DNA of 64,000 bases from a phage. The stretch is taken from the sequence record PZ445554.1, one strand, 5' to 3'. Shown here piece by piece: positions 1 through 64,000 of this stretch (positions within the stretch are counted from its first letter, which is position 1; every line of letters begins with the position of its first letter). Both the position numbers and the translations under genes were made by a program. The notes beneath the pieces are model-generated. The model did no database searches and was not told the origin of the DNA. It saw nothing but the letters and a program-made list of their open reading frames with translations.

Positions 1-375
1 TCCATTTTCATCTAAAAGTTTTAACATGAAGTCTTTATCTTCTTCCATATCAGAAGTAATTTCGCGAGCTTTACGAGTTGCTCGTTTTTTCAGCAGTTCC
101 GGAGCGTTTTCCTGTGCGTATAAAGTTGCTGCATTTGAAATAATATCCTGAGCTTCACCTGTAATGATTAATCCATCACCAGATTTCTCCACCAGGCCTT
201 TTTTAATCAATACCCCAATATTACTATTAACTACTGCGTTACCTAAATCTGGATGCACCTCACGAACTTCTGCAGCTGTAATGAAATCTTTCTTAGCAAT
301 GGTAATTAAAATCGCAGCAGTTTTTTCATTCAGAACATCGTTAGAAGCTTTGATGATGTAAGTTACTTTAGACAT
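1..375 (-). CDS. motA: MotA middle-promoter transcription activator, N-terminal part (gene continues past window start)
   Basis: Reverse complement of 361-375 is ATGTCTAAAGTAACT (MSKVT), continuing YIIKASNDVLNEKTAAILIT; matches recalled T4 MotA N-terminus; GGAG Shine-Dalgarno upstream. Confidence 0.85.
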   Translation of the reverse strand, partial: MSKVTYIIKASNDVLNEKTAAILITIAKKDFITAAEVREVHPDLGNAVVNSNIGVLIKKGLVEKSGDGLIITGEAQDIISNAATLYAQENAPELLKKRATRKAREITSDMEEDKDFMLKLLDENG

Positions 376-414
376 TTTCTAATCTCCGTAATTCTGTATC
401 AGTAGTTGATAGTT

Positions 415-446
415 GTATAGTACCACAGTATGCTTTGGTTGTAAAC
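415..446 (-). promoter_or_regulatory. T4-type early promoter upstream of motA (-35 GTTTAC, extended -10 TGGTACTAT, conserved leader)
   Basis: Minus-strand reading GTTTACAACCAAAGCATACTGTGGTACTATACAACTATCAACTACTGATACAG; same cassette recurs elsewhere in window. Confidence 0.55.
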
Positions 447-474
447 CGTTTTGTGAAAAAATTTTTAAAATAAA

Positions 475-494
475 AAGGGAGAGCCGAGGCTCTC
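475..494 (-). terminator. Stem-loop GGGAGAGCC-loop-GGCTCTCCC, likely terminator or RNA-stabilising hairpin after gene 52 operon
   Basis: Perfect 8 bp GC-rich inverted repeat with 4 nt loop followed by A/T run. Confidence 0.5.
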
Positions 495-501
495 CCTAAA
501 A

Positions 502-651
502 TTACTGCATGACTGTGATAACTGTCATGATAACACGTTGAATTCCGAACGCAAGAAGACCTCCTGCTACGGCTGGAACAACGCCTAAACCCGTCAGTAA
601 AATGCTACCAGATACTAATGCAGCGCTTGTAATACCAATGAATGGACTCAT
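502..651 (-). CDS. Small hydrophobic protein (49 aa), not in ORF track (<60 aa)
   Basis: ATG overlaps gene 52 stop (ATGA); translation MSPFIGITSAALVSGSILLTGLGVVPAVAGG... ends TAA at 502. Confidence 0.4.
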   Translation of the reverse strand: MSPFIGITSAALVSGSILLTGLGVVPAVAGGLLAFGIQRVIMTVITVMQ

Positions 652-1976
652 TTGATTTCCTCTAAATCTTTGGTGTATTCGGTAACTACATCAGTAGTTT
701 TCCAATATTCGTTTTCTTCTTTTTTAGCTTTAGCTTCTTCAGCAAGTTTCTTTGCTTCGTCGGAAGTCATATGAAAAATATTCATTCCAACTAGTTTATC
801 AACATAAGAAGAATACATATCAATTTTAGAAAGTTCTTCGGTCAGTTCTTTACGAGTTTTACCCTGTACAACAATTTCACCTGAAATTACTTTCTTAATG
901 AAATGTGCCTTGGCAAAAGCTAAACGAAAAGCTGACTCAGTTTCTTTAATTTTGTTATCAATTCGTTTTTGGACATAAGTTTTACGAACTTCAACGAAGT
1001 CTTTAATTAAATCAACCACGTTATCGTAAACTTGTAGTTTTCCTTTCTCATTAATAACCGTAATATTCTGAGAACGACGCTCAATCAACCCGAAGTCTTT
1101 CATAATTTTTGCATGGCGTTCTTCTTCGTTATCGCTCAAAGAGTATTCTTTGCGGAATTTAACTTTGAAGCCAAAGCCATGCTCACCACAAGCATCATCC
1201 CATGTAATGAAGCCTTTATCTTCAAGCGGGTCTAAGATTTTACTCACATAAGTTTCACGATCATACTTATATGGAATCTCAGTGATATGCATTTGAGTTC
1301 GTGAAGTAAACTTGTATGTTCCACGAATTTCATATTGCCCATCAATTTCAACGACTTCACCACGAAATTCTGGGAATTCTACCTTCGGTTTAGTTACTTT
1401 CTTTCCTTGAAGAGCTTGCAGTACAGCTTTCTTGACAGAAGAAACACTATGAGGAAGAATGTAAGTTGCATAACCAGTTGCAATACCGGAAACACCATTA
1501 AGAAGAACGGTAGGAATAATAGGCAAATAGAAAGCAGGCGGAATGTGTTCTTTATCTTGATGTACTGGAGCATATTCAGTATCTTTATATACGTTATAGA
1601 AATTTTTACTTACACGAGCAAAAATATAACGACTTGCCGCTGCCTTTTGGACAGTACGAGAACCGAAGTTTCCTTGACCATCTAACAGAGGAAAGTTATT
1701 ATTCCAAGTGTTAGCCATCAAAGCGCCTGCGTCTTGTGCAGAGTTTTCGCCATGGTGATATCCGAGGTCCGCTACACCACCTGCAATAGAAGCGAGTTTG
1801 TGAAACTTATCTTTATTTCCTCGTGCCAAATCAAGAGCTCGAGCAATAACAAATCGTTGAACTGGCTTAAATCCATCAATCATATTTGGGATAGCACGAT
1901 TTTCAACCGTGTACATAGCATAAGCCAATGCTTCATTATCAATGATACTTTTTAAATCGCGATTATTCAGTTGCAT
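648..1976 (-). CDS. 52: DNA topoisomerase II medium subunit gp52
   Basis: ORF track 442 aa; ATG at 1974-1976 (rev); length and N-terminus MQLNNRDLKSIIDNEALAYAMY match recalled T4 gp52. Confidence 0.9.
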   Translation of the reverse strand: MQLNNRDLKSIIDNEALAYAMYTVENRAIPNMIDGFKPVQRFVIARALDLARGNKDKFHKLASIAGGVADLGYHHGENSAQDAGALMANTWNNNFPLLDGQGNFGSRTVQKAAASRYIFARVSKNFYNVYKDTEYAPVHQDKEHIPPAFYLPIIPTVLLNGVSGIATGYATYILPHSVSSVKKAVLQALQGKKVTKPKVEFPEFRGEVVEIDGQYEIRGTYKFTSRTQMHITEIPYKYDRETYVSKILDPLEDKGFITWDDACGEHGFGFKVKFRKEYSLSDNEEERHAKIMKDFGLIERRSQNITVINEKGKLQVYDNVVDLIKDFVEVRKTYVQKRIDNKIKETESAFRLAFAKAHFIKKVISGEIVVQGKTRKELTEELSKIDMYSSYVDKLVGMNIFHMTSDEAKKLAEEAKAKKEENEYWKTTDVVTEYTKDLEEIK

Positions 1977-1980
1977 AAAT

Positions 1981-2121
1981 TTACCATACTAGTGAATGTA
2001 GTGCCATAATAACATCAGAAATGAAAAGCACGACTTGAATTAATCCGAACATTACTCCATAATATAGTGCTATTAATAAAATAGCAAGGGCTAATGAATA
2101 GCCCAAGATTTTCTTAATCAT
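1981..2121 (-). CDS. Small membrane protein (46 aa), syntenic with T4 52.1
   Basis: ATG overlaps ac stop; translation MIKKILGYSLALAILLIALYYGVMFGLIQVVLFISDVIMALHSLVW; stop 5 nt before gene 52 ATG. Confidence 0.4.
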   Translation of the reverse strand: MIKKILGYSLALAILLIALYYGVMFGLIQVVLFISDVIMALHSLVW

Positions 2122-2269
2122 TAGATAACAGCACAAATGTTAAATATGCACACATACCCTGGGCTAAAGCCTGCGAAAACACACTACTGGCATCGATACA
2201 GATAGTTAAAACACATGCTACTATCCAACAAATAAATGAAATAACTCCTAATAATTTTGCGATATTCAT
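2114..2269 (-). CDS. ac: Acriflavine-sensitivity membrane protein Ac (51 aa)
   Basis: AGGAG Shine-Dalgarno then ATG; 51 codons MNIAKLLGVISFICWIVACVLTICIDASSVFSQALAQGMCAYLTFVLLSND; size and position match T4 ac. Confidence 0.6.
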   Translation of the reverse strand: MNIAKLLGVISFICWIVACVLTICIDASSVFSQALAQGMCAYLTFVLLSND

Positions 2270-2279
2270 AGTATTCTCC

Positions 2280-2366
2280 TCAACTATTTTTAAAACCTAA
2301 AATACCAAAGTTTTTAAGATTGTCACGATAGAACTGCATCACATGTTCGTTATGGAAATTACTCAT
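2280..2366 (-). CDS. stp: Stp-like peptide (28 aa)
   Basis: Translation [28 protein letters not shown]; N-terminal 14 aa match recalled T4 Stp; ATG overlaps ndd stop (TAATG). Confidence 0.6.
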
Positions 2367-2824
2367 TAATATGCCTGCAAAACAAATTTAAAGTTATCAG
2401 CCAACATACGGTTCATTTCTTCAAGTGTTTGATACTCAGAATGATGATTACGAGTAAACGCCAAAGCTAACTGACCTTTACCAAATCCTGTCGTCAGAGG
2501 TTTCATCTTAGAAGCAGGCAGATAAAATACTGTGTATGGAACATTGTTATTTGCAATAGTACGCGCAAGCTGAGACCGACGCTGACGAATATGACTTAGA
2601 ACCGCACTGAATCCTTGCTTAGAACGCTGATTACCTACATAAAATCGTGCAGACACGCACGGATTACTAAATGGACGACCATCTAATTTACTCACTAAAA
2701 AGTAAAATCCAGGTTTAGATAAAATATCTTTATGCGGAGTTCCCAAAAACCACTCACCGCCCTTGATTGTACCAATAACAGTAGCGCCTGCATTATTCAG
2801 ATCAGTAACAGTCATATATTTCAT
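2366..2824 (-). CDS. ndd: Nucleoid disruption protein Ndd
   Basis: ORF track 168 aa ORF; true start at internal ATG ([16 protein letters not shown]) preceded by GAGGAAA Shine-Dalgarno, giving 152 aa as in T4 Ndd. Confidence 0.8.
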
Positions 2825-2884
2825 ATTAATTTCCTCTAAATTATTTTCTACTCCAAGGCCGCATGGATACACACGGCCATTAAA

Positions 2885-3100
2885 TTAATCGTCGCAGTCG
2901 ACGCTCAATTCCCAGAATTCTTCTACGGTATAAGTTTCAGTATCATTTTCAATACAGAAACGTTCATTACTATTGTTTGCTAAAGTAGCATTAACTGTCA
3001 TTTTTTCGCTAGTGCTCTTAAGAGGTGAAATACGAATTAACTGATCACCGTTATCTAAACAAAAAATTTCACCAACTTTTACATCTTTAAAACTTTTCAT
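2885..3100 (-). CDS. Hypothetical protein (71 aa), ndd-denB interval
   Basis: ORF track; ATG at 3098-3100 (rev); GAGGTGA Shine-Dalgarno. Confidence 0.55.
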   Translation of the reverse strand: MKSFKDVKVGEIFCLDNGDQLIRISPLKSTSEKMTVNATLANNSNERFCIENDTETYTVEEFWELSVDCDD

Positions 3101-3108
3101 AATTCACC

Positions 3109-3219
3109 TCAAGGAGTATAAAATCCAAACGCAGTTGTTGACCATCCCATCCAATATGGAAAATTTGCACCAATGTAAAACATAAGAATATAAAACCAAC
3201 CGCTCAGCAAATTCATCAT
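3109..3219 (-). CDS. Small hydrophobic peptide (36 aa)
   Basis: ATG overlaps upstream stop (ATGA); MMNLLSGWFYILMFYIGANFPYWMGWSTTAFGFYTP. Confidence 0.3.
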   Translation of the reverse strand: MMNLLSGWFYILMFYIGANFPYWMGWSTTAFGFYTP

Positions 3220-3413
3220 TTTACACCATTCCAAATTGTTTCAACCACGGATTTTAAACCATTTTGATGAATATCAATTCCGACTACTGTCATCAAATAG
3301 ATTCCAACTACAACTGAACCTAAGGCAAAAATCAGCATGAAAATGAATAAAGCCGGAAAAATATTATCGAAAAACCATTCAATAAATGTAAAAGCACTGC
3401 GTTTACGCTTCAT
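3216..3413 (-). CDS. Small membrane protein (65 aa)
   Basis: ORF track 3216..3434; start trimmed to ATG at 3413 preceded by GAGGAAA; hydrophobic core. Confidence 0.5.
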   Translation of the reverse strand: MKRKRSAFTFIEWFFDNIFPALFIFMLIFALGSVVVGIYLMTVVGIDIHQNGLKSVVETIWNGVK

Positions 3414-3420
3414 ATTTTCC

Positions 3421-3533
3421 TCACATAAATCCAAAGTAAACGTTTAATACATCAATCATTAAAACGATTGGGAATATACTCAAAACTACTAGTATTATAA
3501 CTACATTCCATATAGCTTTAATAATCTTTTTCA
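3421..3533 (-). CDS. Small membrane protein (37 aa)
   Basis: ORF track 3421..3630 N-terminus is a translated promoter leader; real ATG at 3533 after GGAGG; MKKIIKAIWNVVIILVVLSIFPIVLMIDVLNVYFGFM. Confidence 0.4.
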
Positions 3534-3560
3534 TTTTCTGTTCCTCCGTAGTTGATAGGG

Positions 3561-3592
3561 TAATAGTACCACGGAAGAACAGTCTTGTAAAC
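3561..3592 (-). promoter_or_regulatory. T4-type early promoter
   Basis: Minus-strand GTTTACAAGACTGTTCTTCCGTGGTACTATTACC...GGAGGAACAG leader. Confidence 0.5.
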
Positions 3593-3598
3593 AACTTT

Positions 3599-3697
3599 TT
3601 AAAAATATTCGTAATAAATGTGAATACCAACTACTACCGCTGAAACCTGTGCAACCCACCACGCACAAGCAATAAGTACAGAATTCAAAATTTTCAT
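3599..3697 (-). CDS. Small hydrophobic peptide (32 aa)
   Basis: ATG with GAGG Shine-Dalgarno; MKILNSVLIACAWWVAQVSAVVVGIHIYYEYF. Confidence 0.3.
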   Translation of the reverse strand: MKILNSVLIACAWWVAQVSAVVVGIHIYYEYF

Positions 3698-3780
3698 AAT
3701 AACCTCATCACAAAAGTAAATGTTAAACAAATTAATGGAATACTAATTAACCAAACAAAACACCACCATAATGAACTCAT
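3694..3780 (-). CDS. Small hydrophobic peptide (28 aa)
   Basis: ATGA overlap with upstream ORF; MSSLWWCFVWLISIPLICLTFTFVMRLL. Confidence 0.3.
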   Translation of the reverse strand: MSSLWWCFVWLISIPLICLTFTFVMRLL

Positions 3781-4040
3781 AGTTCAATCTCAGCGATTTT
3801 CATTTCATTATTGTTAATAGCATTTTTAAGACTATCCGAAAGAATTACATTCCAGTGGTCATTCATATGACCATTAACTAAGCGTGTAATTTCTTCGGGA
3901 GTTGAAAAATAAGGCGTATCAGACTCCCAATGCGATAATCCTAAGCGAGTATAAATCATGCCTTCATCATCGCTAGAATATTCAACTGACACAAACTCAT
4001 CAGTTATTTTATGTTTAGCGTAATAAAATTTAAATTTCAT
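3777..4040 (-). CDS. Hypothetical protein (87 aa)
   Basis: ORF track 3777..4139; N-terminal 33 codons are the translated promoter leader; real ATG at 4040 after GGAGAG. Confidence 0.55.
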   Translation of the reverse strand: MKFKFYYAKHKITDEFVSVEYSSDDEGMIYTRLGLSHWESDTPYFSTPEEITRLVNGHMNDHWNVILSDSLKNAINNNEMKIAEIEL

Positions 4041-4073
4041 TTTACTCTCCAAATCCGTATCAGTTGATAGTTG

Positions 4074-4104
4074 TATAGTACCACGGTCCTTGTGGTATGT
4101 AAAC
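4074..4104 (-). promoter_or_regulatory. T4-type early promoter with conserved leader
   Basis: Minus-strand GTTTACATACCACAAGGACCGTGGTACTATACAACTATCAACTGATACGGATTTGGAGAG. Confidence 0.55.
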
Positions 4105-4120
4105 CATTTTGTGAAATTTT

Positions 4121-4678
4121 TTAAATGGAAAGATACCATCCGCTGTAGTTGCTTTTTCTTACAACCTTACGAAGGTCTTCTCTATCACCGATGAACTTCG
4201 GAGTGTATTGGATGACACCTGGATGAATTTCTTTAGTGTTGAATATAATTATACAGTCAGCGACTTGATGATTTAGAATGGGCCCTAGATTTATTCCAGA
4301 ACCATATGGATACTCTCCGCTGCATCCTGTTGTCACCGAAATCCAACGTGAGTCAGTTTGATGTGTCTTAACTTCTACACGAAGCCCGCAGTATCTTGGA
4401 TGCGCCAATACATCCCATGCATATGTGTACGGATCATCGACATCTTCTTGACCTTTGTTAACATACCCGCTCAGCCAATCTGCTACAAAAAACTCTGCGT
4501 ACACAGCGATACGGCATCTTTCGATAACTTCTGCCTTATCCTGATTTGGGTTTTGTTTTAAAGAGTATCTTGCAGTATCAACAATTTTGACCTTCATTTC
4601 ACTAGTCAAGTCACTGTTCGATAGGGTAAATGTCGGAATCTGAAATAGTCTCTGTAACCCCGGATTCGTTTTCTGCAT
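4121..4678 (-). CDS. denB: Endonuclease IV DenB
   Basis: ORF track 185 aa (same length as T4 DenB); AAGGAAAG Shine-Dalgarno; adjacent to rIIB region as in T4. Confidence 0.7.
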   Translation of the reverse strand: MQKTNPGLQRLFQIPTFTLSNSDLTSEMKVKIVDTARYSLKQNPNQDKAEVIERCRIAVYAEFFVADWLSGYVNKGQEDVDDPYTYAWDVLAHPRYCGLRVEVKTHQTDSRWISVTTGCSGEYPYGSGINLGPILNHQVADCIIIFNTKEIHPGVIQYTPKFIGDREDLRKVVRKSNYSGWYLSI

Positions 4679-4940
4679 TTAAACTTTCCTTTTTACCACT
4701 AAGATAAGCGTTATACACTTTAAGAGTACCATAGTAAATTCGATCATTTTCATCTAAAGAATTACGATCAAGTTCATCGAGATTCTTTTTGTCCATGACT
4801 ATAACATCATTGCAGTAAAGAACTCCAAGTTTTTCATGCCCAAACTCGAATTTATTGCAGTACACAATATTAGCGTAATGATTACCATGTAGAGAAATTT
4901 CTTTTATGTCGGTGTCACCGATATTCATACAATAAATCAT
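4611..4940 (-). CDS. Hypothetical protein (109 aa)
   Basis: ORF track; ATG at 4938-4940 (rev); 3-prime end overlaps denB start by 68 nt. Confidence 0.5.
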   Translation of the reverse strand: MIYCMNIGDTDIKEISLHGNHYANIVYCNKFEFGHEKLGVLYCNDVIVMDKKNLDELDRNSLDENDRIYYGTLKVYNAYLSGKKESLNAENESGVTETISDSDIYPIEQ

Positions 4941-4957
4941 AATTTACCTTAAAACAA

Positions 4958-4973
4958 AAGGGCCGAAGCCCTT
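4958..4973 (-). terminator. UUCG-tetraloop hairpin (AAGGGC-CGAA-GCCCTT on plus strand)
   Basis: Inverted repeat with CGAA loop, read as C(UUCG)G in the minus-strand transcript. Confidence 0.5.
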
Positions 4974-4976
4974 ATT

Positions 4977-5171
4977 TTATTTGAATTGTTCAATTCTTTT
5001 CTCTAAACAGTCAGCATAAGATTTCATTGAGATAAACTGCGAAAGTAACAGTTCTTGCTCAACTGCACTAACTGTTAGAAACTTTGCGCTTTCTAAAAAT
5101 TTGCTCAGTGCATTAATTTTGAGCATTAATTGATCGTATTCTTCTTTTACTCGTGCTTGATAACCTAACAT
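4977..5171 (-). CDS. Hypothetical protein (64 aa)
   Basis: ORF track; ATG at 5169-5171 (rev). Confidence 0.5.
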   Translation of the reverse strand: MLGYQARVKEEYDQLMLKINALSKFLESAKFLTVSAVEQELLLSQFISMKSYADCLEKRIEQFK

Positions 5172-5185
5172 AATTTTCCTTAGTT

Positions 5186-5201
5186 AAGGGCCGAAGCCCT
5201 T
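5186..5201 (-). terminator. UUCG-tetraloop hairpin at 3-prime end of rIIB
   Basis: AAGGGCCGAAGCCCTT inverted repeat. Confidence 0.5.
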
Positions 5202-6138
5202 ATTTAAATTGTTCAGTAACGTCTTCAACTACTTCGTATTGACAGGTACGCATTTTAGCATCGTTGTAATCAATCGGAATTGATACTACATCACGCGGAT
5301 GTACTTTAACTTTTACAACTCGGCTGGTTGAACTGCCAAAGTGACGAATATAAGATTTAGAACACACATGCAGACCACGAGAACAAGTTTGTGTATCATC
5401 GTCATTCACACGAGTACGTGGCATTTTAACTACTTTACCCGGACTGTTATCAAAGGTGTTTGAGTGACAGTCAAAGTAATTGCTGCGAACTACTTTCCAA
5501 GCATAGAAGTAGCCATCTTCTGTAATTTCAATATCGTTTGCTACCAAGAAATCAAAGAGTCGAGATACTGCTTTTTGGCTTGGGTTTTCCAGCAGATTTT
5601 CCAAGAACGGAAAATAAAATTCAAAGTTTTCGCCTTTTTCCATCGAGTCAAGAATACGATCAACCAAACCAGACCGCAATTCAATATTTTGATAGAACAA
5701 GCTTCCACCTTCAATTCGAACATCGCCGGAAATATATTTTTCAACAGCGCGACGAACATTAATTTTTTGTGCCGCTTCTTCCAACTTATCCGCTACAAGC
5801 AGATTAAGAATTTCCTGGAAGTTTGAATGAGTATTAGGAGTTGCGTTATAAGTTACACCGTCAACAGTAATTGAAATGAATTTTTTAGATGCATTCCAAA
5901 TAATGTCAGATTTAGCAACTGGAGCAATAACTGCATCGCTATTAACTTTAACTGTAATATCACCGCTAATAGTAACTTTAGGGCGTTTAGCTTCTTCAGC
6001 ATTTTTCAAAACACGACGGATTGTGTCAACCGATACATCCTTCCAATAAGCTAATTCCTGCTGAGTGTAATTACCACTTGAATACAGTTTAACAATTTCA
6101 GCTTGTTCGTTTTTGGTCAGGCATTTAATATTGTACAT
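5200..6138 (-). CDS. rIIB: rIIB protein
   Basis: ORF track 312 aa; N-terminus MYNIKCLTKNEQAEIVKLYSS and length match recalled T4 rIIB; directly downstream of rIIA. Confidence 0.9.
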   Translation of the reverse strand: MYNIKCLTKNEQAEIVKLYSSGNYTQQELAYWKDVSVDTIRRVLKNAEEAKRPKVTISGDITVKVNSDAVIAPVAKSDIIWNASKKFISITVDGVTYNATPNTHSNFQEILNLLVADKLEEAAQKINVRRAVEKYISGDVRIEGGSLFYQNIELRSGLVDRILDSMEKGENFEFYFPFLENLLENPSQKAVSRLFDFLVANDIEITEDGYFYAWKVVRSNYFDCHSNTFDNSPGKVVKMPRTRVNDDDTQTCSRGLHVCSKSYIRHFGSSTSRVVKVKVHPRDVVSIPIDYNDAKMRTCQYEVVEDVTEQFK

Positions 6139-6149
6139 AATTTTCCTTA

Positions 6150-8327
6150 TTAGGCCGCAAGGGCCTTCATAGTTTTAGCGATTTGAGAAACTTCATCATC
6201 ACTTAAAGAGTTGCGATATCCGATGAAGTCGGAAACAATACGGAATTTCTTGGTAAACTCAGCAACCATTTTATCACTGTTTTTTGAAGCATTATTTGAT
6301 AATACATCAAAAAGATTAGTTACTGTCCAGATGTCATGACCGATGGTATCTTTTCCACCATTAAAATATACACCGCGCAATGAACTAACTATATTAGCGA
6401 GTCGTGTATATTCTTCAGAAACTTCATCTGTACTGAAGTACTTCATCATAAAATCTAGTTCAGGATACTTGATAATTTTATCAATATATCGTTGAGCTGA
6501 ACTTGAATAACCTACGTACTTATCATAATCTACATCATCAAAAGCATCTACATATAAATCACGCAGAGTTTCAAAAATACATTGGCACTGACCGAGTTCT
6601 TTTACCTTTTTCTGCAAAAGCGGACGAATAACATAAAACTCATTAATGCCAATAAGATTAGCCATACGAATCAAAATATTCATAGATGGATGACAAAGAG
6701 ATGTAGTACCATCCATAGAGAAAATATCAGAACGATGCATATACGCTACATAACCAGTAATTTCATCTGCTTCTGATGTGAGCGTAAATAGTTCCTCTTT
6801 TTCCCAGCGCCCGTCTTTAATTTCAAACTTAAATGCTGTAGCAGCTTTAGGACGAGGAGCTTTACTTTTAACTACCTTTGGAATATAACTTTTTACTAAA
6901 GCTTCAATTTCTGACAAATAATGAATGTTAACTTCATCACTTTCAAACATCGCCATAATGTCAGGAAGTAAATCAATCTGCGATTCTACTTCTGGGTTAA
7001 TAAACAGAAGGCGTTCGTTATGATGAATATTCAAAGTGTTATTAAATTCACTATCATCTAATGCATGCGCTAATCCACGGACAATATTAACACGATTTTT
7101 AATATTGTCAATAACGATATTAATTTTTGTTGTATTAATACCAAACAGACGATAACTTGATGCAACGGCTGAAGTTTCATGACTTTGCTTAATGCGTTTC
7201 AGTCGAGGGTCAAGATTTACTTCATACACAACTCCTGCATTGCATAACTTACTGTCAGGTTCAAACATGCTTTGCATCTTTTTATATGACAGATTTTTAG
7301 TCGTGAATTTGACTGAATTACTAATCATATAATCTCGAGCAGAATATCCCATCTTCATCAATTCACGATATGTGTGACGAGGAGATGTAGATTCTTTAAA
7401 TCGTTTTACATCTTCATTAAATGCTTTCTCACTGAGTTCTTTAACTCGTTCAATAATATTTTTACGAGTACGATCATCTAGTGAAAGAGCTTCGCGTGAT
7501 GGAGCAATATCAAGCGAACCCATTGGAAACTTAATGTAATTCACTTCATTACGAATGCTTAGCCAGTTACGGTCTTTAATAACACCATCGATAGGATAAA
7601 CAATACCGCCATAGATAGCATATAATCCACCACGATCAGGCCAGTATCTTTCTGGATTTACGCCGTAATAATCATCAAAATCCGGAAAATAATCAATTTC
7701 GCGGTCAAGACCATTAATGATAGCCAAATCTTTGAATGGTCGCATGATATAAGAAACTTCATAAGCAAAGTTTCTAAAGTCTTTTTCTTCAACTGGAACT
7801 ACGATTTCAATACCAGTTTTATCATCTGGACCCATTTCTTTTACGAATGTAGGTTTAATCTGTGGACCATCACCATCCATGTAAGCTACATAACCACGAA
7901 TTTCACCTTTATGATACGAAGTAATACTAAATGTATCAGTATAACTAAATGGAGATTTAGAACCTAAACCAAATCCGCCAATAAAGTCATTAGATTCAGC
8001 CTTAGATGAACTGAAGTATGAATTATACAGACCAGGAGAATTATCATCACCTTGAATATCAAAATCACTCATACCCGGACCAAAATCTCGGCAAACAAAT
8101 CGCGGGTCTAATCGTCCTGGAACTTGAATGATAAATTTTTCAGGATTTCCATTGAGAGCATGGGCATCAATCATGTTAGTAATCAATTCACGGACTACTG
8201 CGCGAATCTTGTTTGTATACAAATCAGATGACAGAATTTTAAATACTTTAGGAGATGCTGTGATGCTAAATGCTTTTGATTTAGAACCATTACCAAGAAT
8301 TGTTTCTTTTTCAGTGGTGATAATCAT
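6150..8327 (-). CDS. rIIA: rIIA protein
   Basis: ORF track 725 aa; N-terminus [20 protein letters not shown] and length match recalled T4 rIIA. Confidence 0.9.
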
Positions 8328-8337
8328 AATTTCCTCA

Positions 8338-8541
8338 TTAATTCATATTACGTTTAATAACTTCGGCAACTTCTAGTAGTTCATCTTTAGTTGCGGTGTC
8401 GGATTGAATTTTATCTCTAATATCCTTAAAGCGGTTTTTAAATTCTTCGGCTTCTCCCATATCGAAAAAGCGTTGAATGATTCTATATTCTCGATGAACT
8501 GCTTTATCAAAAAGTTCTAAATTTACTTTATATGATTTCAT
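8338..8541 (-). CDS. Hypothetical protein (67 aa), syntenic with T4 rIIA.1
   Basis: ORF track; ATG at 8539-8541 (rev). Confidence 0.6.
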
Positions 8542-8565
8542 TTCAATATCCTCATTTGCCCAATT

Positions 8566-8596
8566 AATTATACCACATCCTTGTGGTAAAGTAAAC
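8566..8596 (-). promoter_or_regulatory. T4-type early promoter (GTTTAC-N17-TGGTATAAT) with palindromic spacer CCACAAGGATGTGG
   Basis: Minus-strand GTTTACTTTACCACAAGGATGTGGTATAATTAATTGG; overlaps gene 39 stop. Confidence 0.55.
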
Positions 8597-10413
8597 TACT
8601 GACTCATCCATTCTTTACGAAGGTCAGCATTATCTCCCATGAGCATTTCAAAAAGCTCTTTCCAGTTCTCAGGAAGTTTAACAACATCATATACTGGATT
8701 TTGAATCATCTCACGATATTCAGATTTTTCCAAAGAGCCAAGTCCTTTAATATAACGGATGCTATGTTTAGGTAGAGCATCTTTGGCACTCTCATATTCA
8801 GCGACTGTATAAAACCATTCTTGTTTTTTACCGACCTGAGCGATGATTACAGGAGTTTTGACAAAGCGAATTCGTCCTTGCTCAAACAATTCTGGCCAAT
8901 TACTAAAAAATCCAAGCAGAGAAGGATAAATGCTTCCTAGACCATCATGGTCAGCATCAGTCATAATAGCGATATTGTGATAATTCAAGTTTTCAGCTTT
9001 TTCACCGAGAACTAATCCAGTGATTGCGCAAATATCAAATAGTTCTTTGTTTTTAAGCATATCTGCATAAGACATACCCCAACTGTTGAGAACTTTACCG
9101 CGCAATGGATAACCACCGTGAAGTTCTTTATCACGAACATCAATAAGATATCCGATAGCCGAATCACCCTCAGTTAAAAATAATGTAGTATCAGCATCTT
9201 TACCACAAAGATTCGCTTTGATATGTTTATGAACCTTAGCTTTAGAAGCCTTTTTAGCTGCTTTAGTTTCTGCTGCTTTTTCTGCCGCCAATTTACGAGC
9301 CAAAGCAGCTTCAATAATCGGCATTAGAATTGCTTCATTATTCAAAATAGCACGTGAAATCTTTTTAGCGTCAAGTTGAATATGACTACGAATTTCGCCA
9401 AATGGAGAAGTCAAACGCTCTTTAGTTTGAGAATCAAATCGCATGTTTTTCATATCACGAACAAACATAACGATAGTCAAACATTCTTTGACACGCGCTT
9501 TAGTCACATCAATTTTGAACTTACGTTTGATTTGTGGAATAAGGTCTTCACAAATATCATCCATAACACAGTCAATGTGATGGCCACCATTCTTAGTATG
9601 AATGTTATTGACGTATGTTAATTGACGAAAACCATCCGGTGAACGACCAACCGCAATAGAACAATTTTCTTGTTCTTGAACGATAGCATGTTCATCATAC
9701 TGTCGTGCATATTTCTTAAAATTGCCCTGAACCTTTTTACCATTAAAGGTAAATTGAATATCAGGATAAACTACCGCAAGTGTCTGGAGACGATCTAGTG
9801 TAATGTCAAGATAAACTTGGGACAGCTCATTAGTTTCAAATGACATAAAATCAGGAATGAAAGTAACACGAGTTCCTTTCCATTTTCCAGGAATATCTTC
9901 CCATGATTTATTTTCCATGCCGTTTGAACAACGAACTACAATATTATTTTGACCGTCACCAGTTTCACCGACAAACATCGCAGAAAAAATGTTTGTCAAA
10001 CTAGAACCAACGCCATTCATACCGCCAGTGACGCGTTCTTTATCATCACCAAAGTTACCACCTGCTTTTGGAATAGTCCATGCAGCAACTGGACCAGGAA
10101 TTTCTTCACCGGTAGGTGTTTTAACCATCGCTTGTGGAATACCGCGACCGTTATCTTCAACTGTTACCTGATTATTTTTAATGGTAACATTAATTTTATT
10201 TGCGAATTTAAACTTAGTACGAATACCTTCATCTACTGAGTTATCGATAATTTCATCAATAAGCTTAACAAGACCAGGTACATACTGAACACTTTCCCAT
10301 TTACCAAACAGAAAGCGCTCATGCATTTCATTAGCAGAAGAGCCAATGTACATGCCACTACGCTTTTTGATATGTTCAATATCGCTCAGAATTTTAATTT
10401 CATTCTTAATCAT
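8596..10413 (-). CDS. 39: DNA topoisomerase II large subunit gp39, single uninterrupted gene (605 aa)
   Basis: ORF track 606 aa from GTG; ATG one codon in (MIKNEIKILSD); GyrB-type ATPase motifs (EDNGRGIP); C-terminal region that T4 encodes in gene 60 is fused in frame. Confidence 0.9.
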   Translation of the reverse strand: MIKNEIKILSDIEHIKKRSGMYIGSSANEMHERFLFGKWESVQYVPGLVKLIDEIIDNSVDEGIRTKFKFANKINVTIKNNQVTVEDNGRGIPQAMVKTPTGEEIPGPVAAWTIPKAGGNFGDDKERVTGGMNGVGSSLTNIFSAMFVGETGDGQNNIVVRCSNGMENKSWEDIPGKWKGTRVTFIPDFMSFETNELSQVYLDITLDRLQTLAVVYPDIQFTFNGKKVQGNFKKYARQYDEHAIVQEQENCSIAVGRSPDGFRQLTYVNNIHTKNGGHHIDCVMDDICEDLIPQIKRKFKIDVTKARVKECLTIVMFVRDMKNMRFDSQTKERLTSPFGEIRSHIQLDAKKISRAILNNEAILMPIIEAALARKLAAEKAAETKAAKKASKAKVHKHIKANLCGKDADTTLFLTEGDSAIGYLIDVRDKELHGGYPLRGKVLNSWGMSYADMLKNKELFDICAITGLVLGEKAENLNYHNIAIMTDADHDGLGSIYPSLLGFFSNWPELFEQGRIRFVKTPVIIAQVGKKQEWFYTVAEYESAKDALPKHSIRYIKGLGSLEKSEYREMIQNPVYDVVKLPENWKELFEMLMGDNADLRKEWMSQ

Positions 10414-10440
10414 CACTTATCCTCGTTTGGTTTCGGGAAT

Positions 10441-10466
10441 ATTATACTCCGGTAATCATAAAGCTA
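10441..10466 (-). promoter_or_regulatory. Possible middle promoter for gene 39 (MotA-box-like TAGCTTTA, 12 nt, TATAAT)
   Basis: Minus-strand TTTAGCTTTATGATTACCGGAGTATAAT. Confidence 0.35.
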
Positions 10467-10483
10467 AAGGCCCGAAGGCCTTT
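10466..10483 (-). terminator. UUCG-tetraloop hairpin (AAAGGCC-CGAA-GGCCTTT)
   Basis: Perfect inverted repeat directly after stop of upstream gene. Confidence 0.5.
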
Positions 10484-10743
10484 TATTTAAAACGAATAGT
10501 TGAATCCTTAAAGAACAGCCCAGAACATACTGTTCCTTCTACTTTCTGCCCAGTAGGTCCAATAGCACGAAATCCAGTATGTTGGAAATCATTTTCAGAA
10601 CAACCAAACCAATTATATCCAGTGATTTCAATATTAGTAAAACCACTTGAAGATAAAACTTTGGTTGCATTATCAGCATCAGTACATCCTGCTAAAGACA
10701 CTGCTAATACTAATGCCGCGATAGAACGATTAATATATTTCAT
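10483..10743 (-). CDS. Putative lipoprotein (86 aa)
   Basis: ORF track 10483..10752 (GTG); ATG at 10743; signal peptide with lipobox LAGC (MKYINRSIAALVLAVSLAGCTD). Confidence 0.55.
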   Translation of the reverse strand: MKYINRSIAALVLAVSLAGCTDADNATKVLSSSGFTNIEITGYNWFGCSENDFQHTGFRAIGPTGQKVEGTVCSGLFFKDSTIRFK

Positions 10744-10748
10744 AATTT

Positions 10749-11120
10749 TCACTTAAATTTAATGGCTTGAAGAAGACTAATAATTCTCAAGCGACTTCCT
10801 TCATCTTTAACTGTAAAAGAAAGAGGGTCACCAGATTTCATAGTGATAGTGCATTCAAAAGCAAAACCTTCGGGAACTTCTTCGAAGAAGTCAAATTCTT
10901 CATCATAAATTAGAACATTACTCTGAAAACTGTGAAGAATTTTTCCGTCATTTCCAGATGCTGTACTAATCATTGTAACATTATTACCTTTCATATCTTC
11001 AACGATAAATTCGCTTGTAGATATTACAGCATTAATAGAACCATTCCTATAAATAGCAGAAAATAGATATTTCTTTTCTTCACCTTCGCGAATGCGATAT
11101 TTCTTACCGATTTTAAACAT
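10749..11120 (-). CDS. Hypothetical protein (123 aa)
   Basis: ORF track; ATG at 11118-11120 (rev). Confidence 0.55.
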   Translation of the reverse strand: MFKIGKKYRIREGEEKKYLFSAIYRNGSINAVISTSEFIVEDMKGNNVTMISTASGNDGKILHSFQSNVLIYDEEFDFFEEVPEGFAFECTITMKSGDPLSFTVKDEGSRLRIISLLQAIKFK

Positions 11121-11122
11121 AA

Positions 11123-11299
11123 TTACCCTTTAAGTAAGTCGTAAAATCCGCCATTCACATGCTTAGGGGCAGAGACTAACCGAATAGCAATCCGATGACA
11201 ATCAGGACATACATCAGTATCTCTTTCAGAAATTTTCTTGATTTTTTCGTATTCTTTTGCGCAGTCTTTTGATTGACATTTATAATCATAAAGCGGCAT
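11123..11299 (-). CDS. Small zinc-ribbon protein (58 aa), not in ORF track
   Basis: AAGGAA Shine-Dalgarno then ATG; MPLYDYKCQSKDCAKEYEKIKKISERDTDVCPDCHRIAIRL; CxxC...CxxC spacing. Confidence 0.5.
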   Translation of the reverse strand: MPLYDYKCQSKDCAKEYEKIKKISERDTDVCPDCHRIAIRLVSAPKHVNGGFYDLLKG

Positions 11300-11301
11300 A
11301 A

Positions 11302-11715
11302 TTATTCCTTAAAGTGAGCTTTCAACATCTGATACAAGGACCATGCCTGTTCATCATTTTCAATAGTAACTTTCATTACAGGGAATTTAGATTGATCAGT
11401 TATCGGTGCAGATTCTTCCTGCTCTTCAGCTGCCTGGTATGGATTTTCAACTTCATTAAAGAATTCAGCTTCATTCGATGAAAGCCAAATAAAATCTTCA
11501 TCCAAAATATCTTTACCAGAAGATAGTACTAAATTTCCAGCAAATGACATAATTTTAATAGGACGCCCAAGAGCATCCACATCTAAAATTTTAAAAGGAT
11601 GCATACCTAAACGGCGTGCATAGATTCCGTTATCAGTATGGTCTTTAATAAAATTTTCTTGAGCTTGTTTATTTTTAAATTGATACCATTTATTAACTTC
11701 AAATCTAATAGCCAT
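11302..11715 (-). CDS. Hypothetical protein (137 aa); position corresponds to T4 goF (tentative)
   Basis: ORF track; ATG at 11713-11715 (rev). Confidence 0.6.
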
Positions 11716-11933
11716 TAATAAATTTCCTTCCAGTAAGTTGTGCCATCTTCAGTGATTTCACGGAATACACCATAAATTGGTTGTTTATCACCGACTTTCT
11801 CATATACATAAACCGAAGTCAAGTGAGTAAACTTGATAGTGTGTTCCTTTTGAACTACTACCAAATCTGGATCGAATAATACATCTTCAAATTCATCATT
11901 AGTGCAATTCTGAACAATTTTACGTTTCATCAT
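11715..11933 (-). CDS. Hypothetical protein (72 aa); position corresponds to T4 cef (tentative)
   Basis: ORF track; ATG at 11931-11933 (rev). Confidence 0.55.
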
Positions 11934-12033
11934 AATTTCCTCATTAATTGAACATTGGAGCGATGCGTTTCAGAAGAGTATCAGCGCACCTTTAACGAAT
12001 TATCCATTTTATTCTTCAAGTTGTTTTCTGTAT

Positions 12034-12072
12034 CAGTAGTTGATATTGATATAGTACCATAATCAACTACTG
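12034..12072 (-). repeat. 11 bp inverted repeat (CAGTAGTTGAT ... ATCAACTACTG) flanking a promoter-like TGGTACTATA box
   Basis: Read directly from sequence between motB and upstream ORF. Confidence 0.5.
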
Positions 12073-12104
12073 ATGTATATAGTTTTATGAAAAAATTTTA
12101 AACT

Positions 12105-12596
12105 TTATGCATAGCGAGCTTTGCTGTAGTGTTTAATCCAACTTTCAGGAATGACTTTGTATGTTCCTAAAAATACCGCGTTGTATAACTTAACGCCATC
12201 TTCTACCCATTGATCAGTAATGTATGCACACATAGCGCGAGTACGCTGAGGAAGTGGTTGTCCACCTTCGGTAAATTCAAACTCATAAGGAGCAATGAAC
12301 TTGATAGCTTGACCAAGTTTCCACTTAAAGTCTACACCTACATGCGAAGTATCAATCGTTTCAATTCCTTTAGCAGGAACAGCTTTCAAAAACGCAGGCT
12401 CAAGAAATTTCCATCGAACATAACCAAACTGGGGCTTAGACATTCCATCTTTAGCAATGATACGTACTTTTACTTCAGAATCTTCATCTTTAACACCGTG
12501 TTTAAGCTGAATGCTTACAACTTCGACCAATTTTCCTGCTGCTTTAGAACGGGATTTATCAGATACACGAGCAATTTCACCGATATTAATATTCAT
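12105..12596 (-). CDS. motB: MotB-like protein (163 aa)
   Basis: ORF track; ATG at 12594-12596; length and position match recalled T4 MotB; paralogous C-terminal domain shared with next gene. Confidence 0.55.
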   Translation of the reverse strand: MNINIGEIARVSDKSRSKAAGKLVEVVSIQLKHGVKDEDSEVKVRIIAKDGMSKPQFGYVRWKFLEPAFLKAVPAKGIETIDTSHVGVDFKWKLGQAIKFIAPYEFEFTEGGQPLPQRTRAMCAYITDQWVEDGVKLYNAVFLGTYKVIPESWIKHYSKARYA

Positions 12597-12640
12597 AATT
12601 ATCTCTCACTTGTTAAAAAGATTTTATACTCCACAGGACC

Positions 12641-12670
12641 ATTATACTCTGGTCCCAAGAGTTTGTAAAC
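12641..12670 (-). promoter_or_regulatory. T4-type early promoter (GTTTACA-N18-TATAAT)
   Basis: Minus-strand GTTTACAAACTCTTGGGACCAGAGTATAATGG. Confidence 0.5.
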
Positions 12671-13173
12671 TAGCTTACACGAACATTAATCACTGCGCTA
12701 CGAGGAACTACAGAGTATTCTCCAGCATGAACTACGTTCAGAAGTTCAACGCCATCTTCAATCCACTGGTCAGTTACCCAACCACCGACCGGATTCGCGA
12801 ATGGACGACGAATGTAAACCGCCTTACACAACAAATCAGTCGGGTCTTCAATTTTTTCAACTGGTGCCACATACATAGAAACTAAATCCATATCAATATG
12901 GAATTTTTCCTGTTCTTCTTTTTCAATTTCTGTCAATAGACTAAAATCTTTTTCATAAATAATAAGCGATGACACCATTCCATAATAGTTTCTAATTTCA
13001 ATATACATCATGCCGATAAGAATTCCGCTATTAACACTAATAACAATAAAAGGATATCCGCCAGTTAAAGCAAGAAGTTCACAAAACTTATTATGAGCTG
13101 TATTAGACAGTACCGGAAAATTCTTAATTTCATCAAATTTTTTCAATTGATAAACAGCATTATTTTTAATCAT
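12670..13173 (-). CDS. Hypothetical protein (167 aa), MotB paralog
   Basis: ORF track; C-terminus VTDQWIEDGVELLNVVHAGEYSVVP parallels motB ITDQWVEDGVKLYNAVFLGTYKVIP. Confidence 0.6.
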   Translation of the reverse strand: MIKNNAVYQLKKFDEIKNFPVLSNTAHNKFCELLALTGGYPFIVISVNSGILIGMMYIEIRNYYGMVSSLIIYEKDFSLLTEIEKEEQEKFHIDMDLVSMYVAPVEKIEDPTDLLCKAVYIRRPFANPVGGWVTDQWIEDGVELLNVVHAGEYSVVPRSAVINVRVS

Positions 13174-13183
13174 AATTTTCTCT

Positions 13184-13684
13184 TTAATCTAAGGTAATAA
13201 AGCCTTTTAATTCGGCATGCGATTTGCGGAACATTACTTGATGTCCGCCAATGATAACTTGGTCATCTGGTACTTCGTATACAGCAAGATAAAATCCTTT
13301 CGAAGCTAATTCTTCACGCTCTTCTCGTATGAACCATCTCATCATATCATATTCGCTAGCGAAAGCAAAATGATAAAGAGCTATAAACCATCCTGGAATA
13401 TGATATTCTACTCCAACATAATCTTTCTTGAACTTAGTATTAATTACTATATTAGCGTTTTTAACTAATAGTTTATCTTCGTGTGGTAAAGGAATTCTTT
13501 TATTATTATCGCTATGATGCATAAAATTAGGTCTGTCATAACCTACGTGTAATAGCCACTCTTCGCTCCATGAATCTATTATACTCCTGTACGGCGTTAT
13601 TTGAACACAAAGATTTCGACGTATTGTTATAGCATCTTCATAATTAAGAATACTAAACGATGATTCAACACGATAAATTTTCAT
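13184..13684 (-). CDS. Hypothetical protein (166 aa)
   Basis: ORF track 13184..13723; start moved to ATG at 13684 after GAGGATAA. Confidence 0.55.
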   Translation of the reverse strand: MKIYRVESSFSILNYEDAITIRRNLCVQITPYRSIIDSWSEEWLLHVGYDRPNFMHHSDNNKRIPLPHEDKLLVKNANIVINTKFKKDYVGVEYHIPGWFIALYHFAFASEYDMMRWFIREEREELASKGFYLAVYEVPDDQVIIGGHQVMFRKSHAELKGFITLD

Positions 13685-13709
13685 TTTATTATCCTCAGTA
13701 GCTATGGTG

Positions 13710-13741
13710 TTATAATACCACAACTAACCGAGGAAGTAAAC
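13710..13741 (-). promoter_or_regulatory. T4-type early promoter
   Basis: Minus-strand GTTTACTTCCTCGGTTAGTTGTGGTATTATAAC. Confidence 0.5.
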
Positions 13742-13747
13742 AACTTT

Positions 13748-14431
13748 TTATCGTTTTGTTGGAAGAGATAGAGGATCGCAATCTTCCTCTGATGGAGCAT
13801 CTTCAAGACCCATAGCATATCGCAAAGCGTACTTCATCATCAGGATGTCTTTCGCACAGTCATGAATAGAATCATGTGCAACGAATCCATCTAAAGTTCC
13901 CTTTGGAAGAGGACATGTGGTCATATCACGAACAAGCAGAAGTGCTTCAATTCTGGTACGAATATCACGCTGATTCCAGAATTTACATGGTTCTAACTTA
14001 AATGTGTCAAGCTCATTCTCAGATACACCATTAAGGCGTTGAATATCACGAATGAGATCGACTAAAATTGGAAAATCAAACGACATTCCACGACACCAAC
14101 CTTGAGATTTCCAAGGATCGATATTATGCGCATTGATATAATCATTAAATTTTGCAATACCATCGATGGTGCTTACATCTTCATCTGATGGTGCAATATT
14201 TTTTCGAGCTTCAGGGGATTGATTCTTCCACCATTCGATAGTACTTTTAGTAAAAAGACGATGTCCTTTTTGGCTTTTTAAATCAAATTTGATTTTAATG
14301 CCACGTGAAACTAATTCATCAAATGTTTCAACGACTTCTGGATTAGGGTCAAAAGCAATTACAGCTAAATCAATAACAGCTGCCTTTTCGCCGCTTCCCA
14401 TTGTTTCAAAATCTATAATAAAATCAAACAT
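13748..14431 (-). CDS. dexA: Exonuclease A (DexA), DEDD-type 3-5 exonuclease
   Basis: ORF track 227 aa; N-terminal FDFETMG exonuclease motif; length matches T4 DexA. Confidence 0.85.
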   Translation of the reverse strand: MFDFIIDFETMGSGEKAAVIDLAVIAFDPNPEVVETFDELVSRGIKIKFDLKSQKGHRLFTKSTIEWWKNQSPEARKNIAPSDEDVSTIDGIAKFNDYINAHNIDPWKSQGWCRGMSFDFPILVDLIRDIQRLNGVSENELDTFKLEPCKFWNQRDIRTRIEALLLVRDMTTCPLPKGTLDGFVAHDSIHDCAKDILMMKYALRYAMGLEDAPSEEDCDPLSLPTKR

Positions 14432-14673
14432 TAAATTTTCCTTGCTAAATCGCGAATTTGACCTACAGTATAGTCTTGAATATAAACTTTATTAATAGGC
14501 TCATCAATAAATTTTGCCATAGATTCAATGTCTTTTTGTATCTCTTCAAGACTGTATACTATCTTTGAAGCTTTTTCGCGAATAGTAATATTTTCAGGAC
14601 CCGGATTTTCTTCAATGACAGCTTTAACATTTGTCATAAGAGATTTAAACTGGTACCAACTCAATTCAATCAT
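14431..14673 (-). CDS. Hypothetical small helical protein (80 aa)
   Basis: ORF track; ATG at 14671-14673; stop overlaps dexA start. Confidence 0.55.
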   Translation of the reverse strand: MIELSWYQFKSLMTNVKAVIEENPGPENITIREKASKIVYSLEEIQKDIESMAKFIDEPINKVYIQDYTVGQIRDLARKI

Positions 14674-14911
14674 TAATAATCGCCTTATAAAGATAGCTAA
14701 TTTCGCCTAAAATATAATCATTGATTGTAACAGTTTTCACTTCACCACAAAAGAATTCTAACGCAATTAAATCTCGTTCAATTTCTTCTAATTGAAGCCT
14801 CAACTTACTAGATTCTATTTTTACAGTTTCACGATTTTTGCTATAAGCAATTTCATAAATTTCGCTTACTTTATCTTGAAGAAGATAAAACTGATCTTTA
14901 GTTATTTCCAC
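14666..14911 (-). CDS. Hypothetical small protein (about 81 aa), non-ATG start
   Basis: ORF track 14666..14926 has no ATG; candidate GTG start after GAGGAAG. Confidence 0.4.
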   Translation of the reverse strand: MEITKDQFYLLQDKVSEIYEIAYSKNRETVKIESSKLRLQLEEIERDLIALEFFCGEVKTVTINDYILGEISYLYKAIIND

Positions 14912-15158
14912 GAATAGCTTCCTCAAATTTAATCAGTAATTTACAAACACTTTCATCTAGTGTAATTACCGTATCTGTATTACTGTGATATGATTGTTTT
15001 TCAATTCGTTTAATTGCTAATATAGTATCACTTATAAGATAAAGCTTATGAAGGAGCTCAGCTCCTGTTACCATAACATTAAGATTATCTTGCTTATTAG
15101 TATGCTTCCTTATACCATCTATTAGACGATTTAAATATTTTGAATTGATGTTAATCAT
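14898..15158 (-). CDS. Hypothetical protein (86 aa)
   Basis: ORF track; ATG at 15156-15158. Confidence 0.55.
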   Translation of the reverse strand: MININSKYLNRLIDGIRKHTNKQDNLNVMVTGAELLHKLYLISDTILAIKRIEKQSYHSNTDTVITLDESVCKLLIKFEEAIRGNN

Positions 15159-15164
15159 ATATCC

Positions 15165-16484
15165 TCACACATAAAATACATCATAACGACCACGAGTAAC
15201 ACCAACATAAAGAAGTTGTTGAGCCAATTCAGCATCTGCATAATGAATACAAGGCGTATAAATGAAAGCACGGTCTACAGACATGCCCTGTGCTTTATGG
15301 AATGTTGATGCAGGAAGTGCTTTCACTTTACTAAACTGTGATTTAGCATCCCAAAAATCACTCCATGGAGCTTTTCCGCCTTTGTTCCAATTTTTATAAG
15401 TTTCTGCCGTTTTACCTAAAAATAGGTTAAACTTATACAGTTCTTCATCAGATGAAATTATTTTAATCTTTTCACGATAATATTCATCATCGCCATAAGT
15501 TTCTACTGTTAAATCCCAGTGACGAATTAGATATTCTCCAGGAACACCACGAGCTTTAACAAAGGTTGATGTATACTCTGCTTCTATAATACGAACTAAT
15601 TGTCCGTTGTTAAAAATAATTTCTGACACAGGCTTTCCATCAATTTTATATGTTTTAATTAATGGTTCCTGCATTACAATAATTTCACCGACAATAAAAT
15701 CTTTATCAGTTTCAAAAATCTTTTTACGAATAATGCTATTTAACTTATCAACAGATTTATTCGTAAATGCCATTACGCGATTTTCAAACAAATCATCTAG
15801 AGATTTGACGATTGAAAAATAATTTACCATAAAATCGCGTAAAGCGGTATCACCAGTAAATCCACGTACTCCATGCCCGTCAACAACTTTATCATAAATC
15901 CACTTACCGCTACGAACGTCAGTAGCTACATCAATAATAGGAGCATTACTGCGTTTAACTTCAGTGAGTTCACACTGATAAAAATCTTTATGTGTAAAGA
16001 ATGGACTGATATAAGCAGTATTTTCTCCTGGGTCAACAGGTCTAATTTGCTTATTATCACCTATTCCAATTATAGTACACCACGGCGGGATAGTTGAAAG
16101 CAGAATTTTAAATAGCTTTCTATCATACATTGACACTTCGTCGCAGATTAATACCCTGCATTTAGCTAAATCTGGTACTTCCTTCTGCTCGAAGAGGACA
16201 TTTTCTTCATATGTTACTGGGTTAATTTTAAGAATACTATGAATAGTACTCGCTTCTTTCCCTGATAGTTTTGAAAGAATCTTTTTAGCCGCATGCGTAG
16301 GAGCTGCTAAAATAATACCAGTTTCACCCGTAGATATTAAAGCTTCAATGATGAACTTAGTAAGAGTAGTCTTACCAGTACCGGCAGGTCCATTAATAGT
16401 TACATGGTGTTTCTTTTCTTTAATAGCCTTCATAACAATGTTAAAGGCATTTTTCTGGCCTTCGGTCAAATCATCAAATGTCAT
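15165..16484 (-). CDS. dda: Dda DNA helicase (SF1)
   Basis: ORF track 439 aa; Walker A GPAGTGKTT; length equals T4 Dda. Confidence 0.9.
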   Translation of the reverse strand: MTFDDLTEGQKNAFNIVMKAIKEKKHHVTINGPAGTGKTTLTKFIIEALISTGETGIILAAPTHAAKKILSKLSGKEASTIHSILKINPVTYEENVLFEQKEVPDLAKCRVLICDEVSMYDRKLFKILLSTIPPWCTIIGIGDNKQIRPVDPGENTAYISPFFTHKDFYQCELTEVKRSNAPIIDVATDVRSGKWIYDKVVDGHGVRGFTGDTALRDFMVNYFSIVKSLDDLFENRVMAFTNKSVDKLNSIIRKKIFETDKDFIVGEIIVMQEPLIKTYKIDGKPVSEIIFNNGQLVRIIEAEYTSTFVKARGVPGEYLIRHWDLTVETYGDDEYYREKIKIISSDEELYKFNLFLGKTAETYKNWNKGGKAPWSDFWDAKSQFSKVKALPASTFHKAQGMSVDRAFIYTPCIHYADAELAQQLLYVGVTRGRYDVFYV

Positions 16485-16792
16485 CGTAAATTCCCTGCAA
16501 TTGGTATACTAACAATACGCCCAGTATCTAAAATTCGCTGATATAATCTTTGCGTGTCTACGTCAGGCTTAACATGTTTAACTTCTATTTTATTAAACCA
16601 AAATTTACGTGGAGTCTCAACTAATCTTGGAATTCCCTTACCTAAAGCTAGTCGATACTGCTCTTTAAGAGTAGTAAATACTTTATCAGCAATATTCCAT
16701 TCAAAAAATACAGCAGGACGATGTTCATCAAGTGGAACTGGCGCTGTAAATCCGTCTTTGTCTCGGTAAACTATCGCATATACATAAACCAT
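16481..16792 (-). CDS. Hypothetical protein (103 aa)
   Basis: ORF track; stop overlaps dda ATG. Confidence 0.6.
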   Translation of the reverse strand: MVYVYAIVYRDKDGFTAPVPLDEHRPAVFFEWNIADKVFTTLKEQYRLALGKGIPRLVETPRKFWFNKIEVKHVKPDVDTQRLYQRILDTGRIVSIPIAGNLR

Positions 16793-16793
16793 A

Positions 16794-17540
16794 TTATCCT
16801 CGGATAAGTTTAAAAATTGAACAATTTAGCGGGTATCCTCTTTTCAGTTTAAGTTTATCAATAAAAGACAAGTTTTGATACCGCTCTACACCTTGAATAA
16901 TTTTATCACACATATCATATTGCATTTCTGCTTCTGACAACTTTTTCACAATTTTCCAATCCGAGCCTTTAAGAAGAACGTTCAATTTAACAACTTCAGC
17001 GCCTTCTGCTATACGAGAACCATCAATACGAGCTTTAAGTGCTATAATCCTCAGCTTAATGTCAGAGGTCTGTTTTGATTTAGAAAGCTGAGAAATGTGC
17101 TCAATTCGGTTTTCACGTTTTTTCTGTATAGCTTTAATTTGATTATAAGTCTTTTTGATTTTAGCCCATTTCTTTTCATCTAAATTTAGTTTATGAACTT
17201 TTTTCGCAGATGAACGACCAATTCGCAAAGCAAATAAATCCCGTTTTTCAATCAACTCTTCTAAAGTATAATCAGAACGAAATGTATTATACTTTTTCTT
17301 TACTGCAATAACATTCCCTTTAATGTATCCAACGTTATTATCAAAACGTTCTAATGATAATTTCTCTCCTTCAATACGATTATCAAAAGGTTCTCCCGAG
17401 TAAGCACAAACTTTTTGATCTAAAATGTTCTTAATGTAATTGAAGTCTAAGTTAAAATCTTTAGAACGTCTTTTTGCAGATGCCTGAGTATGCTCTAGAC
17501 GACGTTTAATTTTACGAATTTGGTTATTAGACAGCTTCAT
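16794..17540 (-). CDS. Hypothetical basic protein (248 aa); position corresponds to T4 srd (tentative)
   Basis: ORF track; ATG at 17538-17540; Lys/Arg-rich. Confidence 0.6.
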   Translation of the reverse strand: MKLSNNQIRKIKRRLEHTQASAKRRSKDFNLDFNYIKNILDQKVCAYSGEPFDNRIEGEKLSLERFDNNVGYIKGNVIAVKKKYNTFRSDYTLEELIEKRDLFALRIGRSSAKKVHKLNLDEKKWAKIKKTYNQIKAIQKKRENRIEHISQLSKSKQTSDIKLRIIALKARIDGSRIAEGAEVVKLNVLLKGSDWKIVKKLSEAEMQYDMCDKIIQGVERYQNLSFIDKLKLKRGYPLNCSIFKLIRG

Positions 17541-17574
17541 ATTTTTCTCACATCTTACGGACGGTTAACTACTT

Positions 17575-17606
17575 ATACTATAACATTTTTACCTTAACTT
17601 GTAAAC
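17575..17606 (-). promoter_or_regulatory. T4-type early promoter
   Basis: Minus-strand GTTTACAAGTTAAGGTAAAAATGTTATAGTAT. Confidence 0.5.
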
Positions 17607-17663
17607 AACTTTATGTAAAAATGCTTTAAAACTTTCATGGTATAATGAATCTAAGTCCTTCCA

Positions 17664-18266
17664 TTATAGATTAAATCCTTCAAAATCAAGAGTATAGATA
17701 GTATATGTTGAATACTTTTTGTACTCATATCTATCTGCAATTCTAAATACACTTCCAGCTGGTATCATTACTTCTTGTTCATCTGAAACTAATTCCATAT
17801 TACGATAACGATGACTATCCGGAAACTTAAAGTTTGGATTGTATTCTTTACAGCGTAGAGCTTTTATAGCATACTCCTGAAAATTGAATACCATAGGAGC
17901 TTTGAATTCAAAAATAACTTGTGTGTTATATTCTAAACCAGAAGCAAAATGTAGAGCTATATTTTTATCATATGAAGCTGATACGACTTTATCAAATGTA
18001 ATAATATCAATTCCTTGATTTAATACTTGTTTAGTCTCAGCTGGAACACCTCTCCAAAGAGGTTTATCGTTTGGTTCCAAACGAGATTTGATTATTTCAT
18101 TTAACCAAGTATGGTCATCTGGCTTATTAGTAATACAATGAATTAAAAGTTCAATTTCAGATAAATTAAACCCTTCAGAAAGTAATTCTTCACGAATAGA
18201 AGCACGCACCGATGCATCCATTGATTTTATTTTAAAATCTTTTAGTTGCATTACTGAGTATTTCAT
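17664..18266 (-). CDS. modA: ADP-ribosyltransferase ModA
   Basis: ORF track 200 aa; R (PLWRG), S-x-S (VVSASY) and E-x-E (EQEV) elements; tandem paralog of modB. Confidence 0.8.
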   Translation of the reverse strand: MKYSVMQLKDFKIKSMDASVRASIREELLSEGFNLSEIELLIHCITNKPDDHTWLNEIIKSRLEPNDKPLWRGVPAETKQVLNQGIDIITFDKVVSASYDKNIALHFASGLEYNTQVIFEFKAPMVFNFQEYAIKALRCKEYNPNFKFPDSHRYRNMELVSDEQEVMIPAGSVFRIADRYEYKKYSTYTIYTLDFEGFNL

Positions 18267-18886
18267 TCAACTACCTCAATATCATAAACTTTAAATGTTC
18301 CAAATGAATCGTGTAATTTTTCTTTTGAAATAGAAGTTATTCTATACTTTCCAATTGGAATCATCCATTCTTGTTCACGCACAATCATCATTAAGTTATC
18401 AGTACGCTCTGAATCTAATCCATCAGTATCTTCATACGTGTACTTAAACTCAGTATTAGGAGAAGAAAGTATAATATCGCTGATATGGTCAGAATAATTA
18501 AAAGCTTTATTAGTTTTTAAGCGAAGTATTATTTTAGTAAAATATTCAGCGTAAGAAAAAGAACATGCTGTGAGCAAACTAGTAGTAAATGAATCTACTC
18601 TATTCGTTGAAAACACTTCTCCAACTTGTAAATCTTTAATAAGTTCTTCTGTTGATTTTGATATACCACGATATAACTGATAAGGTGATTTAGTTAAATG
18701 CTTTTTAATGATTTTATTCAACTGCCTATGAAGAGCTTCATTCTTTTTGGCTTCCATACATTGCCAAAGAACTGACTGCTCAAAGTCAGTAAATTTTTCA
18801 CAGACCTTTTTATACATATCATATTGAAAATCAACGCTTTCAGCTTTTATAGATAACTGTTCAACATCTGCAAGATTAATAATCAT
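18263..18886 (-). CDS. modB: ADP-ribosyltransferase ModB
   Basis: ORF track 207 aa; paralogous to modA; stop overlaps modA start. Confidence 0.8.
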   Translation of the reverse strand: MIINLADVEQLSIKAESVDFQYDMYKKVCEKFTDFEQSVLWQCMEAKKNEALHRQLNKIIKKHLTKSPYQLYRGISKSTEELIKDLQVGEVFSTNRVDSFTTSLLTACSFSYAEYFTKIILRLKTNKAFNYSDHISDIILSSPNTEFKYTYEDTDGLDSERTDNLMMIVREQEWMIPIGKYRITSISKEKLHDSFGTFKVYDIEVVE

Positions 18887-18910
18887 GATAGCCTCCGTAT
18901 ACTTCAGAAG

Positions 18911-18942
18911 CTATCATATCATCGTTAGAAAGGAAAGTAAAC
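18911..18942 (-). promoter_or_regulatory. T4-type early promoter
   Basis: Minus-strand GTTTACTTTCCTTTCTAACGATGATATGATAG. Confidence 0.5.
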
Positions 18943-18953
18943 AACTTTTTGAA

Positions 18954-19136
18954 TTATTTTGCCCAGGGAGCCCAAGGCGGAGGGTCAAGATGGTATGAAG
19001 CTAGTTCTTCTAGAAGAGCATCTGGGGCTTCAATTCCATAATTCTGTAATACTATACGGTACTCTTTCTTATAATCACTGGAATCATTCTGGTTATTCGT
19101 AGAATGATTATCTTCTAACATCTCAAATAAATCCAT
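18954..19136 (-). CDS. Hypothetical protein (60 aa)
   Basis: ORF track; ATG at 19134-19136. Confidence 0.5.
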   Translation of the reverse strand: MDLFEMLEDNHSTNNQNDSSDYKKEYRIVLQNYGIEAPDALLEELASYHLDPPPWAPWAK

Positions 19137-19144
19137 ATTAATTC

Positions 19145-19627
19145 CTAGCGATAAAAACCAAAATAACGATTAGCTTCAACAATCTTTCTTTCTTCTTCGG
19201 ACATTCTCCAGCGTAGTCCAACATCAAAATGAGCCCAGACCATCTTAACAAATGCATTTATATCTTTAATATCTTCAATAATGAATGTTTTACTTTTAGA
19301 ATGTTGACCTGCTAAATTAAGTGCTAATTTAACGTTATCATCTTCAAACAGGTCAAAAAGACCATATTCATGAGCTCTTTTATAGCCTTTAATAGTTAAA
19401 GCTTCAGAAGAAGAAAACGGTGAATCAGTATTCTGCAAAATATCTTCAGTATGCTTTATAATTAGAATAACATTTTCTGGATATTTTCTTTCTTGTATAT
19501 CTTTAATTAAAAAATCCGGATTTTCTGCTAAAGGAATAATTAATGAGCATTTTTTACCAAGAGTATTTACTGATTTACCTTCTTTAGACATGAATTCTAC
19601 TGAATAATGTTTTGCTACTTCAATCAT
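19145..19627 (-). CDS. Hypothetical protein (160 aa); position corresponds to T4 mrh (tentative)
   Basis: ORF track; ATG at 19625-19627. Confidence 0.6.
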
Positions 19628-19784
19628 GTGATTTCCTTTTGCCTACTAATGGACCATCGGGAATTTTGTTTTCCTGGATATATTTCTCATTTTCTTCCAT
19701 CATTTTACTGCCAATTTTAAGAAGCAAATCCAGTGCTTCATTTGCTTTTGCTTTAGCCTCTTCTAACGTTATATCTTTGTTCAT
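19620..19784 (-). CDS. Small acidic protein (54 aa), not in ORF track
   Basis: ATGA overlap with upstream ORF; [31 protein letters not shown]. Confidence 0.35.
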
Positions 19785-19984
19785 GATTTATCACCATAGA
19801 TGTCTCTCATCAATTTAAGCGCTGAGCGTTCTAATTTCTTTTCTTTCTCAGCACTAATCATTGATTTCATCCATTCTTCCGATTCGTTCTGCATTTCTTT
19901 ATTTGCTTGTTCAACCCAACCATCATCAATATACATTGAGTTTGGTCTATTGAACCATTCAAGAATCTTCTTGAGAGCTTTCAT
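19781..19984 (-). CDS. Hypothetical protein (67 aa)
   Basis: ORF track; ATG at 19982-19984. Confidence 0.5.
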
Positions 19985-20444
19985 TTATTTTACCTAAAAC
20001 AATAGTAGGAGCATCGTCAAATTTATGAATTTTTAGCAAATTTGGATTTAAATTATTCCATAAAGAGGTAATAAAATATGATAGCGCACTTTCGTCCGTA
20101 ATTATAAATTTATTTCCTTTATCTATTTTCCAATCATATATTGAATCATATGAATAGAAGGATAACGGTTTATTATTATAATATGCTTCAGCAACATCAA
20201 TATAGTTAGATTTAGTAAATGCTTGAATTGCCATAAATGGAGAATTTTGTACAGTTTCAATAATTCCGATCTTTTTAAGTTTTATTTCAACATCTTCTGG
20301 AATTGGCATTGAAATAAAATCTTCTACTAGATACATGTTATTGTCATATCTTTTATCAATCATTACTGCTACGGTAATTGGAACATCCTTGACAAACGCC
20401 ATACTAATACTATTGATAGACATTTCAAACAAAATTGCTTCCAT
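19959..20444 (-). CDS. Hypothetical protein (161 aa)
   Basis: ORF track 19959..20456 (TTG); ATG at 20444 after GAGGAAAA. Confidence 0.55.
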
Positions 20445-20452
20445 AATTTTCC

Positions 20453-20794
20453 TCAATCACAAGATGTAGATGAACAACTAGAATCACAAGAACTTCCACA
20501 TGAATCGCCCGTCCATACATGAACAGGAACATTAGTATCATATGAATCAGAACTAGACTGTGTTTTCTGTGTGTTAGATGATGCAGTAGGTGTTGACCAG
20601 CGCCAAGGATTTTTATAATATTCTTGGGCTTCTTCATAAGTCATAGTAACTGCTTCTACTGTTCCATCTCCCATATAAACATATTCAACTACAGTTAAAG
20701 GGAGATAGTCATTTGAAATAGGAACTACACCTTCTCCAGGAGTCGTAGAGAAAAAATCCGTAAAGAAACTTTTAAACCAATTAAAGATAAACAT
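20453..20794 (-). CDS. Hypothetical protein (113 aa) with Cys/Ser-rich C-terminal tail
   Basis: ORF track; C-terminus [18 protein letters not shown]. Confidence 0.55.
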
Positions 20795-21000
20795 TACAAA
20801 AAGCCTCTTTTGAATTCAACTTGTTTATCGCCATAATCATATCGAATTTCTGCATTAAATTCAACAGAACCATCTGCGTACATCATAAATGAATGAACAA
20901 CAACTTCTGTAGACCATGGTTGCAGTTCATATTTCTTCATTACATGCCGTGAAATGATAATATCTAAATCTTCATTTGGTTTAATCCAACGATTTAACAT
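20794..21000 (-). CDS. Hypothetical protein (68 aa)
   Basis: ORF track; ATG at 20998-21000. Confidence 0.5.
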   Translation of the reverse strand: MLNRWIKPNEDLDIIISRHVMKKYELQPWSTEVVVHSFMMYADGSVEFNAEIRYDYGDKQVEFKRGFL

Positions 21001-21026
21001 AATGCTCTCCTCTATAAGATAATTCT

Positions 21027-21056
21027 ATTATACCATACTCATTTTGGAAAGTAAAC
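21027..21056 (-). promoter_or_regulatory. T4-type early promoter (GTTTAC-N17-GTATAAT)
   Basis: Minus-strand GTTTACTTTCCAAAATGAGTATGGTATAATAG. Confidence 0.55.
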
Positions 21057-21072
21057 CGGTAAAATGAAAAAA

Positions 21073-21090
21073 GGACTCCCGAAGGAGTCC
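21073..21090 (-). terminator. UUCG-tetraloop hairpin (GGACTCC-CGAA-GGAGTCC) after soc
   Basis: Perfect 7 bp inverted repeat 9 nt downstream of soc stop. Confidence 0.55.
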
Positions 21091-21098
21091 TTGAATTA

Positions 21099-21335
21099 TT
21101 AACCACCTATTTCTGTTGGCGTAAACATTGCAGCATTCTTAGTTTTCCAGTCAGCTGCATCAGAAACTACAGTAGAATATGCCGCCTTTTCAGAAGGAAA
21201 GGTCTGATAATGAGAATCTGCAATACGATGCTCGTTAGAATAGATTTCAAACGGAACAGAAACTTCCATACCTTTAACTTCTTTGCCTTCACCCGCTGGA
21301 TGAGTAAAGGTCTTGATGTTAACGAAACCACCCAT
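21099..21335 (-). CDS. soc: Small outer capsid protein Soc (78 aa)
   Basis: ORF track; YVNIKTF... HYQTFPSEKAAYSTV motifs as recalled for Soc; preceded by late promoter. Confidence 0.85.
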   Translation of the reverse strand: MGGFVNIKTFTHPAGEGKEVKGMEVSVPFEIYSNEHRIADSHYQTFPSEKAAYSTVVSDAADWKTKNAAMFTPTEIGG

Positions 21336-21366
21336 AATAAACTCCTTTATTGTTTAATTACAGGTG

Positions 21367-21374
21367 TATTTATA
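21367..21374 (-). promoter_or_regulatory. T4 late promoter TATAAATA for soc
   Basis: Plus-strand tatttata; minus-strand TATAAATA about 30 nt upstream of soc ATG. Confidence 0.6.
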
Positions 21375-21548
21375 TCAGTCTTCAATGAAAACTTGTGCCA
21401 GGAATTCGTGTTCATCTTGAATTTGTTTATATAAAGCCATTACAGCATTTATATTAGAGCTATCTACTTTAAGTTGATAAGCATACCACTCGTGTAAATT
21501 AATTAAAGCTTTTTGACGTCTAATAAATTCTTCTTTGGATATTTTCAT
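21375..21548 (-). CDS. Hypothetical protein (57 aa), not in ORF track
   Basis: ATGA overlap with upstream ORF; MKISKEEFIRRQKALINLHEWYAYQLKVDSS. Confidence 0.45.
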   Translation of the reverse strand: MKISKEEFIRRQKALINLHEWYAYQLKVDSSNINAVMALYKQIQDEHEFLAQVFIED

Positions 21549-21745
21549 TTTGAATGCTCTATAATTAATTTTAAGGCTTTTTCACTGACAAAAATTTCAT
21601 CAGGACCTTCTTCTACAACCCAATCAACCATACGAAGCTGATTAGATAAGAGCTCGTATGTGAGCTCTTTGTCATAATTTTTAAATAGCTGGTCAATACG
21701 TTTCTTGCGGGCTTTCTTAAGCTGGCGTTTATTTAAACGAGCCAT
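21545..21745 (-). CDS. Hypothetical basic protein (66 aa)
   Basis: ORF track 21545..21748 (TTG); ATG at 21745 overlapping gene 56 stop. Confidence 0.5.
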   Translation of the reverse strand: MARLNKRQLKKARKKRIDQLFKNYDKELTYELLSNQLRMVDWVVEEGPDEIFVSEKALKLIIEHSK

Positions 21746-22263
21746 CAATAACCTCGGTCTTGACGAGCGAAATTTTCAGCATTTTTCAGATAATAAAGTT
21801 TAAAGATTTCTTCAGCTGACATTCCAAGAGCAATGAATTTATTCATGAAAAAGTGAAATTGGTCAATCAGTTCAAATTTAATTTCAAGCTGATCTTCGGG
21901 AGATAAATCTTGAATTTTCTTGGATTGCATTTCAGAATAACGTTTCTTCCAAGGTTTCCATACGGCAGAAGCTTCTTTTTCACCATTACTCATACCACCA
22001 AGAGAAGTATATAGCTCGCGAGTTTCATCTGCGATATAATCGTCTTGGTTTCGCAGCCAAGCAAGAACTTCTCCTGCAGTTTCAAGTGAATCAGGATGAC
22101 GATTTGTTTCTGGTTTATCATTAGCCAAACGAATCTGTAAATGCCGCTGCATATCAAGCATAACCTGCAGTGGGTCAATATTGTGCATAATATTCTCAGC
22201 ATATGCACGAGTTGCTTTATCAACACCTTCGATCAAATGAGCACATTCATTAAAGTGAGCCAT
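21745..22263 (-). CDS. 56: dCTPase-dUTPase gp56 (MazG-like)
   Basis: ORF track 21745..22371; start at internal ATG (MAHFNECAHLIEGVDKA) after AAAGGA, giving 172 aa as recalled for T4 gp56. Confidence 0.85.
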   Translation of the reverse strand: MAHFNECAHLIEGVDKATRAYAENIMHNIDPLQVMLDMQRHLQIRLANDKPETNRHPDSLETAGEVLAWLRNQDDYIADETRELYTSLGGMSNGEKEASAVWKPWKKRYSEMQSKKIQDLSPEDQLEIKFELIDQFHFFMNKFIALGMSAEEIFKLYYLKNAENFARQDRGY

Positions 22264-22336
22264 TATTTTTCCTTTCAATTCATGGATTAATAGATTAATT
22301 ATACAATAAATATATAAAGCAATAAGGAGGATATAT

Positions 22337-22537
22337 ATGGTACAAAAATTAATGGCACTTGTTAATGCCATAAAAGGTAATAAAAAACGTATAGCTTTTA
22401 CTATTTCTGCTATGGTAGGAATTTTACTCTGGAACTTTATTCTATCACCTGTTGCAATTGCACATGGTATTAATATTCCAGTAGTTACTCTTGATACATT
22501 CGTAGATTTAGCATTTGCTTTAGTTGGGTTAATTTAA
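22337..22537 (+). CDS. Small hydrophobic protein (66 aa) on plus strand in the 56-61 interval
   Basis: ORF track; strong AGGAGG Shine-Dalgarno 7 nt before ATG; two hydrophobic segments; converges on gene 61 3-prime end. Confidence 0.45.
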   Translation: MVQKLMALVNAIKGNKKRIAFTISAMVGILLWNFILSPVAIAHGINIPVVTLDTFVDLAFALVGLI

Positions 22538-23562
22538 ATCTTGGCATATTTAGATAGCCGCATTTTAGCCATTAACCCCTGGGCAATATTATTTTTCATA
22601 TATTCCATAATTTGTTCAGGGGTTGCACCTTCCTTTCTAATCATATCATTAACATCTTTTGATTTCCAGGGAGATTTATCCCAAAACATAACCCTTTCTC
22701 CTGCATCAACTAATTTAGTCATTCGCTTAATAGTGTCAGGATGACGAGGTTCATTATCTAAAACCCACACGCGTCTATCTTTAAATGGAACAATTTCTAG
22801 GTCTAATTGACCACCCGTAATAGCTATACCATTTTCAATAAAAAGTGAATCTATAGGTCCTTCTAGAACATATACATCACCATCTTTAACTCGTTCGACT
22901 CCATAGATTTTTGTTGCCTCAGGATAAGCTTTGATGGTGATATATTTTTGAGGAGCATCTTTCTTTAATGCACGTCCTTGAAAAGACTCAGCTTTTCCAT
23001 TAGCATTATAAATTGGAATAACAAGACGAGGCTCAGGTATTTCCTTTTTATATGTTCCTGGTGCTATGCTATTAACTAATTTAGGCCATTCAGTTGTAAA
23101 CCAAAGATATTTCCATTTATCCTTTGGAATACAACGAGCTTTTACGTATTTTATAATTGGATGGTCTTCCGCCAGTTTATCTAATCTAACACATGACGGA
23201 AGAGATTTAATTATTTTCTTCTCAGGTTGTTTAGGAAGTTCTTTAGGTTTTTCTACTGGACGACTTTTACCTTTTTCTTTTCTTATTTCAAAGATATACT
23301 CACGATATAAATCAGGTTCAAACTCCTTTAAATATATTCCGATTGGTGCATGATAGTTACAGTTATAACAATGAATATTTCCTTCATTATTATCACCATA
23401 ATACCATCCACGAGCTTTATTCTGGTCGGTTTTTGAATCTCCACAAACAGGGCATCTAAACCGTAATTTAAAAGTTGAACTATTATTTACTTGTGTGAAT
23501 TTAGGTAAATGAGCTAATGCACGGTATGCAAACTCATTATCAATCCAAGGTATTGATGACAT
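22534..23562 (-). CDS. 61: DNA primase gp61
   Basis: ORF track 342 aa; zinc ribbon CPVCGDSK...CYNC; N-terminus MSSIPWIDNEFAYRALAHL matches recalled T4 gp61. Confidence 0.9.
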   Translation of the reverse strand: MSSIPWIDNEFAYRALAHLPKFTQVNNSSTFKLRFRCPVCGDSKTDQNKARGWYYGDNNEGNIHCYNCNYHAPIGIYLKEFEPDLYREYIFEIRKEKGKSRPVEKPKELPKQPEKKIIKSLPSCVRLDKLAEDHPIIKYVKARCIPKDKWKYLWFTTEWPKLVNSIAPGTYKKEIPEPRLVIPIYNANGKAESFQGRALKKDAPQKYITIKAYPEATKIYGVERVKDGDVYVLEGPIDSLFIENGIAITGGQLDLEIVPFKDRRVWVLDNEPRHPDTIKRMTKLVDAGERVMFWDKSPWKSKDVNDMIRKEGATPEQIMEYMKNNIAQGLMAKMRLSKYAKI

Positions 23563-23564
23563 TT

Positions 23565-23729
23565 TTACTCTTCTTTTTCTTTAGATTCCTCTTTTTTCTT
23601 TTTAGGAATCTGTTCAGGACCTTTATTTACTACAGCGCCTGATGTTGTTCCAGTAGAGATATTTTCAGGACTACCACCTGAATCTCCAGCGACCATATCT
23701 TCTTTGATAAATTCTTTATATGTTTTCAT
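23565..23729 (-). CDS. Small acidic protein (54 aa), not in ORF track
   Basis: GAGG Shine-Dalgarno; MKTYKEFIKEDMVAGDSGGSPENIS. Confidence 0.45.
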   Translation of the reverse strand: MKTYKEFIKEDMVAGDSGGSPENISTGTTSGAVVNKGPEQIPKKKKEESKEKEE

Positions 23730-23730
23730 A

Positions 23731-24087
23731 TTAACCTCTATTCATAAAAGCATTAAAAATTTGGTCATCAATAGATGGTGCAGTAATATTTTCTGCATCA
23801 TTTAGCAAATCATTAATTTCATCAGATAGCATAACACATGTACCTTTATTTCCTGTAATTGTTACTGCGCAATTACGAACGTTTTCTTTATTAAATTTTA
23901 GGTTAATATTTTCGTAATGAAAATCCTTTAGTGCTGAATATATTTTTAAAATAAAATTATCTTTTACTATAATAAACCCAACCTCACTATTAAAACGTGG
24001 TTCATGGAAACTGTAATAAACCTTTTCATCTATAAAATCGTATGAAATTTTTTCCATTTTTAAATATGAAAATTCAGAACTATGCAT
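23731..24087 (-). CDS. Hypothetical protein (118 aa)
   Basis: ORF track; ATG at 24085-24087. Confidence 0.55.
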   Translation of the reverse strand: MHSSEFSYLKMEKISYDFIDEKVYYSFHEPRFNSEVGFIIVKDNFILKIYSALKDFHYENINLKFNKENVRNCAVTITGNKGTCVMLSDEINDLLNDAENITAPSIDDQIFNAFMNRG

Positions 24088-24099
24088 ACTAACCTCTAA

Positions 24100-24393
24100 T
24101 TACTCACCTACCACTTCAGCGATGATATTTTTGTTATTAAAGTTTTTATCGCAATACAGAACATAATTATACTGCATTACACCACCAGACTTAAGCTGTT
24201 TTTGCACTTCAGCTTTCATTTCAGGACGATCGCGCTCAACGATATTCATAATATCTGCTTCAATTTGGGTTTCAACCTCAGTCTGATCCGCAGTCATAGA
24301 CCATTCGCACAAATCTTTATCATAACCTGCCATAGCAGGCTGAGCAGCACAAGAAGCTAAAGCAAAAATTGTGGCAAAGATAAATTTTTTCAT
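24100..24393 (-). CDS. sp: Spackle (Sp) periplasmic protein, 97 aa with signal peptide
   Basis: ORF track; signal peptide MKKFIFATIFALASCAAQPAMA; length and position (61.3 slot) match recalled T4 Sp. Confidence 0.7.
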   Translation of the reverse strand: MKKFIFATIFALASCAAQPAMAGYDKDLCEWSMTADQTEVETQIEADIMNIVERDRPEMKAEVQKQLKSGGVMQYNYVLYCDKNFNNKNIIAEVVGE

Positions 24394-24419
24394 GATAATC
24401 TCCTCAGTAGTTTATGTTT

Positions 24420-24451
24420 ATATAGTATCTCAATTTCCAACAAAAGTAAAC
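24420..24451 (-). promoter_or_regulatory. T4-type early promoter
   Basis: Minus-strand GTTTACTTTTGTTGGAAATTGAGATACTATAT. Confidence 0.5.
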
Positions 24452-24453
24452 AG

Positions 24454-24750
24454 CTATTTTAAAACTTTTGCATAATCACATGTTACAAACTGTTTCTCTA
24501 GCTTGACGATTTTACGAAAGTATCTTTTGCATTGGCGAATCTGCCGCTTCGTAGGGCGAACAGCAAACTTAATAAATTCCACTCGACCAAATGGAGGACT
24601 TTCTTCTGCTGGAATATCTAGCACCAATTCCCACGTATCTGCAATAAGTGCTTTGAATTGTGTATTTTTCCTAACGTTATACGGAGTAGGTTTAAATAAA
24701 ACAATATGCATATTATCCTCGGCAATCCACTTCACACACTTTCTTGTCAT
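24454..24750 (-). CDS. Hypothetical protein (98 aa)
   Basis: ORF track 24454..24753 (TTG); ATG at 24750. Confidence 0.5.
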   Translation of the reverse strand: MTRKCVKWIAEDNMHIVLFKPTPYNVRKNTQFKALIADTWELVLDIPAEESPPFGRVEFIKFAVRPTKRQIRQCKRYFRKIVKLEKQFVTCDYAKVLK

Positions 24751-24895
24751 CAATGAAAGCTTTAACTAATGCTTTATTAACTTCAGCATACTGAGTAGTA
24801 GCCCATTGAACGTCATCTTTCATCATTGTGGTTTCTTTAGTAAACATGCTTTCATTCTTAAACCACCCCATAAAAACTACCTTTACCAATTCCAT
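24713..24895 (-). CDS. dmd: Dmd (discriminator of mRNA degradation) antitoxin-like protein, 60 aa
   Basis: ORF track; MELVKVVFMGWFKNESMFTKE... matches recalled T4 Dmd; immediately downstream of gene 41. Confidence 0.7.
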   Translation of the reverse strand: MELVKVVFMGWFKNESMFTKETTMMKDDVQWATTQYAEVNKALVKAFIDDKKVCEVDCRG

Positions 24896-24924
24896 AACAA
24901 TCTCCTCATTTAACCAACAAGACT

Positions 24925-24954
24925 ACTATACCATAGTCTTGTCAGCTTGTAAAC
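24925..24954 (-). promoter_or_regulatory. T4-type early promoter with palindromic spacer
   Basis: Minus-strand GTTTACAAGCTGACAAGACTATGGTATAGTAGTCTTG. Confidence 0.5.
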
Positions 24955-26381
24955 TAAAATTTTAATTCATTTGCCAAAGCATCTAACTGAGCTCGAGTCG
25001 ATTCGTTTCTTTGATAGCGATTCTGCTCAGCTTGTATCTGTTGTGAACCTGCTACCTCACTCACTTCAGTTGGAGTAGAATCTTGTTCAATTTCTACCCA
25101 TTTCTGATTTCCTTTTTGAACACCCATCAAAAACTTATTCCATTTATTCTTATCACCATATCGTGATTTGATTTGCTTAATAAGTTGTTGTTCAGCAGCT
25201 GCTAACTCCTCGGTTTCAATGACCGCAAGCATAAAATCAGCTGTTGCTGGAAGACCGGCAGATTCTGCAATATCGCTCATGTTAACATCAGAAGAATCCC
25301 AAGCTTGTTTACCAACCTGTGCTGCAGTCCAAAGAACAGTTTCGGTTTCAACAGCAAGAGCACGTAATTCCTCTGCAATGGCTTTAACAGTTGTGTAACT
25401 ATTTTCTGAGTAAACTCTAATGCGGCAAGATTTACAAATACCCAGATAGTCGACAATAATGATTGTTGGAACAAAATTCTTCTTGAGCTTTAATTCGTTT
25501 AAAAGCGATCGAAATGTATTAGCATCTGCTCCACCAGTAGGATACTGTTTAACTATTAAACGACCGAGAGTAGATTTCTCGCGCCATTTTTCCATTTTTC
25601 CTTTATACTCAGCGTAAGAAATATGCCCATCATCAATATCATCAAGAGAAACATCAAGCATATTAGCATCAATACGCTTAGCACAGACTTCTTCTGCCAT
25701 TTCCATGGAAATGTAAAGAACATTATGTCCGAGCTGCAAATAATCTGCTGCCAATGAACACAATCCTAATGACTTACCAACGTTAACTCCAGCCATTAAA
25801 ACGTTCAGTGTTCCAGTCTCAGCTCCGCCTTTAGTAATTTTGTTTAGAATTCTGAGTTTAAATGGAACCTTACGAGCTTTATTCATATAAGATAGCCAAC
25901 GTGCTTCGTAGTCATCCATCCAATCATGACCAACGTAACTATCAAATGAAATAGATAATGCCTGGCGCATGATGTCAGGAATAGCACCAACATCTGGCAT
26001 TTTCTTATTTCGTTTTTCCGGAGGAAGCTCAGCATTAGTTTGAATTTCGATTATTTTAGACGTAGCATTAAACATCGCCCTTTGCTGAACATATTTTTCT
26101 GTTTCTTTTACTAACCAACTGTGGTCTTCCGGAGAATCAGCCAGTTTTGAAATAAGTGTTTTTACACCAGAATATTCTGTTTCAGTAAATGAACTATTTT
26201 CTAATGCAACATTTAACGCATTAATAGATGGAACGCTATGATACTCATTGACATGAGATTTAATTAATTTGAATGTATTTTTAGCTGGACCACTTTCAAA
26301 ATATTCTGAATCCATATATGGCCAAACTTTTGAAAAATAAGCTTGATCAAATATGAGATGAGAAAGAATAATTTCTACCAC
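24954..26381 (-). CDS. 41: Replicative DNA helicase gp41 (DnaB-like)
   Basis: ORF track 475 aa; Walker A GVNVGKS; start codon appears to be GTG (cac at 26379-26381). Confidence 0.9.
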   Translation of the reverse strand: MVEIILSHLIFDQAYFSKVWPYMDSEYFESGPAKNTFKLIKSHVNEYHSVPSINALNVALENSSFTETEYSGVKTLISKLADSPEDHSWLVKETEKYVQQRAMFNATSKIIEIQTNAELPPEKRNKKMPDVGAIPDIMRQALSISFDSYVGHDWMDDYEARWLSYMNKARKVPFKLRILNKITKGGAETGTLNVLMAGVNVGKSLGLCSLAADYLQLGHNVLYISMEMAEEVCAKRIDANMLDVSLDDIDDGHISYAEYKGKMEKWREKSTLGRLIVKQYPTGGADANTFRSLLNELKLKKNFVPTIIIVDYLGICKSCRIRVYSENSYTTVKAIAEELRALAVETETVLWTAAQVGKQAWDSSDVNMSDIAESAGLPATADFMLAVIETEELAAAEQQLIKQIKSRYGDKNKWNKFLMGVQKGNQKWVEIEQDSTPTEVSEVAGSQQIQAEQNRYQRNESTRAQLDALANELKF

Positions 26382-26390
26382 ACTTACTCC

Positions 26391-26735
26391 TTAAAAGAAT
26401 TTAAATTTTTTCTTTGACCTTTTATTAAATGCATCTTGTAGTTGCATTGTAATACATTTTTCTACATGAGGAGCTAACTCAGCTTTTCTTTCTTGGTCAA
26501 GAACAGCAAAGTCCATTACAACCTTTCCATCAACCCAATCCAGTTTAGTTACATACACTATATGTGTAGAACCATCTTCTAGTTTAATGACAATCTCCTG
26601 GATAACATTTTCCATAGCGGATTTAATTATCTTAAGAGACTCATTAAAAAGACGTTCTTTTCTTTCTTCTTCCCCCTCCGAAGAGGGGGATTCATCGATA
26701 ATTTCTAGATCTAAATCTAAATCATCTTTATTCAT
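26391..26735 (-). CDS. 40: gp40-like protein
   Basis: ORF track 26391..26753 (GTG); first in-frame ATG at 26735; position between uvsX and 41 as in T4; start uncertain. Confidence 0.55.
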   Translation of the reverse strand: MNKDDLDLDLEIIDESPSSEGEEERKERLFNESLKIIKSAMENVIQEIVIKLEDGSTHIVYVTKLDWVDGKVVMDFAVLDQERKAELAPHVEKCITMQLQDAFNKRSKKKFKFF

Positions 26736-27909
26736 TAAATTCTTCCATATCACTTAACTGTTCGAGGTCAGTTTCTAAATCAGCAGCTGATTTACTTTTA
26801 CTTTCTGGAGATTTAAATTTTTCAACCTTTGAGTTAATCAATTCATCAACTTCAGCTTCAACAATTTCATTACTATCAATAGCACCTAACTGATAAGCAC
26901 GTTTAATAGCATCTCGGAATGGTTGATGCTTAAATAAAGGACCCCAGAATGTAGTGCAATTGGTATCTTTTGCACGCCAAGATTTTTCTTCGCGAATCAT
27001 CTCGCCGGTTTCTTCATCAAGAAATTCACGAGCATACCAGCCATTTTTAGGTTTTACCACGAATCCTAATTCTAGAGCCATATCTAACAATCCAGAATAA
27101 GGATCGATACCACCGTCAAATTTAACATCAATAAAGAATTTACTTTTTTCTTTAACGGTACGAGATTTTTCTACATTTAGAACAAATTGATACCCCTGAA
27201 GATCGGAACCATCTTTAATCTGGCGCTTACCGATAATGAATACAGTATCAGCCGAATACATTACGCCTGTACCACCTGTCATCACGGTTTTACTAAACAT
27301 TTCAATTGTTTCAATTGTATGGTTAACCGCAACACATGGAATATTTTTAATGCTAAAATAAGGAGTAACAATACGGAATAATGACTTCAGTGATTTAGCA
27401 CGAGTCATATCTGCCACAGATTTTTCATTCAAGGCATCTTCAGTTTCTTTCTTGGAAGCCATATTACCAATTGAGTCGATGAATACAATAACTTTTTCAC
27501 CGCGCTCAATAGCTTCAAGCTGGTTCACCATATCAATTTTCAGCTGTTCAACTGACTGGATTGGCGTATGAATTACTCGTTCCGGGTCAACTCCCATGGA
27601 TCGCAAATAAGCTGGAGTAATACCAAATTCGCTATCATAGAATAGACAAACCGCGTCAGAATATTTGTTCAAATACGCTGCAACCATAGTCAAAGACATA
27701 TTTGATTTAAAGTGTTTAGAAGGACCTGCGAAAATAGTTAAACCAGACTGCATACCGCCATCAATCGCACCAGAAATAGCGATATTAAGCATTGGGATTT
27801 TTGTACGGATTACATCCTTTTCATTAAAGAATTTAGATGTAGTCAGTTCAGCAGTCATTTTAGAAGTGGAAGCTTTAATCAAACGGGATTTTAAATCTGC
27901 AATAGACAT
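26728..27909 (-). CDS. uvsX: UvsX recombinase (RecA-like)
   Basis: ORF track 393 aa; RecA-fold motifs; N-terminus M..DLKSRLIKASTSK as recalled for UvsX. Confidence 0.9.
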   Translation of the reverse strand: MSIADLKSRLIKASTSKMTAELTTSKFFNEKDVIRTKIPMLNIAISGAIDGGMQSGLTIFAGPSKHFKSNMSLTMVAAYLNKYSDAVCLFYDSEFGITPAYLRSMGVDPERVIHTPIQSVEQLKIDMVNQLEAIERGEKVIVFIDSIGNMASKKETEDALNEKSVADMTRAKSLKSLFRIVTPYFSIKNIPCVAVNHTIETIEMFSKTVMTGGTGVMYSADTVFIIGKRQIKDGSDLQGYQFVLNVEKSRTVKEKSKFFIDVKFDGGIDPYSGLLDMALELGFVVKPKNGWYAREFLDEETGEMIREEKSWRAKDTNCTTFWGPLFKHQPFRDAIKRAYQLGAIDSNEIVEAEVDELINSKVEKFKSPESKSKSAADLETDLEQLSDMEEFNE

Positions 27910-27986
27910 TCATTTTTTCCATAGGCATCATTATATTTTCCTCACTGGTTAAAGATAGAGTAATTATAACACAATAAATTTAGGCA

Positions 27987-28829
27987 TTAATCAACTGCTA
28001 TTGGATGAATAGCATTAAACTTATGAAATGCTTCTGATTTTTCTTTACGCGAAACACACATGCGAAGAACCTTTAGTGGTTCATCTTCTTCACCCAACGA
28101 TTTTCGTTTTTCAATATTAGAAGTTTTCCAACGAGCTTGCTCTGGAAACTCTCTATTGATTTGCTCAAGCGCTCTATTATGTTTAGAATTACTACGAATT
28201 GAACTGCACCCGCCAGGAGCTTGTGCTTTTCCAGATACAACCAGATATTTGAACAAGGCCAAATGCGGATAACCTTGATTAATTAAATTGAGAAATGCAT
28301 ACATATCTTCGCATAAATCAATTTTTCCATACCCAATTTGTTCTGTGGTAAGTTTTCCGAGGTCATACCATGTATTCGTGAATCCGTATGAATTTTCACG
28401 ATAATTACCCCAAGATGAAGTAATTTTAAAAATAGGTAGACGAGCATGGCCATGATAATACCCGCAATCCATGGCATCTTCAACGTATTGAATCAATTCA
28501 TAGAACTGTTCACGAGTCAATTGATTGACTTTATCTGCGCAGCGCCGATCATCTCTCTTTCGCATTGAACTCATACGAATAGTAGTATCATCGTCAATCA
28601 TCCAGATTCGTTGACCTGCATACATATCAGTAATTGCTTTACGAGTTCCAGCAATTCCGTTGACATCATCAGGAATAGTTATAATTTTAGCTCTAGACCC
28701 ATAGGCATCATAATAAGCTTTTTCTTCGTGTTCACGCACTACAATATGCGGTTCATAATCAGTCGGAAACATATCAAGGGCAGAAACTGCCCCTACACGT
28801 TGATAGCTTGGAATTACGAATTGAATCAT
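27987..28829 (-). CDS. Putative glycosyltransferase (DxD motif) at the beta-gt locus; candidate beta-glucosyl-HMC alpha-glucosyltransferase
   Basis: ORF track 27987..28835 (GTG); ATG at 28829 overlapping gene 42 stop (ATGA); IWMIDDDTT DxD motif; not similar to recalled T4 beta-gt. Confidence 0.6.
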   Translation of the reverse strand: MIQFVIPSYQRVGAVSALDMFPTDYEPHIVVREHEEKAYYDAYGSRAKIITIPDDVNGIAGTRKAITDMYAGQRIWMIDDDTTIRMSSMRKRDDRRCADKVNQLTREQFYELIQYVEDAMDCGYYHGHARLPIFKITSSWGNYRENSYGFTNTWYDLGKLTTEQIGYGKIDLCEDMYAFLNLINQGYPHLALFKYLVVSGKAQAPGGCSSIRSNSKHNRALEQINREFPEQARWKTSNIEKRKSLGEEDEPLKVLRMCVSRKEKSEAFHKFNAIHPIAVD

Positions 28830-29566
28830 TTCCACTCACCATTATAATCTTTTTTCACAATATGAGTTTCGCCAGTATTCCACCAATGATCAACCAAGTA
28901 AAAATGACGAGAATATACATGAAGACTTCCAACATTCCATATAATAGAACCTGCTTTATACTGACGAGTTGAATCGCCTGCATTCAAATCAGATACTAAT
29001 TTATCTAATACGTATTTTTGCCATGCATAATCATTACGGAATCCGAAGACCACATCATTTGAGCGCATGCTTACTACTGCATTGACTTTCTTATCACGAA
29101 TCAGGTACTGTACTGTATTAGTACACATGAAATCTGACATACCATCTTTATTGTAGTCAAATTGCATGGATGGACGAGTATAAATCATGATACCACGTCG
29201 AGAATCAGGATTTTGACCAAGTTCAGCTAAACACATATCATACTGAGCATAGTTATCTTCTGACCAGATAGCCCAACCATAATTCGAGTTAATTTCGCCT
29301 TTAGAAGATGCTACCTGCTGCCAAATCTTTGGTGTTTCACCTGGAATATCTTTAACAAACAAGCTCTTAGATTTATACCATTCAAGTTCACGCTGAATGT
29401 ATTCATCATTAAGAGCGCCAAAAATAAACGGTTCATCTGCTACAAATGATGCGCCAATAATTTCAATAGTTTTAACGCCAGTTTTATCAACTACGAAATC
29501 TTTTTCTTTTAATGCAAGCCCCAAATGAAGACGGATTTCTTCAACTGTCATAGAGTCACTAATCAT
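28826..29566 (-). CDS. 42: dCMP hydroxymethylase gp42
   Basis: ORF track 246 aa, same length as T4 gp42; thymidylate-synthase-like fold motifs. Confidence 0.9.
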   Translation of the reverse strand: MISDSMTVEEIRLHLGLALKEKDFVVDKTGVKTIEIIGASFVADEPFIFGALNDEYIQRELEWYKSKSLFVKDIPGETPKIWQQVASSKGEINSNYGWAIWSEDNYAQYDMCLAELGQNPDSRRGIMIYTRPSMQFDYNKDGMSDFMCTNTVQYLIRDKKVNAVVSMRSNDVVFGFRNDYAWQKYVLDKLVSDLNAGDSTRQYKAGSIIWNVGSLHVYSRHFYLVDHWWNTGETHIVKKDYNGEWK

Positions 29567-29573
29567 TTAAACC

Positions 29574-29723
29574 TCAATTGATACATTCATATTTAACTTG
29601 TAACAGTAATAAACCCCAACCTAAAATAATAGTTGGAATCATAAGAGGAACCGTTACACTATAGTATATACTTATTATAACCATCAAGATTAAAAGCAAC
29701 ACTGCTATAATTTTGCTTTTCAT
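29574..29723 (-). CDS. Small membrane protein (49 aa), not in ORF track
   Basis: ATGA overlap with imm stop; MKSKIIAVLLLILMVIISIYYSVTVPLMIP. Confidence 0.4.
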   Translation of the reverse strand: MKSKIIAVLLLILMVIISIYYSVTVPLMIPTIILGWGLLLLQVKYECIN

Positions 29724-29971
29724 TCCTTCTCTCTGATGATAATTACCTGATTTGGCTGTGCAGACTTTTTAGTTTCACCTGCAATTGACCAAATAAATGT
29801 AATAAACCAACCAATAATTGACCAGTTAAACAGTAAAGACGTGAAAAATATTCCTACTGTCGATTTTGACCCACGCATCAAGGCGATAAACCATGGAAGC
29901 ATGTATATAATAATAGCCAACACACCTGAAACTAAAACCATAAAAATTGAACCTGCTACTAAAGTTTCCAT
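29720..29971 (-). CDS. imm: Immunity to superinfection protein Imm
   Basis: ORF track 83 aa; two transmembrane segments; length and position match T4 Imm. Confidence 0.8.
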   Translation of the reverse strand: METLVAGSIFMVLVSGVLAIIIYMLPWFIALMRGSKSTVGIFFTSLLFNWSIIGWFITFIWSIAGETKKSAQPNQVIIIREKE

Positions 29972-29978
29972 GTTTTCC

Positions 29979-30359
29979 TCACTTAGTCAAATTTTTTACG
30001 CATGAATTATAAGAATTCACTACATACTCCATCGGAGCATTTTTACCGGTACGCCATTGGTAATTATTAGCCCAATTTGCCCAAATTTCAGCACAGTAGT
30101 TTTCAATTTTTTCTTCGCGTGTAATTACATCCGAATTACGATATGCTTGAGCAGATTCATCTGGACGAATAGCTTCGTCAAAATTCGCCTGCATTTGTTC
30201 TACTGTTTGCTTTGGAGCTTCTTTATAACACTTGACATTAGGATTATAAAACTTGCTTGAACAGTTTACAATTTTTCCTACATCAGACTGATTTACTACC
30301 GGTCCTTGAGCTACACAACCAGTAAGACCTAATGCAATAACCAAAATAGCGATTTTCAT
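29979..30359 (-). CDS. Putative lipoprotein (126 aa)
   Basis: ORF track 29979..30371 (TTG in leader); ATG at 30359 after GGAGAATGAA; lipobox LTGC. Confidence 0.55.
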   Translation of the reverse strand: MKIAILVIALGLTGCVAQGPVVNQSDVGKIVNCSSKFYNPNVKCYKEAPKQTVEQMQANFDEAIRPDESAQAYRNSDVITREEKIENYCAEIWANWANNYQWRTGKNAPMEYVVNSYNSCVKNLTK

Positions 30360-30393
30360 TTCATTCTCCAAATCCGTATCAGTTGATAGTTGT

Positions 30394-30423
30394 ATAGTAC
30401 CATGGAAGAACAGGGATGTAAAC
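30394..30423 (-). promoter_or_regulatory. T4-type early promoter with conserved leader
   Basis: Minus-strand GTTTACATCCCTGTTCTTCCATGGTACTATACAACTATCAACTGATACGGATTTGGAGAATG. Confidence 0.55.
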
Positions 30424-30511
30424 AGTTTTGTGAAAAAATTTTTAGTGAATTCAAAGGGTCCAGAATCATCTGTTTTTCATAAGTATAGATTTATATTACT
30501 TGTATGAAAAG

Positions 30512-30527
30512 GGGACCCGGAGGTCCC
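30512..30527 (-). terminator. Hairpin GGGACC-CGGA-GGTCCC after gene 43
   Basis: Perfect 6 bp GC-rich inverted repeat 14 nt downstream of gene 43 stop. Confidence 0.5.
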
Positions 30528-30540
30528 TAGATTTATTCTA

Positions 30541-33237
30541 TCAGCCAAACAGGAAGTCTAACGAAGCTTTTTCCTCATAGTCCATACCTGCCGATTCACA
30601 CATACCCGCAAGCGGTTTAACAAACGATTTTTGGAACAAAGTTGAGTAGTCAATCCAAGATAGTACATCAGAACGAATTTCTTTTGGAAGTTCTGTACCC
30701 GATGGCCAAGCAATGCACTTGTCACCAAATGGATTTCCTTCACGTAATGGAAGAACCATTACTTTATTTCCATCCAAAATTGGAGCTACACCTAGACCAC
30801 TAACAGCTCGACGATAAGTTAGCACACCGCGAATATGGAACGGGCATTTAAATCCTGGCCAACCTTTATCATCATATTTCGCTATATCGTTCGCAGTTTT
30901 TACTTCAGCAATAACTTTATAGTCGAGTTGACGATATTCTTTCTCGAAGTTCTTGTAATATTCTTGGACAGACTCTTCACCTTCCTGAAGAATACGACGA
31001 ATACTTTCTTCGAGAGCTTCTTGCACTGCTTTTGGTGTTGAACTCTGCTGAGTTTCCATACCCATGATTTTTAGATGCGGTTCAGCAAATCGCTTATCTT
31101 CCATATCATAAACGTTCAGAGCATAACGTTTTTTCGCTTTCCAAAATCCACCAACGCCCTTTGAACCAAGCGGAGGGCAAGAAATAGCTTCACGGTCCAT
31201 ATGCATCAGATGCTCGCGGTTATTCATATAATCACATAACTCACGATATGCAACATCAATCATAGGTTCCATCTTTTTCTTACCAAACTGATTCATAAAT
31301 TCAACTAAATCGTTCTGCTCTTTGAATCGGTCAAGACCAACTTTTTCAATAACTTTATCTACACAAACATATACCGAATCAGTATCACCTGCTGCGATGA
31401 AATCTTCACCATTAGTTCCGCATACTTTATTCAGATATTCATTAATTTTACGAGCAATCCACTGAATACCGACTTGGCCGAAAATTGTGATAGCAGTAGC
31501 ATTTCGCAAATCATAGTAACGGAAATGAATATTACCAAGAGCACCATAAAGACTGTTAATGAGAATTTTACGGTTCAGCTGATTTGTGTTAGCAAGTGTA
31601 GCTGCTTTTTCACATTCCTCGATCAGACTATTGAGAACAGATTCAGTATAATTCGATAGTTCATTTAAGAAATCATCACTGAACTTAACATATCGTTCAA
31701 CTTCTGGTTTAGTTGAACAAGACCCTGCGCCTTTCATAATAATCTTTTTAATAGCTTCGGCATTCATTTCTTCAGCGAACATTTTCTTTTTCCAGTCTTT
31801 ACGCTGGAAAAATACTTTAGCGATTTCCTTTGGAATGATACCTTCTTGATGCTTATCATACATCCATCCATTCGGAGAACAAGAATATTCATCACTCGGT
31901 TTAGGAGCTGTTCCTGCGATATATTCATGAATTGGATGAACTTTAAACTGCCCACGAATAGTCTCAGGACTAATGTTAACCTGACGAATAATGCTCGGAT
32001 ACAGAGACGTCAAGTCAAAACTCATAATATATCGACGAGCAATTGGTTTAGGTTCAAACACAAATGCACCCGGAAAACTCTGTTTAACGTGCGAACCTTG
32101 TTGAGGAATAACCTTGTGTTCACCTTTCAATGAGTTAAAAATAATAGCATCCCAAGTTTTAATAGGACTCATTACACCAGAAAAAGGCATTTTAGCGTAA
32201 TAAGACATACTTAAAACTAGATCGATAAACCCGCGAATTTTATCAATTGCTTGAACTGATTCTACGTCAATGATGTTATAACTAATGTATCGTTGATGAT
32301 TAGTCTCACGAAGTTTATTAATAGGACCGTCGTACGGTAATTTACCTTTTTTGGTTTCATGCTGAGCAACTGATTCCAAAGAGAATGACGGCAAATTAGT
32401 AAATGCGAATTTCTTATACAAATCTAAATAATCAAGAATAGATACGCCATCAATAGAATAAATTTCTTTGCTACCGTACATATTTTGAATTAGTTTAGAT
32501 TTTACTCGACCGATTGGAGAGAAGCGTTTCATACTGCGTTCACCTAGAATCATTTTAACACGATTCATGATATATGGAACGTCAAATCCCTCAATATTCC
32601 AACCAGTAAAAATAGCAGGTCGTTTCTGTTCCCAGAGATTGATATATTCCATGAGCATATCACGCTCATTATCAAATGGCATATAAATTACTCGGTCAAG
32701 AATTTCTTGAGGAACTTCATCACCACCTTCACAGTCAAGCTTAGCAGCTAACTTTGCATCCCATTTTGATACTGAACCGTACATTGAATTCAAAAGGTCG
32801 AAAACATAAAAACGATCGTCAATTGAATCGTAATGAGTGATAGCATCAATTTCATATTCTGCTTTCATTGGGTCAGGAAATTTATCACCAGTAACCTCAA
32901 TGTCACAGTTAGCTACACGAACAAATTTTCGGTCATAAACAATTTCTGAACCATACGTATCACTGATATAAGCGAGTTTAAAATCGTTCATACCGAGAGC
33001 TTCGAGACCGATGTCTTCCATTCGCTTCATCCAATCTCGAGCATCTTTCATTGATGGAAATTTTTGAGGAGCGCAGTTTTTACCATAGATGTCTTTGTAT
33101 TTTGACTCTTCCTTACAATGCCTAAACATAGTTGGAAGATATTCTACTTCACGAGTACGTTCCTTTCCGTTTTCATCAATATAACGTTCAACAATGTTAT
33201 TTCCGACTGTTTCGATAGAGATATAAAATTCTTTCAT
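30541..33237 (-). CDS. 43: DNA polymerase gp43 (family B, with 3-5 exonuclease)
   Basis: ORF track 898 aa; exo motif CDIEVTG, polymerase motif AAGDTDSVYV; length equals T4 gp43. Confidence 0.95.
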   Translation of the reverse strand: MKEFYISIETVGNNIVERYIDENGKERTREVEYLPTMFRHCKEESKYKDIYGKNCAPQKFPSMKDARDWMKRMEDIGLEALGMNDFKLAYISDTYGSEIVYDRKFVRVANCDIEVTGDKFPDPMKAEYEIDAITHYDSIDDRFYVFDLLNSMYGSVSKWDAKLAAKLDCEGGDEVPQEILDRVIYMPFDNERDMLMEYINLWEQKRPAIFTGWNIEGFDVPYIMNRVKMILGERSMKRFSPIGRVKSKLIQNMYGSKEIYSIDGVSILDYLDLYKKFAFTNLPSFSLESVAQHETKKGKLPYDGPINKLRETNHQRYISYNIIDVESVQAIDKIRGFIDLVLSMSYYAKMPFSGVMSPIKTWDAIIFNSLKGEHKVIPQQGSHVKQSFPGAFVFEPKPIARRYIMSFDLTSLYPSIIRQVNISPETIRGQFKVHPIHEYIAGTAPKPSDEYSCSPNGWMYDKHQEGIIPKEIAKVFFQRKDWKKKMFAEEMNAEAIKKIIMKGAGSCSTKPEVERYVKFSDDFLNELSNYTESVLNSLIEECEKAATLANTNQLNRKILINSLYGALGNIHFRYYDLRNATAITIFGQVGIQWIARKINEYLNKVCGTNGEDFIAAGDTDSVYVCVDKVIEKVGLDRFKEQNDLVEFMNQFGKKKMEPMIDVAYRELCDYMNNREHLMHMDREAISCPPLGSKGVGGFWKAKKRYALNVYDMEDKRFAEPHLKIMGMETQQSSTPKAVQEALEESIRRILQEGEESVQEYYKNFEKEYRQLDYKVIAEVKTANDIAKYDDKGWPGFKCPFHIRGVLTYRRAVSGLGVAPILDGNKVMVLPLREGNPFGDKCIAWPSGTELPKEIRSDVLSWIDYSTLFQKSFVKPLAGMCESAGMDYEEKASLDFLFG

Positions 33238-33295
33238 AGATATTCCTTAGTTTATAGCCCGAGTTATTAGGCTCTTGATATATTATACTCCAATT

Positions 33296-33315
33296 AAGGG
33301 GGCCGAAGCCCCTTG
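33296..33315 (-). terminator. UUCG-tetraloop hairpin after regA
   Basis: AAGGGGGCCGAAGCCCCTT; a GAGTATAAT -10-like box lies just downstream (33282-33290) before gene 43. Confidence 0.5.
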
Positions 33316-33316
33316 C

Positions 33317-33685
33317 TTAATTACCAATCGTATATTTAGGAACGAGTTTCCATTCATGTTTTTGTTTAAAAGAAATAACTCGGAAGTTATTAGTTAAATC
33401 TTTCATAAAAGTTCTTTGACCGGGAACGATTTCAATCAGTCCCCAATCTTCTAATAGCCATGCAATCGAATCACGACGAACTTCATCTTCTTCTGTCATT
33501 TCAACTTGGCGACCATCCATACGAAGCATTTCTTTAAAATGAACGATATAGTATAGTCCTTTTTTCTGAAGAATATGACAGGACTGATACAGAACTTTAT
33601 CTTTATTATTAGCAATTCCCATACGAGTCAAAGTTTCTTTTACTTTCAGAAAATCTTCAGGTTTTTTAAGAGTAATTTCAATCAT
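33317..33685 (-). CDS. regA: Translational repressor RegA
   Basis: ORF track 122 aa; length and position (between 62 and 43) match T4 RegA. Confidence 0.85.
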   Translation of the reverse strand: MIEITLKKPEDFLKVKETLTRMGIANNKDKVLYQSCHILQKKGLYYIVHFKEMLRMDGRQVEMTEEDEVRRDSIAWLLEDWGLIEIVPGQRTFMKDLTNNFRVISFKQKHEWKLVPKYTIGN

Positions 33686-33686
33686 T

Positions 33687-34250
33687 TTACCATTCCAATG
33701 CTAGTTTTTTGAGTTGTTTCTGTTCTTTTACGTTCTTAGTCACTTCTTTCAAAAAATCATCCGTGACTAAACCTTTTAGTTCTTTTAATACTAAAGGAAG
33801 TTTTCCATTTTTAGTAAGAATTGATTTATAGTTAATTGCATCATTTGTATTAACTTGATACCGCTTAGCAAGTAACTTAATAATCAATACTTCGGTGGAA
33901 TCTTCAACCAGTTTTGCCCATTTACCATATCTTTTACCACGAGGAACTGCAGCCATTAGATAATTAAAATGAGCTTCATCACTTAATCCAGAACCAATTA
34001 AATTCATAGCATATACAGCTGGCATGCACTCTGGAAATTGTGATAATGCATTTTCAACCATGAATTTTGAATAATCTTTTTGAGCAATAGAGCATTTAGT
34101 TTTATTATTAATAGCTCCAATTATTTCAAAAAATTCATTTTCAGCTTTTTCTTTAAAAGAATCAGCAGCGGATTGGACAGCTGTCCAATCTTTTGAATAC
34201 CAAGCAATCTGATGCTCGTTTAATTGAATATCATCTTCAAATAAGCTCAT
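33687..34250 (-). CDS. 62: Clamp-loader subunit gp62
   Basis: ORF track 187 aa; position downstream of gene 44. Confidence 0.85.
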
Positions 34251-34251
34251 A

Positions 34252-35211
34252 TCACTTCCACTGCATTTCGCACGCTAATTGAATGAAAAGATATGCTAAA
34301 TGTAATTCCGTATTAGCCGCAATTCCATGATACTGATTATTTTCACCAACAATTTCATACATACGAATAATACTTTGCGGAGTTACACGTGAATAGATTT
34401 CTTCGGCAAGTTTACCCACGAACCACGAATAATCAGCTGCATATTTTGGTGCTAAAGCTCTGAGTTGTTTAACATCTTTATTTTTGAGAGACTCAAGAAC
34501 ATCATCAATAGCACCACGATCGTTAGTAACCAGTGATAAAATACCAGCATCCAAAACACCTTTAGATGAATAACTATCGAGCTCGCCAATAGTTTTACGA
34601 AAATCAGGAAAATTCTTTTTAACCAAAGCTGCTACAACTTTCATATCAGTTATAGCAATTCCTTCATGCTTACAGATTTCAGTCAATCGACGAATCATCT
34701 GCTTCATCATTTCAATTTTATCTTCATCGGTCGGTTGACCGAATGTAATAACTCGACAGCGTGACTGAAGTGGTTTAATAATACCATCAATATTGTTAGC
34801 AGTAATAATAATACTACAGTTTGAACTATAAGCTTCCATAAAGGAACGAAGATGTCGCTGAGACTCTGCTAACCCTGAGCGGTCAAATTCATCAATAACG
34901 ATTACTTTTTGACGACCATCAAATGAAGCGGCGCTGGCAAAATTAGTCAAAGGACCACGAACGAAATCAATTTTACAATCTGACCCATTCACAAACATCA
35001 TATCAGCATTTACATCATGACACAATGCTTTTGCTACAGTTGTTTTACCTGTTCCTGGAGAAGGAGAATGAAGAATAATATGTGGAATCTTACCTTTACT
35101 TGTAATAGATTTAAAGGTTTCTTTATCAAAGGCGGGAAGAATACACTCATCGATAGTAGATGGACGATATTTCTGTTCAAGAATGTGTTCTTTTTCATTT
35201 ACGGTAATCAT
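34252..35211 (-). CDS. 44: Clamp-loader AAA+ subunit gp44
   Basis: ORF track 34252..35226; ATG at 35211 after GAGGAAA gives 319 aa ([17 protein letters not shown]); Walker A SPGTGKTT. Confidence 0.9.
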
Positions 35212-35245
35212 AATTTCCTCATTCAAGTTTTAGTGTAAATTATAA

Positions 35246-35259
35246 AGGGCCGAAGCCCT
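35246..35259 (-). terminator. UUCG-tetraloop hairpin between genes 45 and 44
   Basis: AGGGCCGAAGCCCT inverted repeat. Confidence 0.5.
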
Positions 35260-35262
35260 CTA

Positions 35263-35949
35263 TTAAAAATCGTGGGTAGAATCAGCTTCAAGAGCTACTA
35301 CATAATTCGCATGTTCACCTTCAAATTTAGCAGCACCTTGTTTACCTTTTGCCCAAAGCAGAAGTTTATAATTTCCTGGTTGCATTTTCATATTTGCCAT
35401 ATTGATAATGAAATTAAATGTATTTTCACCATCATAATCACCAAGAGTCAAAGAATATTTAACACGAGTCAGAGCAGAATCTTCTACTTTATTAAAACCG
35501 TTAATTACGATTTTACCTTCTTTTACCGTGATAGCAATTGTATCAATTTGCAGACCACGAGATACACGCAACAGTTGTTGAAGGTCTTCAGCTTTAATTT
35601 CAGTAACAACAGATGCTACCGGGAATGGAATTGGTTTATTAGGAGCAACTACTGTACTCGGATCGGCTGCTGGCCAAAAAATTGTTGAGCGGGCATCAGC
35701 AATTTTAATATTTCCATCTTCTGACTGGGAAATTTCTGCATCATCATTAACTAGAGACAGAATACCGAGAAAACCATTCAAATCGTAAATTGCTACATCA
35801 AAGTCAATAACGTCAGAAATATTTGCTTCCGCATAAGTTGTACCATTAACTGCACGAGTCATAATAAATTGACCTGATTTAAGCATAATACCAGAGTTAA
35901 TAGTAGCGAAATTTTTAAGCAGAGCAGTAGTATCTTTAGACAGTTTCAT
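35263..35949 (-). CDS. 45: Sliding clamp gp45
   Basis: ORF track 228 aa; length and position match T4 gp45. Confidence 0.9.
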   Translation of the reverse strand: MKLSKDTTALLKNFATINSGIMLKSGQFIMTRAVNGTTYAEANISDVIDFDVAIYDLNGFLGILSLVNDDAEISQSEDGNIKIADARSTIFWPAADPSTVVAPNKPIPFPVASVVTEIKAEDLQQLLRVSRGLQIDTIAITVKEGKIVINGFNKVEDSALTRVKYSLTLGDYDGENTFNFIINMANMKMQPGNYKLLLWAKGKQGAAKFEGEHANYVVALEADSTHDF

Positions 35950-35978
35950 GTAATTTCCTTCAATTCAAATGAGATTTA

Positions 35979-36004
35979 ATTTTATAACTAATTTAATAAA
36001 GCAA
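35979..36004 (-). promoter_or_regulatory. Middle (MotA-dependent) promoter for gene 45: MotA box TTGCTTTA, 12 nt, TAAAAT
   Basis: Minus-strand TTGCTTTATTAAATTAGTTATAAAAT upstream of gene 45 ATG. Confidence 0.55.
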
Positions 36005-36394
36005 TTAACGATTAAAATCAGCCGCAATTGTTTCCGCAACAATTTGTGCAGCAACAATTAGACGTTCATCTGCATTACCGCAATAATCATCTTCAAGGCG
36101 TTCACCACATGAAGTCATAATAAATTTAGCACCAGCGTTTAGGGATTCTATAGTATGTTTGCGCATTAGTTCAATCCATTTATTACTTACTTCACGATCG
36201 ATAGCTTCATAATACGCATGACGAGCAGGTGCAGATTTAATTTTGTTCTGAATAACTTCCATTGCGTTATCAGAAAGAGACAAAACCCATGCTCGACGAA
36301 TTTTATTTTGGTTTTGTGGATTTGATTCAGAACGCACGTGTTTTGGCTGAATATCTTTTACATCAACAGTATAATTCACAGTAATTTTAGTCAT
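36005..36394 (-). CDS. rpbA: RNA polymerase-binding protein RpbA
   Basis: ORF track 129 aa; length and position match T4 RpbA. Confidence 0.7.
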
Positions 36395-36403
36395 AATACA
36401 CCT

Positions 36404-36592
36404 TTAGTCATAATAATCAGTAACAGTCCAAGCTTCATTTCTATTGGACATTATTTTTGTATATTCTGCTTTAAATGCATTCTTAAGCATAGATTCAGTA
36501 ACTATATGCTCTTCATTAGAAAAATTATTTCTCAGAATATATCGTTTTATTTCAGGAATAGTTAATAGATGCTGTCCAGTTGAATATTCCAT
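36404..36592 (-). CDS. Hypothetical protein (62 aa)
   Basis: ORF track; ATG at 36590-36592 after GGAGG. Confidence 0.5.
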   Translation of the reverse strand: MEYSTGQHLLTIPEIKRYILRNNFSNEEHIVTESMLKNAFKAEYTKIMSNRNEAWTVTDYYD

Positions 36593-36608
36593 GTTTTTCC
36601 TCCATAGA

Positions 36609-36633
36609 GATTATACTCTAATAAATTAAAGCA
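36609..36633 (-). promoter_or_regulatory. Middle-type promoter (ATGCTTTA, 11 nt, TATAAT)
   Basis: Minus-strand TTATGCTTTAATTTATTAGAGTATAATCTC. Confidence 0.45.
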
Positions 36634-36647
36634 TAATCTCTTATAAA

Positions 36648-38330
36648 TTAAACCATTACAGTAAATCGACCAACTTTCTTCATTTGAAGATGCTGACCGT
36701 ATTCTTGCGGGTCATGGTCTTTATGCGAAATTATAAAAACATTAGTGTTTTTCATTGAATTTATAATATTAGCTACACCTTTAATACCTTCGGCATCAAA
36801 TGACCCATCAAACACTTCATCGAGTATTAATGTACTAATACTAACACCAGATACAATAGAAGCAATATCACGCCAAGTAAATAAAAGAGCAATATCAATT
36901 CGCGCTTTTTCACCTTCACTAAATGAAGCATAACTAAAATCTTCGCGACCACGGGATTTAATTGTCTCATTAAATTCTTCATCTAATGTAAACACATAAT
37001 CCGCTTCCATTATTTTAAGATAATGGTTAATCTGCTTATTAAATAATGGAATGTACTTTTTAATAATAGCACCTTTAATACCAGAATCTTTGAGCATATC
37101 AGTCAAAATTCCTCGGTGGTATTTTTCCATTACTAAATTAGTTTTTGTCTTAACAATTTTATCAAGTTCTTCTTGAAGCAGTGCTATTTCATCAGCATGG
37201 TCAATAAACTCAGAAGATGCTTTTTCTATAGCCGCTTTAACCTTTTTAGCTTTATCTACTGCTGCGATCAGAGATTGCTTTTTATTGCGAATATCATTTG
37301 CCAACGACTGCTGGGTTTTAATATTATCTCGGTATTCATCAACAAGAACTTTTAAATTATCACGGTGTGTTGAAAGCTGTTCAAACGAATGCGTACATTC
37401 AGAAACTTTATCTTTAATTTTAGAAACAACTTTATCACCGGAACTTAATTGTGACAAACAGGTTGGACATAATCCACCTTCGTGATACATATTAATGACT
37501 TTATTATACGAGTCAATTTTTGATTTAATTAAAACTGCTTCTTGACCGATTTTATTAAATGCATCAGTCGGGTCTTCATCTAAAACAATATTAACTAATC
37601 TTTCATTAGCTTCTTCTATTTCAGATTTTAGCGTTCTAGCTTCTTTTGCCAAATCATCATACATATTTTGTAGACGCGTAAGGTTGTCACCCGTTAATTT
37701 TTTCTGGCGTTCAACGTTATCATTATATATTTTAATTTGTTGGATAATACTATCTTTTTTAACATCAAGCACTTGGTTTTGTGAATTTAATTCGCGTATT
37801 AGTGCTTTATTAAGCTTATCCATTTCAGCTAATGTTCCTACCTCGAGCAGGTCTTCCACAAGCTTTCTTCGCGCAGGGGTCGACAAACCCATGAAAGGGG
37901 TATACCCTGCTGTACCAAGGACAACAATCTGCTTGAAACTGGCATATGACATTCCGATAAGCTGTTCAAATTCTGCTTGGAAATCTTTACTACTGGCAGA
38001 TTCATTAAGACGTGTACCGTTAACGGTGATTTCGAAAACGTTTGGTTTTTGTCCTCTTTTGATATAGTACTTTTTCTCATCATATTCCATCCACAGTTCA
38101 ACTAAAAGTTCTTTCTTATTTGTGCTGTTTATTAATTGGCCTTTCTTTACATCACGAAATGGCTTGCCAAAAAGCCCAAATGTGATGGCTTCTAGCATAG
38201 TAGACTTACCACCGCCATTTCGTCCAGTAATAAGAGTTTTTTGAACCTTATCTAATTGAATGTCAATAGGATTTCCACCTACTGACATTATATTTTGATA
38301 CCTAACTCGGTTTAGTTTAAAATTCTTCAC
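36648..38330 (-). CDS. 46: Recombination nuclease subunit gp46 (Rad50/SbcC-like ATPase)
   Basis: ORF track 560 aa; Walker A GRNGGGKST; coiled-coil middle; apparent GTG start after AGGAA. Confidence 0.85.
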   Translation of the reverse strand: MKNFKLNRVRYQNIMSVGGNPIDIQLDKVQKTLITGRNGGGKSTMLEAITFGLFGKPFRDVKKGQLINSTNKKELLVELWMEYDEKKYYIKRGQKPNVFEITVNGTRLNESASSKDFQAEFEQLIGMSYASFKQIVVLGTAGYTPFMGLSTPARRKLVEDLLEVGTLAEMDKLNKALIRELNSQNQVLDVKKDSIIQQIKIYNDNVERQKKLTGDNLTRLQNMYDDLAKEARTLKSEIEEANERLVNIVLDEDPTDAFNKIGQEAVLIKSKIDSYNKVINMYHEGGLCPTCLSQLSSGDKVVSKIKDKVSECTHSFEQLSTHRDNLKVLVDEYRDNIKTQQSLANDIRNKKQSLIAAVDKAKKVKAAIEKASSEFIDHADEIALLQEELDKIVKTKTNLVMEKYHRGILTDMLKDSGIKGAIIKKYIPLFNKQINHYLKIMEADYVFTLDEEFNETIKSRGREDFSYASFSEGEKARIDIALLFTWRDIASIVSGVSISTLILDEVFDGSFDAEGIKGVANIINSMKNTNVFIISHKDHDPQEYGQHLQMKKVGRFTVMV

Positions 38331-38590
38331 AAAAGATTCCTTTTAATGTATCTTTTAGACCATTCTATCATATCATCATAATCTAAAAAGTATTCATCAA
38401 ATTCAGCCATGCAAACAACACCTTGTGCTGCTTTTGATGTGATATAAATTATTCCAACATATCTAGAATCTTCTTCGGTATAATCAATATTTGCTATGAA
38501 TTCATCATTAATGTCAAATGTCGAAAACTTCACAGTATGCATCCTTAATACAAGATACAGCCATATCTCGTAATGATTTAGGGGTGTCAT
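38327..38590 (-). CDS. Hypothetical protein (87 aa); start uncertain
   Basis: ORF track; overlaps upstream ORF by 77 nt, alternative ATG at 38542. Confidence 0.5.
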   Translation of the reverse strand: MTPLNHYEIWLYLVLRMHTVKFSTFDINDEFIANIDYTEEDSRYVGIIYITSKAAQGVVCMAEFDEYFLDYDDMIEWSKRYIKRNLL

Positions 38591-38777
38591 TATCTAAAAT
38601 GTTGAAGTTAAAAGATACAGCCCAGTCAGTGCAGACCGTAACCTTTTTAATACAATTATCTTCAACTTCTAGTGGTTCAAACCAGTATTCAATAATTTCT
38701 TTATGACCAATATCATCTTTTACTTCGCATTCAAAATGCTGACTCATCATAACATTTTTAAATTCATCAAAAGTCAT
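38514..38777 (-). CDS. Hypothetical protein (87 aa)
   Basis: ORF track; ATG overlaps gene 47 stop. Confidence 0.5.
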   Translation of the reverse strand: MTFDEFKNVMMSQHFECEVKDDIGHKEIIEYWFEPLEVEDNCIKKVTVCTDWAVSFNFNILDNDTPKSLRDMAVSCIKDAYCEVFDI

Positions 38778-39793
38778 TGTGTTGCCTCTACATATAGCTG
38801 ATTTGCATATTGAATAAGTGCTTCACGATCAGAATCAGTGATGTCTGGAATTGCATTAATATACTCTTCCATTAATGTCTGAAGCGATTGAACTTCAACT
38901 TCTTCACTGTCATCTGACTCGACAGAGTTATCAATCTTTGACACAACTCGTAATGAATGCACAACTTTTTCTAGTTCAGATTCGAATTTCGTCAGATTTT
39001 TGTCTACTTCAGTTACTATAACACGTACTGATAGATTTGTAAAATCTTTATAGTCAATTTTTCCTTTAAATGGATAATGAATTCTACGATGCCAGGTAGT
39101 ATTGTTTGGAATAAATTCCATTCGTTCTGTTTCTGTATCAAACATCCAGAACCCACGAGGGTCATTCTCGTCACCTGCTGTTAGTGTCCATGGTGTCCCA
39201 ATATATCTGACGTTTGCAGCCTCAGAAATAGTATGGAAGTGACCAGACCACACTTCTTTATAAGTCTTAAGGAAATCAGGTTCAAGACCGTGAGATTTCA
39301 TTCCTTTATAAAAATAAAATCCATTCAGTTCCCAGTGACCAACACAAAAAGAAGCAGATGAAGTTTTGATGTGTTCAAGAATTTCACCAGTATTTTCTTC
39401 GCACATCCAAGGAATTAAATCAATCAAACACCCGTCAAAATCTACTGTAGTAGGCTTATCATATACTTTAACATTAGGATATTTAGCCAAAAGCTCAGTA
39501 GAGGCATTTGGATGCATTACATTTTTGTAGTGGAGATCGTGATTTCCTACAATAGTATGTAATGTGATTCCAGCGTCATCAAGCATTTGAACTATTTCAC
39601 GGGCAAACTCCATAGTTTTATGTGTGATTGCTTTTCGCACATCAAAAATATCACCATATTGAATCCATACAGTAATTCCATTTTTCTTAGAATATTCTAT
39701 CGCTTGCTTAATTCCATCAATTTGAATACCGCGAATCCACTCATCATCAGCTTTAACGCCTAAATGCCAATCACCCAAGTTTAGTATTTTCAT
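38774..39793 (-). CDS. 47: Recombination nuclease subunit gp47 (Mre11/SbcD-like)
   Basis: ORF track 339 aa; phosphoesterase motifs LGDWHLG, GNHD. Confidence 0.9.
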   Translation of the reverse strand: MKILNLGDWHLGVKADDEWIRGIQIDGIKQAIEYSKKNGITVWIQYGDIFDVRKAITHKTMEFAREIVQMLDDAGITLHTIVGNHDLHYKNVMHPNASTELLAKYPNVKVYDKPTTVDFDGCLIDLIPWMCEENTGEILEHIKTSSASFCVGHWELNGFYFYKGMKSHGLEPDFLKTYKEVWSGHFHTISEAANVRYIGTPWTLTAGDENDPRGFWMFDTETERMEFIPNNTTWHRRIHYPFKGKIDYKDFTNLSVRVIVTEVDKNLTKFESELEKVVHSLRVVSKIDNSVESDDSEEVEVQSLQTLMEEYINAIPDITDSDREALIQYANQLYVEATQ

Positions 39794-40394
39794 GGTGTCT
39801 TTTCCATCCTAATTTAGCTGCTTTTGAAACCAGTTCTTTAATTTTTCCTTTTGTCCATTCAGGACCAGGAGGTTCATGACATAACATTTGCTTAACTCCG
39901 TTATTATACCATTTTTTACCTTTATTATGTGATGAAGCTTTAAATTTATTTGACCTTCCTTTTGCATAACCTTCTGGAATATAAGGCAAAAAGGCAGATT
40001 TTCCTGTTAATGGATCATGTGAATGTATATTTCCTTTACAATTATGAGAACCATATAATGGATGATTTTGTCCTTTATTATCTCTTCCAAATGAACCTTT
40101 TGGAGCAGCATATGACATATTAAAGAATAATGGATTTTTAACTGCATCATGCAATCGTTGATAATATAACTCGCATTTAATAGCTTCTTCACGCGTATCA
40201 AATTCAGCTAAAATGCATGAATCAAATAAGTGAGGATTATCTGAAAGCTCTTTATTATAAATTTTCTTATACTTTTTAGATAAAACTGAACCATGATATC
40301 CAGCTAAATGCCTATCTAAAGACGTAGATCCAATATAAAAAGGAGGAAGTTTATCTCCACTATATATTGTTAAATAAGTTATATATTTTTTCAT
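39771..40394 (-). CDS. GIY-YIG family homing endonuclease-like protein (207 aa)
   Basis: ORF track; N-terminus YLTIYSGDKLPPFYIGST (GIY...YIG) with downstream conserved Glu; basic C-terminal region; overlaps gene 47 start by 23 nt. Confidence 0.65.
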   Translation of the reverse strand: MKKYITYLTIYSGDKLPPFYIGSTSLDRHLAGYHGSVLSKKYKKIYNKELSDNPHLFDSCILAEFDTREEAIKCELYYQRLHDAVKNPLFFNMSYAAPKGSFGRDNKGQNHPLYGSHNCKGNIHSHDPLTGKSAFLPYIPEGYAKGRSNKFKASSHNKGKKWYNNGVKQMLCHEPPGPEWTKGKIKELVSKAAKLGWKRHHENTKLG

Positions 40395-40531
40395 ATATCA
40401 AGAACCGTCATTGAAATGCAAAATAAAATTATTGAAATAAATCCATCTGGAGTGCTAAAGAACCCAATCCAACATGCTCTAGTGAATAGATAAAATGCAA
40501 GAAAAAGTATCACATATCCAAGAAATATCAT
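40391..40531 (-). CDS. Small membrane protein (46 aa), not in ORF track
   Basis: GGAG Shine-Dalgarno; MIFLGYVILFLAFYLFTRACWIGFFSTPDGFISIILF. Confidence 0.35.
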   Translation of the reverse strand: MIFLGYVILFLAFYLFTRACWIGFFSTPDGFISIILFCISMTVLDI

Positions 40532-40555
40532 TATATCAAACTCCGTATAAAGCTA

Positions 40556-40573
40556 AAGGGCCGAAGCCCTTTA
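40556..40573 (-). terminator. UUCG-tetraloop hairpin overlapping a-gt stop
   Basis: AAAGGGCCGAAGCCCTTT perfect inverted repeat. Confidence 0.5.
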
Positions 40574-41773
40574 TTTTGTAATAATGTCAAACTGTTCTTT
40601 AAAGCAGAAGCTTGAATCTTGATGCTGATACAAAAATTCATATGCTTTTTCTCGCTCACGGTCATAAAGAGCTCGGTCAGATGACAGTTCTTTAATACGT
40701 TCAAATGTTGATTCCATGTCATTTTCATCAAACCAAATGATACCGCTATCATGCGAGGTCAAAGGAGTATTATCAACACGGAATTTTAAATTTTCGCCAG
40801 TAGATTTCCAAAATACCGGAATTGTTCCACATGCACCAAGCTCGAGATGAGTATATTCTAAAGAACGTTGTAGATATTTTTTATCCAACTTACTCAACTG
40901 ATAACCAAAACCGGATTTACTCATGCGTTCAAGCATTTCGCTATTTACATAACGGTCAAGAATTTGCGTTGGCAAATTAGGAGCAATTTTAATTTGGTCT
41001 ACTTGATGAAGACGATAATACTCGTATGGAATTCCTTTTTCTTTAATAGGAATGAACGCTGGAGAACGTTCCAGACCTTCCATAATAGTACTTAGTCCTG
41101 CAGGTTTAAGATGTTTTTCGTGAAAATCAAACATCTGATAAAAACCTTTCCATGTAGTCGTACGACCAATCCAACGATTGATATTCATGTTAATTTCAGA
41201 AACATCTTTCCAGTAGGTTGACCGAACCTTCGCAATATCCATAGGAGGCTGAAAGTTATATACTGTCGGCGCTTCTTCAATATCATCAAATAAAGAAACT
41301 GTTTCAGGATACCACTCTTTCATCAGAACTTTATTAAAATCACCATTATCAGAATGACTAAAAATAACATCAGCTCGACGAACAGTTTCTTCTAATCCCA
41401 AATTTCGGCGCAAAGAAAGAGAAGAGTGGTCATGTTGATAAACTACAACACGAACCGAAGGTTTAATGTTATCAATAATTTTTTTATAGTTATTAATAGT
41501 GTCTTCTTCAACTGAAGTAGCAGGAACTGAATTGATAATTAGAATATCACAATCATTTACCAGCTTAAGTGTTTTATCGTATTCTTTTGCCAATAAAACC
41601 GGAATTGAAAATGATTTATAATCATGTGCACAGTTACGAGTAAATGATTTATCTTTAGCATAAACCAAAGTTACTTCATGACCATTTTTAATAAACCAAT
41701 CACGTTGCTCAAGAGAAAATTTAGTTACACCACAACCTTCAAGACCCCGAGCCATAAAAATACATACTTTCAT
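40571..41773 (-). CDS. a-gt: Alpha-glucosyltransferase
   Basis: ORF track 400 aa; N-terminus M.ICIFMARGLEGCGVTKFSLEQRDWFIKNGHEV matches recalled T4 a-gt. Confidence 0.85.
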   Translation of the reverse strand: MKVCIFMARGLEGCGVTKFSLEQRDWFIKNGHEVTLVYAKDKSFTRNCAHDYKSFSIPVLLAKEYDKTLKLVNDCDILIINSVPATSVEEDTINNYKKIIDNIKPSVRVVVYQHDHSSLSLRRNLGLEETVRRADVIFSHSDNGDFNKVLMKEWYPETVSLFDDIEEAPTVYNFQPPMDIAKVRSTYWKDVSEINMNINRWIGRTTTWKGFYQMFDFHEKHLKPAGLSTIMEGLERSPAFIPIKEKGIPYEYYRLHQVDQIKIAPNLPTQILDRYVNSEMLERMSKSGFGYQLSKLDKKYLQRSLEYTHLELGACGTIPVFWKSTGENLKFRVDNTPLTSHDSGIIWFDENDMESTFERIKELSSDRALYDREREKAYEFLYQHQDSSFCFKEQFDIITK

Positions 41774-41797
41774 TTAATATCCTCTTTGTTTTGGTTT

Positions 41798-41822
41798 ATT
41801 TTACCAAAAATTTATAAAGCAA
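41798..41822 (-). promoter_or_regulatory. Middle (MotA-dependent) promoter for a-gt: TTGCTTTA, 11 nt, TAAAAT
   Basis: Minus-strand TTGCTTTATAAATTTTTGGTAAAAT. Confidence 0.45.
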
Positions 41823-41824
41823 TA

Positions 41825-41842
41825 TAGGAGCCGAAGCTCCTA
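41825..41842 (-). terminator. UUCG-tetraloop hairpin (TAGGAGC-CGAA-GCTCCTA)
   Basis: Inverted repeat following a small ORF stop. Confidence 0.45.
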
Positions 41843-41956
41843 TCCACATAATACGCCATACAGAGGCTCGTTAGAACTTTTAAATTTTATGCGCTTATAT
41901 GTTATAGTTCCTTCTGCTTTAGCTTTATCATGAGACTCTTTAAAGCGTCTCATCAT
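41840..41956 (-). CDS. Small basic protein (38 aa), not in ORF track
   Basis: AAGAGGAAA Shine-Dalgarno; MMRRFKESHDKAKAEGTITYKRIKF. Confidence 0.3.
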   Translation of the reverse strand: MMRRFKESHDKAKAEGTITYKRIKFKSSNEPLYGVLCG

Positions 41957-42016
41957 TTCCTCTTTAGAGGAACGAATTTTATTATAATCTATTTCAGAAG
42001 TCTGGGTGTTCATCTT

Positions 42017-42220
42017 TCATAACTGCCACCATTTTTTAACTTGATAAGAATCAACCCACACTTTCATATTAGGGTCTGCTCTTACAATAGGAGGATTAAC
42101 TTCTTTAATTGAACTATCATGGTATTCTTTTTCAGAAATTTTCACACAAAGATGACCATTCAAAGATTCAGTAAATCCTGCATTAATTTTAAGACGCTTG
42201 AATTTTACGTGTGTAAGCAT
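42017..42220 (-). CDS. Hypothetical protein (67 aa)
   Basis: ORF track 42017..42223 (TTG); ATG at 42220. Confidence 0.45.
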   Translation of the reverse strand: MLTHVKFKRLKINAGFTESLNGHLCVKISEKEYHDSSIKEVNPPIVRADPNMKVWVDSYQVKKWWQL

Positions 42221-42506
42221 CAATCATATCCTCAATCTGCGATCTAGTAGTCTTCCAAAGAATACTAATGAGTTCATCGTTATATGGCTGTTTTAGAATA
42301 TCCCGACTTTTCTTGATAGCATATTCGTATTGAGCAAAATTATTATTTTCAGCTGCAATCTGAGCGTGCTTATAAAGACGATTCAGTTCGCGTTTGTTTT
42401 TATGCAATAACTTATTTGCTTTTCTTTCTGCTTCAAGACGGTTCTTTTCTTCAATAGAAGAAATAAGCTTTTCCACTTCATCATTAATTTCGGGTTTATC
42501 AGTCAT
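42189..42506 (-). CDS. Hypothetical coiled-coil protein (105 aa)
   Basis: ORF track; ATG at 42504-42506. Confidence 0.5.
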   Translation of the reverse strand: MTDKPEINDEVEKLISSIEEKNRLEAERKANKLLHKNKRELNRLYKHAQIAAENNNFAQYEYAIKKSRDILKQPYNDELISILWKTTRSQIEDMIDAYTRKIQAS

Positions 42507-42507
42507 A

Positions 42508-42753
42508 TTATTTCTCTAATATAAAATAAAAATCATCATCTGTTAAATGATACCGATAGTTTAATTCTACACCATTAGATTTAAAAGCGGTATCATACGG
42601 ATTTTCTGGATCAATATCAATGTCAAGAGCTAAAACCTCCCTGAGATACATTTTAAGTAAATAGGGAATAGCTTCAACTTCAGGTATTTCTTCCAAGAAT
42701 CCGGAGAGGTTAATCGTTAGCCTCATATAAAAAATCCAAACTAGGAGAATCAT
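42508..42753 (-). CDS. Hypothetical protein (81 aa)
   Basis: ORF track; ATG at 42751-42753. Confidence 0.5.
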
Positions 42754-43267
42754 CTACAACACTTTTCTTTTCAGCCCCCGGTGTTCTATAGGTTGATTCT
42801 TCGTAATGCGTCATTTTATCGTAGATGTCTTGAATAAAAGTTTCATCTACTAACGCAACCATATCGTCGTCACGGCTGTCATAGACATTGTGAACGAAGT
42901 AACTATATTTCTTTGCAACTTCCTTACGTTCCTTTTTAATACGTTGGACGAATGCATTAAAACAAGCTTGAGTTATATATGCATGTGGGTTTTTATATTT
43001 CGTTTCATCAAAATTATGAAGCCCCTTAATAGAAGCTTCTATACCATCTGCAATCATTTCTTGTTTCCAAGATTGGGTGTATCCTGAAAAGTTGAAACGT
43101 TTAGATAAGCCTTCTGCAATAAGCATAATGGCTAATCCGATAGTATCATTCTGACGAACTACTTTATTTGGGTCTTTATTATTTGCTAATTCTGTTTTCC
43201 AATCAATAATAGCTTGTAAAAGCTCTTTATTGTTTACGTAATTATATTTAGGCTTAGTTTCTGACAT
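42710..43267 (-). CDS. 55: Late-transcription sigma factor gp55
   Basis: ORF track 42710..43273 (GTG); ATG at 43267 gives 185 aa starting [23 protein letters not shown] as recalled for T4 gp55. Confidence 0.85.
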
Positions 43268-43345
43268 TTTCACCTCTTAGCTCAATTCATAGATCTATTA
43301 TATCATAATATTTGAAGATCTATCTTAAAGCATAGAGAATATCAG

Positions 43346-43615
43346 TTATCTAAGTAAGCAGTATGCTTGGAACACTTTCTCCATCATCTTTTTAAATTCA
43401 TGAATATCTATATAATGACTAGTTAGATCAGCATGATATAAAAAGTCTAAAAACTTTTCATGTGTACTAACATATTCACTTTCATTTAATTCAGAAACAT
43501 GACTTTCCCAATATCCAACACCAGTCTTATTTGGGAAAAATGAAATTTTCATGTATTGGTCAACATAGAAAATGCCATAATTTTCAATAGTAATAGAAAT
43601 ATTAATAAATTTCAT
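43346..43615 (-). CDS. Hypothetical protein (89 aa)
   Basis: ORF track; ATG confirmed. Confidence 0.5.
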   Translation of the reverse strand: MKFINISITIENYGIFYVDQYMKISFFPNKTGVGYWESHVSELNESEYVSTHEKFLDFLYHADLTSHYIDIHEFKKMMEKVFQAYCLLR

Positions 43616-43833
43616 ACATTCATCAACTTAGCCGCTTCAAGAGCTGCATCTAGTGAATCAAATTGATCAACATATTCAATCAATTCGCCGTAATTGGCAT
43701 ATAACCACCATTGGCTAAATTCATACTCAAGGATGAATCCGTTTCCTTCAATTTGAGTTAAACCAATGCCATTTGTATTTACTTCATATCCGGCAAGACG
43801 CAAATCGTTAATAAGAGCTTCGTTCATATTCAT
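43612..43833 (-). CDS. Hypothetical protein (73 aa)
   Basis: ORF track; ATG confirmed. Confidence 0.5.
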   Translation of the reverse strand: MNMNEALINDLRLAGYEVNTNGIGLTQIEGNGFILEYEFSQWWLYANYGELIEYVDQFDSLDAALEAAKLMNV

Positions 43834-44156
43834 ACCTTAGCAATTTTCAGGTCTGCAAATTTTTTCTTGCGTTGATTTTTCATGCGACGAATAGTTTTAT
43901 CGGAAATTTCATGCTTTTGATAAGCTTTAGATTCTACGCCAAAAGCTTTAACATCAAATTCCGACAAGATATATTGAACCAGCAATTCACGGACAGTATT
44001 ACGTCCAATCTTCTGATCATTCTGTTTCATCGTCTGATGAAGCTCTTTTTCCCATTTATCCAAAATTTGAGGAGTTACAATATCGCCTTTTTCTAGCAAA
44101 GAAACTACTTTATCATATGCGTAAGAATTAATGACGTTTTTAATTTGAATAGTCAT
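43830..44156 (-). CDS. Hypothetical protein (108 aa)
   Basis: ORF track; ATG confirmed. Confidence 0.5.
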   Translation of the reverse strand: MTIQIKNVINSYAYDKVVSLLEKGDIVTPQILDKWEKELHQTMKQNDQKIGRNTVRELLVQYILSEFDVKAFGVESKAYQKHEISDKTIRRMKNQRKKKFADLKIAKV

Positions 44157-44194
44157 ACATTATCCTCAATTACGTTAAAATTTTATTATCCAAA

Positions 44195-44210
44195 AAGGGC
44201 CGAAGCCCTT
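44195..44210 (-). terminator. UUCG-tetraloop hairpin
   Basis: AAGGGCCGAAGCCCTT. Confidence 0.5.
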
Positions 44211-44409
44211 AGCTAAACTTTTTGGCACCCTTCCAGCCTTCGTACATCATTGCGACTGACAATGACAAAGCTCCTTCACATGCTGCATACTTATTATTCC
44301 AGAACCAATTTAGAAAAACTTCATCCTCAATACCATTGTGTTTCATGTTCTGGAAAAATTTGGCGCGTTCTTCAGCAATTCGCTGCGATAATTTAGATTC
44401 AGGATTCAT
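44209..44409 (-). CDS. Hypothetical protein (66 aa)
   Basis: ORF track; ATG at 44407-44409. Confidence 0.5.
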   Translation of the reverse strand: MNPESKLSQRIAEERAKFFQNMKHNGIEDEVFLNWFWNNKYAACEGALSLSVAMMYEGWKGAKKFS

Positions 44410-44541
44410 TTAAATTTCCCAATTACCATTTTCATCAATAAATTTAATCCAGTCATTTACTGACCACTTAGTTGTATCGCCTTTTGGAGTAGCATTTAAA
44501 GTATATAGCCCTTGCTTAAAAAGCATTCGTTTGATATTCAT
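44410..44541 (-). CDS. Hypothetical small protein (43 aa)
   Basis: ORF track 44410..44625 (TTG); likely start at ATG 44541 after GAGGAAAAT. Confidence 0.45.
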   Translation of the reverse strand: MNIKRMLFKQGLYTLNATPKGDTTKWSVNDWIKFIDENGNWEI

Positions 44542-44548
44542 ATTTTCC

Positions 44549-44842
44549 TCAGCTGTAACGATAACACTCGTTTGATTTACGTTTAGCAACTCGTTGAGAA
44601 GTATTATAATCAAAATCATCGTCAATGTAAACTGATTTTTTCAACTTTCTTACTTCACCGCGTAATTGACGATTTAACTCATCTTTAACTTCTGAATCAA
44701 TACCTTTCATTCTACGCCATTTATCTGAGCGAAAAATGTTTTCAACCATATCTTTATGACTTACACCATCAGGAGCTTTACGCTTTCCGAAATAGTCATA
44801 ATCACGAACTTTCAAGTCTTTACGACGATACGTTTTACCCAT
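44549..44842 (-). CDS. Hypothetical basic protein (97 aa)
   Basis: ORF track 44549..44881 (GTG); ATG at 44842 after AAGGAA. Confidence 0.5.
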   Translation of the reverse strand: MGKTYRRKDLKVRDYDYFGKRKAPDGVSHKDMVENIFRSDKWRRMKGIDSEVKDELNRQLRGEVRKLKKSVYIDDDFDYNTSQRVAKRKSNECYRYS

Positions 44843-45017
44843 GGAGTTTAATTTCCTTAGCAACTGAACTAAATGCAGCACGATCGCAAATCATGCGTTT
44901 ATGTAACTTGAGTATAATATAGCAAACTTCAAAACTATTTACATGAGTAACACGAACAGCATTACCATTAATGAGATAATACTGTCCCTTTTTAATTTCT
45001 TTATCAACTACAACCAT
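44835..45017 (-). CDS. Hypothetical protein (60 aa)
   Basis: ORF track; ATG at 45015-45017. Confidence 0.5.
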   Translation of the reverse strand: MVVVDKEIKKGQYYLINGNAVRVTHVNSFEVCYIILKLHKRMICDRAAFSSVAKEIKLHG

Positions 45018-45047
45018 ATCAATTCCTCAAAGGTAATTCATATGTTA

Positions 45048-45078
45048 ATAATACCATGGTTTGAACTTGTTGTAAACA
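45048..45078 (-). promoter_or_regulatory. T4-type early promoter
   Basis: Minus-strand GTTTACAACAAGTTCAAACCATGGTATTATTAAC. Confidence 0.5.
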
Positions 45079-45158
45079 ACTTTGTGAAAAATATTTTAGG
45101 GAATGATAAGAAAGGAACGATAGCTTAGAATGGTAATATACAGAATGTGAGAAAGAAA

Positions 45159-45171
45159 GGCCCAGAGGGCC
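45159..45171 (-). terminator. Hairpin GGCCC-AGA-GGGCC downstream of nrdH-like gene
   Basis: Short GC inverted repeat. Confidence 0.4.
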
Positions 45172-45175
45172 CGTC

Positions 45176-45499
45176 TTAATCTTCTATGATATCTCTATCA
45201 TATCCAAGTGAAATGAGAGTTTCTTTGAAGTGTTTAATGTTCTTTTGTCTAGAATCATTAATGAAAATGACTGGATAACGAATGTTAAGAGATGTGAATC
45301 CAGCGCGTTTAGCAAGAGATACAATCAGTGGACGATCATACTCAATCTTACCATTATTTGTAAGAACTTTATAGAAAGTAAAAGGAGCATTGAGCTCCTT
45401 TAGAAGTTTTGTAACTGATTGACATCCAGGACAACGACCTACTTCATCTGGAATTCCATAGACTTCAATCTTATTCTTTAAGTTCGAGTTTTGTTCCAC
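45176..45499 (-). CDS. nrdH: NrdH-like glutaredoxin (CPGC active site); start uncertain, no in-frame ATG
   Basis: ORF track 45176..45628; N-terminal 43 codons are a shadow of the overlapping ORF; candidate GTG start at 45499 after AAGGAA; IEVYGIPDEVGRCPGCQ. Confidence 0.5.
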   Translation of the reverse strand: MEQNSNLKNKIEVYGIPDEVGRCPGCQSVTKLLKELNAPFTFYKVLTNNGKIEYDRPLIVSLAKRAGFTSLNIRYPVIFINDSRQKNIKHFKETLISLGYDRDIIED

Positions 45500-45734
45500 G
45501 AGAAATAATTCCTTGGTAAGCCCAATAAGGAGGATTAACAGAATCCTCGTCAGAGTTTTCTTCAGGAAAATAAACCTGGATAACAAATCCAGATGCATCA
45601 AAGGTAAAATAAACCGTAGGCAGTTCACCTAACAATTCGGCACGAGCATTAATTTCTTCGAGATCTCGTTCACGTCCAGCCCAAAAACTAGGATTTAGAC
45701 TACATTCGTAAAAATAATAGTCATTACCGAACAT
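45471..45734 (-). CDS. Hypothetical protein (87 aa)
   Basis: ORF track 45471..45761 (GTG); ATG at 45734 after GGAAGGG. Confidence 0.5.
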   Translation of the reverse strand: MFGNDYYFYECSLNPSFWAGRERDLEEINARAELLGELPTVYFTFDASGFVIQVYFPEENSDEDSVNPPYWAYQGIISRGTKLELKE

Positions 45735-45784
45735 GTCAAAACCCTTCCAACTCTCTACCACATACCGCTCAAAACTAATTATAA

Positions 45785-46000
45785 TTAAGCCTTTTTATCA
45801 AGAACAGAATTCAGCTTGTTAGTAATTTTATCCAGACGCTCATTGAACTCACTAGAAGATAAGCCCTTTTCTGGAGAAATCAAACTAATCACGAAAAATA
45901 TAGCAATAAAAGGAATAAGGAAAATAGCTCCAACTGCCATAAACAGAAAGAATGTTACAGTTGTAAGAAAATCAGCTAAACCTTTACGAAATTTATACAT
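45785..46000 (-). CDS. Small membrane protein (71 aa)
   Basis: ORF track; two hydrophobic segments. Confidence 0.5.
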   Translation of the reverse strand: MYKFRKGLADFLTTVTFFLFMAVGAIFLIPFIAIFFVISLISPEKGLSSSEFNERLDKITNKLNSVLDKKA

Positions 46001-46115
46001 ATTTTACCCTTAATTAATTAACCAAGCATTGATAAGCACTAAACTATATTGGGAATAAAATTCTGGACCAAAATGAAAAATCATATCATTTATAGTATCC
46101 ATAATATAATTCAAT

Positions 46116-46586
46116 TTAATCATGTTTCCACACCCCATCGGTATTTGACCAAAGCCGCTGATTATCTGATCCTCGCCACAGCTTTTTAGTCGGAAGATTT
46201 TTCTCATACTTCCCATCAATAATAACATCAACATATTTAAGCATTTCTAGTTGTTTAATATCTTCAAACTTATATCCTGTCCACAACCAAATGCTTTTAT
46301 TGGGATAAAGATTTTTTACTGTTTGAACGATGCAATGAATAACATCTCGGTTATCAGGATAGAGAGGGTCTCCTCCAGTTATAGTTAATCCTTCTATATA
46401 ATCATTATTCAAACATTCAATTAATTGTTCTAGTGTTTCACCAGTGAATGGAATACCATTTCTAGCATTCCATGTTGATTTATTATAACACCCTTCACAT
46501 TTATGCAAACAACCTGTAACGAAAAGAACGACCCTGCAACCAGGGCCATTCACAAAATCACAAGGATAAAATCTATCATAATTCAT
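46116..46586 (-). CDS. nrdG: Anaerobic ribonucleotide reductase activating protein NrdG (radical SAM)
   Basis: ORF track 156 aa; CxxxCxxC cluster GCLHKCEGC; overlaps nrdD stop. Confidence 0.9.
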   Translation of the reverse strand: MNYDRFYPCDFVNGPGCRVVLFVTGCLHKCEGCYNKSTWNARNGIPFTGETLEQLIECLNNDYIEGLTITGGDPLYPDNRDVIHCIVQTVKNLYPNKSIWLWTGYKFEDIKQLEMLKYVDVIIDGKYEKNLPTKKLWRGSDNQRLWSNTDGVWKHD

Positions 46587-48400
46587 TGATGCTTAACCCT
46601 ATGCATGATTTCTTTATTTTTACCGAGATTAAATCCGCGTTCGTTAGGATTTCCCAAATAACCACATGTTCTTCTTATTGTGTTCATCTTTTTAGGATCA
46701 GTTTCTCCACAAATAGAACAAACAAATCCGTTTTCAGTAGGAGTCATTTCATGGGTACTTCCGCATGTAAAACATTTATCTACCGGCATGTTAACACCAA
46801 AATAATCTAAATGTTGTGCAGCATAATCCCATACGGCCTCAAGACCCTTTAAGTTATTTTTCATATCAGGAAGTTCAACATAAGAAATGTGACCACCTGT
46901 CGCAATGAAATGATATGGCGCTTCACGAGAAATCTTTTCAAACGGAGTAATATTTTCTTCTACTGAGACATGGAAACTGTTAGTGTACCAGCCTTTATCG
47001 GTAACATCTTTTACGCTTCCATATTTTTCTGTATCGAGTTTACAGAAGCGATAACAAAGGTTTTCAGCAGGAGTCGAATATAAACTAAAAGCAAATCCGG
47101 TTCTTTCAGTCCACTGTTTAAGATGAGCATTCATTTTAGTTAAAATTTCTCGTCCAATATCACGACCGACAAGAATATTCAATTCGTGAATACCAATGTA
47201 TCCTAAAGACACTGAACTTCTACCGTTTTTAAATAACTCAATTATGTCGTCATCAGGTTTAAGACGAACCCCAAATGCACCTTCTTGGTAAAGAATAGGA
47301 GCAACAGTAGCTTTAACTCCTTTTAAGGAACTAATTCTACACATCAAAGCTTCAAAACATAAATCCATTCGTTCATTGAATAATTCAACAAATTTCTGTT
47401 CATTGAACTGTGTTCCAATATAAGAATCTAACGCGATGCGAGGAAGATTCAATGTTACAACACCAAGATTATTACGTCCATCAAGAATTTCATTGCCAGT
47501 CGAATCTTTCCATACGCTCAAGAAACTACGGCAACCCATTGGAGAAACAGGAACAGATGAACCAGTGATAGCTTTATTATTCTTAGCTGAAATAATATCA
47601 GGATACATTCTTTTGCTTGCACACTCTAGAGCAAGCTGCTTAATATCATAGTTCGGATCGTCTTTATAAAGATTAACACCTTCTTCAACGAACATAACAA
47701 GCTTAGGGAAAATAGGAGTTATCCCATCACGACCAAGACCTTTAATACGATTTTTCAGAATTGCTTTCTGAATCATTCGTTCAGTCCAGTCAGTTCCCGT
47801 ACCAAATGTAATTGTTACAAAAGGAGTCTGTCCGTTTGAACTAAAGAGAGTATTTACTTCATATTCATAAGCTTGGAATGCATCGTATACGTCTTTTTCT
47901 GTTTTAGATTGAGCATAATTCAACGCATCAGCGATTTGCCATTTTTCTGCATCCTCAATATGTTTTGCATAGGTGCGTTTAACATAAGGAGAAAGTACTT
48001 TATCTACATTCGCAAAAGTCGTTCCGCCGTATTGGTGAGAAGCAACCTGTGCAGTAATTTGTGCCATAATTGCAGTAGCAACGCCAATTGATTTAGGAGT
48101 TTCAATCTGTGCATTACCAAGCTTAAATCCGTTCTCAAGCATTCCTTTTAAATCTACTAAACAGCAATTAGTAAATGGAAGAGCAGGGGAATAATCAATA
48201 TCATGGAAATGAATAATTCCGCTTTCATGCGCTTTCATAATAAAAGACGGGACCATATTTTTGGCAATGTGTTTAGACACAATACCAGCCATAAGGTCCC
48301 GTTGAGTTGGAAAAACACGAGAATCTTTATTAGCATTCTCGTTTAAAAGGTCTTTATTAGTTTTATGAATCAATCCTTCAATTTCTTTTTCAATTGTCAT
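46583..48400 (-). CDS. nrdD: Anaerobic ribonucleotide reductase NrdD, uninterrupted (605 aa)
   Basis: ORF track 605 aa; C-terminal glycyl-radical motif RRTCGYLG and zinc ribbon CFTCGS...CSICG. Confidence 0.9.
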   Translation of the reverse strand: MTIEKEIEGLIHKTNKDLLNENANKDSRVFPTQRDLMAGIVSKHIAKNMVPSFIMKAHESGIIHFHDIDYSPALPFTNCCLVDLKGMLENGFKLGNAQIETPKSIGVATAIMAQITAQVASHQYGGTTFANVDKVLSPYVKRTYAKHIEDAEKWQIADALNYAQSKTEKDVYDAFQAYEYEVNTLFSSNGQTPFVTITFGTGTDWTERMIQKAILKNRIKGLGRDGITPIFPKLVMFVEEGVNLYKDDPNYDIKQLALECASKRMYPDIISAKNNKAITGSSVPVSPMGCRSFLSVWKDSTGNEILDGRNNLGVVTLNLPRIALDSYIGTQFNEQKFVELFNERMDLCFEALMCRISSLKGVKATVAPILYQEGAFGVRLKPDDDIIELFKNGRSSVSLGYIGIHELNILVGRDIGREILTKMNAHLKQWTERTGFAFSLYSTPAENLCYRFCKLDTEKYGSVKDVTDKGWYTNSFHVSVEENITPFEKISREAPYHFIATGGHISYVELPDMKNNLKGLEAVWDYAAQHLDYFGVNMPVDKCFTCGSTHEMTPTENGFVCSICGETDPKKMNTIRRTCGYLGNPNERGFNLGKNKEIMHRVKHQ

Positions 48401-48870
48401 TTTAAACTCTTTCTAAGCTGCTTCTTAAATGAAGCTATTAACTGTGTTTTGGTGTCAGATTCATTATATTCAAATCCTCTTTGAAGCATCTCGGCCATCA
48501 TTTCCTCTTTTCCTAAACGAGAAAATTCCTTTGATTTATCTCCAACAAAGTTAGGGTGAATATTATTTTGGGTGTAATCGGATTTTAAATAAGTAAGTAA
48601 ATTTTCTAACCATTCAAGATAATCAACACCTTGTCCCTTTAAGCCAGAACGATTAAATTTGTGCTTCATTTGACCTTCTGCGGCATTGCAGAGATTACAA
48701 AGCAATCCACGTACCTTTCCTGCTTTTGGTCCATTTAATTCATGGTCATGATCAAGATGATTAGCTTGAACATCAGGATTTAGTTCTCGTTGGCAAATTA
48801 AGCATTTACCGTTTTGTGCATTATAAAATTTCTGTTTTTCTTCTTTGTATAATTTGCCAGTCAATAACAT
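48397..48870 (-). CDS. 49: Endonuclease VII gp49 (Holliday junction resolvase)
   Basis: ORF track 157 aa, same length as T4 gp49; Cys-rich zinc-binding N-terminus, His-rich core. Confidence 0.85.
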   Translation of the reverse strand: MLLTGKLYKEEKQKFYNAQNGKCLICQRELNPDVQANHLDHDHELNGPKAGKVRGLLCNLCNAAEGQMKHKFNRSGLKGQGVDYLEWLENLLTYLKSDYTQNNIHPNFVGDKSKEFSRLGKEEMMAEMLQRGFEYNESDTKTQLIASFKKQLRKSLK

Positions 48871-48912
48871 AATAAAACCCTTACCTTAAATAGATAAGGG
48901 TATTTATTATTT

Positions 48913-49089
48913 TTAAGTATTGTAAAACATTCGATGCAATCGTTTATACTGTCGAATCATCTTTTTAGTAGGACGAGAATAGGTTCCTACGCAAGTGGTC
49001 ATATGAGGGTCCGTAGAATGTCCTTTAATAAAAAGTTTCCAAACCTTACCGCCATTTAACTTTTCAGTATAAACCAATTCGGTTTTCAT
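48913..49089 (-). CDS. Small protein (58 aa) whose last 15 codons duplicate the C-terminus of the upstream pin-like gene
   Basis: ATG at 49087-49089 (rev); MKTELVYTEKLNGGKVWKLFIKGHSTDPHMTTCVGTYSRPTKKMIRQYKRLHRMFYNT. Confidence 0.45.
   Translation of the reverse strand: MKTELVYTEKLNGGKVWKLFIKGHSTDPHMTTCVGTYSRPTKKMIRQYKRLHRMFYNT
48915..48960 (-). repeat. Direct repeat copy 1 (about 46 bp), 3-prime gene-end module
   Basis: aagtattgtaaaacattcgatgcaatcgtttatactgtcgaatcat, about 87 percent identical to copy at 49132-49177. Confidence 0.7.
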
Positions 49090-49129
49090 TAAAATGCCTT
49101 GTCAGAAAAAGAATTTTGAGTTTTTTTTT

Positions 49130-49615
49130 TCAAGTATTATAAAACATTTGATGCAATCGCTTATATTGCCGAATCATTTGGTCAGAAAAAGAATTTTGAG
49201 TTTCAAGCCATTCAATATATTCTGCCGCAGCTTGCATCAGGTTACCTTCATAATCATCAATATCTTTTTTCAATGCCACTTTAGCTAATGCATATGAAAT
49301 ACGTTCACCTTGAAAAGCGGCTTTAGGCTTCTGAACATCTTGGCTAGTTCTCTCTACAACTTCCTCGATTTCACCATTTTCAACGGATTCAGTATTCCAC
49401 AAACACCAATACGTAATTGGCTTATCATAGATGTTAATAATCTTTCCGTCGGAAAGTTCAATTTCAATAATTCCAGTGTCAGGCTCTATATCATCTTCAC
49501 ATTCTTTTGCAAGTTCACGAACTTTAAAGACAGTACCTGCACTAAGTTCCGGCCAGTAATTACATAGCCCTGTATCAACACGATTAATTCTAAACCACTT
49601 ATCTACTGTAATCAT
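49130..49615 (-). CDS. Hypothetical protein (161 aa); size and position correspond to T4 pin (tentative)
   Basis: ORF track 49130..49633 (TTG); ATG at 49615 gives 161 aa. Confidence 0.55.
   Translation of the reverse strand: MITVDKWFRINRVDTGLCNYWPELSAGTVFKVRELAKECEDDIEPDTGIIEIELSDGKIINIYDKPITYWCLWNTESVENGEIEEVVERTSQDVQKPKAAFQGERISYALAKVALKKDIDDYEGNLMQAAAEYIEWLETQNSFSDQMIRQYKRLHQMFYNT
49132..49177 (-). repeat. Direct repeat copy 2 (3-prime end of pin-like gene)
   Basis: aagtattataaaacatttgatgcaatcgcttatattgccgaatcat; flanking gtcagaaaaagaattttgagttt also occurs twice (49101-49123, 49181-49203). Confidence 0.7.
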
Positions 49616-49753
49616 GTCCCATCTCCATATCAATTAAGTCATTTATCGTTGGTTCATTATATACTGTTTCTTCATCAGTGTAAACCGGTTCTTCCGGCTC
49701 TGGCTCTACAGTTTCCCATCTAGCCGCCCACCAAGGTTTTATAGCGTAATCCA
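49598..49753 (-). CDS. Small acidic protein (51 aa), not in ORF track
   Basis: MDYAIKPWWAARWETVEPEPEEPVYTDEE; overlaps neighbours at both ends. Confidence 0.35.
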
Positions 49754-50059
49754 TTCTCGTACTGTCTGAGTTACTACACGTTCTCGAAGCTCAACCAGTT
49801 CAACGGTAGGAACTGCATAATACCAGTCAGAATGGTAAGAACCTGAGCGAGATTCATTTACAGCCACATGTACATTATGTTTTGGACTAAAATAAACACA
49901 CTGACGATATTGGCATTTACCATCTTGCACCCAGTCTTCTATTTCGATAGGTTTAAGATAGTCGGAAAAATCGAAATCATAGTTTTCCGAAAATGCATCA
50001 TGGTCTTCGATGATTTCACTCAGAACTGCATCAACATCTAATTTATTTTCAATAGTCAT
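49739..50059 (-). CDS. Hypothetical protein (106 aa)
   Basis: ORF track; ATG at 50057-50059. Confidence 0.5.
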   Translation of the reverse strand: MTIENKLDVDAVLSEIIEDHDAFSENYDFDFSDYLKPIEIEDWVQDGKCQYRQCVYFSPKHNVHVAVNESRSGSYHSDWYYAVPTVELVELRERVVTQTVREWITL

Positions 50060-50070
50060 TTTTTCACCAA

Positions 50071-50241
50071 TTAATTTCGCAATTTATTAAGTTCTTCATA
50101 ATCAATCCAGGATTCTAATCCTGATGGCAAATCAGATTCAATTTCCCACAGAAGTTCTTCAATTTTATGAAGACGATCTAATTCTTCAGCTGGAATAGTA
50201 ACCATTGATGGAGCTCTTGATACACTAATATCGTAAATCAT
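50071..50241 (-). CDS. Hypothetical protein (56 aa)
   Basis: ORF track 50071..50280 (GTG); ATG at 50241. Confidence 0.45.
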   Translation of the reverse strand: MIYDISVSRAPSMVTIPAEELDRLHKIEELLWEIESDLPSGLESWIDYEELNKLRN

Positions 50242-50243
50242 AT

Positions 50244-50459
50244 TTACCCCAGTTTGACCATACAATCGCCGTATTTCCACTTAGAAATAGACTTTTCGCC
50301 GTTAGAATAATAAACTTCGAGTTTAGCACGATTATTTTTAATTTGAATAACCTTGGCTGTCATTAAAGTTCCATACCCATAGTAAACTGCAACTTCATCA
50401 CCTACATATACCGCGCTTCCGCGGTAATCATGGATATAATCAGTTCCTTCGAGCATCAT
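50244..50459 (-). CDS. Hypothetical protein (71 aa)
   Basis: ORF track; ATG at 50457-50459. Confidence 0.5.
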   Translation of the reverse strand: MMLEGTDYIHDYRGSAVYVGDEVAVYYGYGTLMTAKVIQIKNNRAKLEVYYSNGEKSISKWKYGDCMVKLG

Positions 50460-50719
50460 TTAAAGTATTCCCGCAATTGGTCAAATCCACCAATATGACT
50501 TCCATCAGGAGCAAATACCTGAGGCATTGTCAAGCCAATTTGAGTATCACGACCTAGTTTAGTCAGAAGCTCAGCAATTTTCTCATCGTCAAAAACACCT
50601 TTTTCCGGCATAATGTTGATAAACTCAAACGGCTGTTTCTTCACGGTCAAAAGACGTTTTGCATTATCGCAATACACACATTTATGGATGTTGCTATCAT
50701 AACCATATACTTTAAACAT
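50456..50719 (-). CDS. nrdC: Glutaredoxin/thioredoxin NrdC
   Basis: ORF track 87 aa; CVYC active site; sequence MFKVYGYDSNIHKCVYCDNAKRLL matches recalled T4 NrdC. Confidence 0.85.
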   Translation of the reverse strand: MFKVYGYDSNIHKCVYCDNAKRLLTVKKQPFEFINIMPEKGVFDDEKIAELLTKLGRDTQIGLTMPQVFAPDGSHIGGFDQLREYFK

Positions 50720-50720
50720 A

Positions 50721-50963
50721 TTATTCCTTAATTCCTAGTACTTGTTTAAAAGTCTCGTCGTAATCAAGACTTTGACCCGTTTGTTCTTTATGTTTGTATA
50801 TAATATCACTTACTTCTGATAGCATATTTTTATATGAACGAGTTAAAGCAGATTTAAGCACGCTGTATCTATCAGGAAATTTACCGTGTTCATTATAATA
50901 AGCTATTGCTAATTCACGGACTGCCTTTTCGGCAGTCTCCATATATTCTTTACGCTTGGTCAT
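50721..50963 (-). CDS. Hypothetical protein (80 aa)
   Basis: ORF track 50721..50978 (TTG); ATG at 50963. Confidence 0.5.
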
Positions 50964-51264
50964 TTTCTTCTCGGTCAAATCGGTGTTTACAATGGCGACA
51001 TTTATAACGAAGATTATTAGTCTGCCAATGGACTAATTGCACCTGTTCAGTTCCACATTCAGGGCAATTAGGAACGTTTTTAGAAGCACGTTCGCGGCGT
51101 TCAACCATGACCATTACAGAATCCCAATTAATAGGGCTGCTATAATCATCACAACCATGAATCTTTCCACGCATTTCCAGATCGTCTTCTTCACCAGCCA
51201 TAATAATTTTAATTAGACTAGAATTACTTGAAGCTGCAATGTCTTCTAATAGACGCTTTTTCAT
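50950..51264 (-). CDS. Hypothetical zinc-ribbon protein (104 aa)
   Basis: ORF track; CPECG...CRHCKH. Confidence 0.5.
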
Positions 51265-52190
51265 TTCAATACCTCAATAGCATTACGTAAACCATTTGCT
51301 TTTGCATTAAGAGCTTTTAACAATTTGGTGTGTTCTTCAATTTGGGCTTCAACTTCAATCAAACGAGCATTGAGATATTCACGTTCTTCGCTCAAGTTAT
51401 CAACCTTTTCTACTTTAGGTTCTTTTACAACTGGCTTATACGTATTAGGGTTCTTCAGTTTAATTAGAATGCGTGAACTGTATAACATTGAACCATTATC
51501 TTCGGTTTCATCATGCATTTCTACTACGTCCATGATTTTTAACATCATGCGAAGTTTATAAGACAACGAACGAATAGTTTTGTTGTGCTTATTAATTTCT
51601 CTAGCTGTCATGGTGCCGAGATTACGTGAGTAATAATAAGGAACCTGGATATTAATTAATACTGATGAACCACCTGGCTTGTGTGTTACTTCATCAGCAA
51701 TAACCCAGTCCTTAACATGAACTGTATTTGTACGGTCATCGCCCATGGTAAACAGTTTGCGAGCATGCTTAAAAAGCATATTCACTTGAGTATTGAATTG
51801 ACAAGCAAATTTATCAGCAAATTTAGTTTCAGGAATGGTAGATAACCAATCAGCCAAATGGGTCTTTTTAACATCGTTAATAATAGTAAATTCAACCAAA
51901 TCGGTTATAGATGTCGCAGATTTAATGAAGCTCGGCTTCATAAAGTTTTTAATGTTATCGCGAGCTACAGTAGAAGATAACATACGAGAACGTTTAAACC
52001 ATTCAAGCAAATTGCCTAACGAATGAGAATAAGCGTTTTGAGTATCTTTACAGATATGATTTTCCTGGCCAACATATTGAAGGAAATCACGAAGAATATT
52101 ATTGATTACTGCTCTGTGCCCGATCTGATAATTACGGTGTTTAGTAATAAGACTGTCAAAATAATCAATATAATGTTTACGAGTTTTCAT
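51261..52190 (-). CDS. Hypothetical protein with C-terminal coiled coil (309 aa), paralog family member 1
   Basis: ORF track; C-terminal heptad-like segment [42 protein letters not shown]. Confidence 0.6.
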   Translation of the reverse strand: MKTRKHYIDYFDSLITKHRNYQIGHRAVINNILRDFLQYVGQENHICKDTQNAYSHSLGNLLEWFKRSRMLSSTVARDNIKNFMKPSFIKSATSITDLVEFTIINDVKKTHLADWLSTIPETKFADKFACQFNTQVNMLFKHARKLFTMGDDRTNTVHVKDWVIADEVTHKPGGSSVLINIQVPYYYSRNLGTMTAREINKHNKTIRSLSYKLRMMLKIMDVVEMHDETEDNGSMLYSSRILIKLKNPNTYKPVVKEPKVEKVDNLSEEREYLNARLIEVEAQIEEHTKLLKALNAKANGLRNAIEVLK

Positions 52191-52242
52191 GTTCTTCTCA
52201 CTTGGTTAATGGTTTATACTCCGAGCCATCCTTGGCTTTAAA

Positions 52243-53244
52243 TTACTTAATTAACTGTAAAGCTTGTTCAAGACGATCCAGGCGATTAACAGATTCTTCC
52301 CAAATCCTTTTAGCCTGCTCATATTCTTTCTGTGCTTTATTAGAAATTTCTAGAACTTCTTTATAAGCTTTTTCTAGTGCAATAACTTCTGGACGAATTT
52401 CTATCGGTTCAGGTGAATCGTCAAGACATTCCATTAGTTCCTCAAGGGTAGTTTCTTCTTTAGGAGTATTCACAATTTCATCACATTTTTGTTGGTAAAT
52501 TTCTTTATCAGTCGGTGAGTACGCACACTTTACTTCACGAAGACTAACTACAATTTTATATCCTTCCCAACCGCATATATTCTTAAAAGGATAAGTATGA
52601 ATATTTTCTACTGTTTCCATACAAAGTAATGCAGTCTCTAACTGACGAGTTATATCACTAGCAATTGAGAAAAATTTATTAATGTTCTTTTGATTAGCTT
52701 CTGGTGTAAAAAATTCATAATTCACAAAAATAGCTACTTTATTTTTATCAAGTTCATATTCTTTTATGATAATCATATCAGAAGCCAAAGGATGAATTTG
52801 ACGATAATCGCCATAGCATAATTTAGAAGCTGATTTCAAAATTTGCTTCTTGAAAAGTCTAAAATTACTAACCCAACGACGAGTAAAAATATTCTCAGGG
52901 TCTTCTTTAATATTAAGATGATAAGAATTAACATCACCGAACCAATTGTATCCTACTACATCTTTAGTTCGTTTAATTTCTTTCCCAAATTTACTAAGAA
53001 TATCTTGATTAACTAAATATGAAAGAAGACGAGACCCTTTAAAGGTTTCCTTAATATCATCTTTATCTGCACGACTAGAAATTTTATGAACTTCATGAAT
53101 AAATTTGCTGGAAGAAACAATACTTGCATCAGTATTATTGAGCCATTGATTGATAATGGAAATAACGCTATTCTGACTAGACATAGGTTTAACTTTATCA
53201 TCAATAACGCTATTGAATGATTTGATATATTCGTTACGAGTCAT
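52243..53244 (-). CDS. Hypothetical protein with C-terminal coiled coil (333 aa), paralog family member 2
   Basis: ORF track 52243..53295; N-terminal 17 codons are translated promoter; ATG at 53244 after GAGGAG. Confidence 0.6.
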   Translation of the reverse strand: MTRNEYIKSFNSVIDDKVKPMSSQNSVISIINQWLNNTDASIVSSSKFIHEVHKISSRADKDDIKETFKGSRLLSYLVNQDILSKFGKEIKRTKDVVGYNWFGDVNSYHLNIKEDPENIFTRRWVSNFRLFKKQILKSASKLCYGDYRQIHPLASDMIIIKEYELDKNKVAIFVNYEFFTPEANQKNINKFFSIASDITRQLETALLCMETVENIHTYPFKNICGWEGYKIVVSLREVKCAYSPTDKEIYQQKCDEIVNTPKEETTLEELMECLDDSPEPIEIRPEVIALEKAYKEVLEISNKAQKEYEQAKRIWEESVNRLDRLEQALQLIK

Positions 53245-53271
53245 ATTAATCTCCTCAGTAGAAAGTAAGAA

Positions 53272-53303
53272 CATTATACCACATCCTTGTGGCAAAGTAA
53301 ACT
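53272..53303 (-). promoter_or_regulatory. T4-type early promoter, near-identical to the rIIA.1 promoter (palindromic spacer CCACAAGGATGTGG)
   Basis: Minus-strand GTTTACTTTGCCACAAGGATGTGGTATAATG. Confidence 0.5.
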
Positions 53304-54321
53304 AGTTCAGTGCATTTAGTGCATTATTCAGTTTAGAACGTTGCTTTGCCAGATTTTGAACCCTTGACTGAGCTTGTTCTAACACCTTTTCAGCTTCTAG
53401 CACTTCATTGGTCGCTTTAACGAGTTCATCATCTACTGCCTTGATAGACTTCTCAATCGCATCCGCGTGCCATTTTTCAACGGGTTTAAGACTCGGATTT
53501 TCAACAGGAAGAAAATTCACTTTATTGAATTTCCATGCATCTTTATTACCTGAACTATACATCCAAAATTTAGGATCGTTTGATGAGTAATTAGATAAAT
53601 TTAAGTTATCTTGCACTTCTTGCTTTTTCTCTTGCGGGACTTCGTCCTTTCTCAAAAAATCGTATTTAAATGAAACGACCATATCAAGTTCATATGTTGT
53701 TGTATGTTCCCAATTTCGCTCAAAACGAGGTAAAATCTTAGAATGAACAGCGGCAACAACATCCATATACTTAAATGCTTCTGTCAACTGCGATTTAAGG
53801 CATTCACAAATTGAAAGAGAATTTTTTGTATTAGGTTTAAAGCTAATTCGCGCAGTTCTATTATTTTCTTTTAATGGTCTTACTTCCATCTGAAGAGTAT
53901 AACCATCAAATTTCAGGTTCTTTAAGTTAATGTCAGAACCTTTTAATCGACTAGCCGTCGACAAAATTTGCTTTAATTGTTTACGGAATAGAGCAATAAA
54001 TCTCCATTCAATACGATAATGATTTGGATTGAAAAATCCAGATGATAAATCGACCTTACTCTGACCAACACCTTGAACAAATAGAGGATTTTTATAATCA
54101 ATAGTTTTACAGAAATCGGTGAGCTGCTCACGAGCAGTCATTTGTGTAATATACCCCGCTTTACTAAAATGACGTAATAATTCACTGCTATTTAGATATT
54201 TAAAGTGAATAGCACGATTAACTTTATCAGGGTCTAAATTATTTTCACACAAAAATGTCATAACATTACGAGTATCGCTGCCAGTACGAACCATATCTTC
54301 AATTTGAGAACGAGTTTTCAT
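53302..54321 (-). CDS. Hypothetical protein with C-terminal coiled coil (339 aa), paralog family member 3
   Basis: ORF track; shares architecture with 52243..53244. Confidence 0.6.
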   Translation of the reverse strand: MKTRSQIEDMVRTGSDTRNVMTFLCENNLDPDKVNRAIHFKYLNSSELLRHFSKAGYITQMTAREQLTDFCKTIDYKNPLFVQGVGQSKVDLSSGFFNPNHYRIEWRFIALFRKQLKQILSTASRLKGSDINLKNLKFDGYTLQMEVRPLKENNRTARISFKPNTKNSLSICECLKSQLTEAFKYMDVVAAVHSKILPRFERNWEHTTTYELDMVVSFKYDFLRKDEVPQEKKQEVQDNLNLSNYSSNDPKFWMYSSGNKDAWKFNKVNFLPVENPSLKPVEKWHADAIEKSIKAVDDELVKATNEVLEAEKVLEQAQSRVQNLAKQRSKLNNALNALN

Positions 54322-54329
54322 GGTGTTCC

Positions 54330-55217
54330 TTAAGATTTAAGTAAATCAACAATTTTAATTAACTTTTCACGCTCAGATTTAGCTTTACTACTCAGTCCAG
54401 ATAGTCTGAAAATTTCATCATCATATTGTTGAATAGAAATATTCAGCTCTTCAATCTGTTTATTAAAATAATCAATTTGTTCAGAATGTTTTTCGTTACT
54501 ACGAAATGGTACAGGTTTTGTAGGCAATTTAGTTGAATTGGATTCATCCGGGCGATAAATTAAAATACAACTTGAACCAATCGGACATTTAGCACCAGAT
54601 GAATATTCTAACGTTCCAGCTTCTTTTAAAACTTCAAAAGCTAAACAGAGATGATGCCCCATATTGACATAATCTGTAGAGCGAGCTCTGATATAATAAT
54701 CATCGCCGCGAATACTAAATTTAAAGCATTTAAGGTCTTCTGTATTATTGGTCTTAAAAATCATTTGTTTATCTAGACCTTTAGCTAATCGAGCGCCTAA
54801 TGCTAATAATCGTCGTTGATTTTCCCACAAATCCGCAATCATTTGATCGAATGATAATTTCGGCATTAGTCGACCATAAAGGTCATATCCTTTATTATAA
54901 TTGCGAAGGATTTCACTCGCATTAATACGAGACAACGCTCCAATTTTATTAAGGGCTTTCATGATGCGATTAGATAAACCCATTCCAGACCCGTTTGTTC
55001 GTTGTAAATGTTTATCTAATCCAAACCCAATATCAACTTTAAATTTATCTAAAATTTCAGCATGAACATCTCTGTCAATAACATTCAAATCCAAAGTTGG
55101 GTTAAATCTATGAAAAAATTTATCTGGCTCTCCACGACGAAGTACAGTCCATTCATTTAATTTTTTATTAACTAAAGATTTAATTACTGCGTTGACATTA
55201 TTAATTACTACTGACAT
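54330..55217 (-). CDS. Hypothetical protein with C-terminal coiled coil (295 aa), paralog family member 4
   Basis: ORF track 54330..55232 (TTG); ATG at 55217 after GAGGAAAAT. Confidence 0.6.
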   Translation of the reverse strand: MSVVINNVNAVIKSLVNKKLNEWTVLRRGEPDKFFHRFNPTLDLNVIDRDVHAEILDKFKVDIGFGLDKHLQRTNGSGMGLSNRIMKALNKIGALSRINASEILRNYNKGYDLYGRLMPKLSFDQMIADLWENQRRLLALGARLAKGLDKQMIFKTNNTEDLKCFKFSIRGDDYYIRARSTDYVNMGHHLCLAFEVLKEAGTLEYSSGAKCPIGSSCILIYRPDESNSTKLPTKPVPFRSNEKHSEQIDYFNKQIEELNISIQQYDDEIFRLSGLSSKAKSEREKLIKIVDLLKS

Positions 55218-55228
55218 ATTTTCCTCAC

Positions 55229-55633
55229 TCAATTTTCAATTTTACTAAATACACAGAATATGATGGAAAAGACTATATAAGCACCGCATACAGATTGAAC
55301 TAATACCATTCCAAAGAACCAAACAATATTATCAAACAGTGTCTGTTTTACGTCGAAAGGACGTAAACTTACAGTAATATTATCACCTTTTTCTATTGAA
55401 GAATACATCTCTGGTGAAATATATTCGCTAAATCTATAACCGTCTTTGAGTTCATATACGGCAATAAACGATAAACTAGACCCCTTTCCTTGAGTTCCTG
55501 TAAGGGTATTAACTACAGTAACATCATAATCTTTATAATGCATATAATCATTAATTGCGTAATAACCATATGCAACTACTACACATAAACAGCATATCAA
55601 TAAATTCAATCTTTTAATTATCAACTGTTTCAT
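55229..55633 (-). CDS. Membrane protein (134 aa)
   Basis: ORF track; N- and C-terminal hydrophobic segments. Confidence 0.55.
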   Translation of the reverse strand: MKQLIIKRLNLLICCLCVVVAYGYYAINDYMHYKDYDVTVVNTLTGTQGKGSSLSFIAVYELKDGYRFSEYISPEMYSSIEKGDNITVSLRPFDVKQTLFDNIVWFFGMVLVQSVCGAYIVFSIIFCVFSKIEN

Positions 55634-55691
55634 AATAATAATCTCAATTAAAAGGGCTTAGAACCATTATACCATCCTTGGTATAAAGCGG

Positions 55692-56219
55692 TTATGCGAG
55701 TACCGTCTTTAACCGTTCTTCAAACTTCCGAAGAGTATTTTGGCGTTCAGCTCTTTGCTTTTTGTAAGTTTCAATACGCTCTGAAATGAGATTGTATCGT
55801 TCATTTACTGATTCTTTCATAAAATCAGGAATTTCACGAGAAGCTTTAATCTCGTCAAATTTATCAATAACAGCTTGCTCTTCAGCAATTAAGTTATCAT
55901 ACATCAAAATATCTTTCTTGATGAACTCAATATCTTCTTGAGTTACACGAGATAATTTAGATGCTTTATCCTTTTTGTACTGTTCGTTAGTATCACGAGA
56001 CCAGTGTAATGTACGATTTTTATTCGTATTCTTGTAAATTTCTACAATACCAATCTCATCGATAATAACGATCCAATTCCAACGGGATTTGTAAATTTGT
56101 CCTCCATCAACCGTGATTTCACCTCCGATTGAGATGTCATTAAAGAACTTGCTTTGTGCTTCAGATTTAAATTTACCATCGTTGTAATTTACCAGGTTGA
56201 AAATATCTTTAGCGTTCAT
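55692..56219 (-). CDS. Hypothetical protein with C-terminal coiled coil (175 aa)
   Basis: ORF track; ATG after conserved leader GGAGGAACACAAA. Confidence 0.55.
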   Translation of the reverse strand: MNAKDIFNLVNYNDGKFKSEAQSKFFNDISIGGEITVDGGQIYKSRWNWIVIIDEIGIVEIYKNTNKNRTLHWSRDTNEQYKKDKASKLSRVTQEDIEFIKKDILMYDNLIAEEQAVIDKFDEIKASREIPDFMKESVNERYNLISERIETYKKQRAERQNTLRKFEERLKTVLA

Positions 56220-56246
56220 TTTGTGTTCCTCCGTAGTTGATAGTTG

Positions 56247-56277
56247 TATAGTACCACAGAGGAACAGTCTTGTAAAC
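56247..56277 (-). promoter_or_regulatory. T4-type early promoter with conserved leader
   Basis: Minus-strand GTTTACAAGACTGTTCCTCTGTGGTACTATACAACTATCAACTACGGAGG. Confidence 0.55.
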
Positions 56278-56279
56278 CA

Positions 56280-56594
56280 CTAAAAGAAACTTCTTTCACA
56301 ATTTTTTCCACTGAACCACGCGCTCACTGCTTTCTTAGTCTCAGGAGCAGTGTTATCCATAAACCATTCAAAGGCAGCCTTTTTATGATTCTGGAGGGCT
56401 TCTCGGGCTTTAATCTGCTCACGGTCTATTAACACTAACATATGAGCCTTTCTTGTCACCAAGGGCTTCTTATGATTCTTGGAGTATTCCCAGTCATTTG
56501 TCCAACGCATTGTCGTTGCGAACTGATGAACCGCGTCTTTAATTTTAGTTTCGTAAATTTCACGAGCCTTTGAGTATAACATCACTACCTCCAT
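56280..56594 (-). CDS. Hypothetical protein (104 aa)
   Basis: ORF track; ATG after GGAGG. Confidence 0.5.
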   Translation of the reverse strand: MEVVMLYSKAREIYETKIKDAVHQFATTMRWTNDWEYSKNHKKPLVTRKAHMLVLIDREQIKAREALQNHKKAAFEWFMDNTAPETKKAVSAWFSGKNCERSFF

Positions 56595-56683
56595 TTACCA
56601 GTTTAATTCTAATCATCTTTTTGATGGCAGTCCATATAATCTATTTCTGAACTGCCTTTTTGTCATAGAAGGCCTCTTATGAA

Positions 56684-57652
56684 TTATTTCAGAAGAGTAA
56701 CCTCAGCAATTTCTTCCCAACCGTTTTTGTCGGTCATAATAAAGTCAGCAAGATAAAGTGCAGTACGCAGTGAAACATTGCGTAAACGATTAACATTGAC
56801 TTTCATCCATGATAATGCTTTATAAGTTTCTTCATCAGAAAGACCGCGCTTTTGCATCATGTCAGTTGAAAGAATAACATCTTCAACCCTGACCATAATT
56901 TCTTCATTAGTGTGAACACCCAAATCCAAATAAACTGAGCGGGACACTAATGCTTGTAAATGTGGAGCAAGTTTAGTACCACGGTCTAATTCGCGGTCAA
57001 TATCAACGTTTGTGATAAAAACAATTGTTCCTTTAAATTCAAACTCACGGTCAATGCCTTTTTCTTCTAAGTAAGAAGATGCAGTACTCCAGCAGACTTT
57101 ACGGGTCTCTCCAGTGTCCAGAGCAGCTTTCAGAAGATTAAGAATGTCCATATCAGAGAAAACATCCACATCATCAATCAAAAGGACAGAATTCTCTTCA
57201 CGATTATTCCAAAGCTGCTCATAAAGACCGATACCAGAGATTTTACCATTAATGCTTTTATACTCAATGTATCCAATATCATTTGCTTTATTTAAAGCTT
57301 TATCTAAAGAATACGTTTTACCAATACCCGCCGCACCAGAGATAATTAATGAACGAATGTTTCCGTTAATAATACCATTCGTCATCATTCCCATAACATT
57401 AAATCTTTTATTAATGCGGGTTTTCATATCTTCATATGATTCTTTAACTTCTTCAACTTTTACGCCATCATATGAAATGTCTGATTTGTAAACCCAAACA
57501 CCGCGACGTTTACCGTCAATTTCAACAAAAACTTTACCATCTCCTTGTGCATCTACCGGAGCATTATCTGGGAACCATTCGCCTAAGAGCTCAAAAGTTC
57601 CAGAGATTTCTTTACCGAAGTAGATACCCTTATTGATAGTTACAGTTTTCAT
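56684..57652 (-). CDS. P-loop NTPase (AAA-like ATPase), unknown function
   Basis: ORF track 56684..57664; ATG at 57652 after conserved leader; Walker A GAAGIGKT, Walker B VLLIDDVD. Confidence 0.65.
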   Translation of the reverse strand: MKTVTINKGIYFGKEISGTFELLGEWFPDNAPVDAQGDGKVFVEIDGKRRGVWVYKSDISYDGVKVEEVKESYEDMKTRINKRFNVMGMMTNGIINGNIRSLIISGAAGIGKTYSLDKALNKANDIGYIEYKSINGKISGIGLYEQLWNNREENSVLLIDDVDVFSDMDILNLLKAALDTGETRKVCWSTASSYLEEKGIDREFEFKGTIVFITNVDIDRELDRGTKLAPHLQALVSRSVYLDLGVHTNEEIMVRVEDVILSTDMMQKRGLSDEETYKALSWMKVNVNRLRNVSLRTALYLADFIMTDKNGWEEIAEVTLLK

Positions 57653-57685
57653 TTTATTCTCCAAATCCGTATCAGTTGATAGTTG

Positions 57686-57716
57686 TATAGTACCATAAAG
57701 CTTTATGCTTGTAAAC
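57686..57716 (-). promoter_or_regulatory. T4-type early promoter with conserved leader
   Basis: Minus-strand GTTTACAAGCATAAAGCTTTATGGTACTATACAACTATCAACTGATACGGATTTGGAG. Confidence 0.55.
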
Positions 57717-57746
57717 CGTTTTGTGAAAAATTTTTGAAATAAAAAA

Positions 57747-57764
57747 GGGAGCCCGAAGGCTCCC
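57747..57764 (-). terminator. UUCG-tetraloop hairpin (GGGAGCC-CGAA-GGCTCCC)
   Basis: Perfect 7 bp inverted repeat directly after upstream gene stop. Confidence 0.5.
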
Positions 57765-57766
57765 TA

Positions 57767-58780
57767 TCATTTATAATAACTTCGGTGGTTTTCAAGATAG
57801 ACCTTCTCAAGGAAGTCATCCCAGAAACCCATGTCTACTTTTTGCTGCATACCGTTCTTAGAAGCTTCAGTAGATGCTGCTTCTACTTGATCGACCACAT
57901 CTTCCAAAAACTCTTGAACTGTTTTAAATGGATGCTTACCCAACTTCACGTCGAGAATAAATGGAGCATCTTGGAGTGGATAAACCAAGTCACCGGTTTT
58001 GTAAATTTCCAATAGTTGAAGTCCACCACGACAAGCATGGCTCAGAGCTTTCCAGTCAATACCTTCATTGGCTTCGGCCTTACGAGCACGTTCACCATAT
58101 TCAGCATCTAATTTGTTCAGTGACTGCTTAAGCTCAATAAGAGAAAGAGTTGTCTGATATTTACGACCCAACACAGTGTAGAACGTTTGTGGGCCTGTTT
58201 TCTCATGATTATAGAACACCCATTCACAGAATTCGTTTTCTGGAAGACGATGCTTAATATCTTCAACTTTAGTACGACGCTGCTTAATGGAACCGTCTTC
58301 TTGGTAATCAACCCATTGCTCAGGGATTTGATTAACTACTTTCAATACATCACGTAATGCAGCCAAACGAGAACCCTTGACACCGTATTTAGAAGCTTGC
58401 TTACGGACATATCCTAAATAGGATTTCATGTTAGTCGTATAAAAACGAGAACGGTTGTCTTGAATAAACTTCCACACGTCAGGCAAATCAGATTTAACCA
58501 CTAGCTCAGGTGGAGTGTGAAGCATATCCAATGCTACAGTTTCACCATCTGCTGCTAATTTAAAGAAATATTTAAGACTGTATAGTTCATGGTCAATATC
58601 ATCTTTAGTGTTTTTAGATGATGTGTTGTTAGTGTTTTTACTCATGTGCTCTTTGACATTTCCGATAAGAATATCGCGAGCAGGAGGAACAAAGATTTCT
58701 TTAAAATCTATATCAGATTCTGGGGTAGAAGTTCCATAAAGATGACTACCAAAATAGCTTTTCATTACTGTTTTCATCAT
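57767..58780 (-). CDS. Protein with Pol-beta-type nucleotidyltransferase signature (337 aa), unknown function
   Basis: ORF track; N-terminal GSHLYGTSTPESDIDF fits hG[GS]x9-13Dh[DE]h; family assignment inferred. Confidence 0.6.
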   Translation of the reverse strand: MMKTVMKSYFGSHLYGTSTPESDIDFKEIFVPPARDILIGNVKEHMSKNTNNTSSKNTKDDIDHELYSLKYFFKLAADGETVALDMLHTPPELVVKSDLPDVWKFIQDNRSRFYTTNMKSYLGYVRKQASKYGVKGSRLAALRDVLKVVNQIPEQWVDYQEDGSIKQRRTKVEDIKHRLPENEFCEWVFYNHEKTGPQTFYTVLGRKYQTTLSLIELKQSLNKLDAEYGERARKAEANEGIDWKALSHACRGGLQLLEIYKTGDLVYPLQDAPFILDVKLGKHPFKTVQEFLEDVVDQVEAASTEASKNGMQQKVDMGFWDDFLEKVYLENHRSYYK

Positions 58781-59238
58781 TCAGCCTTATATTCAATAAC
58801 AGGACATACTTTAGCTTTACGAGCTTTTAAAAATTCAACGATAACCGATTTCTTGGGTTGAATAGGAGGTAAACCTTTATACGCCCTATCAATATTTTCT
58901 ACGTGTAAAGCATAATCCTTTTTCCATTTATAATCTTTATATTTTTCACGCAAATGTGCAGGAATAACAAATGAACCAATAATAAGTAAAACAACCAAAA
59001 GCGCAAGTATAAATGCCGATGGAAGAAGAGTCCATAAACTACCAAAAATAAGCCAGCGCTGTAAACTTTCTGCACAAATAATTGTTAGCCCTACGAGTAT
59101 AGCACACCCAAAAATAGAAACGAAAAATGTAGGGATAACAATAGACCAAAAATATGCGCATAGTGTCTTAGGTCGTTGCCATTCATCGTTAAACAATTTG
59201 AATAATTTATAATGCCAAGAGTTTTCATTAATAATCAT
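58777..59238 (-). CDS. Multi-pass membrane protein (153 aa)
   Basis: ORF track; several hydrophobic segments; ATGA overlap with upstream gene. Confidence 0.55.
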   Translation of the reverse strand: MIINENSWHYKLFKLFNDEWQRPKTLCAYFWSIVIPTFFVSIFGCAILVGLTIICAESLQRWLIFGSLWTLLPSAFILALLVVLLIIGSFVIPAHLREKYKDYKWKKDYALHVENIDRAYKGLPPIQPKKSVIVEFLKARKAKVCPVIEYKAE

Positions 59239-59240
59239 AA

Positions 59241-59762
59241 TTATCCTTTCATTGAAGGTGTAACAGTTGTTAAATACTTAATCATAGCTTCAGCTTCTGA
59301 TTTTGATAATGAAATTTCTCCATTGTTTTGACGAATAGAAATAAAATCCGGATGACGGTCACCACCAGCTTTTAAAACACACATATAAGTATCAACTTCG
59401 CCTTCAATATTTGAAATGATTGAAGCAGTTCCACATGAATGCGGTTTTTGATAAATCAATACAGCTTTTCTTCCGCCATTTGACTGCTCATAGGCTTTTA
59501 ATACATCAAGCAAATCAGTTCTTTTATCAATAGCTAAAATGTTATTTTCATCTTCAATGTTAAATCCTTCAGATACTTCATAAAGCGTTACCCATAAATC
59601 ACCAATGTCAATAACAGCATTTACTTTTCCACGGCTTTCAAGAGTATGACAAATTTTCTTGATTTCGTCATAACTCATTTTAATAATATCATCTCCTTGA
59701 CTAAGGAAGATGTCATTTTTAAATTCAACACGAATTAAACCACTTCCACTTGAAATAAACAT
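59241..59762 (-). CDS. Hypothetical protein (173 aa), tandem paralog A
   Basis: ORF track; C-terminus SKSEAEAMIKYLTTVTPSM parallels next gene. Confidence 0.55.
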   Translation of the reverse strand: MFISSGSGLIRVEFKNDIFLSQGDDIIKMSYDEIKKICHTLESRGKVNAVIDIGDLWVTLYEVSEGFNIEDENNILAIDKRTDLLDVLKAYEQSNGGRKAVLIYQKPHSCGTASIISNIEGEVDTYMCVLKAGGDRHPDFISIRQNNGEISLSKSEAEAMIKYLTTVTPSMKG

Positions 59763-59768
59763 ATTTCC

Positions 59769-60314
59769 TCACTTTGAAATCATAGTTGGAATAACAGAAT
59801 CAAGATAAGTCTTTAACGCAATAGCTTCATCTTTGTTTAATGTAATGATATGTGATCGAAAATCGTCAATTTGACGAATAGATACTACATCTCCCTCTTC
59901 ATAGCATTTTGACACATTTAAAATAGTTTCATCATTCTGATTATAGGAGTTAGTAATAATAGCATTGCAATTTTTGAGCCATTTTAAACTATGTTTTCTT
60001 TCATTAGAATAATAAAAATATTTAATCTTAGCTATAAAACTATCCCAATGGATAACTGATAAACACATTGACTCACTTTTAATATTAAATCCTGGGCATG
60101 AAGAATAAAAATGAATTTTGTGCTCATCATTGATGCTTACTATTTTATCAGTATAAGGATATTCAATTTGGGTTAAATGAATAATTTCACTAGGTGTAAA
60201 ATACAGCATATCGTCTTCTTGCGTCAAACGATACATATTATTTACTTTTTCTATAGCCAATTCACCAAAAAGTGGACTAACTTCTAATACTAATCGTTTC
60301 GCCTCGCTCATCAT
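59769..60314 (-). CDS. Hypothetical protein (181 aa), tandem paralog B
   Basis: ORF track; C-terminus NKDEAIALKTYLDSVIPTM. Confidence 0.55.
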   Translation of the reverse strand: MMSEAKRLVLEVSPLFGELAIEKVNNMYRLTQEDDMLYFTPSEIIHLTQIEYPYTDKIVSINDEHKIHFYSSCPGFNIKSESMCLSVIHWDSFIAKIKYFYYSNERKHSLKWLKNCNAIITNSYNQNDETILNVSKCYEEGDVVSIRQIDDFRSHIITLNKDEAIALKTYLDSVIPTMISK

Positions 60315-60418
60315 TACATACTCCTTTGAATCATATCAATAATATTGTTCACCAGATTATAGGTAAACAAAGGATAATTATATTGAATCATCACATACAC
60401 AACAAACAAAATTTTCAT
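60314..60418 (-). CDS. Small hydrophobic peptide (34 aa), not in ORF track
   Basis: GAGGAGAAGAGA then ATG; MKILFVVYVMIQYNYPLFTYNLVNNIIDMIQRSM. Confidence 0.3.
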   Translation of the reverse strand: MKILFVVYVMIQYNYPLFTYNLVNNIIDMIQRSM

Positions 60419-60447
60419 TCTCTTCTCCTCAGCAGTTGACAAGATTA

Positions 60448-60476
60448 CTATACCATAACCTTGCCAACTTGTAAAC
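60448..60476 (-). promoter_or_regulatory. T4-type early promoter
   Basis: Minus-strand GTTTACAAGTTGGCAAGGTTATGGTATAGTAATC. Confidence 0.5.
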
Positions 60477-60478
60477 CA

Positions 60479-60652
60479 TTAAATGACGTTTTCGATAAAA
60501 TTCTGAAGCTTTGTATGAGCATCAACCATGATTTTCATTTCTTCTTTGGCGAAAGCTATACCTCTTTCCCGAGAAGAACATTCATAGTCAGAAACTGCAT
60601 TAGCGTATTCTTCAATTAGCTTCATTAAAAACATCTGCTTTTCAGTTTTCAT
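60479..60652 (-). CDS. Hypothetical protein (57 aa), not in ORF track
   Basis: GGTGGA Shine-Dalgarno; MKTEKQMFLMKLIEEYANAVSDYECSSRERG. Confidence 0.4.
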   Translation of the reverse strand: MKTEKQMFLMKLIEEYANAVSDYECSSRERGIAFAKEEMKIMVDAHTKLQNFIENVI

Positions 60653-60836
60653 TATTCCACCTAATCATTTCAAGATATTGAACTAACTTAGCTTTAGATT
60701 TATCCAAATCCTTTTTAGCTGCTTCTATACCGTCGTATGAATATCCTTCACAATGCTCAACTGCTAATTGATATGAATCTATTTCAATATCACGTGCTAA
60801 TTTAATGATTTTTTCAAACTGTTCGCGTGTTAGCAT
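60642..60836 (-). CDS. Small helical protein (64 aa)
   Basis: ORF track; ATG confirmed. Confidence 0.5.
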   Translation of the reverse strand: MLTREQFEKIIKLARDIEIDSYQLAVEHCEGYSYDGIEAAKKDLDKSKAKLVQYLEMIRWNNEN

Positions 60837-60838
60837 AC

Positions 60839-61042
60839 TTAAACTCTCGTATTATGATCGATAATTTCATCAAGAAACATATCTAACGCTTCTACAGCAT
60901 TATTAACTTTATCTTCAAGTTCTTCAATACCTTTATTTGCAATGCCTGACGAAAACCAAGCAAAGTCACTAAGTTCCTCATCTGCTTTACGAATTAAAGC
61001 TACCAATTCCTTAATTTTATCCGCTTGTTCGATACTAATCAT
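60839..61042 (-). CDS. Small helical protein (67 aa)
   Basis: ORF track 60839..61078 (GTG); ATG at 61042 (TAATG overlap). Confidence 0.45.
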   Translation of the reverse strand: MISIEQADKIKELVALIRKADEELSDFAWFSSGIANKGIEELEDKVNNAVEALDMFLDEIIDHNTRV

Positions 61043-61230
61043 TATTCTACCACATATGAAAGAGAGAATATTGCACACGCCATGTGAGTTGCAACTTCAT
61101 CACACATATTATAACGTTTCTTAAGAAGTTCTACAAGTTCTTCACTAGTAACTTCATCCATGTCGACGAAAAAATCACCATTAATGATGACGTAGATATT
61201 TCCTTCTTGATTGAGTGCTTCAATTTTCAT
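61042..61230 (-). CDS. Small protein (62 aa)
   Basis: ORF track 61042..61275; first 15 codons are translated leader; ATG at 61230 after AGAGGAG. Confidence 0.5.
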
Positions 61231-61256
61231 GATGTTCTCCTCTTTATCTGATAGTT

Positions 61257-61288
61257 GTATAGTACCACAACTCAAACGGAAAGTAAAC
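61257..61288 (-). promoter_or_regulatory. T4-type early promoter with conserved leader
   Basis: Minus-strand GTTTACTTTCCGTTTGAGTTGTGGTACTATACAACTATCAGATAAAGAGGAG. Confidence 0.55.
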
Positions 61289-61303
61289 CGGTAAAATGAA
61301 AAA

Positions 61304-61321
61304 AGTCTCCCGAAGGAGACT
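61304..61321 (-). terminator. UUCG-tetraloop hairpin (GTCTCC-CGAA-GGAGAC)
   Basis: Perfect inverted repeat after stop of 61326..61712. Confidence 0.5.
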
Positions 61322-61325
61322 AATG

Positions 61326-61712
61326 TTATTCGAGGGAAAGAAGATACTTACTCTGGTAAAACATTCCAGTAATATCATCTATCGTGCTTTGAATGGCTGG
61401 AGGCATTTCTTTATAAATGCTGTTAGATTGGTCTAGTATACGATCAATCATTTTAATTGTGTCGGTAGGAAGTTTACTGGCATTTGGAATTGAAGGTGTG
61501 TATTTTCTACCAGAATACCCCAAATATTGCTCACCAAATTTATCAATCAAATCTGGCAACTCGGAGAAAATAAAATCGTATGCTTTGTGTCTAGCATAAC
61601 TTTTAGTTTCAAAATGCGCAGAATGAAAATAAGCTTGTGCAGCCATTAATAAACCTAAGTATTCATCTGCCTTTGAAGGTTTTCCACTTTGTGAAAAGTC
61701 GCTGAATTTCAT
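61326..61712 (-). CDS. Hypothetical protein (128 aa), downstream of rI
   Basis: ORF track; ATGA overlap with rI stop. Confidence 0.55.
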
Positions 61713-62002
61713 TCAGTCTCCAATTTAATATTCATAATTCTAGCGTATGATTGTGCCATCTCCGCGCCTCGTTCTATACATTCAAAATCAGAAGAGCACG
61801 GGTCATTTTTATAGGTCGTTCTCATAAAACTATAGAATTGTTCAGACGATTCTACGCTTTTATTTTCAAAAAGCATATAAACGTGTCTAATACCAGATTC
61901 CATAAATTTATCAAAATGAGGATCGACATTCGCTTCAATCGGTGGAGATAAAGCAAACGCTAATCCTAGCATGGCAAATAGTGCCGTTGCTTTTAAGGCC
62001 AT
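61709..62002 (-). CDS. rI: Lysis-inhibition regulator RI
   Basis: ORF track 97 aa; signal-anchor MALKATALFAMLGLAFALSPPIEA; sequence matches recalled T4 RI. Confidence 0.85.
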   Translation of the reverse strand: MALKATALFAMLGLAFALSPPIEANVDPHFDKFMESGIRHVYMLFENKSVESSEQFYSFMRTTYKNDPCSSDFECIERGAEMAQSYARIMNIKLETE

Positions 62003-62014
62003 AAAGGCCTCCTA

Positions 62015-62227
62015 TCATTTTTGTCCTGTATTTACTTTATGCCGATGCACGGCCTTAACTTTATCAAGGTATTTTTCAAAATTTCGCAATCTAGTATAGT
62101 CTGCCGGAGATTGATTGAGTGATACTTCTCGACGCAAAGCTGAAATAACATTTCCAACTTCCCTACGAATTTCATCTAATTGAAGCACAGTAAGATTGCG
62201 AAGTTGCTTTTCAGTTAATTGTAGCAT
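62015..62227 (-). CDS. Hypothetical protein (70 aa)
   Basis: ORF track; ATG 25 nt downstream of a TATAAATA box. Confidence 0.5.
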
Positions 62228-62252
62228 ATATACCCCTTTAGTTAGATAAACC

Positions 62253-62260
62253 TATTTATA
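62253..62260 (-). promoter_or_regulatory. T4 late promoter TATAAATA upstream of rI region
   Basis: Plus-strand tatttata (coordinates +/-1). Confidence 0.5.
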
Positions 62261-62269
62261 ACTTTTGCA

Positions 62270-62851
62270 CTAACCGAGCTTTTTAGTTAATTCATTCCAA
62301 TGTTTTCTACACAAGGAAACATAAATTTCATCGCCAATACAGATTTGATTACCCTCTTTAACTGGTGTTCCATCTTCCATTAATCGAGCTGTCATAATCG
62401 CTTTTTTACCACAATGACAAACTGCTTTTAGTTCAATAAGTTTATCTGCAATCGCCAAAAGTTCTTTAGAACCTTCAAACAATTTTCCAGCGAAATCAGT
62501 CCTTAGCCCATAAGCCATAACAGGAACATTATATGTATCAACAATTCGACTTAATTGATGCACTTGTTCAGTTTTTAAAAACTGAGCTTCATCTACAAAT
62601 ACGCAATGAATATCTTTTTGTGCTTCAGCCCATTTATAGAACTCAAAAATATCCATATCATCTGTAATAATATTCGCTTCCTGCTTAATTCCAATGCGAG
62701 AAACGACTTCACAGACAGAATCGCGAGTATCAATAGCAGGCTTAAGAACTAATACACTCATTCCACGTTCTTTATAATTATGTGCAGCAGTCAAAAGAGA
62801 AGCAGATTTTCCAGCATTCATTGCTGCATAAGTAAAAATTAAACTCGCCAT
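62270..62851 (-). CDS. tk: Thymidine kinase
   Basis: ORF track 193 aa; P-loop AAMNAGKS; length equals T4 Tk. Confidence 0.9.
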   Translation of the reverse strand: MASLIFTYAAMNAGKSASLLTAAHNYKERGMSVLVLKPAIDTRDSVCEVVSRIGIKQEANIITDDMDIFEFYKWAEAQKDIHCVFVDEAQFLKTEQVHQLSRIVDTYNVPVMAYGLRTDFAGKLFEGSKELLAIADKLIELKAVCHCGKKAIMTARLMEDGTPVKEGNQICIGDEIYVSLCRKHWNELTKKLG

Positions 62852-62852
62852 C

Positions 62853-63041
62853 TTAGTCCTTAGTTAAATTTTCTAAATATGTTTCTAAATCATTTTCAGC
62901 TTTATCGATAGATTTTACTAATTCGTAATATGTTTCGGCATCTCCATATTCAGAAGATATTTCAAAAGACAAATCCTTTTCTAAACTAATAATTTCACCA
63001 ACTAAAAATAATATTTCGTTCTTTTGTTCGCGAGTAATCAT
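62853..63041 (-). CDS. Small helical protein (62 aa)
   Basis: ORF track; paralogous to next ORF (S.EQK..LF.L..E). Confidence 0.5.
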   Translation of the reverse strand: MITREQKNEILFLVGEIISLEKDLSFEISSEYGDAETYYELVKSIDKAENDLETYLENLTKD

Positions 63042-63223
63042 AAGGAATTTATATAATTAATAAGTTCTTGTTCTTTATTATCGAATTCTTTAGAAAGTTC
63101 TTCGTACTCGTTTGCACTAAAAGGACCGCATTCATTACAAACTTTTTCCAATTCGCTATTTTTATCCATAACTTCGTGGATAAGAGAAAAGAGTTTGTCT
63201 TTTTGTTCTTTGCTTAGGCTCAT
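63038..63223 (-). CDS. Small helical protein (61 aa)
   Basis: ORF track; CNECG motif. Confidence 0.5.
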   Translation of the reverse strand: MSLSKEQKDKLFSLIHEVMDKNSELEKVCNECGPFSANEYEELSKEFDNKEQELINYINSL

Positions 63224-63393
63224 ATATTAATTTCCAGAAGTTTTAAAATAATTCGCTTTTGCTTAAATATTTCCATAGTTAAATGATCAGTATCTTTTTG
63301 ACCAATTCCAATGGCAAAACCTTTATTAGCAGCGAGTTCAATTAAATTATCAAGTTCACGTAACACTTCGTACTGTAACTCAGAACTATTCAT
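63220..63393 (-). CDS. Hypothetical protein (57 aa), not in ORF track
   Basis: ATGA overlaps at both ends; MNSSELQYEVLRELDNLIELAANKGFAIGIGQKD. Confidence 0.4.
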   Translation of the reverse strand: MNSSELQYEVLRELDNLIELAANKGFAIGIGQKDTDHLTMEIFKQKRIILKLLEINI

Positions 63394-63602
63394 TTCGGTT
63401 TACCTTCTTTAACGAAATCTGGATAAGGATAAAATCCCGAATAAAATCCTTCACCTTTATGATTGATGCATCCTTTATTAGAACAATAGCACCAATAATC
63501 GAAATCACAAGCCATTTCATCGTTGCATAAAGCAAAAACAACCGGCCACTTACACTTTTCACAATGGGCATTTTTAAGAATACTAGTTTGGCTCATAACC
63601 AT
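63390..63602 (-). CDS. Cys-rich small protein (70 aa), possible zinc binding
   Basis: ORF track; 8 Cys in CEKCKW...CNDEMACDFDYWCYCSNKGC. Confidence 0.5.
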   Translation of the reverse strand: MVMSQTSILKNAHCEKCKWPVVFALCNDEMACDFDYWCYCSNKGCINHKGEGFYSGFYPYPDFVKEGKPK

Positions 63603-63805
63603 GTCACCTTTAAGCAGTATTCTTCTACATGCTGTTTACGACCTTTCTTATCAATAAAGGTATATTCAACGAATGTTCCAATGTAGTCTTTATCTACATC
63701 ATGTGGACTATTAATTGGACATTTAGTACGGCAAATGCGTTCCCATTGACGAATAATTACTGCCTTATTCTTTGGGTCATACGGATGTGGATAATGTATA
63801 TTCAT
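63593..63805 (-). CDS. Hypothetical protein (70 aa)
   Basis: ORF track 63593..63820 (TTG); ATG at 63805. Confidence 0.5.
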   Translation of the reverse strand: MNIHYPHPYDPKNKAVIIRQWERICRTKCPINSPHDVDKDYIGTFVEYTFIDKKGRKQHVEEYCLKVTWL

Positions 63806-64000
63806 AATAACGGTTCCCAATCAACAATCACAATTTCTAATTTAGAGGAATATGTATCTAAAATCCCCTCAATAATATCCCAGTTCCCTTTACCTATGCC
63901 TGCACCAATCCTAGGCATATAGATTGTAGGTTTAATCAGTTTATTTTCACCAAACTCATTTAATTCTAACATACAATTCATTAAAGCGGAATACTCAAAA
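63802..64000 (-). CDS. Hypothetical protein, C-terminal part (5-prime end beyond window)
   Basis: Open frame from window end to TGA at 63802-63804; ...KPTIYMPRIGAGIGKGNWDIIEGILDTYSSKLEIVIVDWEPLL. Confidence 0.45.
   Translation of the reverse strand, partial: FEYSALMNCMLELNEFGENKLIKPTIYMPRIGAGIGKGNWDIIEGILDTYSSKLEIVIVDWEPLL

Follow-up and report, generated by a model that had tools for sequence, protein, structure and literature searches.

The stretch of DNA analysed here (the window) comprises 64,000 nt of the phage sequence record PZ445554.1 and is a segment of a Tequatrovirus, or T4-like phage, that begins with motA, continues through rIIA/rIIB and extends to about position 61 kb of the T4 map. 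It is colinear with T4 from ~163.2 kb, across the map origin at rIIB/rIIA and on to ~61.1 kb, with the exception of ~21 insertions, deletions or replacements, and almost all of the genes of the region are on the minus strand. For the 5-kb piece around the cassette of primary interest, at 4041-4104, there are 647 matching records, of which 259 cover most of the piece; identity to the Tequatrovirus genomes, hundreds in number, is 96-99%, the best match being that of Shigella phage SHFML-26 (98.6%).

Read on the minus strand, 4041-4104 consists of GTTTAC, a spacer ATACCACAAGGACCG, TGG, TACTAT, ACAACT and a 28-nt leader ATCAACTGATACGGATTTGGAGAGTAAA, followed by an ATG at 4040 (Table 1). The predicted transcription start is the A of ATCAAC at 4068, and the leader has a GGAG at 4047-4050, six nucleotides from the ATG. 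In the A/T-rich region upstream, positions -48 to -45 (TTTC) and -40 (A) are conserved across the copies of the cassette. The 87-aa ORF at 3777-4040 is missing from T4: the breakpoint is the ATGAAA at the 3' end of the cassette, and T4 retains as a remnant the last eight codons, in the form of a mini-ORF that overlaps the start of ndd.6. In the record of Yersinia phage fPS-90 a "predicted early promoter" is annotated at the orthologous sites downstream of denB and at motA.

Table 1. Parts of the 4041-4104 cassette and the other early-promoter cassettes of the window.
Feature	Position	Strand	Remarks
A/T-rich UP-element-like region (-37 to -62)	4105..4130	-	motif TTTCACAAAA; overlaps the denB stop codon
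-35 element GTTTAC (-36 to -31)	4099..4104	-	as in the T4 early consensus given by PMC1524935
Variable 15-nt spacer ATACCACAAGGACCG	4084..4098	-	with the following GTGGT, a weak 5-6 bp hairpin only
Extended -10, TGG + TACTAT	4075..4083	-	
Discriminator ACAACT (4069-4074), predicted start and leader	4041..4074	-	
87-aa ORF, phrog_2390, function unassigned	3777..4040	-	downstream of the 4041-4104 cassette
Sister cassette upstream of motA	376..446	-	common core to +19, then motA leader with GGAG
Sister cassette, ndd.4 ortholog	3535..3592	-	leader type B
Sister cassette upstream of imm.1	30359..30423	-	37-nt core + leader as in 4047-4083
Sister cassette, nrdC.9 ortholog	56220..56277	-	leader type B; hairpin covers Shine-Dalgarno
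Sister cassette, nrdC.10 ortholog	57653..57716	-	37-nt core + leader as in 4047-4083; 3' end GGAGAATAAAA
Sister cassette, mobD.5 ortholog	61231..61288	-	common core to +4, then own leader
Decayed copy	12026..12102	-	-35 degraded to ATATAC; 8-codon remnant MDNSLKVR follows
Ordinary early promoter	13685..13741	-	strong hairpin covering Shine-Dalgarno, z = -5.71
Ordinary early promoter upstream of dmd ortholog	24896..24954	-	15-bp hairpin, loop = -10 hexamer, z = -3.98
Ordinary early promoter, paralog of the 24930 promoter	60419..60476	-	hairpin kept via G-U and compensatory changes
Further early promoter, rIIA.1 ortholog	8542..8596	-	shared architecture
More early promoters	12597-12670, 17541-17606, 18887-18942, 21001-21056, 24394-24451	-	
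More early promoters	44542-44632, 45018-45077, 53245-53302; plus -10 at 39015-39020	-	

Such cassettes are repeated along the window far above chance, as the initial annotation had proposed. The pattern GTTTAC-N15-TGGTA, with an expectation of 0.01, occurs 14 times, always on the minus strand; exact copies of the 37-nt core plus leader TGGTACTATACAACTATCAACTGATACGGATTTGGAG are found at 4047-4083, 30366-30402 and 57659-57695 (minus strand; 0 expected); and the 22-nt core TGGTACTATACAACTATCAACT, with up to three mismatches, is found at seven places (404, 4062, 12038, 30381, 56235, 57674 and 61246), again with 0 expected. All seven of the positions that had been listed as near-identical copies (about 410, 3560, 4070, 30390, 56245, 57685 and 61255) do carry one, and the nine listed as variants (12030, 13710, 17575, 18910, 21027, 24420, 24925, 45048 and 60448) are likewise all present. 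The copy at 3535-3592 has TACC where the others have ACAA. A looser scan gives ~20 early-promoter sites in the window, with an invariant spacing, and extends that list by sites at 8572, 12646, 44608, 53278 and 39020; the last of these is the ortholog of T4 Pe35.3 and the 44608 site is the ortholog of T4 Pe40.4. The cassettes measure 60-90 bp, and none of the 19 window promoters deviates from GTTTAC. Its distance to the TGG is 15 nt and not the 17 nt originally given, a figure that is obtained only when the -35 is read as TTTACA and the gap is counted to TACTAT. A generic sigma-70 scan gave 9 sites in 2 kb where 8.5 were expected and was uninformative; only the T4-specific pattern discriminates.

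In its architecture this pattern is that of the T4 early (Pe) promoters, in which an UP region rich in A/T is followed by GTTTAC (-36 to -31), by TGn and by a -10 hexamer of the form TAnnnT. The published T4 early consensus places GTTTAC between -36 and -31, with A-rich sequence further upstream, from -40 to -44; ahead of -12 it is GT-rich, and positions -11 and -7 are an A and a T, respectively (Nolan et al. 2006, PMC1524935). In the review by Hinton (2010, PMC2988021) the T4 early promoters figure as "uber" promoters of the composition UP/-35/TGn/-10 that show "additional regions of consensus". The UP-like region is apparent in the window from both the information content and the consensus at -54 to -40, and its motif persists in other genera. 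All of the sites are on the coding strand, about 19-55 nt ahead of a Shine-Dalgarno and ATG, and each directly precedes, in the same orientation, the ortholog of a T4 pre-replicative gene such as motA, imm.1 or one of the ndd and nrdC.x genes. The same cassettes exist in T4 itself, at motA (163649), ndd.4 (166783), ndd.6 (167062), imm.1 (27056), nrdC.9 (53919), nrdC.10 (55360), mobD.5 (58756), e.8 (70672) and frd.3 (146851). The layout, the start-site distance and the genomic positions are those of the window, and ahead of motA, ndd.4, imm.1, nrdC.9 and nrdC.10 the cassettes are identical. Nothing essential differs between the two phages: ACTGAT is common to the three window copies of class A, which include 4041-4104, but in T4 two of the three have ACTACTGAT, and the copy at the ndd locus would drive in the window the 87-aa ORF that T4 lacks. 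Judging by name and map position (T4 8194), the T4 ortholog of the 13685-13741 promoter is probably the well-studied P8.1, which is among the T4 promoters named in PMC2988021.

The starts of three T4 early promoters, Pe35.3, Pe40.4 and Pe148.6, have been placed by primer extension at 35,662, 41,225 and 150,727 (PMC6024815). In our scan of T4 the -10 hexamers of these promoters begin at 35674, 41237 and 150739, so that in all three the distance from the start of the hexamer downstream to +1 is exactly 12 nt. The mapped starts of these promoters, which are not of the TACTAT class, thus coincide with the model, and for the promoter family the mismatch between mapped starts and cassettes that the initial annotation had named as a refutation is not observed. 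Our search of the literature returned no genome-wide T4 start-site maps and no mapped 5' ends for copies of the TACTAT class, and the version of the T4 GenBank record consulted has no promoter features. Promoter activity at the exact sites of the window is predicted from homology and from the three mapped relatives.

In view of the T4 early-promoter architecture, the T4 orthologs and the agreement of the start sites, all of which support a reading as early promoter plus leader, the cassettes are very probably immediate-early (Pe) promoters fused to the leader and ribosome-binding site of the gene that each serves. Unmodified host sigma-70 RNA polymerase would bind the UP region (~-60 to -38), GTTTAC, TGn and TAnnnT, with a -10 hexamer of the TACTAT subclass; transcription would begin 12 nt beyond the first base of this hexamer, and the resulting leader of 19-55 nt would end, 5-9 nt short of the ATG, in a Shine-Dalgarno that reads GGAG or GAGG. 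It is known for T4 that the phage captures the host RNA polymerase by means of very strong early promoters that are rich in information. This class of cassette has been catalogued in T4 for decades, and the repeated cassette has already been described at the ndd locus, as a PeSL (see below). The biology restates what is known of T4, and the finding alone makes no open question newly testable.

It had also been claimed that conservation runs through the transcribed leader to the Shine-Dalgarno. That it goes beyond the -35 and -10 elements is correct, but the whole leader is common to only three copies. The seven near-identical copies are alike from -15 to ~+7 and then diverge into four leader types, and their information content is near maximal from -6 to +7. 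Upstream of motA in a Mosigvirus, a Carettavirus and a Klebsiella phage, the UP motif TTTTCTCACAAAACA, GTTTAC, TGn and the -10 are all retained, as is CTATCAA (-2 to +5), with a motA coding sequence that is only ~70% identical; the leader from ~+6 to the Shine-Dalgarno is unrelated. Since the start context has been kept across genera and the leader has not, long-term constraint acts on the start-site context and not on the rest of the leader. We would distinguish three layers in the conservation. The discriminator and the first transcribed bases (~-6 to +7) probably belong to the promoter consensus, their conservation being observed and their role in the promoter probable. The GGAG and the A-rich 3' end of the leader would serve as ribosome-binding site and as RegB/S1 target. 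The third layer, the mid-leader (~+8 to the Shine-Dalgarno) together with blocks made up of UP region, -35 and spacer, is mosaic between unlinked loci. The simplest explanation for this mosaicism would be homologous recombination or gene conversion between the copies, in line with the PeSL idea of portable junctions for gene shuffling. Nevertheless, the variable spacer stands between two conserved blocks, so that recombination alone is insufficient and selection must also act.

Early mRNAs are shut off by the phage endoribonuclease RegB, acting with the host protein S1, and uniform ribosome-binding sites, as is known for T4, let RegB switch these messages off. Efficient cleavage by RegB with S1 needs an 11-nt single-stranded site with the T4 consensus GGAGAAUAAAA, of which a more general form is GGAGRAYARAA, and motA is a known good RegB substrate (Durand et al. 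2006, PMC1702504). An exact match to the consensus is found at 57652-57662, where it runs into the AUG of the 57692 cassette (nrdC.10), and there is one mismatch to it in the 4080 copy, i.e. the 4041-4104 cassette (GGAGAGUAAAA), in the 30399 copy at imm.1 (GGAGAAUGAAA) and in the motA copy. The likeness to the T4 RegB/S1 sites is limited to the last 11 nt of the cassette, GGAG and then AAUAAAA up to the AUG, and the type-B leaders (GGAGGAACA) fit poorly. The strict pattern is not enriched in the window (1 match against 0.38 expected), so that the RegB reading is consistent with the sequences and is not proven by them; by analogy with the literature consensus, the 3' ends of the cassettes may be cleaved by RegB.

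A first instance of the mosaicism is the imm.1 locus. Among seven genomes its spacers fall into two families (AAGACTG.. and ATCCCTG..), its leader occurs in three variants, with ACTACTGAT, ACTGAT or ACTAAT, and the downstream gene is one of two that are unrelated. Spacer type against downstream gene gives all four combinations, and so does leader variant against downstream gene; the test for the four combinations used an IMG/VR scan that yielded 22 stretches from a handful of contigs. All four combinations imply either crossovers within ~30-60 nt or repeated multi-base convergence. Blocks are also shared between unlinked loci: from the UP region to +3, window 57678-57749 (nrdC.10) and T4 146837-146909 (frd.3) are 97% identical, and beyond +3 these two cassettes have different leaders and genes. 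At the 4041-4104 locus, fPS-90 has a different leader (ATCAGCTACGGAGGAGTAAAAATG) with the spacer and the downstream ORF unchanged. The decayed copy at 12026-12102 is conserved in T4 at ~6560-6640; its spacer repeats +1 to +13 in inverted form, and it contains the initial codons of a different gene. With regard to the ACT/ACTACT indel, all three window copies have ACT and T4 has two with ACTACT; this is no more than suggestive of concerted evolution, since slippage in a tandem triplet gives a like pattern.

We also considered the cassettes as the main sites of rearrangement with respect to T4, and found no support for this. Only one of the ~21 breaks in colinearity adjoins a cassette (the indel of the 87-aa ORF), and the others mostly concern mob/seg homing-endonuclease genes, the nrdD intron, dam and the gene 39/60 split. 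Cassette-mediated shuffling is thus not the main source of the differences between the window and T4.

Repeated elements of much this kind, the PeSLs, were defined in RB49 and phi1, where recombination between copies and mini-circles have been shown (Arbiol et al. 2010, PMC2839356). They were subsequently extended to T4 and PST, with the consensus TTTACW-N17-TAYWAT, and an exchange at ndd.4/ndd.5, which is the locus of the 4041-4104 cassette, was used as an illustration (Comeau et al. 2014, PMC4122927). Analogous T4 early-promoter elements at the internal-protein loci go back to Repoila et al. 1994 (cited in PMC2839356). Both PeSLs and the window cassettes are repeated units that reach from an A/T-rich region, via the -35 and -10, to a Shine-Dalgarno and ATG, and both are situated in gene-variable regions, the T4/PST pair and the ndd locus being treated in the 2014 paper. 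PeSLs are tied to indels; in the window such a tie is suggested by the gene variants behind one cassette at imm.1 and by the 87-aa ORF at the 4080 copy, against which stands the single one of the ~21 breaks that adjoins a cassette. The PeSLs of RB49 have stem-loops between or over the -35 and -10, as do many of the window copies, their stems having a higher A/T content than the G/C stems in RB49. However, a stem-loop is part of the PeSL definition, and neither 4041-4104 nor its two exact siblings have a significant one. As known from T4, the repeated cassettes constitute short landing pads for homologous recombination.

At several of the other early promoters the potential for RNA structure is considerable, with hairpin z values of -4.0 to -5.7 for the sisters 3568, 56253, 13717, 24930 and 60452. 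At 3535-3592 and 56220-56277 the spacer and TGGT form stems of 14-15 bp with ACTACGGAGGAACA, which contains the Shine-Dalgarno; the first of these hairpins (pairing partner ACTACGGAGGAACAG, Shine-Dalgarno included) has -22.7 kcal/mol and z = -4.96, and the second -20.2 kcal/mol and z = -5.51. The 24930 stem and that of the 60452 promoter (z = -4.5), both of 15 bp, enclose only the -10. These spacer-leader hairpins correspond to the PeSL "stem-loop overlapping the -10", a feature that is absent from 4041-4104. A 5'-terminal stabilising hairpin, AUCA..UGAU, was discarded as a candidate for the class-A leader: it has 4 bp only, and the common ACT deletion would leave it with a 2-nt loop.

The stem-loop feature is found genome-wide in T4 and in the Mosigvirus AV109. 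At all 41 T4 sites taken together the spacer pairs with its own downstream 40 nt with an average of -10.45 kcal/mol, against -6.59 for cross pairing, and in AV109 the corresponding values are -9.62 and -7.09; in both phages, 0 of 5000 permutations were as good. For the 15 strongest stems of T4, the sense RNA is more stable than the antisense RNA (-19.6 vs -14.9, Wilcoxon p = 0.0015); these stems have 25 G-U among their 206 pairs, and eight of the 15 cover the Shine-Dalgarno. For the regB, denV and mobD.2a-like promoters, the stem is kept in T4 and AV109 through different sequences, with compensatory changes. For T4 e, soc, 49 and I-TevI it is known that the ribosome-binding site of read-through transcripts is concealed in a hairpin (PMC3014915). 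There the promoter inside is a late one, whereas in the sisters 3568, 56253 and 13717 it is an early one; as in these precedents, the 3' arm of the sister hairpins is the Shine-Dalgarno, which is predicted to be freed only in transcripts from the own promoter. Read-through transcripts would fold into a hairpin around the -10 in which the GGAG, ribosome-binding site and RegB site at once, is often hidden, and own-promoter transcripts would have no 5' arm. According to the literature, secondary structure also protects GGAG from RegB. From these comparisons of sequences we put forward, tentatively, that in about a third of the T4-type early promoters the spacer may have been selected for complementarity to the leader, so that for many early genes translation and sensitivity to RegB would depend on the promoter used, with a hairpin-free cassette such as 4041-4104 being "always open". 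The principle is largely anticipated by what has been published on late genes and on the PeSL stem-loops; the generalization to early promoters and the reading at the level of RNA would be new.

It is very improbable that the identity of the 4041-4104-type leader is due to a cis-acting structured RNA, be it an attenuator, something riboswitch-like or a 5' stabilising hairpin. Although there are strong, selected hairpins at other early promoters of this genome, and the leader itself has a short inverted repeat TATCA..TGATA between -1 and +11 (to +14 in the ACTACT variant), the three class-A copies fold no better than their shuffles (z = +0.28, without significance, for the 69 nt of the cassette at 4041-4104, and +0.73 and +1.19 for the other two), and an Rfam search of the whole window at gathering thresholds gave 0 matches. 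On these two grounds we do not regard the leader as a structured regulatory RNA. Moreover, both forms of the ACT/ACTACT indel are common, even though the indel shortens the loop of the single candidate stem from 5 to 2 nt. At this locus fPS-90 has a replacement leader, and there is no conservation of the leader in other genera. Still less credence can be given to the cassettes being MotA/AsiA-dependent middle promoters, or late promoters: positions -36 to -31 read GTTTAC, at -30 there is neither a MotA box, (a/t)(a/t)(a/t)TGCTTtA, nor a TGCTT, and the late consensus TATAAATA is not at the -10, even if middle promoters also serve some of the downstream genes in T4 (middle-promoter table of PMC2988021).

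A further alternative is that the cassettes are primarily mobile or recombinogenic modules, i.e. strict PeSLs with mini-circle excision, that have spread recently in a transposition-like manner and for which the promoter role is secondary. The mini-circles of RB49 and phi1 are a precedent, and one could point as well to the mosaic combinations at a single locus (imm.1), to the remnant of another gene's start in the decayed copy and to the cassette that bounds the indel of the 87-aa ORF. We nevertheless consider it unlikely. The orthologous cassette positions are stable across the window, T4 and the other genomes, neither terminal inverted repeats nor target duplications were observed, and the spacer varies between copies that are otherwise identical. 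To this can be added the single rearrangement, among the ~21 between the window and T4, that adjoins a cassette, and the conservation across genera of the promoter elements but not of the remaining cassette.

The cassettes are of practical use for annotation: they mark true gene starts, delimit early transcription units and flag differences in gene content between close relatives. The initial annotation had warned that they produce false N-terminal extensions of the ORFs, and mechanical ORF calls do run falsely through the promoter at 8 of the 19 sites. Examples are the ORF 3777-4139, which has a false 33-aa N-terminal extension across the promoter (real start at 4040), and the ORF 3421-3630, the real start of which is at 3534.

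At five early promoters of this T4-like phage, the spacer between the -35 element and the TGn of the extended -10 is complementary to the leader of the same promoter, giving hairpins of 10–15 bp around the -10, which often bury the GGAG ribosome-binding site. Such complementarity is also found genome-wide in T4 and in AV109, a genome of the second genus, Mosigvirus. In each of these two genera the pairing of a spacer with its own leader exceeds cross-pairing (0 of 5000 permutations did as well). The T4 stems are stronger in the sense RNA than in the antisense (p = 0.0015), and compensatory changes distinguish the stems of orthologous promoters.

A spacer family, (A/G)CCACAAGGA(T/C)(G/C)G followed by TGG, recurs in unrelated early promoters of both the window and AV109; its members fold into a small CCAC/GTGG hairpin, of which the TGn element is a part. 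The cef-motB intergenic region holds a decayed early-promoter cassette, also kept by T4, whose -35 has become ATATAC and whose spacer, ATCAGTAGTTGAT, repeats +1 to +13 exactly in inverted orientation. Downstream of this cassette stands a remnant of 8 codons, MDNSLKVR*, which is similar to the beginning of T4 e.8.

Features and their coordinates (window positions unless another genome is named)
Feature	Position	Strand
Spacer-leader hairpin promoters	3535-3592, 56220-56277, 13685-13741, 24896-24954, 60419-60476	minus
CCACAAGGA family, window	4084-4098, 8576-8590, 53282-53296	
CCACAAGGA family, other genus	AV109 41398 and 40213	
Decayed cassette	12026-12102	minus
Same, T4	T4 about 6560-6640	
87-aa ORF	3777-4040	minus
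G/C-rich hairpin AAGGGCCGAAGCCCTT/GGCCCGAAGGCC	4958-4973, 5186-5201, 10458-10488, 40556-40571, 44195-44210	
Content differences, window/T4	8932-8995; 22304-22323; 27898-28843; 41765-41788; about 46586; about 47863	

Between the cassette at 4041-4104 and ndd.6 lies an ORF of 87 aa (phrog_2390, function unknown) that is absent from T4, where its last 8 codons (MKIAEIEL) survive as a mini-ORF; the stop of this mini-ORF shares the sequence ATGA with the start codon of ndd.6, so that the two overlap. With respect to other gene content, the window lacks the mobA/60.1 insertion that in T4 splits topoisomerase genes 39 and 60; the bypass region of gene 60 is missing together with this insertion. Also present in T4 and absent here are dam, mobB, mobC and the nrdD intron with I-TevII. 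Unrelated DNA replaces the T4 segA/beta-glucosyltransferase segment.

Finally, a G/C-rich hairpin, AAGGGCCGAAGCCCTT or GGCCCGAAGGCC, occurs in at least five copies. A terminator scan of 3300-5300, a range that takes in only two of them, returned both as terminator-like (4958, on both strands, and 5185). The GGGC...GCCC arms recall a motif that, according to a citation in the PeSL paper on RB49 and phi1 (Arbiol et al. 2010, PMC2839356), has been reported at the endpoints of deletions in T4.

Follow-up and report, generated by a model that had tools for sequence, protein, structure and literature searches.

Is the large subunit of the DNA topoisomerase of this phage encoded by a single gene, or by the two pieces known from T4? 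In T4, an insert of about 1.1 kb adds a 43-aa C-terminal extension to gp39 and carries a mobA pseudogene with 60.1. The T4 gp60 has a 30-aa N-terminal extension, a diverged 16-aa homR, and a 50-nt coding gap after its Gly46 GGA codon. Because of this 1117-nt insert, the T4 enzyme is made of three subunit types and ribosomal bypassing is needed for its synthesis. The window analyzed here is a stretch of 64,000 nucleotides of phage DNA (sequence record PZ445554.1), with the same enzyme and the same flanking genes as T4. An earlier note on this stretch had proposed a single 605-codon gene 39, with no separate gene 60, at positions 8596-10413.

A complete reading frame for the large topoisomerase subunit

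The proposed frame exists as described, on the minus strand, which the earlier note had left unstated. In the list of open reading frames, the minus strand is open over 8596..10416, and a GTG start would give 606 aa. With the ATG one codon further in (10413..10411) as the start, the frame has 605 codons and a TAA stop (8596..10413). The ATG at 10413 is likely the true start, because of its spacing from the Shine-Dalgarno sequence GAGGA and because the same MIKNEIK start is annotated in T4, T2, and T6. By direct reading, GAGGA (10420..10424, minus strand) lies 6 nt before the ATG and only 3 nt before the GTG. The GTG start at 10416 was set aside because of this spacing and the annotated homologues. 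Stop codons have a frequency of 0.0785 per codon on the same strand, at which a 605-codon open frame would arise by chance with a probability of about 3e-22; the frame is therefore not a product of chance.

Direct reading of the minus strand upstream of the gene revealed a GGCCTTCGGGCC hairpin at the end of a 39.1-like gene (10480..10469) and a TATAAT -10 element (10446..10441). Phage DalCa has the same hairpin, which carries the annotation of a rho-independent terminator there. The element TTTAGCTTTA (10468..10459), putatively MotA box-like, lies 12 nt upstream of TATAAT. Together, the two elements, at 10441..10468, would make up a putative promoter of the T4 middle type. A generic promoter and terminator scan returned sites no more common than in shuffled sequence, and missed both the hairpin and the TATAAT upstream of gene 39. 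Downstream of gene 39 are rIIA.1 (8338..8541, minus strand; Pfam T4_RIIA1, E 1e-33) and then rIIA (6150..8327), a gene order that is colinear with T4, T2, and T6.

The product carries the Pfam domains HATPase_c, DNA_gyraseB, and TOPRIM_C and matches PHROG 543, "DNA topoisomerase II large subunit" (E 4e-295). The GHKL ATPase domain (PF02518, HATPase_c) covers aa 47-185 (9859..10275, minus strand). A motif scan found its N-box EIIDN at aa 54-58, G1 DNGRG at aa 87-91, and G2 GMNGVG at aa 131-136. The transducer domain (PF00204, DNA_gyraseB) covers aa 250-384 (9262..9666, minus strand), with the QTK loop at aa 329-331 (9429..9421, minus strand) in the same scan. The TOPRIM metal-binding core is found in a single chain (8941..9171, minus strand). 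According to the motif scan, it contains EGDSA at aa 415-419 with E415 (9171..9157), the DNA-contact loop PLRGK at aa 436-440, and DADHDG at aa 486-491 with D486 and D488 (8958..8941), all on the minus strand. The TOPRIM C-terminal associated domain (PF16898; aa 519-604; 8602..8859, minus strand) falls inside the portion that constitutes gp60 in T4. All catalytic motifs are thus present in the scan, and the TOPRIM residues carry the same numbers as in T6 gp39. In T6 Topo II, residues E415, D486, D488, R438, K440, and D490 have been described (PMC11461880).

The order of GHKL ATPase, transducer, and TOPRIM is shared with GyrB, ParE, and the N-terminal half of eukaryotic Topo II. The phage protein aligned over its full length with NCBIfam PRK05644 (residues 4-604, E 2e-69) and with human TOP2A/B and yeast Top2 (E 1e-56 to 1e-59). 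The score against the GyrB/ParE equivalog was 234 bits, compared to a curated cut-off of 740. Because the score is so far below these cut-offs, the protein belongs to a distinct phage subfamily. The DNA-cleavage subunit is encoded by gene 52 (648..1976, minus strand), a GyrA/ParC-like protein of 442 aa (Pfam PF00521, E 9e-77) that is matched by the NCBIfam topo IV/gyrase A models and has an RY catalytic dyad at aa 116-117 in the motif scan. The gp52 protein is short and lacks the C-terminal DNA-wrapping domain of GyrA. The phage topoisomerase is not known to introduce supercoils. The phage enzyme relaxes DNA (PMC11461880).

Relation to the T4, T2, and T6 enzymes

One frame spans what in T4 is distributed over two proteins. 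Residues 1-473 correspond to T4 gp39 at 98.3% identity, and residues 472-605 to residues 27-160 of gp60 at 95.5%. Within the latter, residues 492-605 and gp60 47-160 are identical at 114 of 114 positions. The earlier note had stated that its claim would fall if the C-terminal 90 residues did not align with T4 gp60. The outcome favors the claim, as the end of T4 gp60 is matched at 100% identity by the last 90 residues and even by the last 114. The 90 residues assigned there to the gp60 portion were a minor slip, as this portion is really of about 130 residues (aa 476-605).

The proteins of T6 and T2 are closer still. T6 gp39 (YP_010067157.1) has 605 aa, is colinear from end to end, and agrees in domain order and in catalytic residues, with three substitutions (A145V, D173T, and Q526H) and 97.3% identity of the gene at the DNA level. 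Its neighbors are likewise rIIA, rIIA.1, and a 39.1-like gene, and its enzyme is likewise composed of two subunits, gp39 and gp52. T2 gp39 (AP018813, 2447..4264) is also an unsplit protein of 605 aa and has only two amino-acid differences, F70L and A145V. The A145 residue of the window, in the ATPase domain, is V in each relative examined, a conservative change. DNA divergence from relatives is about 3%, yet there are only 1-4 amino-acid changes, which indicates that gene 39 is under strong purifying selection. The exact protein was found in public collections on four contigs, the longest of 168,939 bp.

The product matched T6 gp39 over its full length in PDB 8YLU chain C (1383 bits), and also in 8YO1, 8YO5, 8YO7, 8YOD, and 8YON. 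The T6 gp39 structures also include 9IMJ (Nat Commun 2024, PMC11461880). The T6 gp39/gp52 enzyme is a heterotetramer with ATP-dependent relaxation activity (PMC11461880). From the T6/T4 structures and assays in that work, gp39 and gp52 of the present phage would form an A2B2 heterotetramer as in T6. Such an enzyme would cut a gate DNA duplex, pass a second duplex through it, and relax supercoils with ATP. We infer this ATP-dependent strand-passage activity from the T6 enzyme, whose gp39 is only 3 aa away (PMC11461880).

Taken together, it is practically certain in our judgment that 8596..10413 is Tequatrovirus gene 39, encoding the whole 605-aa B-type subunit of a type IIA DNA topoisomerase, with the MobA cassette absent. 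The sequence contains nothing that would speak against this reading. This is known biology, and structures of a near-identical T6 protein have been solved. For annotation, we advise "DNA topoisomerase II large subunit (gp39, unsplit)". Two subunit types are to be expected, as in T6, compared to three in T4.

The empty site of the MobA element

The junctions found by blastn delimit an empty site of the MobA element of 64 nt (8932..8995, minus strand), at codons ~474-494. Window positions 10500..8996 align with T4 5415..3911, and positions 8931..8538 with T4 2793..2400, placing the junctions at aa 473 and at G491 plus 9 nt. The site is 64 nt long here; in its place, T4 has 1117 nt, and eight other split phages have 1106 nt. 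The 64-nt segment is identical to that of T6 at 64 of 64 positions and to that of T2 at 62 of 64, the two differences from T2 being silent. Against T4 homR, window positions 8987..8942 gave only 78% identity by blastn. These junctions agree with the report that the clade-1 MobA element deletes a 64-nt segment (10.1101/2022.08.31.505936).

The frame is unbroken across aa 466-494. In a codon comparison of the window, T2, and T4, the Gly491 codon GGT (8941..8943, minus strand) is followed directly by Leu492 CTA and then by GGA AGC, with no coding gap. In T4, the 50-nt coding gap is placed after the GGA take-off codon that corresponds to Gly491. When RB55 MobA was used as tblastn query against the whole 64-kb window, the best E value was 3.3 and nothing rose above chance. 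The tails of gp39 (CTE, ~43 aa) and gp60 (NTE, ~30 aa) gave only E values of 0.3-0.9 by tblastn over the whole window, and the bypass sequence only chance matches of 9-14 nt by blastn-short over the whole 64 kb. The claim that one uninterrupted frame covers both T4 parts, with neither the mobA insert nor the bypass, was therefore correct.

An empty site may also be a target. According to the preprint 10.1101/2022.08.31.505936, T2 has been shown by experiment to be a target and recipient of MobA, and Bonocora et al. (2011) reported that MobA nicks T2 within the 64-nt region. As the 64-nt site of the window matches those of T6 and T2 so closely, sensitivity to MobA is predicted. Positions 8932..8995 would be the predicted region of MobA recognition and nicking, and the phage is predicted to be able to receive the cassette when its host is also infected by a MobA+ phage. 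A modest use is that it might serve, like T2, as a further natural recipient for homing and translational-bypassing experiments.

Ancestry of the unsplit gene and its value as a lineage marker

There are two ways in which gene 39 would have come to be unsplit in this phage. The MobA homing-endonuclease cassette may never have been acquired, or it may have been lost without trace, and the sequence would look the same either way. In T4 and in about 8% of its relatives, the cassette splits the TOPRIM domain between gp39 and gp60 and brings with it the 50-nt translational bypass. The earlier note had considered the unsplit gene to be the ancestral arrangement reported for T2/T6-type phages. The proximity to the T2 and T6 proteins and the unsplit genes of distant relatives support this. 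Because relatives at 69-82% identity and the cellular homologues are unsplit, the unsplit gene is very probably the ancestral state. All 27 IMG/VR relatives, the most distant at 69% identity, matched along the entire protein. This search used exact peptide patterns and recovered only five close loci, all of them unsplit. In the nine more distant relatives whose frames were read, each gene was a single ORF of 605-652 aa. Cellular GyrB, ParE, and Topo II align straight across the insertion site.

Two other readings of the continuous frame were considered. In one, it is an artefact, for example of an assembly that collapsed the insert, or the copy is non-functional. We found no evidence to support this, and hundreds of phages that were sequenced independently have the same 1818-nt ORF at this position. 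In addition, the exact protein recurs on its four contigs, and the gene combines intact catalytic motifs with the signature of strong purifying selection, so that we assign this reading a negligible probability. In the other, the unsplit gene is derived: an ancestor carried the MobA cassette, as T4 does, and then lost it, either through exchange with an unsplit phage in the same cell (recombination or gene conversion) or through secondary fusion. The 5' 1419 nt of the gene do group with the split phages T4/RB55 (97.1-97.5% identity) and with the unsplit DalCa (97.7%), and the 3' 336 nt are nearest to T6 (99.4%) and T2 (99.1%), a pattern that would be compatible with recombination having broken and rejoined the gene close to the site. 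In other clades, the element has been reported to be progressively lost (10.1101/2022.08.31.505936). However, the 3' signal amounts to 2 versus 4 mismatches in 336 nt and is not significant, the neighbor-joining tree of the gene has no bootstrap support, and the genomes are mosaic. Moreover, the known secondarily fused or endonuclease-less forms all keep the CTE/NTE tails (10.1101/2022.08.31.505936), remnants of which are absent from the window (tblastn E >= 0.3), and the 64-nt segment is of the parental type, as in T6, and not like T4 homR. Removal of a former cassette is thus improbable. A related proposal starts from the 5' 1.4 kb, which groups with T4/RB55, and from the T6-like 3' end and 64-nt target. 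In this view, the gene 39 of the window is among the closest surviving empty-site alleles to the cassette-bearing gene 39 of T4. It would then preserve the T4 lineage as it was before the insertion, or else a clean, traceless loss of the MobA/bypass cassette through recombination at the site. We consider this unlikely as well, if somewhat less so. If true, the two genes would allow a natural comparison of before and after in work on how the bypass element is gained and lost.

With the unsplit gene very probably ancestral, its use for classification can be addressed. The earlier note had gone further and proposed that it marks the phage lineage. As a diagnostic character, the unsplit state would place this phage in a distinct T2/T6 lineage apart from T4. 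In favor of this reading, the unsplit gene and a near-identical protein are common to T2 and T6, the window has a T2/T6-type beta-glucosyl-HMC-alpha-glucosyltransferase where T4 has segA and beta-gt, and dam is absent from the gene 56/61 locus, as in T6. The distribution of the split gene argues against it. Among the approximately 507 phage records in which the gene was matched nearly in full, the T4 insert was present in only 41-43. These 507 are records in which one place covered at least 80% of the gene; pieces of split genes were joined in this count (H91, for example, matched at 96% in two pieces), so the 41-43 were subtracted from it. Approximately 465 of the records (about 92%) are therefore unsplit. 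With about 92% of Tequatrovirus records in this condition, it is a shared, primitive state with little power to discriminate. Split phages occur in no fewer than six ICTV species (T4, e112, snuabm, sgallinarium, hy01, and hy03) and are interspersed with unsplit phages in the gene-39 tree (neighbor joining of 19 annotated records, without bootstrap). The insert is a mobile homing-endonuclease cassette, for which several independent insertions have been reported (Manning & Atkins, 10.1101/2022.08.31.505936).

The DNA of the gene itself also counts against this reading. Its 5' 1419 nt are nearer to T4/RB55 than to T6 (96.6%) and to T2 (95.4%, the lowest value in the sample). Across the window, the best reference shifts from block to block, so that the genome is a mosaic. 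The claim of a lineage marker was thus not borne out, and we regard a diagnostic role of the unsplit gene as highly improbable. T4 is the exception, and in genome scans a missing T4 peculiarity should not be taken as a marker of lineage.

In the first 25 kb of the window, the top database matches were to other phages at 95-97% identity, none exceeding 97%. The beta-glucosyl-HMC-alpha-glucosyltransferase gene (27987..28835, minus strand; phrog_842, E 1e-88) lies in a region where the window is colinear with both T2 and T6, and which is replaced in T4. It is a genuine T2/T6-type character of this phage.

Identity of the gene and its product

The large topoisomerase subunit of this phage is encoded by a single 605-codon frame at window 8596..10413, at the coordinates that the earlier note gave with no strand; the strand is minus. 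The open frame in the ORF listing runs over 8596..10416 (606 aa from GTG), and an ATG one codon inside, at 10413..10411, leaves 605 codons plus the stop. The sequence GAGGA at 10424..10420 is spaced 6 nt from this ATG but only 3 nt from the GTG, and a MIKNEIK start is annotated likewise in T4, T2, and T6; the ATG at 10413 is therefore the likely start. Stops are expected about every 13 codons at the base composition of this strand, which gives 605 open codons a chance probability of ~3e-22.

Gene 39 is flanked by rIIA (6150..8327), rIIA.1 (8338..8541; Pfam T4_RIIA1), and a 39.1-like ORF (10483..10752, minus strand), in the T-even order. The 39.1-like product is 89 residues long and carries a lipoprotein-type signal (…LAVSLAGC…); for T4 39.1 the annotated length is 65 aa. 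The ORF that follows (10749..11120, minus strand; 123 aa; phrog_622, weakly resembling goF) is present in T6 and ACG-C40 but not in T4. Megablast of 8000..11200 gave 562 matching phage records, almost all of them from Tequatrovirus, the best at 98.0% identity, and the best matches across the first 25 kb of the window reached 95-97%. The window thus belongs to a T4-like phage genome with no identical record in the collection.

Identification as topoisomerase gene 39 was correct. Pfam places HATPase_c at aa 47-185, DNA_gyraseB at aa 250-384, and TOPRIM_C at aa 519-604, and PHROGs labels the protein 'DNA topoisomerase II large subunit' (E 4e-295). GyrB/ParE NCBIfam models align end to end with scores far under their equivalog cut-offs. 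One chain carries the full set of type IIA topoisomerase B-subunit catalytic motifs: N-box (aa 54-58), G1 box (aa 87-91), G2 box (aa 131-136), QTK loop (aa 329-331), EGDSA including E415, PLRGK (aa 436-440), and DADHDG including D486 and D488. The A-type partner subunit is gp52, whose gene lies at 648..1976 (442 aa; PF00521, E 9e-77; RY dyad).

In the PDB, all 605 residues are covered by the match to the T6 Topo II chain, for which cryo-EM and crystal structures are available (8YLU and others), as they are for a fused T4 gp39-gp60 (8YO3 and others). T6 Topo II has been reported to be a heterotetramer of gp39 and gp52 that relaxes DNA in an ATP-dependent manner, with E415, D486, and D488 binding the metal (PMC11461880). 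The enzyme of this phage would, by analogy, be the two-subunit form. The T4 split separates E415 from the DxD motif; here both are on one polypeptide, and ribosomal bypassing is not required. The ~70-aa 'TOPRIM insertion' of T4 hangs outside the domain and leaves activity unchanged (PMC11461880).

The T4 split site and the probably ancestral arrangement

The claim that one frame spans both T4 proteins was borne out by comparison with the gp39 and gp60 sequences of NC_000866, from which the annotated bypass had been taken out. By blastp, residues 1-473 are 98.3% identical to T4 gp39 1-473, and residues 472-605 are 95.5% identical to gp60 27-160. The last 114 residues match gp60 47-160 at 114/114 positions, so that the C-terminal 90, on whose alignment the claim had been staked, are identical. 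T2 gp39 differs at two positions (F70L and A145V) and T6 gp39 at three (A145V, D173T, and Q526H). A145 (NIFSAMFVG; window 10006..10023 region) is Val in T2, T4, T6, and 10 other close relatives examined, and is the sole residue separating this protein from those of ACG-C40, AR1, and RB10. Judged from these sequences, it is the only unusual residue of the protein. At codons 326-328 (window 9438..9430), T4 NC_000866 reads MR-LIR-QTK, as opposed to MR-FDS-QTK in the window, T6, and RB55 (species T4). In DNA the difference is a -1/+1 compensating frameshift pair adjoining the catalytic QTK loop; an early sequencing error or a peculiarity of the lab strain behind the reference is the probable cause.

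At the nucleotide level, window 10500..8996 aligns with T4 5415..3911 (97.5% identity), 8987..8942 with T4 2899..2854 (78%), and 8931..8538 with T4 2793..2400 (99.0%). In place of the 64 nt at window 8932..8995, T4 has 1117 nt, and the length is 1106 nt in eight further phages with a split gene. Codon comparison shows that the frame departs from T4 gp39 after Ala473, where T4 continues into a 43-aa tail with no window counterpart. At the other end, Leu492 comes immediately after Gly491 (GGT), whereas T4 has GGA, a 50-nt gap opening with TAG, and a second GGA. These positions agree with the published MobA element, the insert that splits the gene, which has its 5' end at aa 466-473 and its clade 1 3' end at D490/G491 plus 9 nt, and which deletes 64 nt and replaces them with 'homR', a diverged gp60 piece 67-81% identical to the parental sequence (preprint by Manning & Atkins, bioRxiv 10.1101/2022.08.31.505936). 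No similarity above chance to MobA, the bypass, or the T4-specific tails was found across the whole 64-kb window.

That the unsplit gene is the ancestral arrangement, as had been proposed, is well supported. Related IMG/VR loci match over essentially the whole protein in 27 of 27 cases, down to 69% identity, and the nine more distant loci read are each a single ORF of 605-652 aa. Alignments with cellular GyrB, ParE, and eukaryotic Topo II run straight through the split site, and none of the tails kept by known secondarily fused forms was found in the window. Recombination with an unsplit phage could possibly have removed a cassette without trace; the relatives, the cellular alignments, and the missing tails together argue for the ancestral state.

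The 64-nt segment is identical to T6 at 64/64 positions and to T2 at 62/64. As relayed in the preprint, Bonocora et al. reported that MobA nicks T2 inside this region, ~20 nt upstream of the bypass location; cassette-bearing genomes are protected by the bypass and not by homR polymorphisms (bioRxiv 10.1101/2022.08.31.505936). On the strength of this identity, the present phage is predicted to be nickable by MobA and able to gain the cassette.

The unsplit gene as a proposed lineage marker

The unsplit gene was also said to mark the phage lineage, a reading that is not supported and should be abandoned. Among about 507 records in which gene 39 matched over nearly its full length, 41-43 carry the T4 insert. 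The count of 507 joins the two T4 pieces as one place, so that split records were subtracted from it; about 92% are unsplit. Records carrying the split gene come from six or more ICTV species (T4, e112, snuabm, sgallinarium, hy01, and hy03). When the shared 5' 1419 nt of 10 split and 15 unsplit sequences were placed in a neighbour-joining tree, split phages appeared at several separate points and the window grouped with T4/RB55 and DalCa. This tree is without bootstrap support, and the genomes recombine, so that reliance should be limited to the scatter and to the raw identities. Over these 1419 nt the window is 97.7% identical to DalCa (unsplit), 97.5% to RB55 (split), 97.1% to T4 (split), 96.6% to T6 (unsplit), and 95.4% to T2 (unsplit). 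Wider data led to the same conclusion, of independent and recent insertions of an element that remains active in mixed infection (bioRxiv 10.1101/2022.08.31.505936).

The unsplit gene is ordinary here. The exact protein occurs in four contigs of public collections (up to 168,939 bp); its cluster of 281 members, drawn from many Tequatroviruses, bears the name 'DNA topoisomerase II large subunit'. Publications already cover the unsplit gene, the T4 split, the MobA cassette, and the bypass, as well as structures of both enzyme forms.

Other differences from T4, T2, and T6

The overall genome is a mosaic, with the best reference differing block by block. A T2/T6-type beta-glucosyl-HMC-alpha-glucosyltransferase (27987..28835, minus strand; phrog_842, E 1e-88; Pfam TAGT) stands where T4 has segA and beta-gt, and distinguishes T2/T6 from T4 better than gene 39 does. 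Only 20 nt (22304..22323) separate gene 56 from gene 61, colinear with T6, compared to 899 nt with dam in T4 and 1417 nt including a methylase in T2; on this spacing, the phage appears to have no Dam methyltransferase at the usual locus.

The other T4 homing-endonuclease inserts of this region are missing along with mobA and segA. They are segF, mobB, mobC, and the group I intron of nrdD together with its endonuclease (I-TevII by RefSeq record annotation), and the sites are window ~21281..21757, 41765..41788, 46566..46586, and 47863..47864. Compared with T4, this is an endonuclease-poor genome. A 207-aa free-standing homing-endonuclease ORF (39771..40394, minus strand; phrog_10820 'HNH endonuclease', E 1e-93; weak Pfam GIY-YIG match) lies between gene 47 (38774..39793) and alpha-gt, in a 594-nt block that T4, T2, and T6 lack at this position. 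Also missing from these three phages are the block with a 96-aa ORF of unknown function (45471..45761, minus strand; phrog_2749), a 260-nt block at 43341..43600, and a 229-nt block at 14936..15164.

What the first reader, a model, noticed from the sequence alone, without database searches (positions are those of the whole stretch)
12105..13173. motB and its upstream neighbour share a paralogous C-terminal domain
MotB-like 12105..12596 and 12670..13173 both end in a conserved motif (ITDQWVEDGVKLYNAVFLGTYKVIP versus VTDQWIEDGVELLNVVHAGEYSVVP), indicating tandem duplication with N-terminal divergence.
Basis: seen in the sequence. Interest (0 to 1): 0.4.

Follow-up and report, generated by a model that had tools for sequence, protein, structure and literature searches.

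The report
MotB and MotB.1 share C-terminal domain
Two neighbouring early genes of this T4-like phage, motB and motB.1, do share a small, related C-terminal domain attached to unrelated N-terminal domains, but this was already published in 2021, so the finding is real and ordinary.

Summary
The window is a Tequatrovirus (T4-like) genome. ORF 12105-12596(-) is MotB. ORF 12670-13173(-) is MotB.1.

The shared C-terminal motif is real and far beyond chance:
- BLASTP E = 9e-10.
- Shuffle test z = 15.
- Profile-profile probability 98.6%.

The homologous region is about 52-65 residues, longer than the 25 residues quoted. Independent AlphaFold models give it the same five-strand small beta-barrel in exact register.

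The N-terminal halves are not detectably related. MotB has a KOW-like barrel. MotB.1 has a GoF-type LSm-like barrel, which also resembles a GoF paralog at 10749-11120. Relatives include KOW + MotB.1-type-CTD hybrids and single-copy genomes. Duplication plus N-terminal domain replacement therefore fits better than simple divergence.

Patterson-West et al. 2021 (PMC7827196) already reported the shared CTD and proposed duplication, so the finding is already known.

Three by-products:
- The T4 reference sequence alone carries an extra G that truncates MotB.1 (119 aa) inside the shared motif. Thirteen other T4-named records listed lack it.
- Published MotB.1 experiments used the 119-aa form.
- The CTD looks SH3/Tudor-like rather than OB-fold.

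The parts
12105..12596 (-). motB CDS (163 aa; the stop codon is included at the low end)
   Evidence: Pfam PF17613 full length, 312.9 bits. phrog_1671. Annotated as motB in T4 and relatives at the syntenic position.
12393..12596 (-). MotB N-terminal KOW-like small beta-barrel (aa 1-68), basic (pI 9.6)
12108..12320 (-). MotB C-terminal shared domain (aa 93-163), with a longer beta1-beta2 hairpin than in MotB.1
   Evidence: hhalign aligns MotB 93-157 with MotB.1 114-165. AF2 strands 97-108, 117-132, 135-142, 145-150, then 3-10 helix 151-153, then strand 154-157.
12641..12669 (-). Early-promoter-like site (TTTACA, 17 nt spacer, TATAAT; 11 of 12 matches) between motB.1 and motB
   Evidence: Promoter scan. 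The sequence is conserved in T4 and JK08. Consensus match only; function is not shown.
12670..13173 (-). motB.1 CDS (167 aa), acidic (pI 4.95)
   Evidence: phrog_2333, 275.5 bits. Annotated as motB.1 at the syntenic position in T4. 98% identical to P0001. Charge.
12919..13173 (-). MotB.1 N-terminal GoF-type LSm-like barrel (aa 1-85)
   Evidence: AF2 strands 7-10, 42-49, 55-61, 67-73 and 80-83, plus helix 24-37. hhalign to ORF 10749-11120 gives E = 4e-6. PMC12152347.
12853..12918 (-). 66-nt (22-codon) linker segment containing the motif HIDMDLVSMYVAPVEK. It is absent from T4 and from the 143-145-aa forms, and the sequence TTGAAAAA occurs at both edges.
   Evidence: DNA alignment. The same D-x-D-[VL]-x-S-x-Y motif precedes the CTD or sits at the N-terminus in relatives. 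AF2 pLDDT is below 50 for residues 87-107.
12673..12846 (-). MotB.1 C-terminal shared domain (aa 110-167)
   Evidence: hhalign. Pfam motB partial hit. AF2 strands 118-121, 129-139, 142-149, 152-157, then 3-10 helix 158-160, then strand 161-163. These are in exact register (+7) with MotB.
10749..11120 (-). GoF paralog whose N-terminal module resembles the MotB.1 NTD. It is context for the domain-shuffling reading, not part of the shared CTD.
   Evidence: HMM of the MotB.1 NTD gives E = 3.5e-4 over the full length. hhalign probability 87%, E = 4e-6. phrog_622, the same family as GoF.

Best explanation
motB and motB.1 are adjacent early genes of a T4-like phage whose products share one homologous C-terminal domain. 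The domain spans about 52 residues in MotB.1 and about 65 in MotB, and corresponds to the C-terminal part of Pfam PF17613. It is a five-stranded small beta-barrel whose most conserved element is the acidic beta2-beta3 hairpin [TS]DQW[VI]E[DE]G-x-x-L-x-N-x-V.

Shown:
- The homology and its extent.
- The identical predicted strand register in the two models.
- The restriction of the domain to Tevenvirinae.
- The presence of both copies in most enterobacterial T4-like genomes.
- The lack of any detectable relationship between the two N-terminal domains.

Inferred (evolution): the ancestral gene was KOW-NTD + linker motif + CTD, as in the single-copy Kosakonia and Klebsiella phage genes. It duplicated in tandem. 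One copy (motB) kept the basic KOW NTD while its CTD diverged. The other (motB.1) kept the ancestral-type CTD and exchanged the KOW NTD for a GoF-type LSm-like module, by recombination within this plastic early region.

Inferred (function): the CTD is a common docking module, more likely a protein contact surface than a DNA-backbone binder, because its conserved surface is acidic and MotB.1 as a whole is acidic. It carries different N-terminal effectors. In MotB this gives the published non-specific DNA binding and H-NS/StpA association. In MotB.1 the function is unknown.
For: Homology:
- BLASTP E = 9e-10.
- Shuffle test z = 15.
- Pfam partial hit above the cut-off.
- hhalign 98.6%.

Structure:
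- Two independent AF2 models (pLDDT 78 and 79) place beta2 to beta5 and the 3-10 helix at the same aligned positions.
- Foldseek against BFVD links the MotB.1 model to MotB (E = 1.9e-6) and to GoF (E = 1.7e-3).

Unrelated NTDs.

Link between the MotB.1 NTD and the GoF family: and PMC12152347.

Hybrids and extra-module variants.

Single-copy hybrid at the syntenic site in Kosakonia phage 305.

Distribution:
- 782 phage records and 1450 places by tblastn.
- 365 records carry the whole cef-to-dexA block.
- Only 35 representatives among 1.84 billion proteins match the CTD profile.

Charge: MotB pI 9.3 against MotB.1 pI 4.95.

Published MotB biology: PMC6070864 and PMC7827196.
Against: - The polarity of the evolutionary scenario (single-copy hybrid = ancestral) is not established. 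It could be a secondary fusion or loss.
- Both NTDs are small beta-barrels, and Foldseek aligns MotB.1 to MotB over the full length. Extreme divergence of one ancestral NTD therefore cannot be excluded on structural grounds.
- HHpred in PMC7827196 assigned the CTD to the OB-fold.
- No experiment separates the roles of the NTD and CTD in DNA or H-NS binding. The docking-module function is inference only.
Confidence: 0.8

Rival explanations
1. Whole-gene tandem duplication followed by divergence of the N-terminal half beyond recognition.
For: The genes are adjacent and co-oriented. Both NTDs are predicted small beta-barrels. Foldseek aligns the MotB.1 model to a MotB over about 190 columns, E = 1.9e-6.
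Against: The NTDs show no sequence signal: z = -1.1 and hhalign 0.2%. In contrast, the MotB.1 NTD does match a GoF-family ORF (E = 4e-6), and GoF/Frd.2 according to PMC12152347. Hybrids exist with a MotB-type NTD and a MotB.1-type CTD, and other variants have the LSm-like module inserted once or twice.
Confidence: 0.15
2. The shared CTD is an OB-fold (cold-shock-like) nucleic-acid-binding domain that gives both proteins DNA or RNA binding. This is the reading of the 2021 paper.
Confidence: 0.2
3. The similarity reflects recent gene conversion between two otherwise unrelated neighbours, not an old duplication.
For: The strongest conservation is concentrated in one short stretch. A 27-nt DNA match (85%) exists between 12192-12218 and 12748-12774.
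Against: DNA similarity is limited to 27 nt at 85%. Across families the CTDs are only about 35% identical. Each family keeps its own diagnostic residues (EDGVKLYN against EDGVELLN) in hundreds of genomes. Intermediate sequences exist in distant relatives.
Confidence: 0.03
4. Chance or compositional similarity.
For: None beyond the shortness of the motif.
Against: as above.
Confidence: 0.01

Closest known systems
T4 MotB / MotB.1 pair as described by Patterson-West et al. 2021 (Viruses 13:84, PMC7827196)
   Same: Same genes, same synteny (cef - motB - motB.1 - motB.2 - dexA), and the same observation: a conserved CTD, different NTDs, and a suggested duplication. That paper found both genes in T4 and 40 other phages.
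   Different: This phage's MotB.1 is 167 aa, with an intact CTD and a 22-residue linker motif. The T4 reference MotB.1 is 119 aa and ends inside the shared motif. I find the CTD SH3/Tudor-like rather than OB-fold.
GoF / MotB.1 / Frd.2 LSm-like fold family (Kim et al. 2025, PMC12152347)
   Same: The MotB.1 NTD has the bent five-stranded sheet. It shows a sequence link to a GoF-family ORF in this window.
   Different: That paper deals with the NTD only and used the 13.8-kDa T4 form. The domain shared with MotB is the other half of the protein.
SH3-like small beta-barrels: Tudor, KOW, chromo, EF-P domain I, UvrD/PcrA C-terminal Tudor, CarD
   Different: No sequence relationship. Z stays below 8. 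It is unresolved which domain of the models drives the hits. No aromatic cage or RNA-polymerase contact has been shown.

Membership tests
Pfam PF17613 (motB, modifier of transcription) | HMM score at or above the 25-bit gathering cut-off, over the full-length profile | tested here: met
   MotB (12105-12596) scores 312.9 bits over profile positions 1-162.
Pfam PF17613 (motB, modifier of transcription) | The same cut-off, applied to MotB.1 | tested here: met
   32.8 bits, but only profile positions 117-153 (MotB.1 residues 125-161). MotB.1 is a member through the C-terminal domain only; the N-terminal two thirds do not match.
MotB.1 family (phrog_2333; 'Category 2' of PMC7827196) | Full-length profile match, and a position immediately upstream of motB | tested here: met
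   275.5 bits over residues 1-166. Synteny as in T4, JK08 and SHFML-11.
GoF/Frd.2/MotB.1 LSm-like NTD family (PMC12152347) | N-terminal bent five-stranded antiparallel sheet | tested here: met
   AF2 strands 7-10, 42-49, 55-61, 67-73 and 80-83, pLDDT about 72-89.
GoF/Frd.2/MotB.1 LSm-like NTD family (PMC12152347) | Detectable sequence relationship to GoF-family proteins | tested here: inconclusive
   Significant to the GoF paralog ORF 10749-11120 (hhalign E = 4e-6, probability 87%; phrog_622). Not significant to GoF itself as a single sequence (E = 0.095). Foldseek to GoF of phage VR7 gives E = 1.7e-3.
OB-fold, cold-shock DNA-binding domain (SCOPe b.40.4.5), claimed for the MotB CTD | beta1-beta2-beta3-helix-beta4-beta5 topology and structural neighbours among OB/CSD proteins | tested here: inconclusive
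SH3-like small beta-barrel (Tudor/KOW/chromo) | Five strands with RT-like loop, two tight hairpins, a 3-10 helix before beta5, and structural neighbours of that class | tested here: met
Nucleoid-associated / H-NS-modulating DNA binder (the MotB function) | Non-specific DNA binding, co-purification with H-NS/StpA, toxicity on overexpression | not testable with these tools
   Known for T4 MotB from PMC6070864 and PMC7827196. This MotB is about 85-90% identical to the T4-type sequences. Nothing is known for MotB.1.

The most novel reading that the evidence does not exclude
The shared CTD is a hetero- or homo-dimerisation or common-target docking module, so that the acidic MotB.1 (pI 4.95) pairs with or competes against the basic, toxic DNA binder MotB (pI 9.3) and tunes its action on H-NS-bound DNA. 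The published 'no phenotype' results for MotB.1 would then be uninformative about this role. The heterologous assays used a reference-derived 119-aa form that lacks most of the CTD, and the knock-out tests were done only under standard laboratory conditions.
Probability: 0.12. Interest if true: 0.5.

Novelty: already known. Interest (0 to 1): 0.15.

Why it matters
The core observation adds nothing to Patterson-West et al. 2021. Three secondary points are practically useful to people working on T4 early genes.

1. **T4 reference sequence.** The reference (AF158101.6 / NC_000866.4) alone carries an extra G that cuts MotB.1 inside the conserved motif. The other T4-named records listed encode, or are annotated with, a 143-aa protein with a complete CTD. 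Experiments designed from the reference may have studied a truncated protein.

2. **Evolution of the locus.** The locus is a clear small example of module exchange among KOW-like, LSm-like and MotB-CTD barrels in the plastic early region.

3. **Fold of the CTD.** The CTD is probably SH3/Tudor-like and has an acidic conserved face. This redirects hypotheses from DNA binding towards partner docking.

Tried and rejected
- **Third copy of the CTD.** I searched the six-frame translation of the window with a CTD HMM. Only the two known copies were found; the next best hit had E = 0.12.
- **NTD-to-NTD homology.** Nothing was found between the MotB and MotB.1 NTDs.
- **MotB.2 as a third paralog.** There was no similarity to the MotB.1 NTD profile or to the CTD HMM.
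- **Sequence search of the PDB.** Both proteins and the CTD profile gave only noise, E >= 0.18.
- **'Two places per record' in the megablast result.** I suspected a second copy of the locus. It is a roughly 80-nt early-promoter-like intergenic repeat, not a gene copy.
- **CTD profile against 1.84 billion representatives.** No relatives were found beyond this small phage family. Weak multi-stretch hits to 600-2700-aa proteins (P0243, P0244, P0247-P0249, P0251) match only positions 18-52 several times. I took these to be unrelated hairpin repeats and did not verify them.
- **Model coordinates.** I could not obtain them, so no CTD-only superposition or fold search was done.

Full report
**What the window is**

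The region matches Tequatrovirus genomes at up to 99% identity (Shigella phage SHFML-11). All genes here lie on the minus strand. The order, from annotated relatives, is:
- dda: 15165-16484
- dexA.2 and dexA.1
- dexA: 13748-14431
- motB.2: 13184-13723
- motB.1: 12670-13173
- motB: 12105-12596
- cef: 11715-11933
- goF: 11302-11715
- 39.2-like: 11123-11299
- two further small ORFs
- gene 39: 8596-10416

Its 'upstream neighbour' is MotB.1 (phrog_2333).

**Check of the observation**

The two quoted motifs are present at MotB residues 125-149 and MotB.1 residues 133-157.
- BLASTP with compositional adjustment gives 16/29 identities, E = 9e-10.
- A local-alignment shuffle test gives a score of 98 against 28.7 +/- 4.6 (z = 15; 0 of 5000 shuffles reached it).
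- The Pfam motB model hits MotB.1 residues 125-161 above its gathering score (32.8 against 25 bits).
- Family alignments (57 MotB.1-type and 61 MotB-type sequences) compared by hhalign give 98.6% probability and E = 8.6e-16. MotB.1 114-165 aligns to MotB 93-157, with an insertion in MotB between the first two strands.

An HMM of the domain finds only these two copies in the 64-kb window.

**Structure**

AlphaFold2 with these alignments gives two-domain models for both proteins (mean pLDDT 78 and 79), each with a low-confidence linker. The C-terminal domains have the same element order, and the offset is exactly the +7 of the sequence alignment:

| Element | MotB | MotB.1 |
|---|---|---|
| beta2 ends | 132 | 139 |
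| beta3 | 135-142 | 142-149 |
| beta4 | 145-150 | 152-157 |
| 3-10 helix | 151-153 | 158-160 |
| beta5 | 154-157 | 161-163 |

A 3-10 helix between beta4 and beta5, two tight hairpins, and no helix after beta3 together form the SH3/Tudor/KOW small-barrel signature, not the OB-fold signature.

Caveat: each model has two barrels and I could not search the CTD alone. The disagreement with the HHpred-based OB-fold assignment of PMC7827196 is therefore a lead, not a settled point.

**The N-terminal halves**

They are not detectably related (Smith-Waterman z = -1.1; hhalign probability 0.2%).
- The MotB NTD is basic and KOW-like (PMC7827196).
- The MotB.1 NTD was assigned to an LSm-like family with GoF and Frd.2 (PMC12152347).

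In this window the MotB.1-NTD profile matches ORF 10749-11120 over its whole length (HMM E = 3.5e-4; hhalign E = 4e-6). That ORF and GoF both belong to phrog_622. Foldseek against BFVD links the MotB.1 model to MotB (E = 1.9e-6) and weakly to a GoF (E = 1.7e-3).

**Relatives**

The CTD is confined to a small family. Only 35 representatives in 1.84 billion proteins match at E <= 1e-3, and 22 at E <= 1e-10. tblastn finds 782 phage records with 1450 places, which is typically two copies per genome. 365 records carry the whole cef-to-dexA block.

Architectures vary:
- LSm-like NTD + CTD, in 143-145-aa and 166-167-aa forms.
- A linker motif D-x-D-V-x-S-x-Y...P..P, then one or two LSm-like modules, then the CTD (180-aa and 245-250-aa forms).
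- KOW NTD + linker motif + MotB.1-type CTD (P0077, P0229, P0233 and others).
- KOW NTD with intermediate CTDs (P0230, P0234, P0236).

Kosakonia phage 305 has a single KOW + MotB.1-type-CTD gene at the syntenic place, between a motB.2-like gene and cef. RB69 has two motB copies and a split motB.1.

I infer duplication of a KOW+CTD ancestor followed by replacement of the NTD in the motB.1 line. The polarity of these events is not proven.

**What it does**

For T4 MotB, the published results are:
- non-specific binding to both modified and unmodified DNA;
- co-purification with H-NS and StpA;
- toxicity when expressed in E. coli;
- a two-fold burst-size benefit;
- de-repression of H-NS-silenced host genes on overexpression (PMC6070864; PMC7827196).

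MotB.1 is an early, non-essential protein of unknown function (PMC12152347).

In this phage MotB is basic (pI 9.3, net +6) and MotB.1 is acidic (pI 4.95, net -7). The residues conserved across both families are concentrated in an acidic hairpin, TDQW-x-E-D-G. I therefore think the CTD is more likely a docking or dimerisation surface than the DNA-backbone binder, and that the basic KOW NTD is the DNA contact in MotB. This is inference only.

**Comparison with the literature**

Patterson-West et al. [quoted passage not shown] The finding is therefore already known.

**A by-product: the T4 reference sequence**

In the T4 reference (NC_000866.4 / AF158101.6), motB.1 is 119 aa and ends ...TDQWIGRWR*. 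An extra G (ATTGGAAG against ATTGAAG) shifts the frame in the middle of the shared motif. The downstream DNA still encodes EDGVELLNVVHAGEYSVVPRSAVVAILN in the other frame.

A 57-nt probe spanning the site matches at 100% only those two records. Thirteen other T4-named records listed in the output (T4T, KJ477684-6, MT984581, OL964735 and others) lack the G. T4T and MT984581 annotate a 432-nt, 143-aa gene. The 143-aa protein P0019 was seen on 256 contigs, the 119-aa form on 2.

The 2025 study of MotB.1 worked from NC_000866.4 and reports a 13.8-kDa monomer. It does not mention a frameshift or truncation. Whether the G is a reference error or a private mutation of one stock cannot be decided here.

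**Verdict**

- Novelty: already known.
- Interest: low.

Noticed in passing
L003 (T4 NC_000866.4) 4292-4651, equivalent to window ~12757-12762: The T4 reference motB.1 has an extra G (ATTGGAAG) that frameshifts the gene inside the conserved TDQWIEDG motif and gives a 119-aa product. Only AF158101.6 and NC_000866.4 carry it. Thirteen other T4-named records listed lack it and encode or annotate a 143-aa protein. Published MotB.1 work used the 13.8-kDa form.
   Followed up: yes
window 12853-12918 (-): A 66-nt in-frame segment of motB.1 encodes the linker motif HIDMDLVSMYVAPVEK. It is absent from T4 and from the 143-145-aa forms, and the sequence TTGAAAAA occurs at both edges, which suggests deletion by microhomology. 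The same motif recurs in different positions in relatives, and the structure model gives it low confidence.
   Followed up: partly
window 10749-11120 (-): This 123-aa ORF, not present in the T4 reference at this spot, is a second GoF-family protein (phrog_622). Its N-terminal module matches the MotB.1 NTD profile (hhalign E = 4e-6), which gives a sequence bridge between the GoF and MotB.1 NTDs.
   Followed up: partly
window 12005-12102; also 392-468, 30381-30442, 57650-57738: An intergenic repeat of about 80 nt, containing an A/T-rich stretch, a GTTTACA-like box and TATGGTACTATA on the minus strand. It resembles T4 early promoters. The copy between motB and cef also forms a hairpin. This repeat explains the 'two places per record' in the megablast search.
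   Followed up: partly
window 13184-13723 (-) (motB.2): A weak Pfam hit to the SRA (SET and RING associated) domain, E = 0.1, 13 bits, well below the cut-off. It might be worth a structure check, given that SRA domains recognise modified cytosines.
   Followed up: no
protein P0245 (43 aa): The sequence begins like MotB.2 (MKIYRVESSFSIL.YED) and continues as the MotB.1 C-terminus (GVELLNVVHAGDFSVVPRSAVVAILN). This looks like a deletion that fuses motB.2 to the end of motB.1 in some phage.
   Followed up: no
L007 (RB69 NC_004928.1) 2180-3618: RB69 annotates motB.1 as two ORFs (132 aa + 29 aa), again interrupted within the CTD. It also carries two adjacent motB copies, and its motB.2 lies on the other side of them.
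   Followed up: partly
window 10483-10752 (-): An 89-aa ORF with a lipoprotein-like signal peptide (…LAVSLAGC…), phrog_902, function unknown. It lies between the GoF paralog and gene 39.
   Followed up: no
window 8596-10416 (-): Gene 39 (topoisomerase II large subunit) is a single 606-aa ORF here. In the T4 reference it is split into genes 39 and 60 with mobA between them.
   Followed up: no
proteins P0243, P0244, P0247-P0249, P0251: These long proteins (600-2700 aa) match only positions ~18-52 of the CTD profile, four to seven times each. They are probably unrelated beta-hairpin repeats that resemble the GW.TD.W.EDG hairpin.
   Followed up: no
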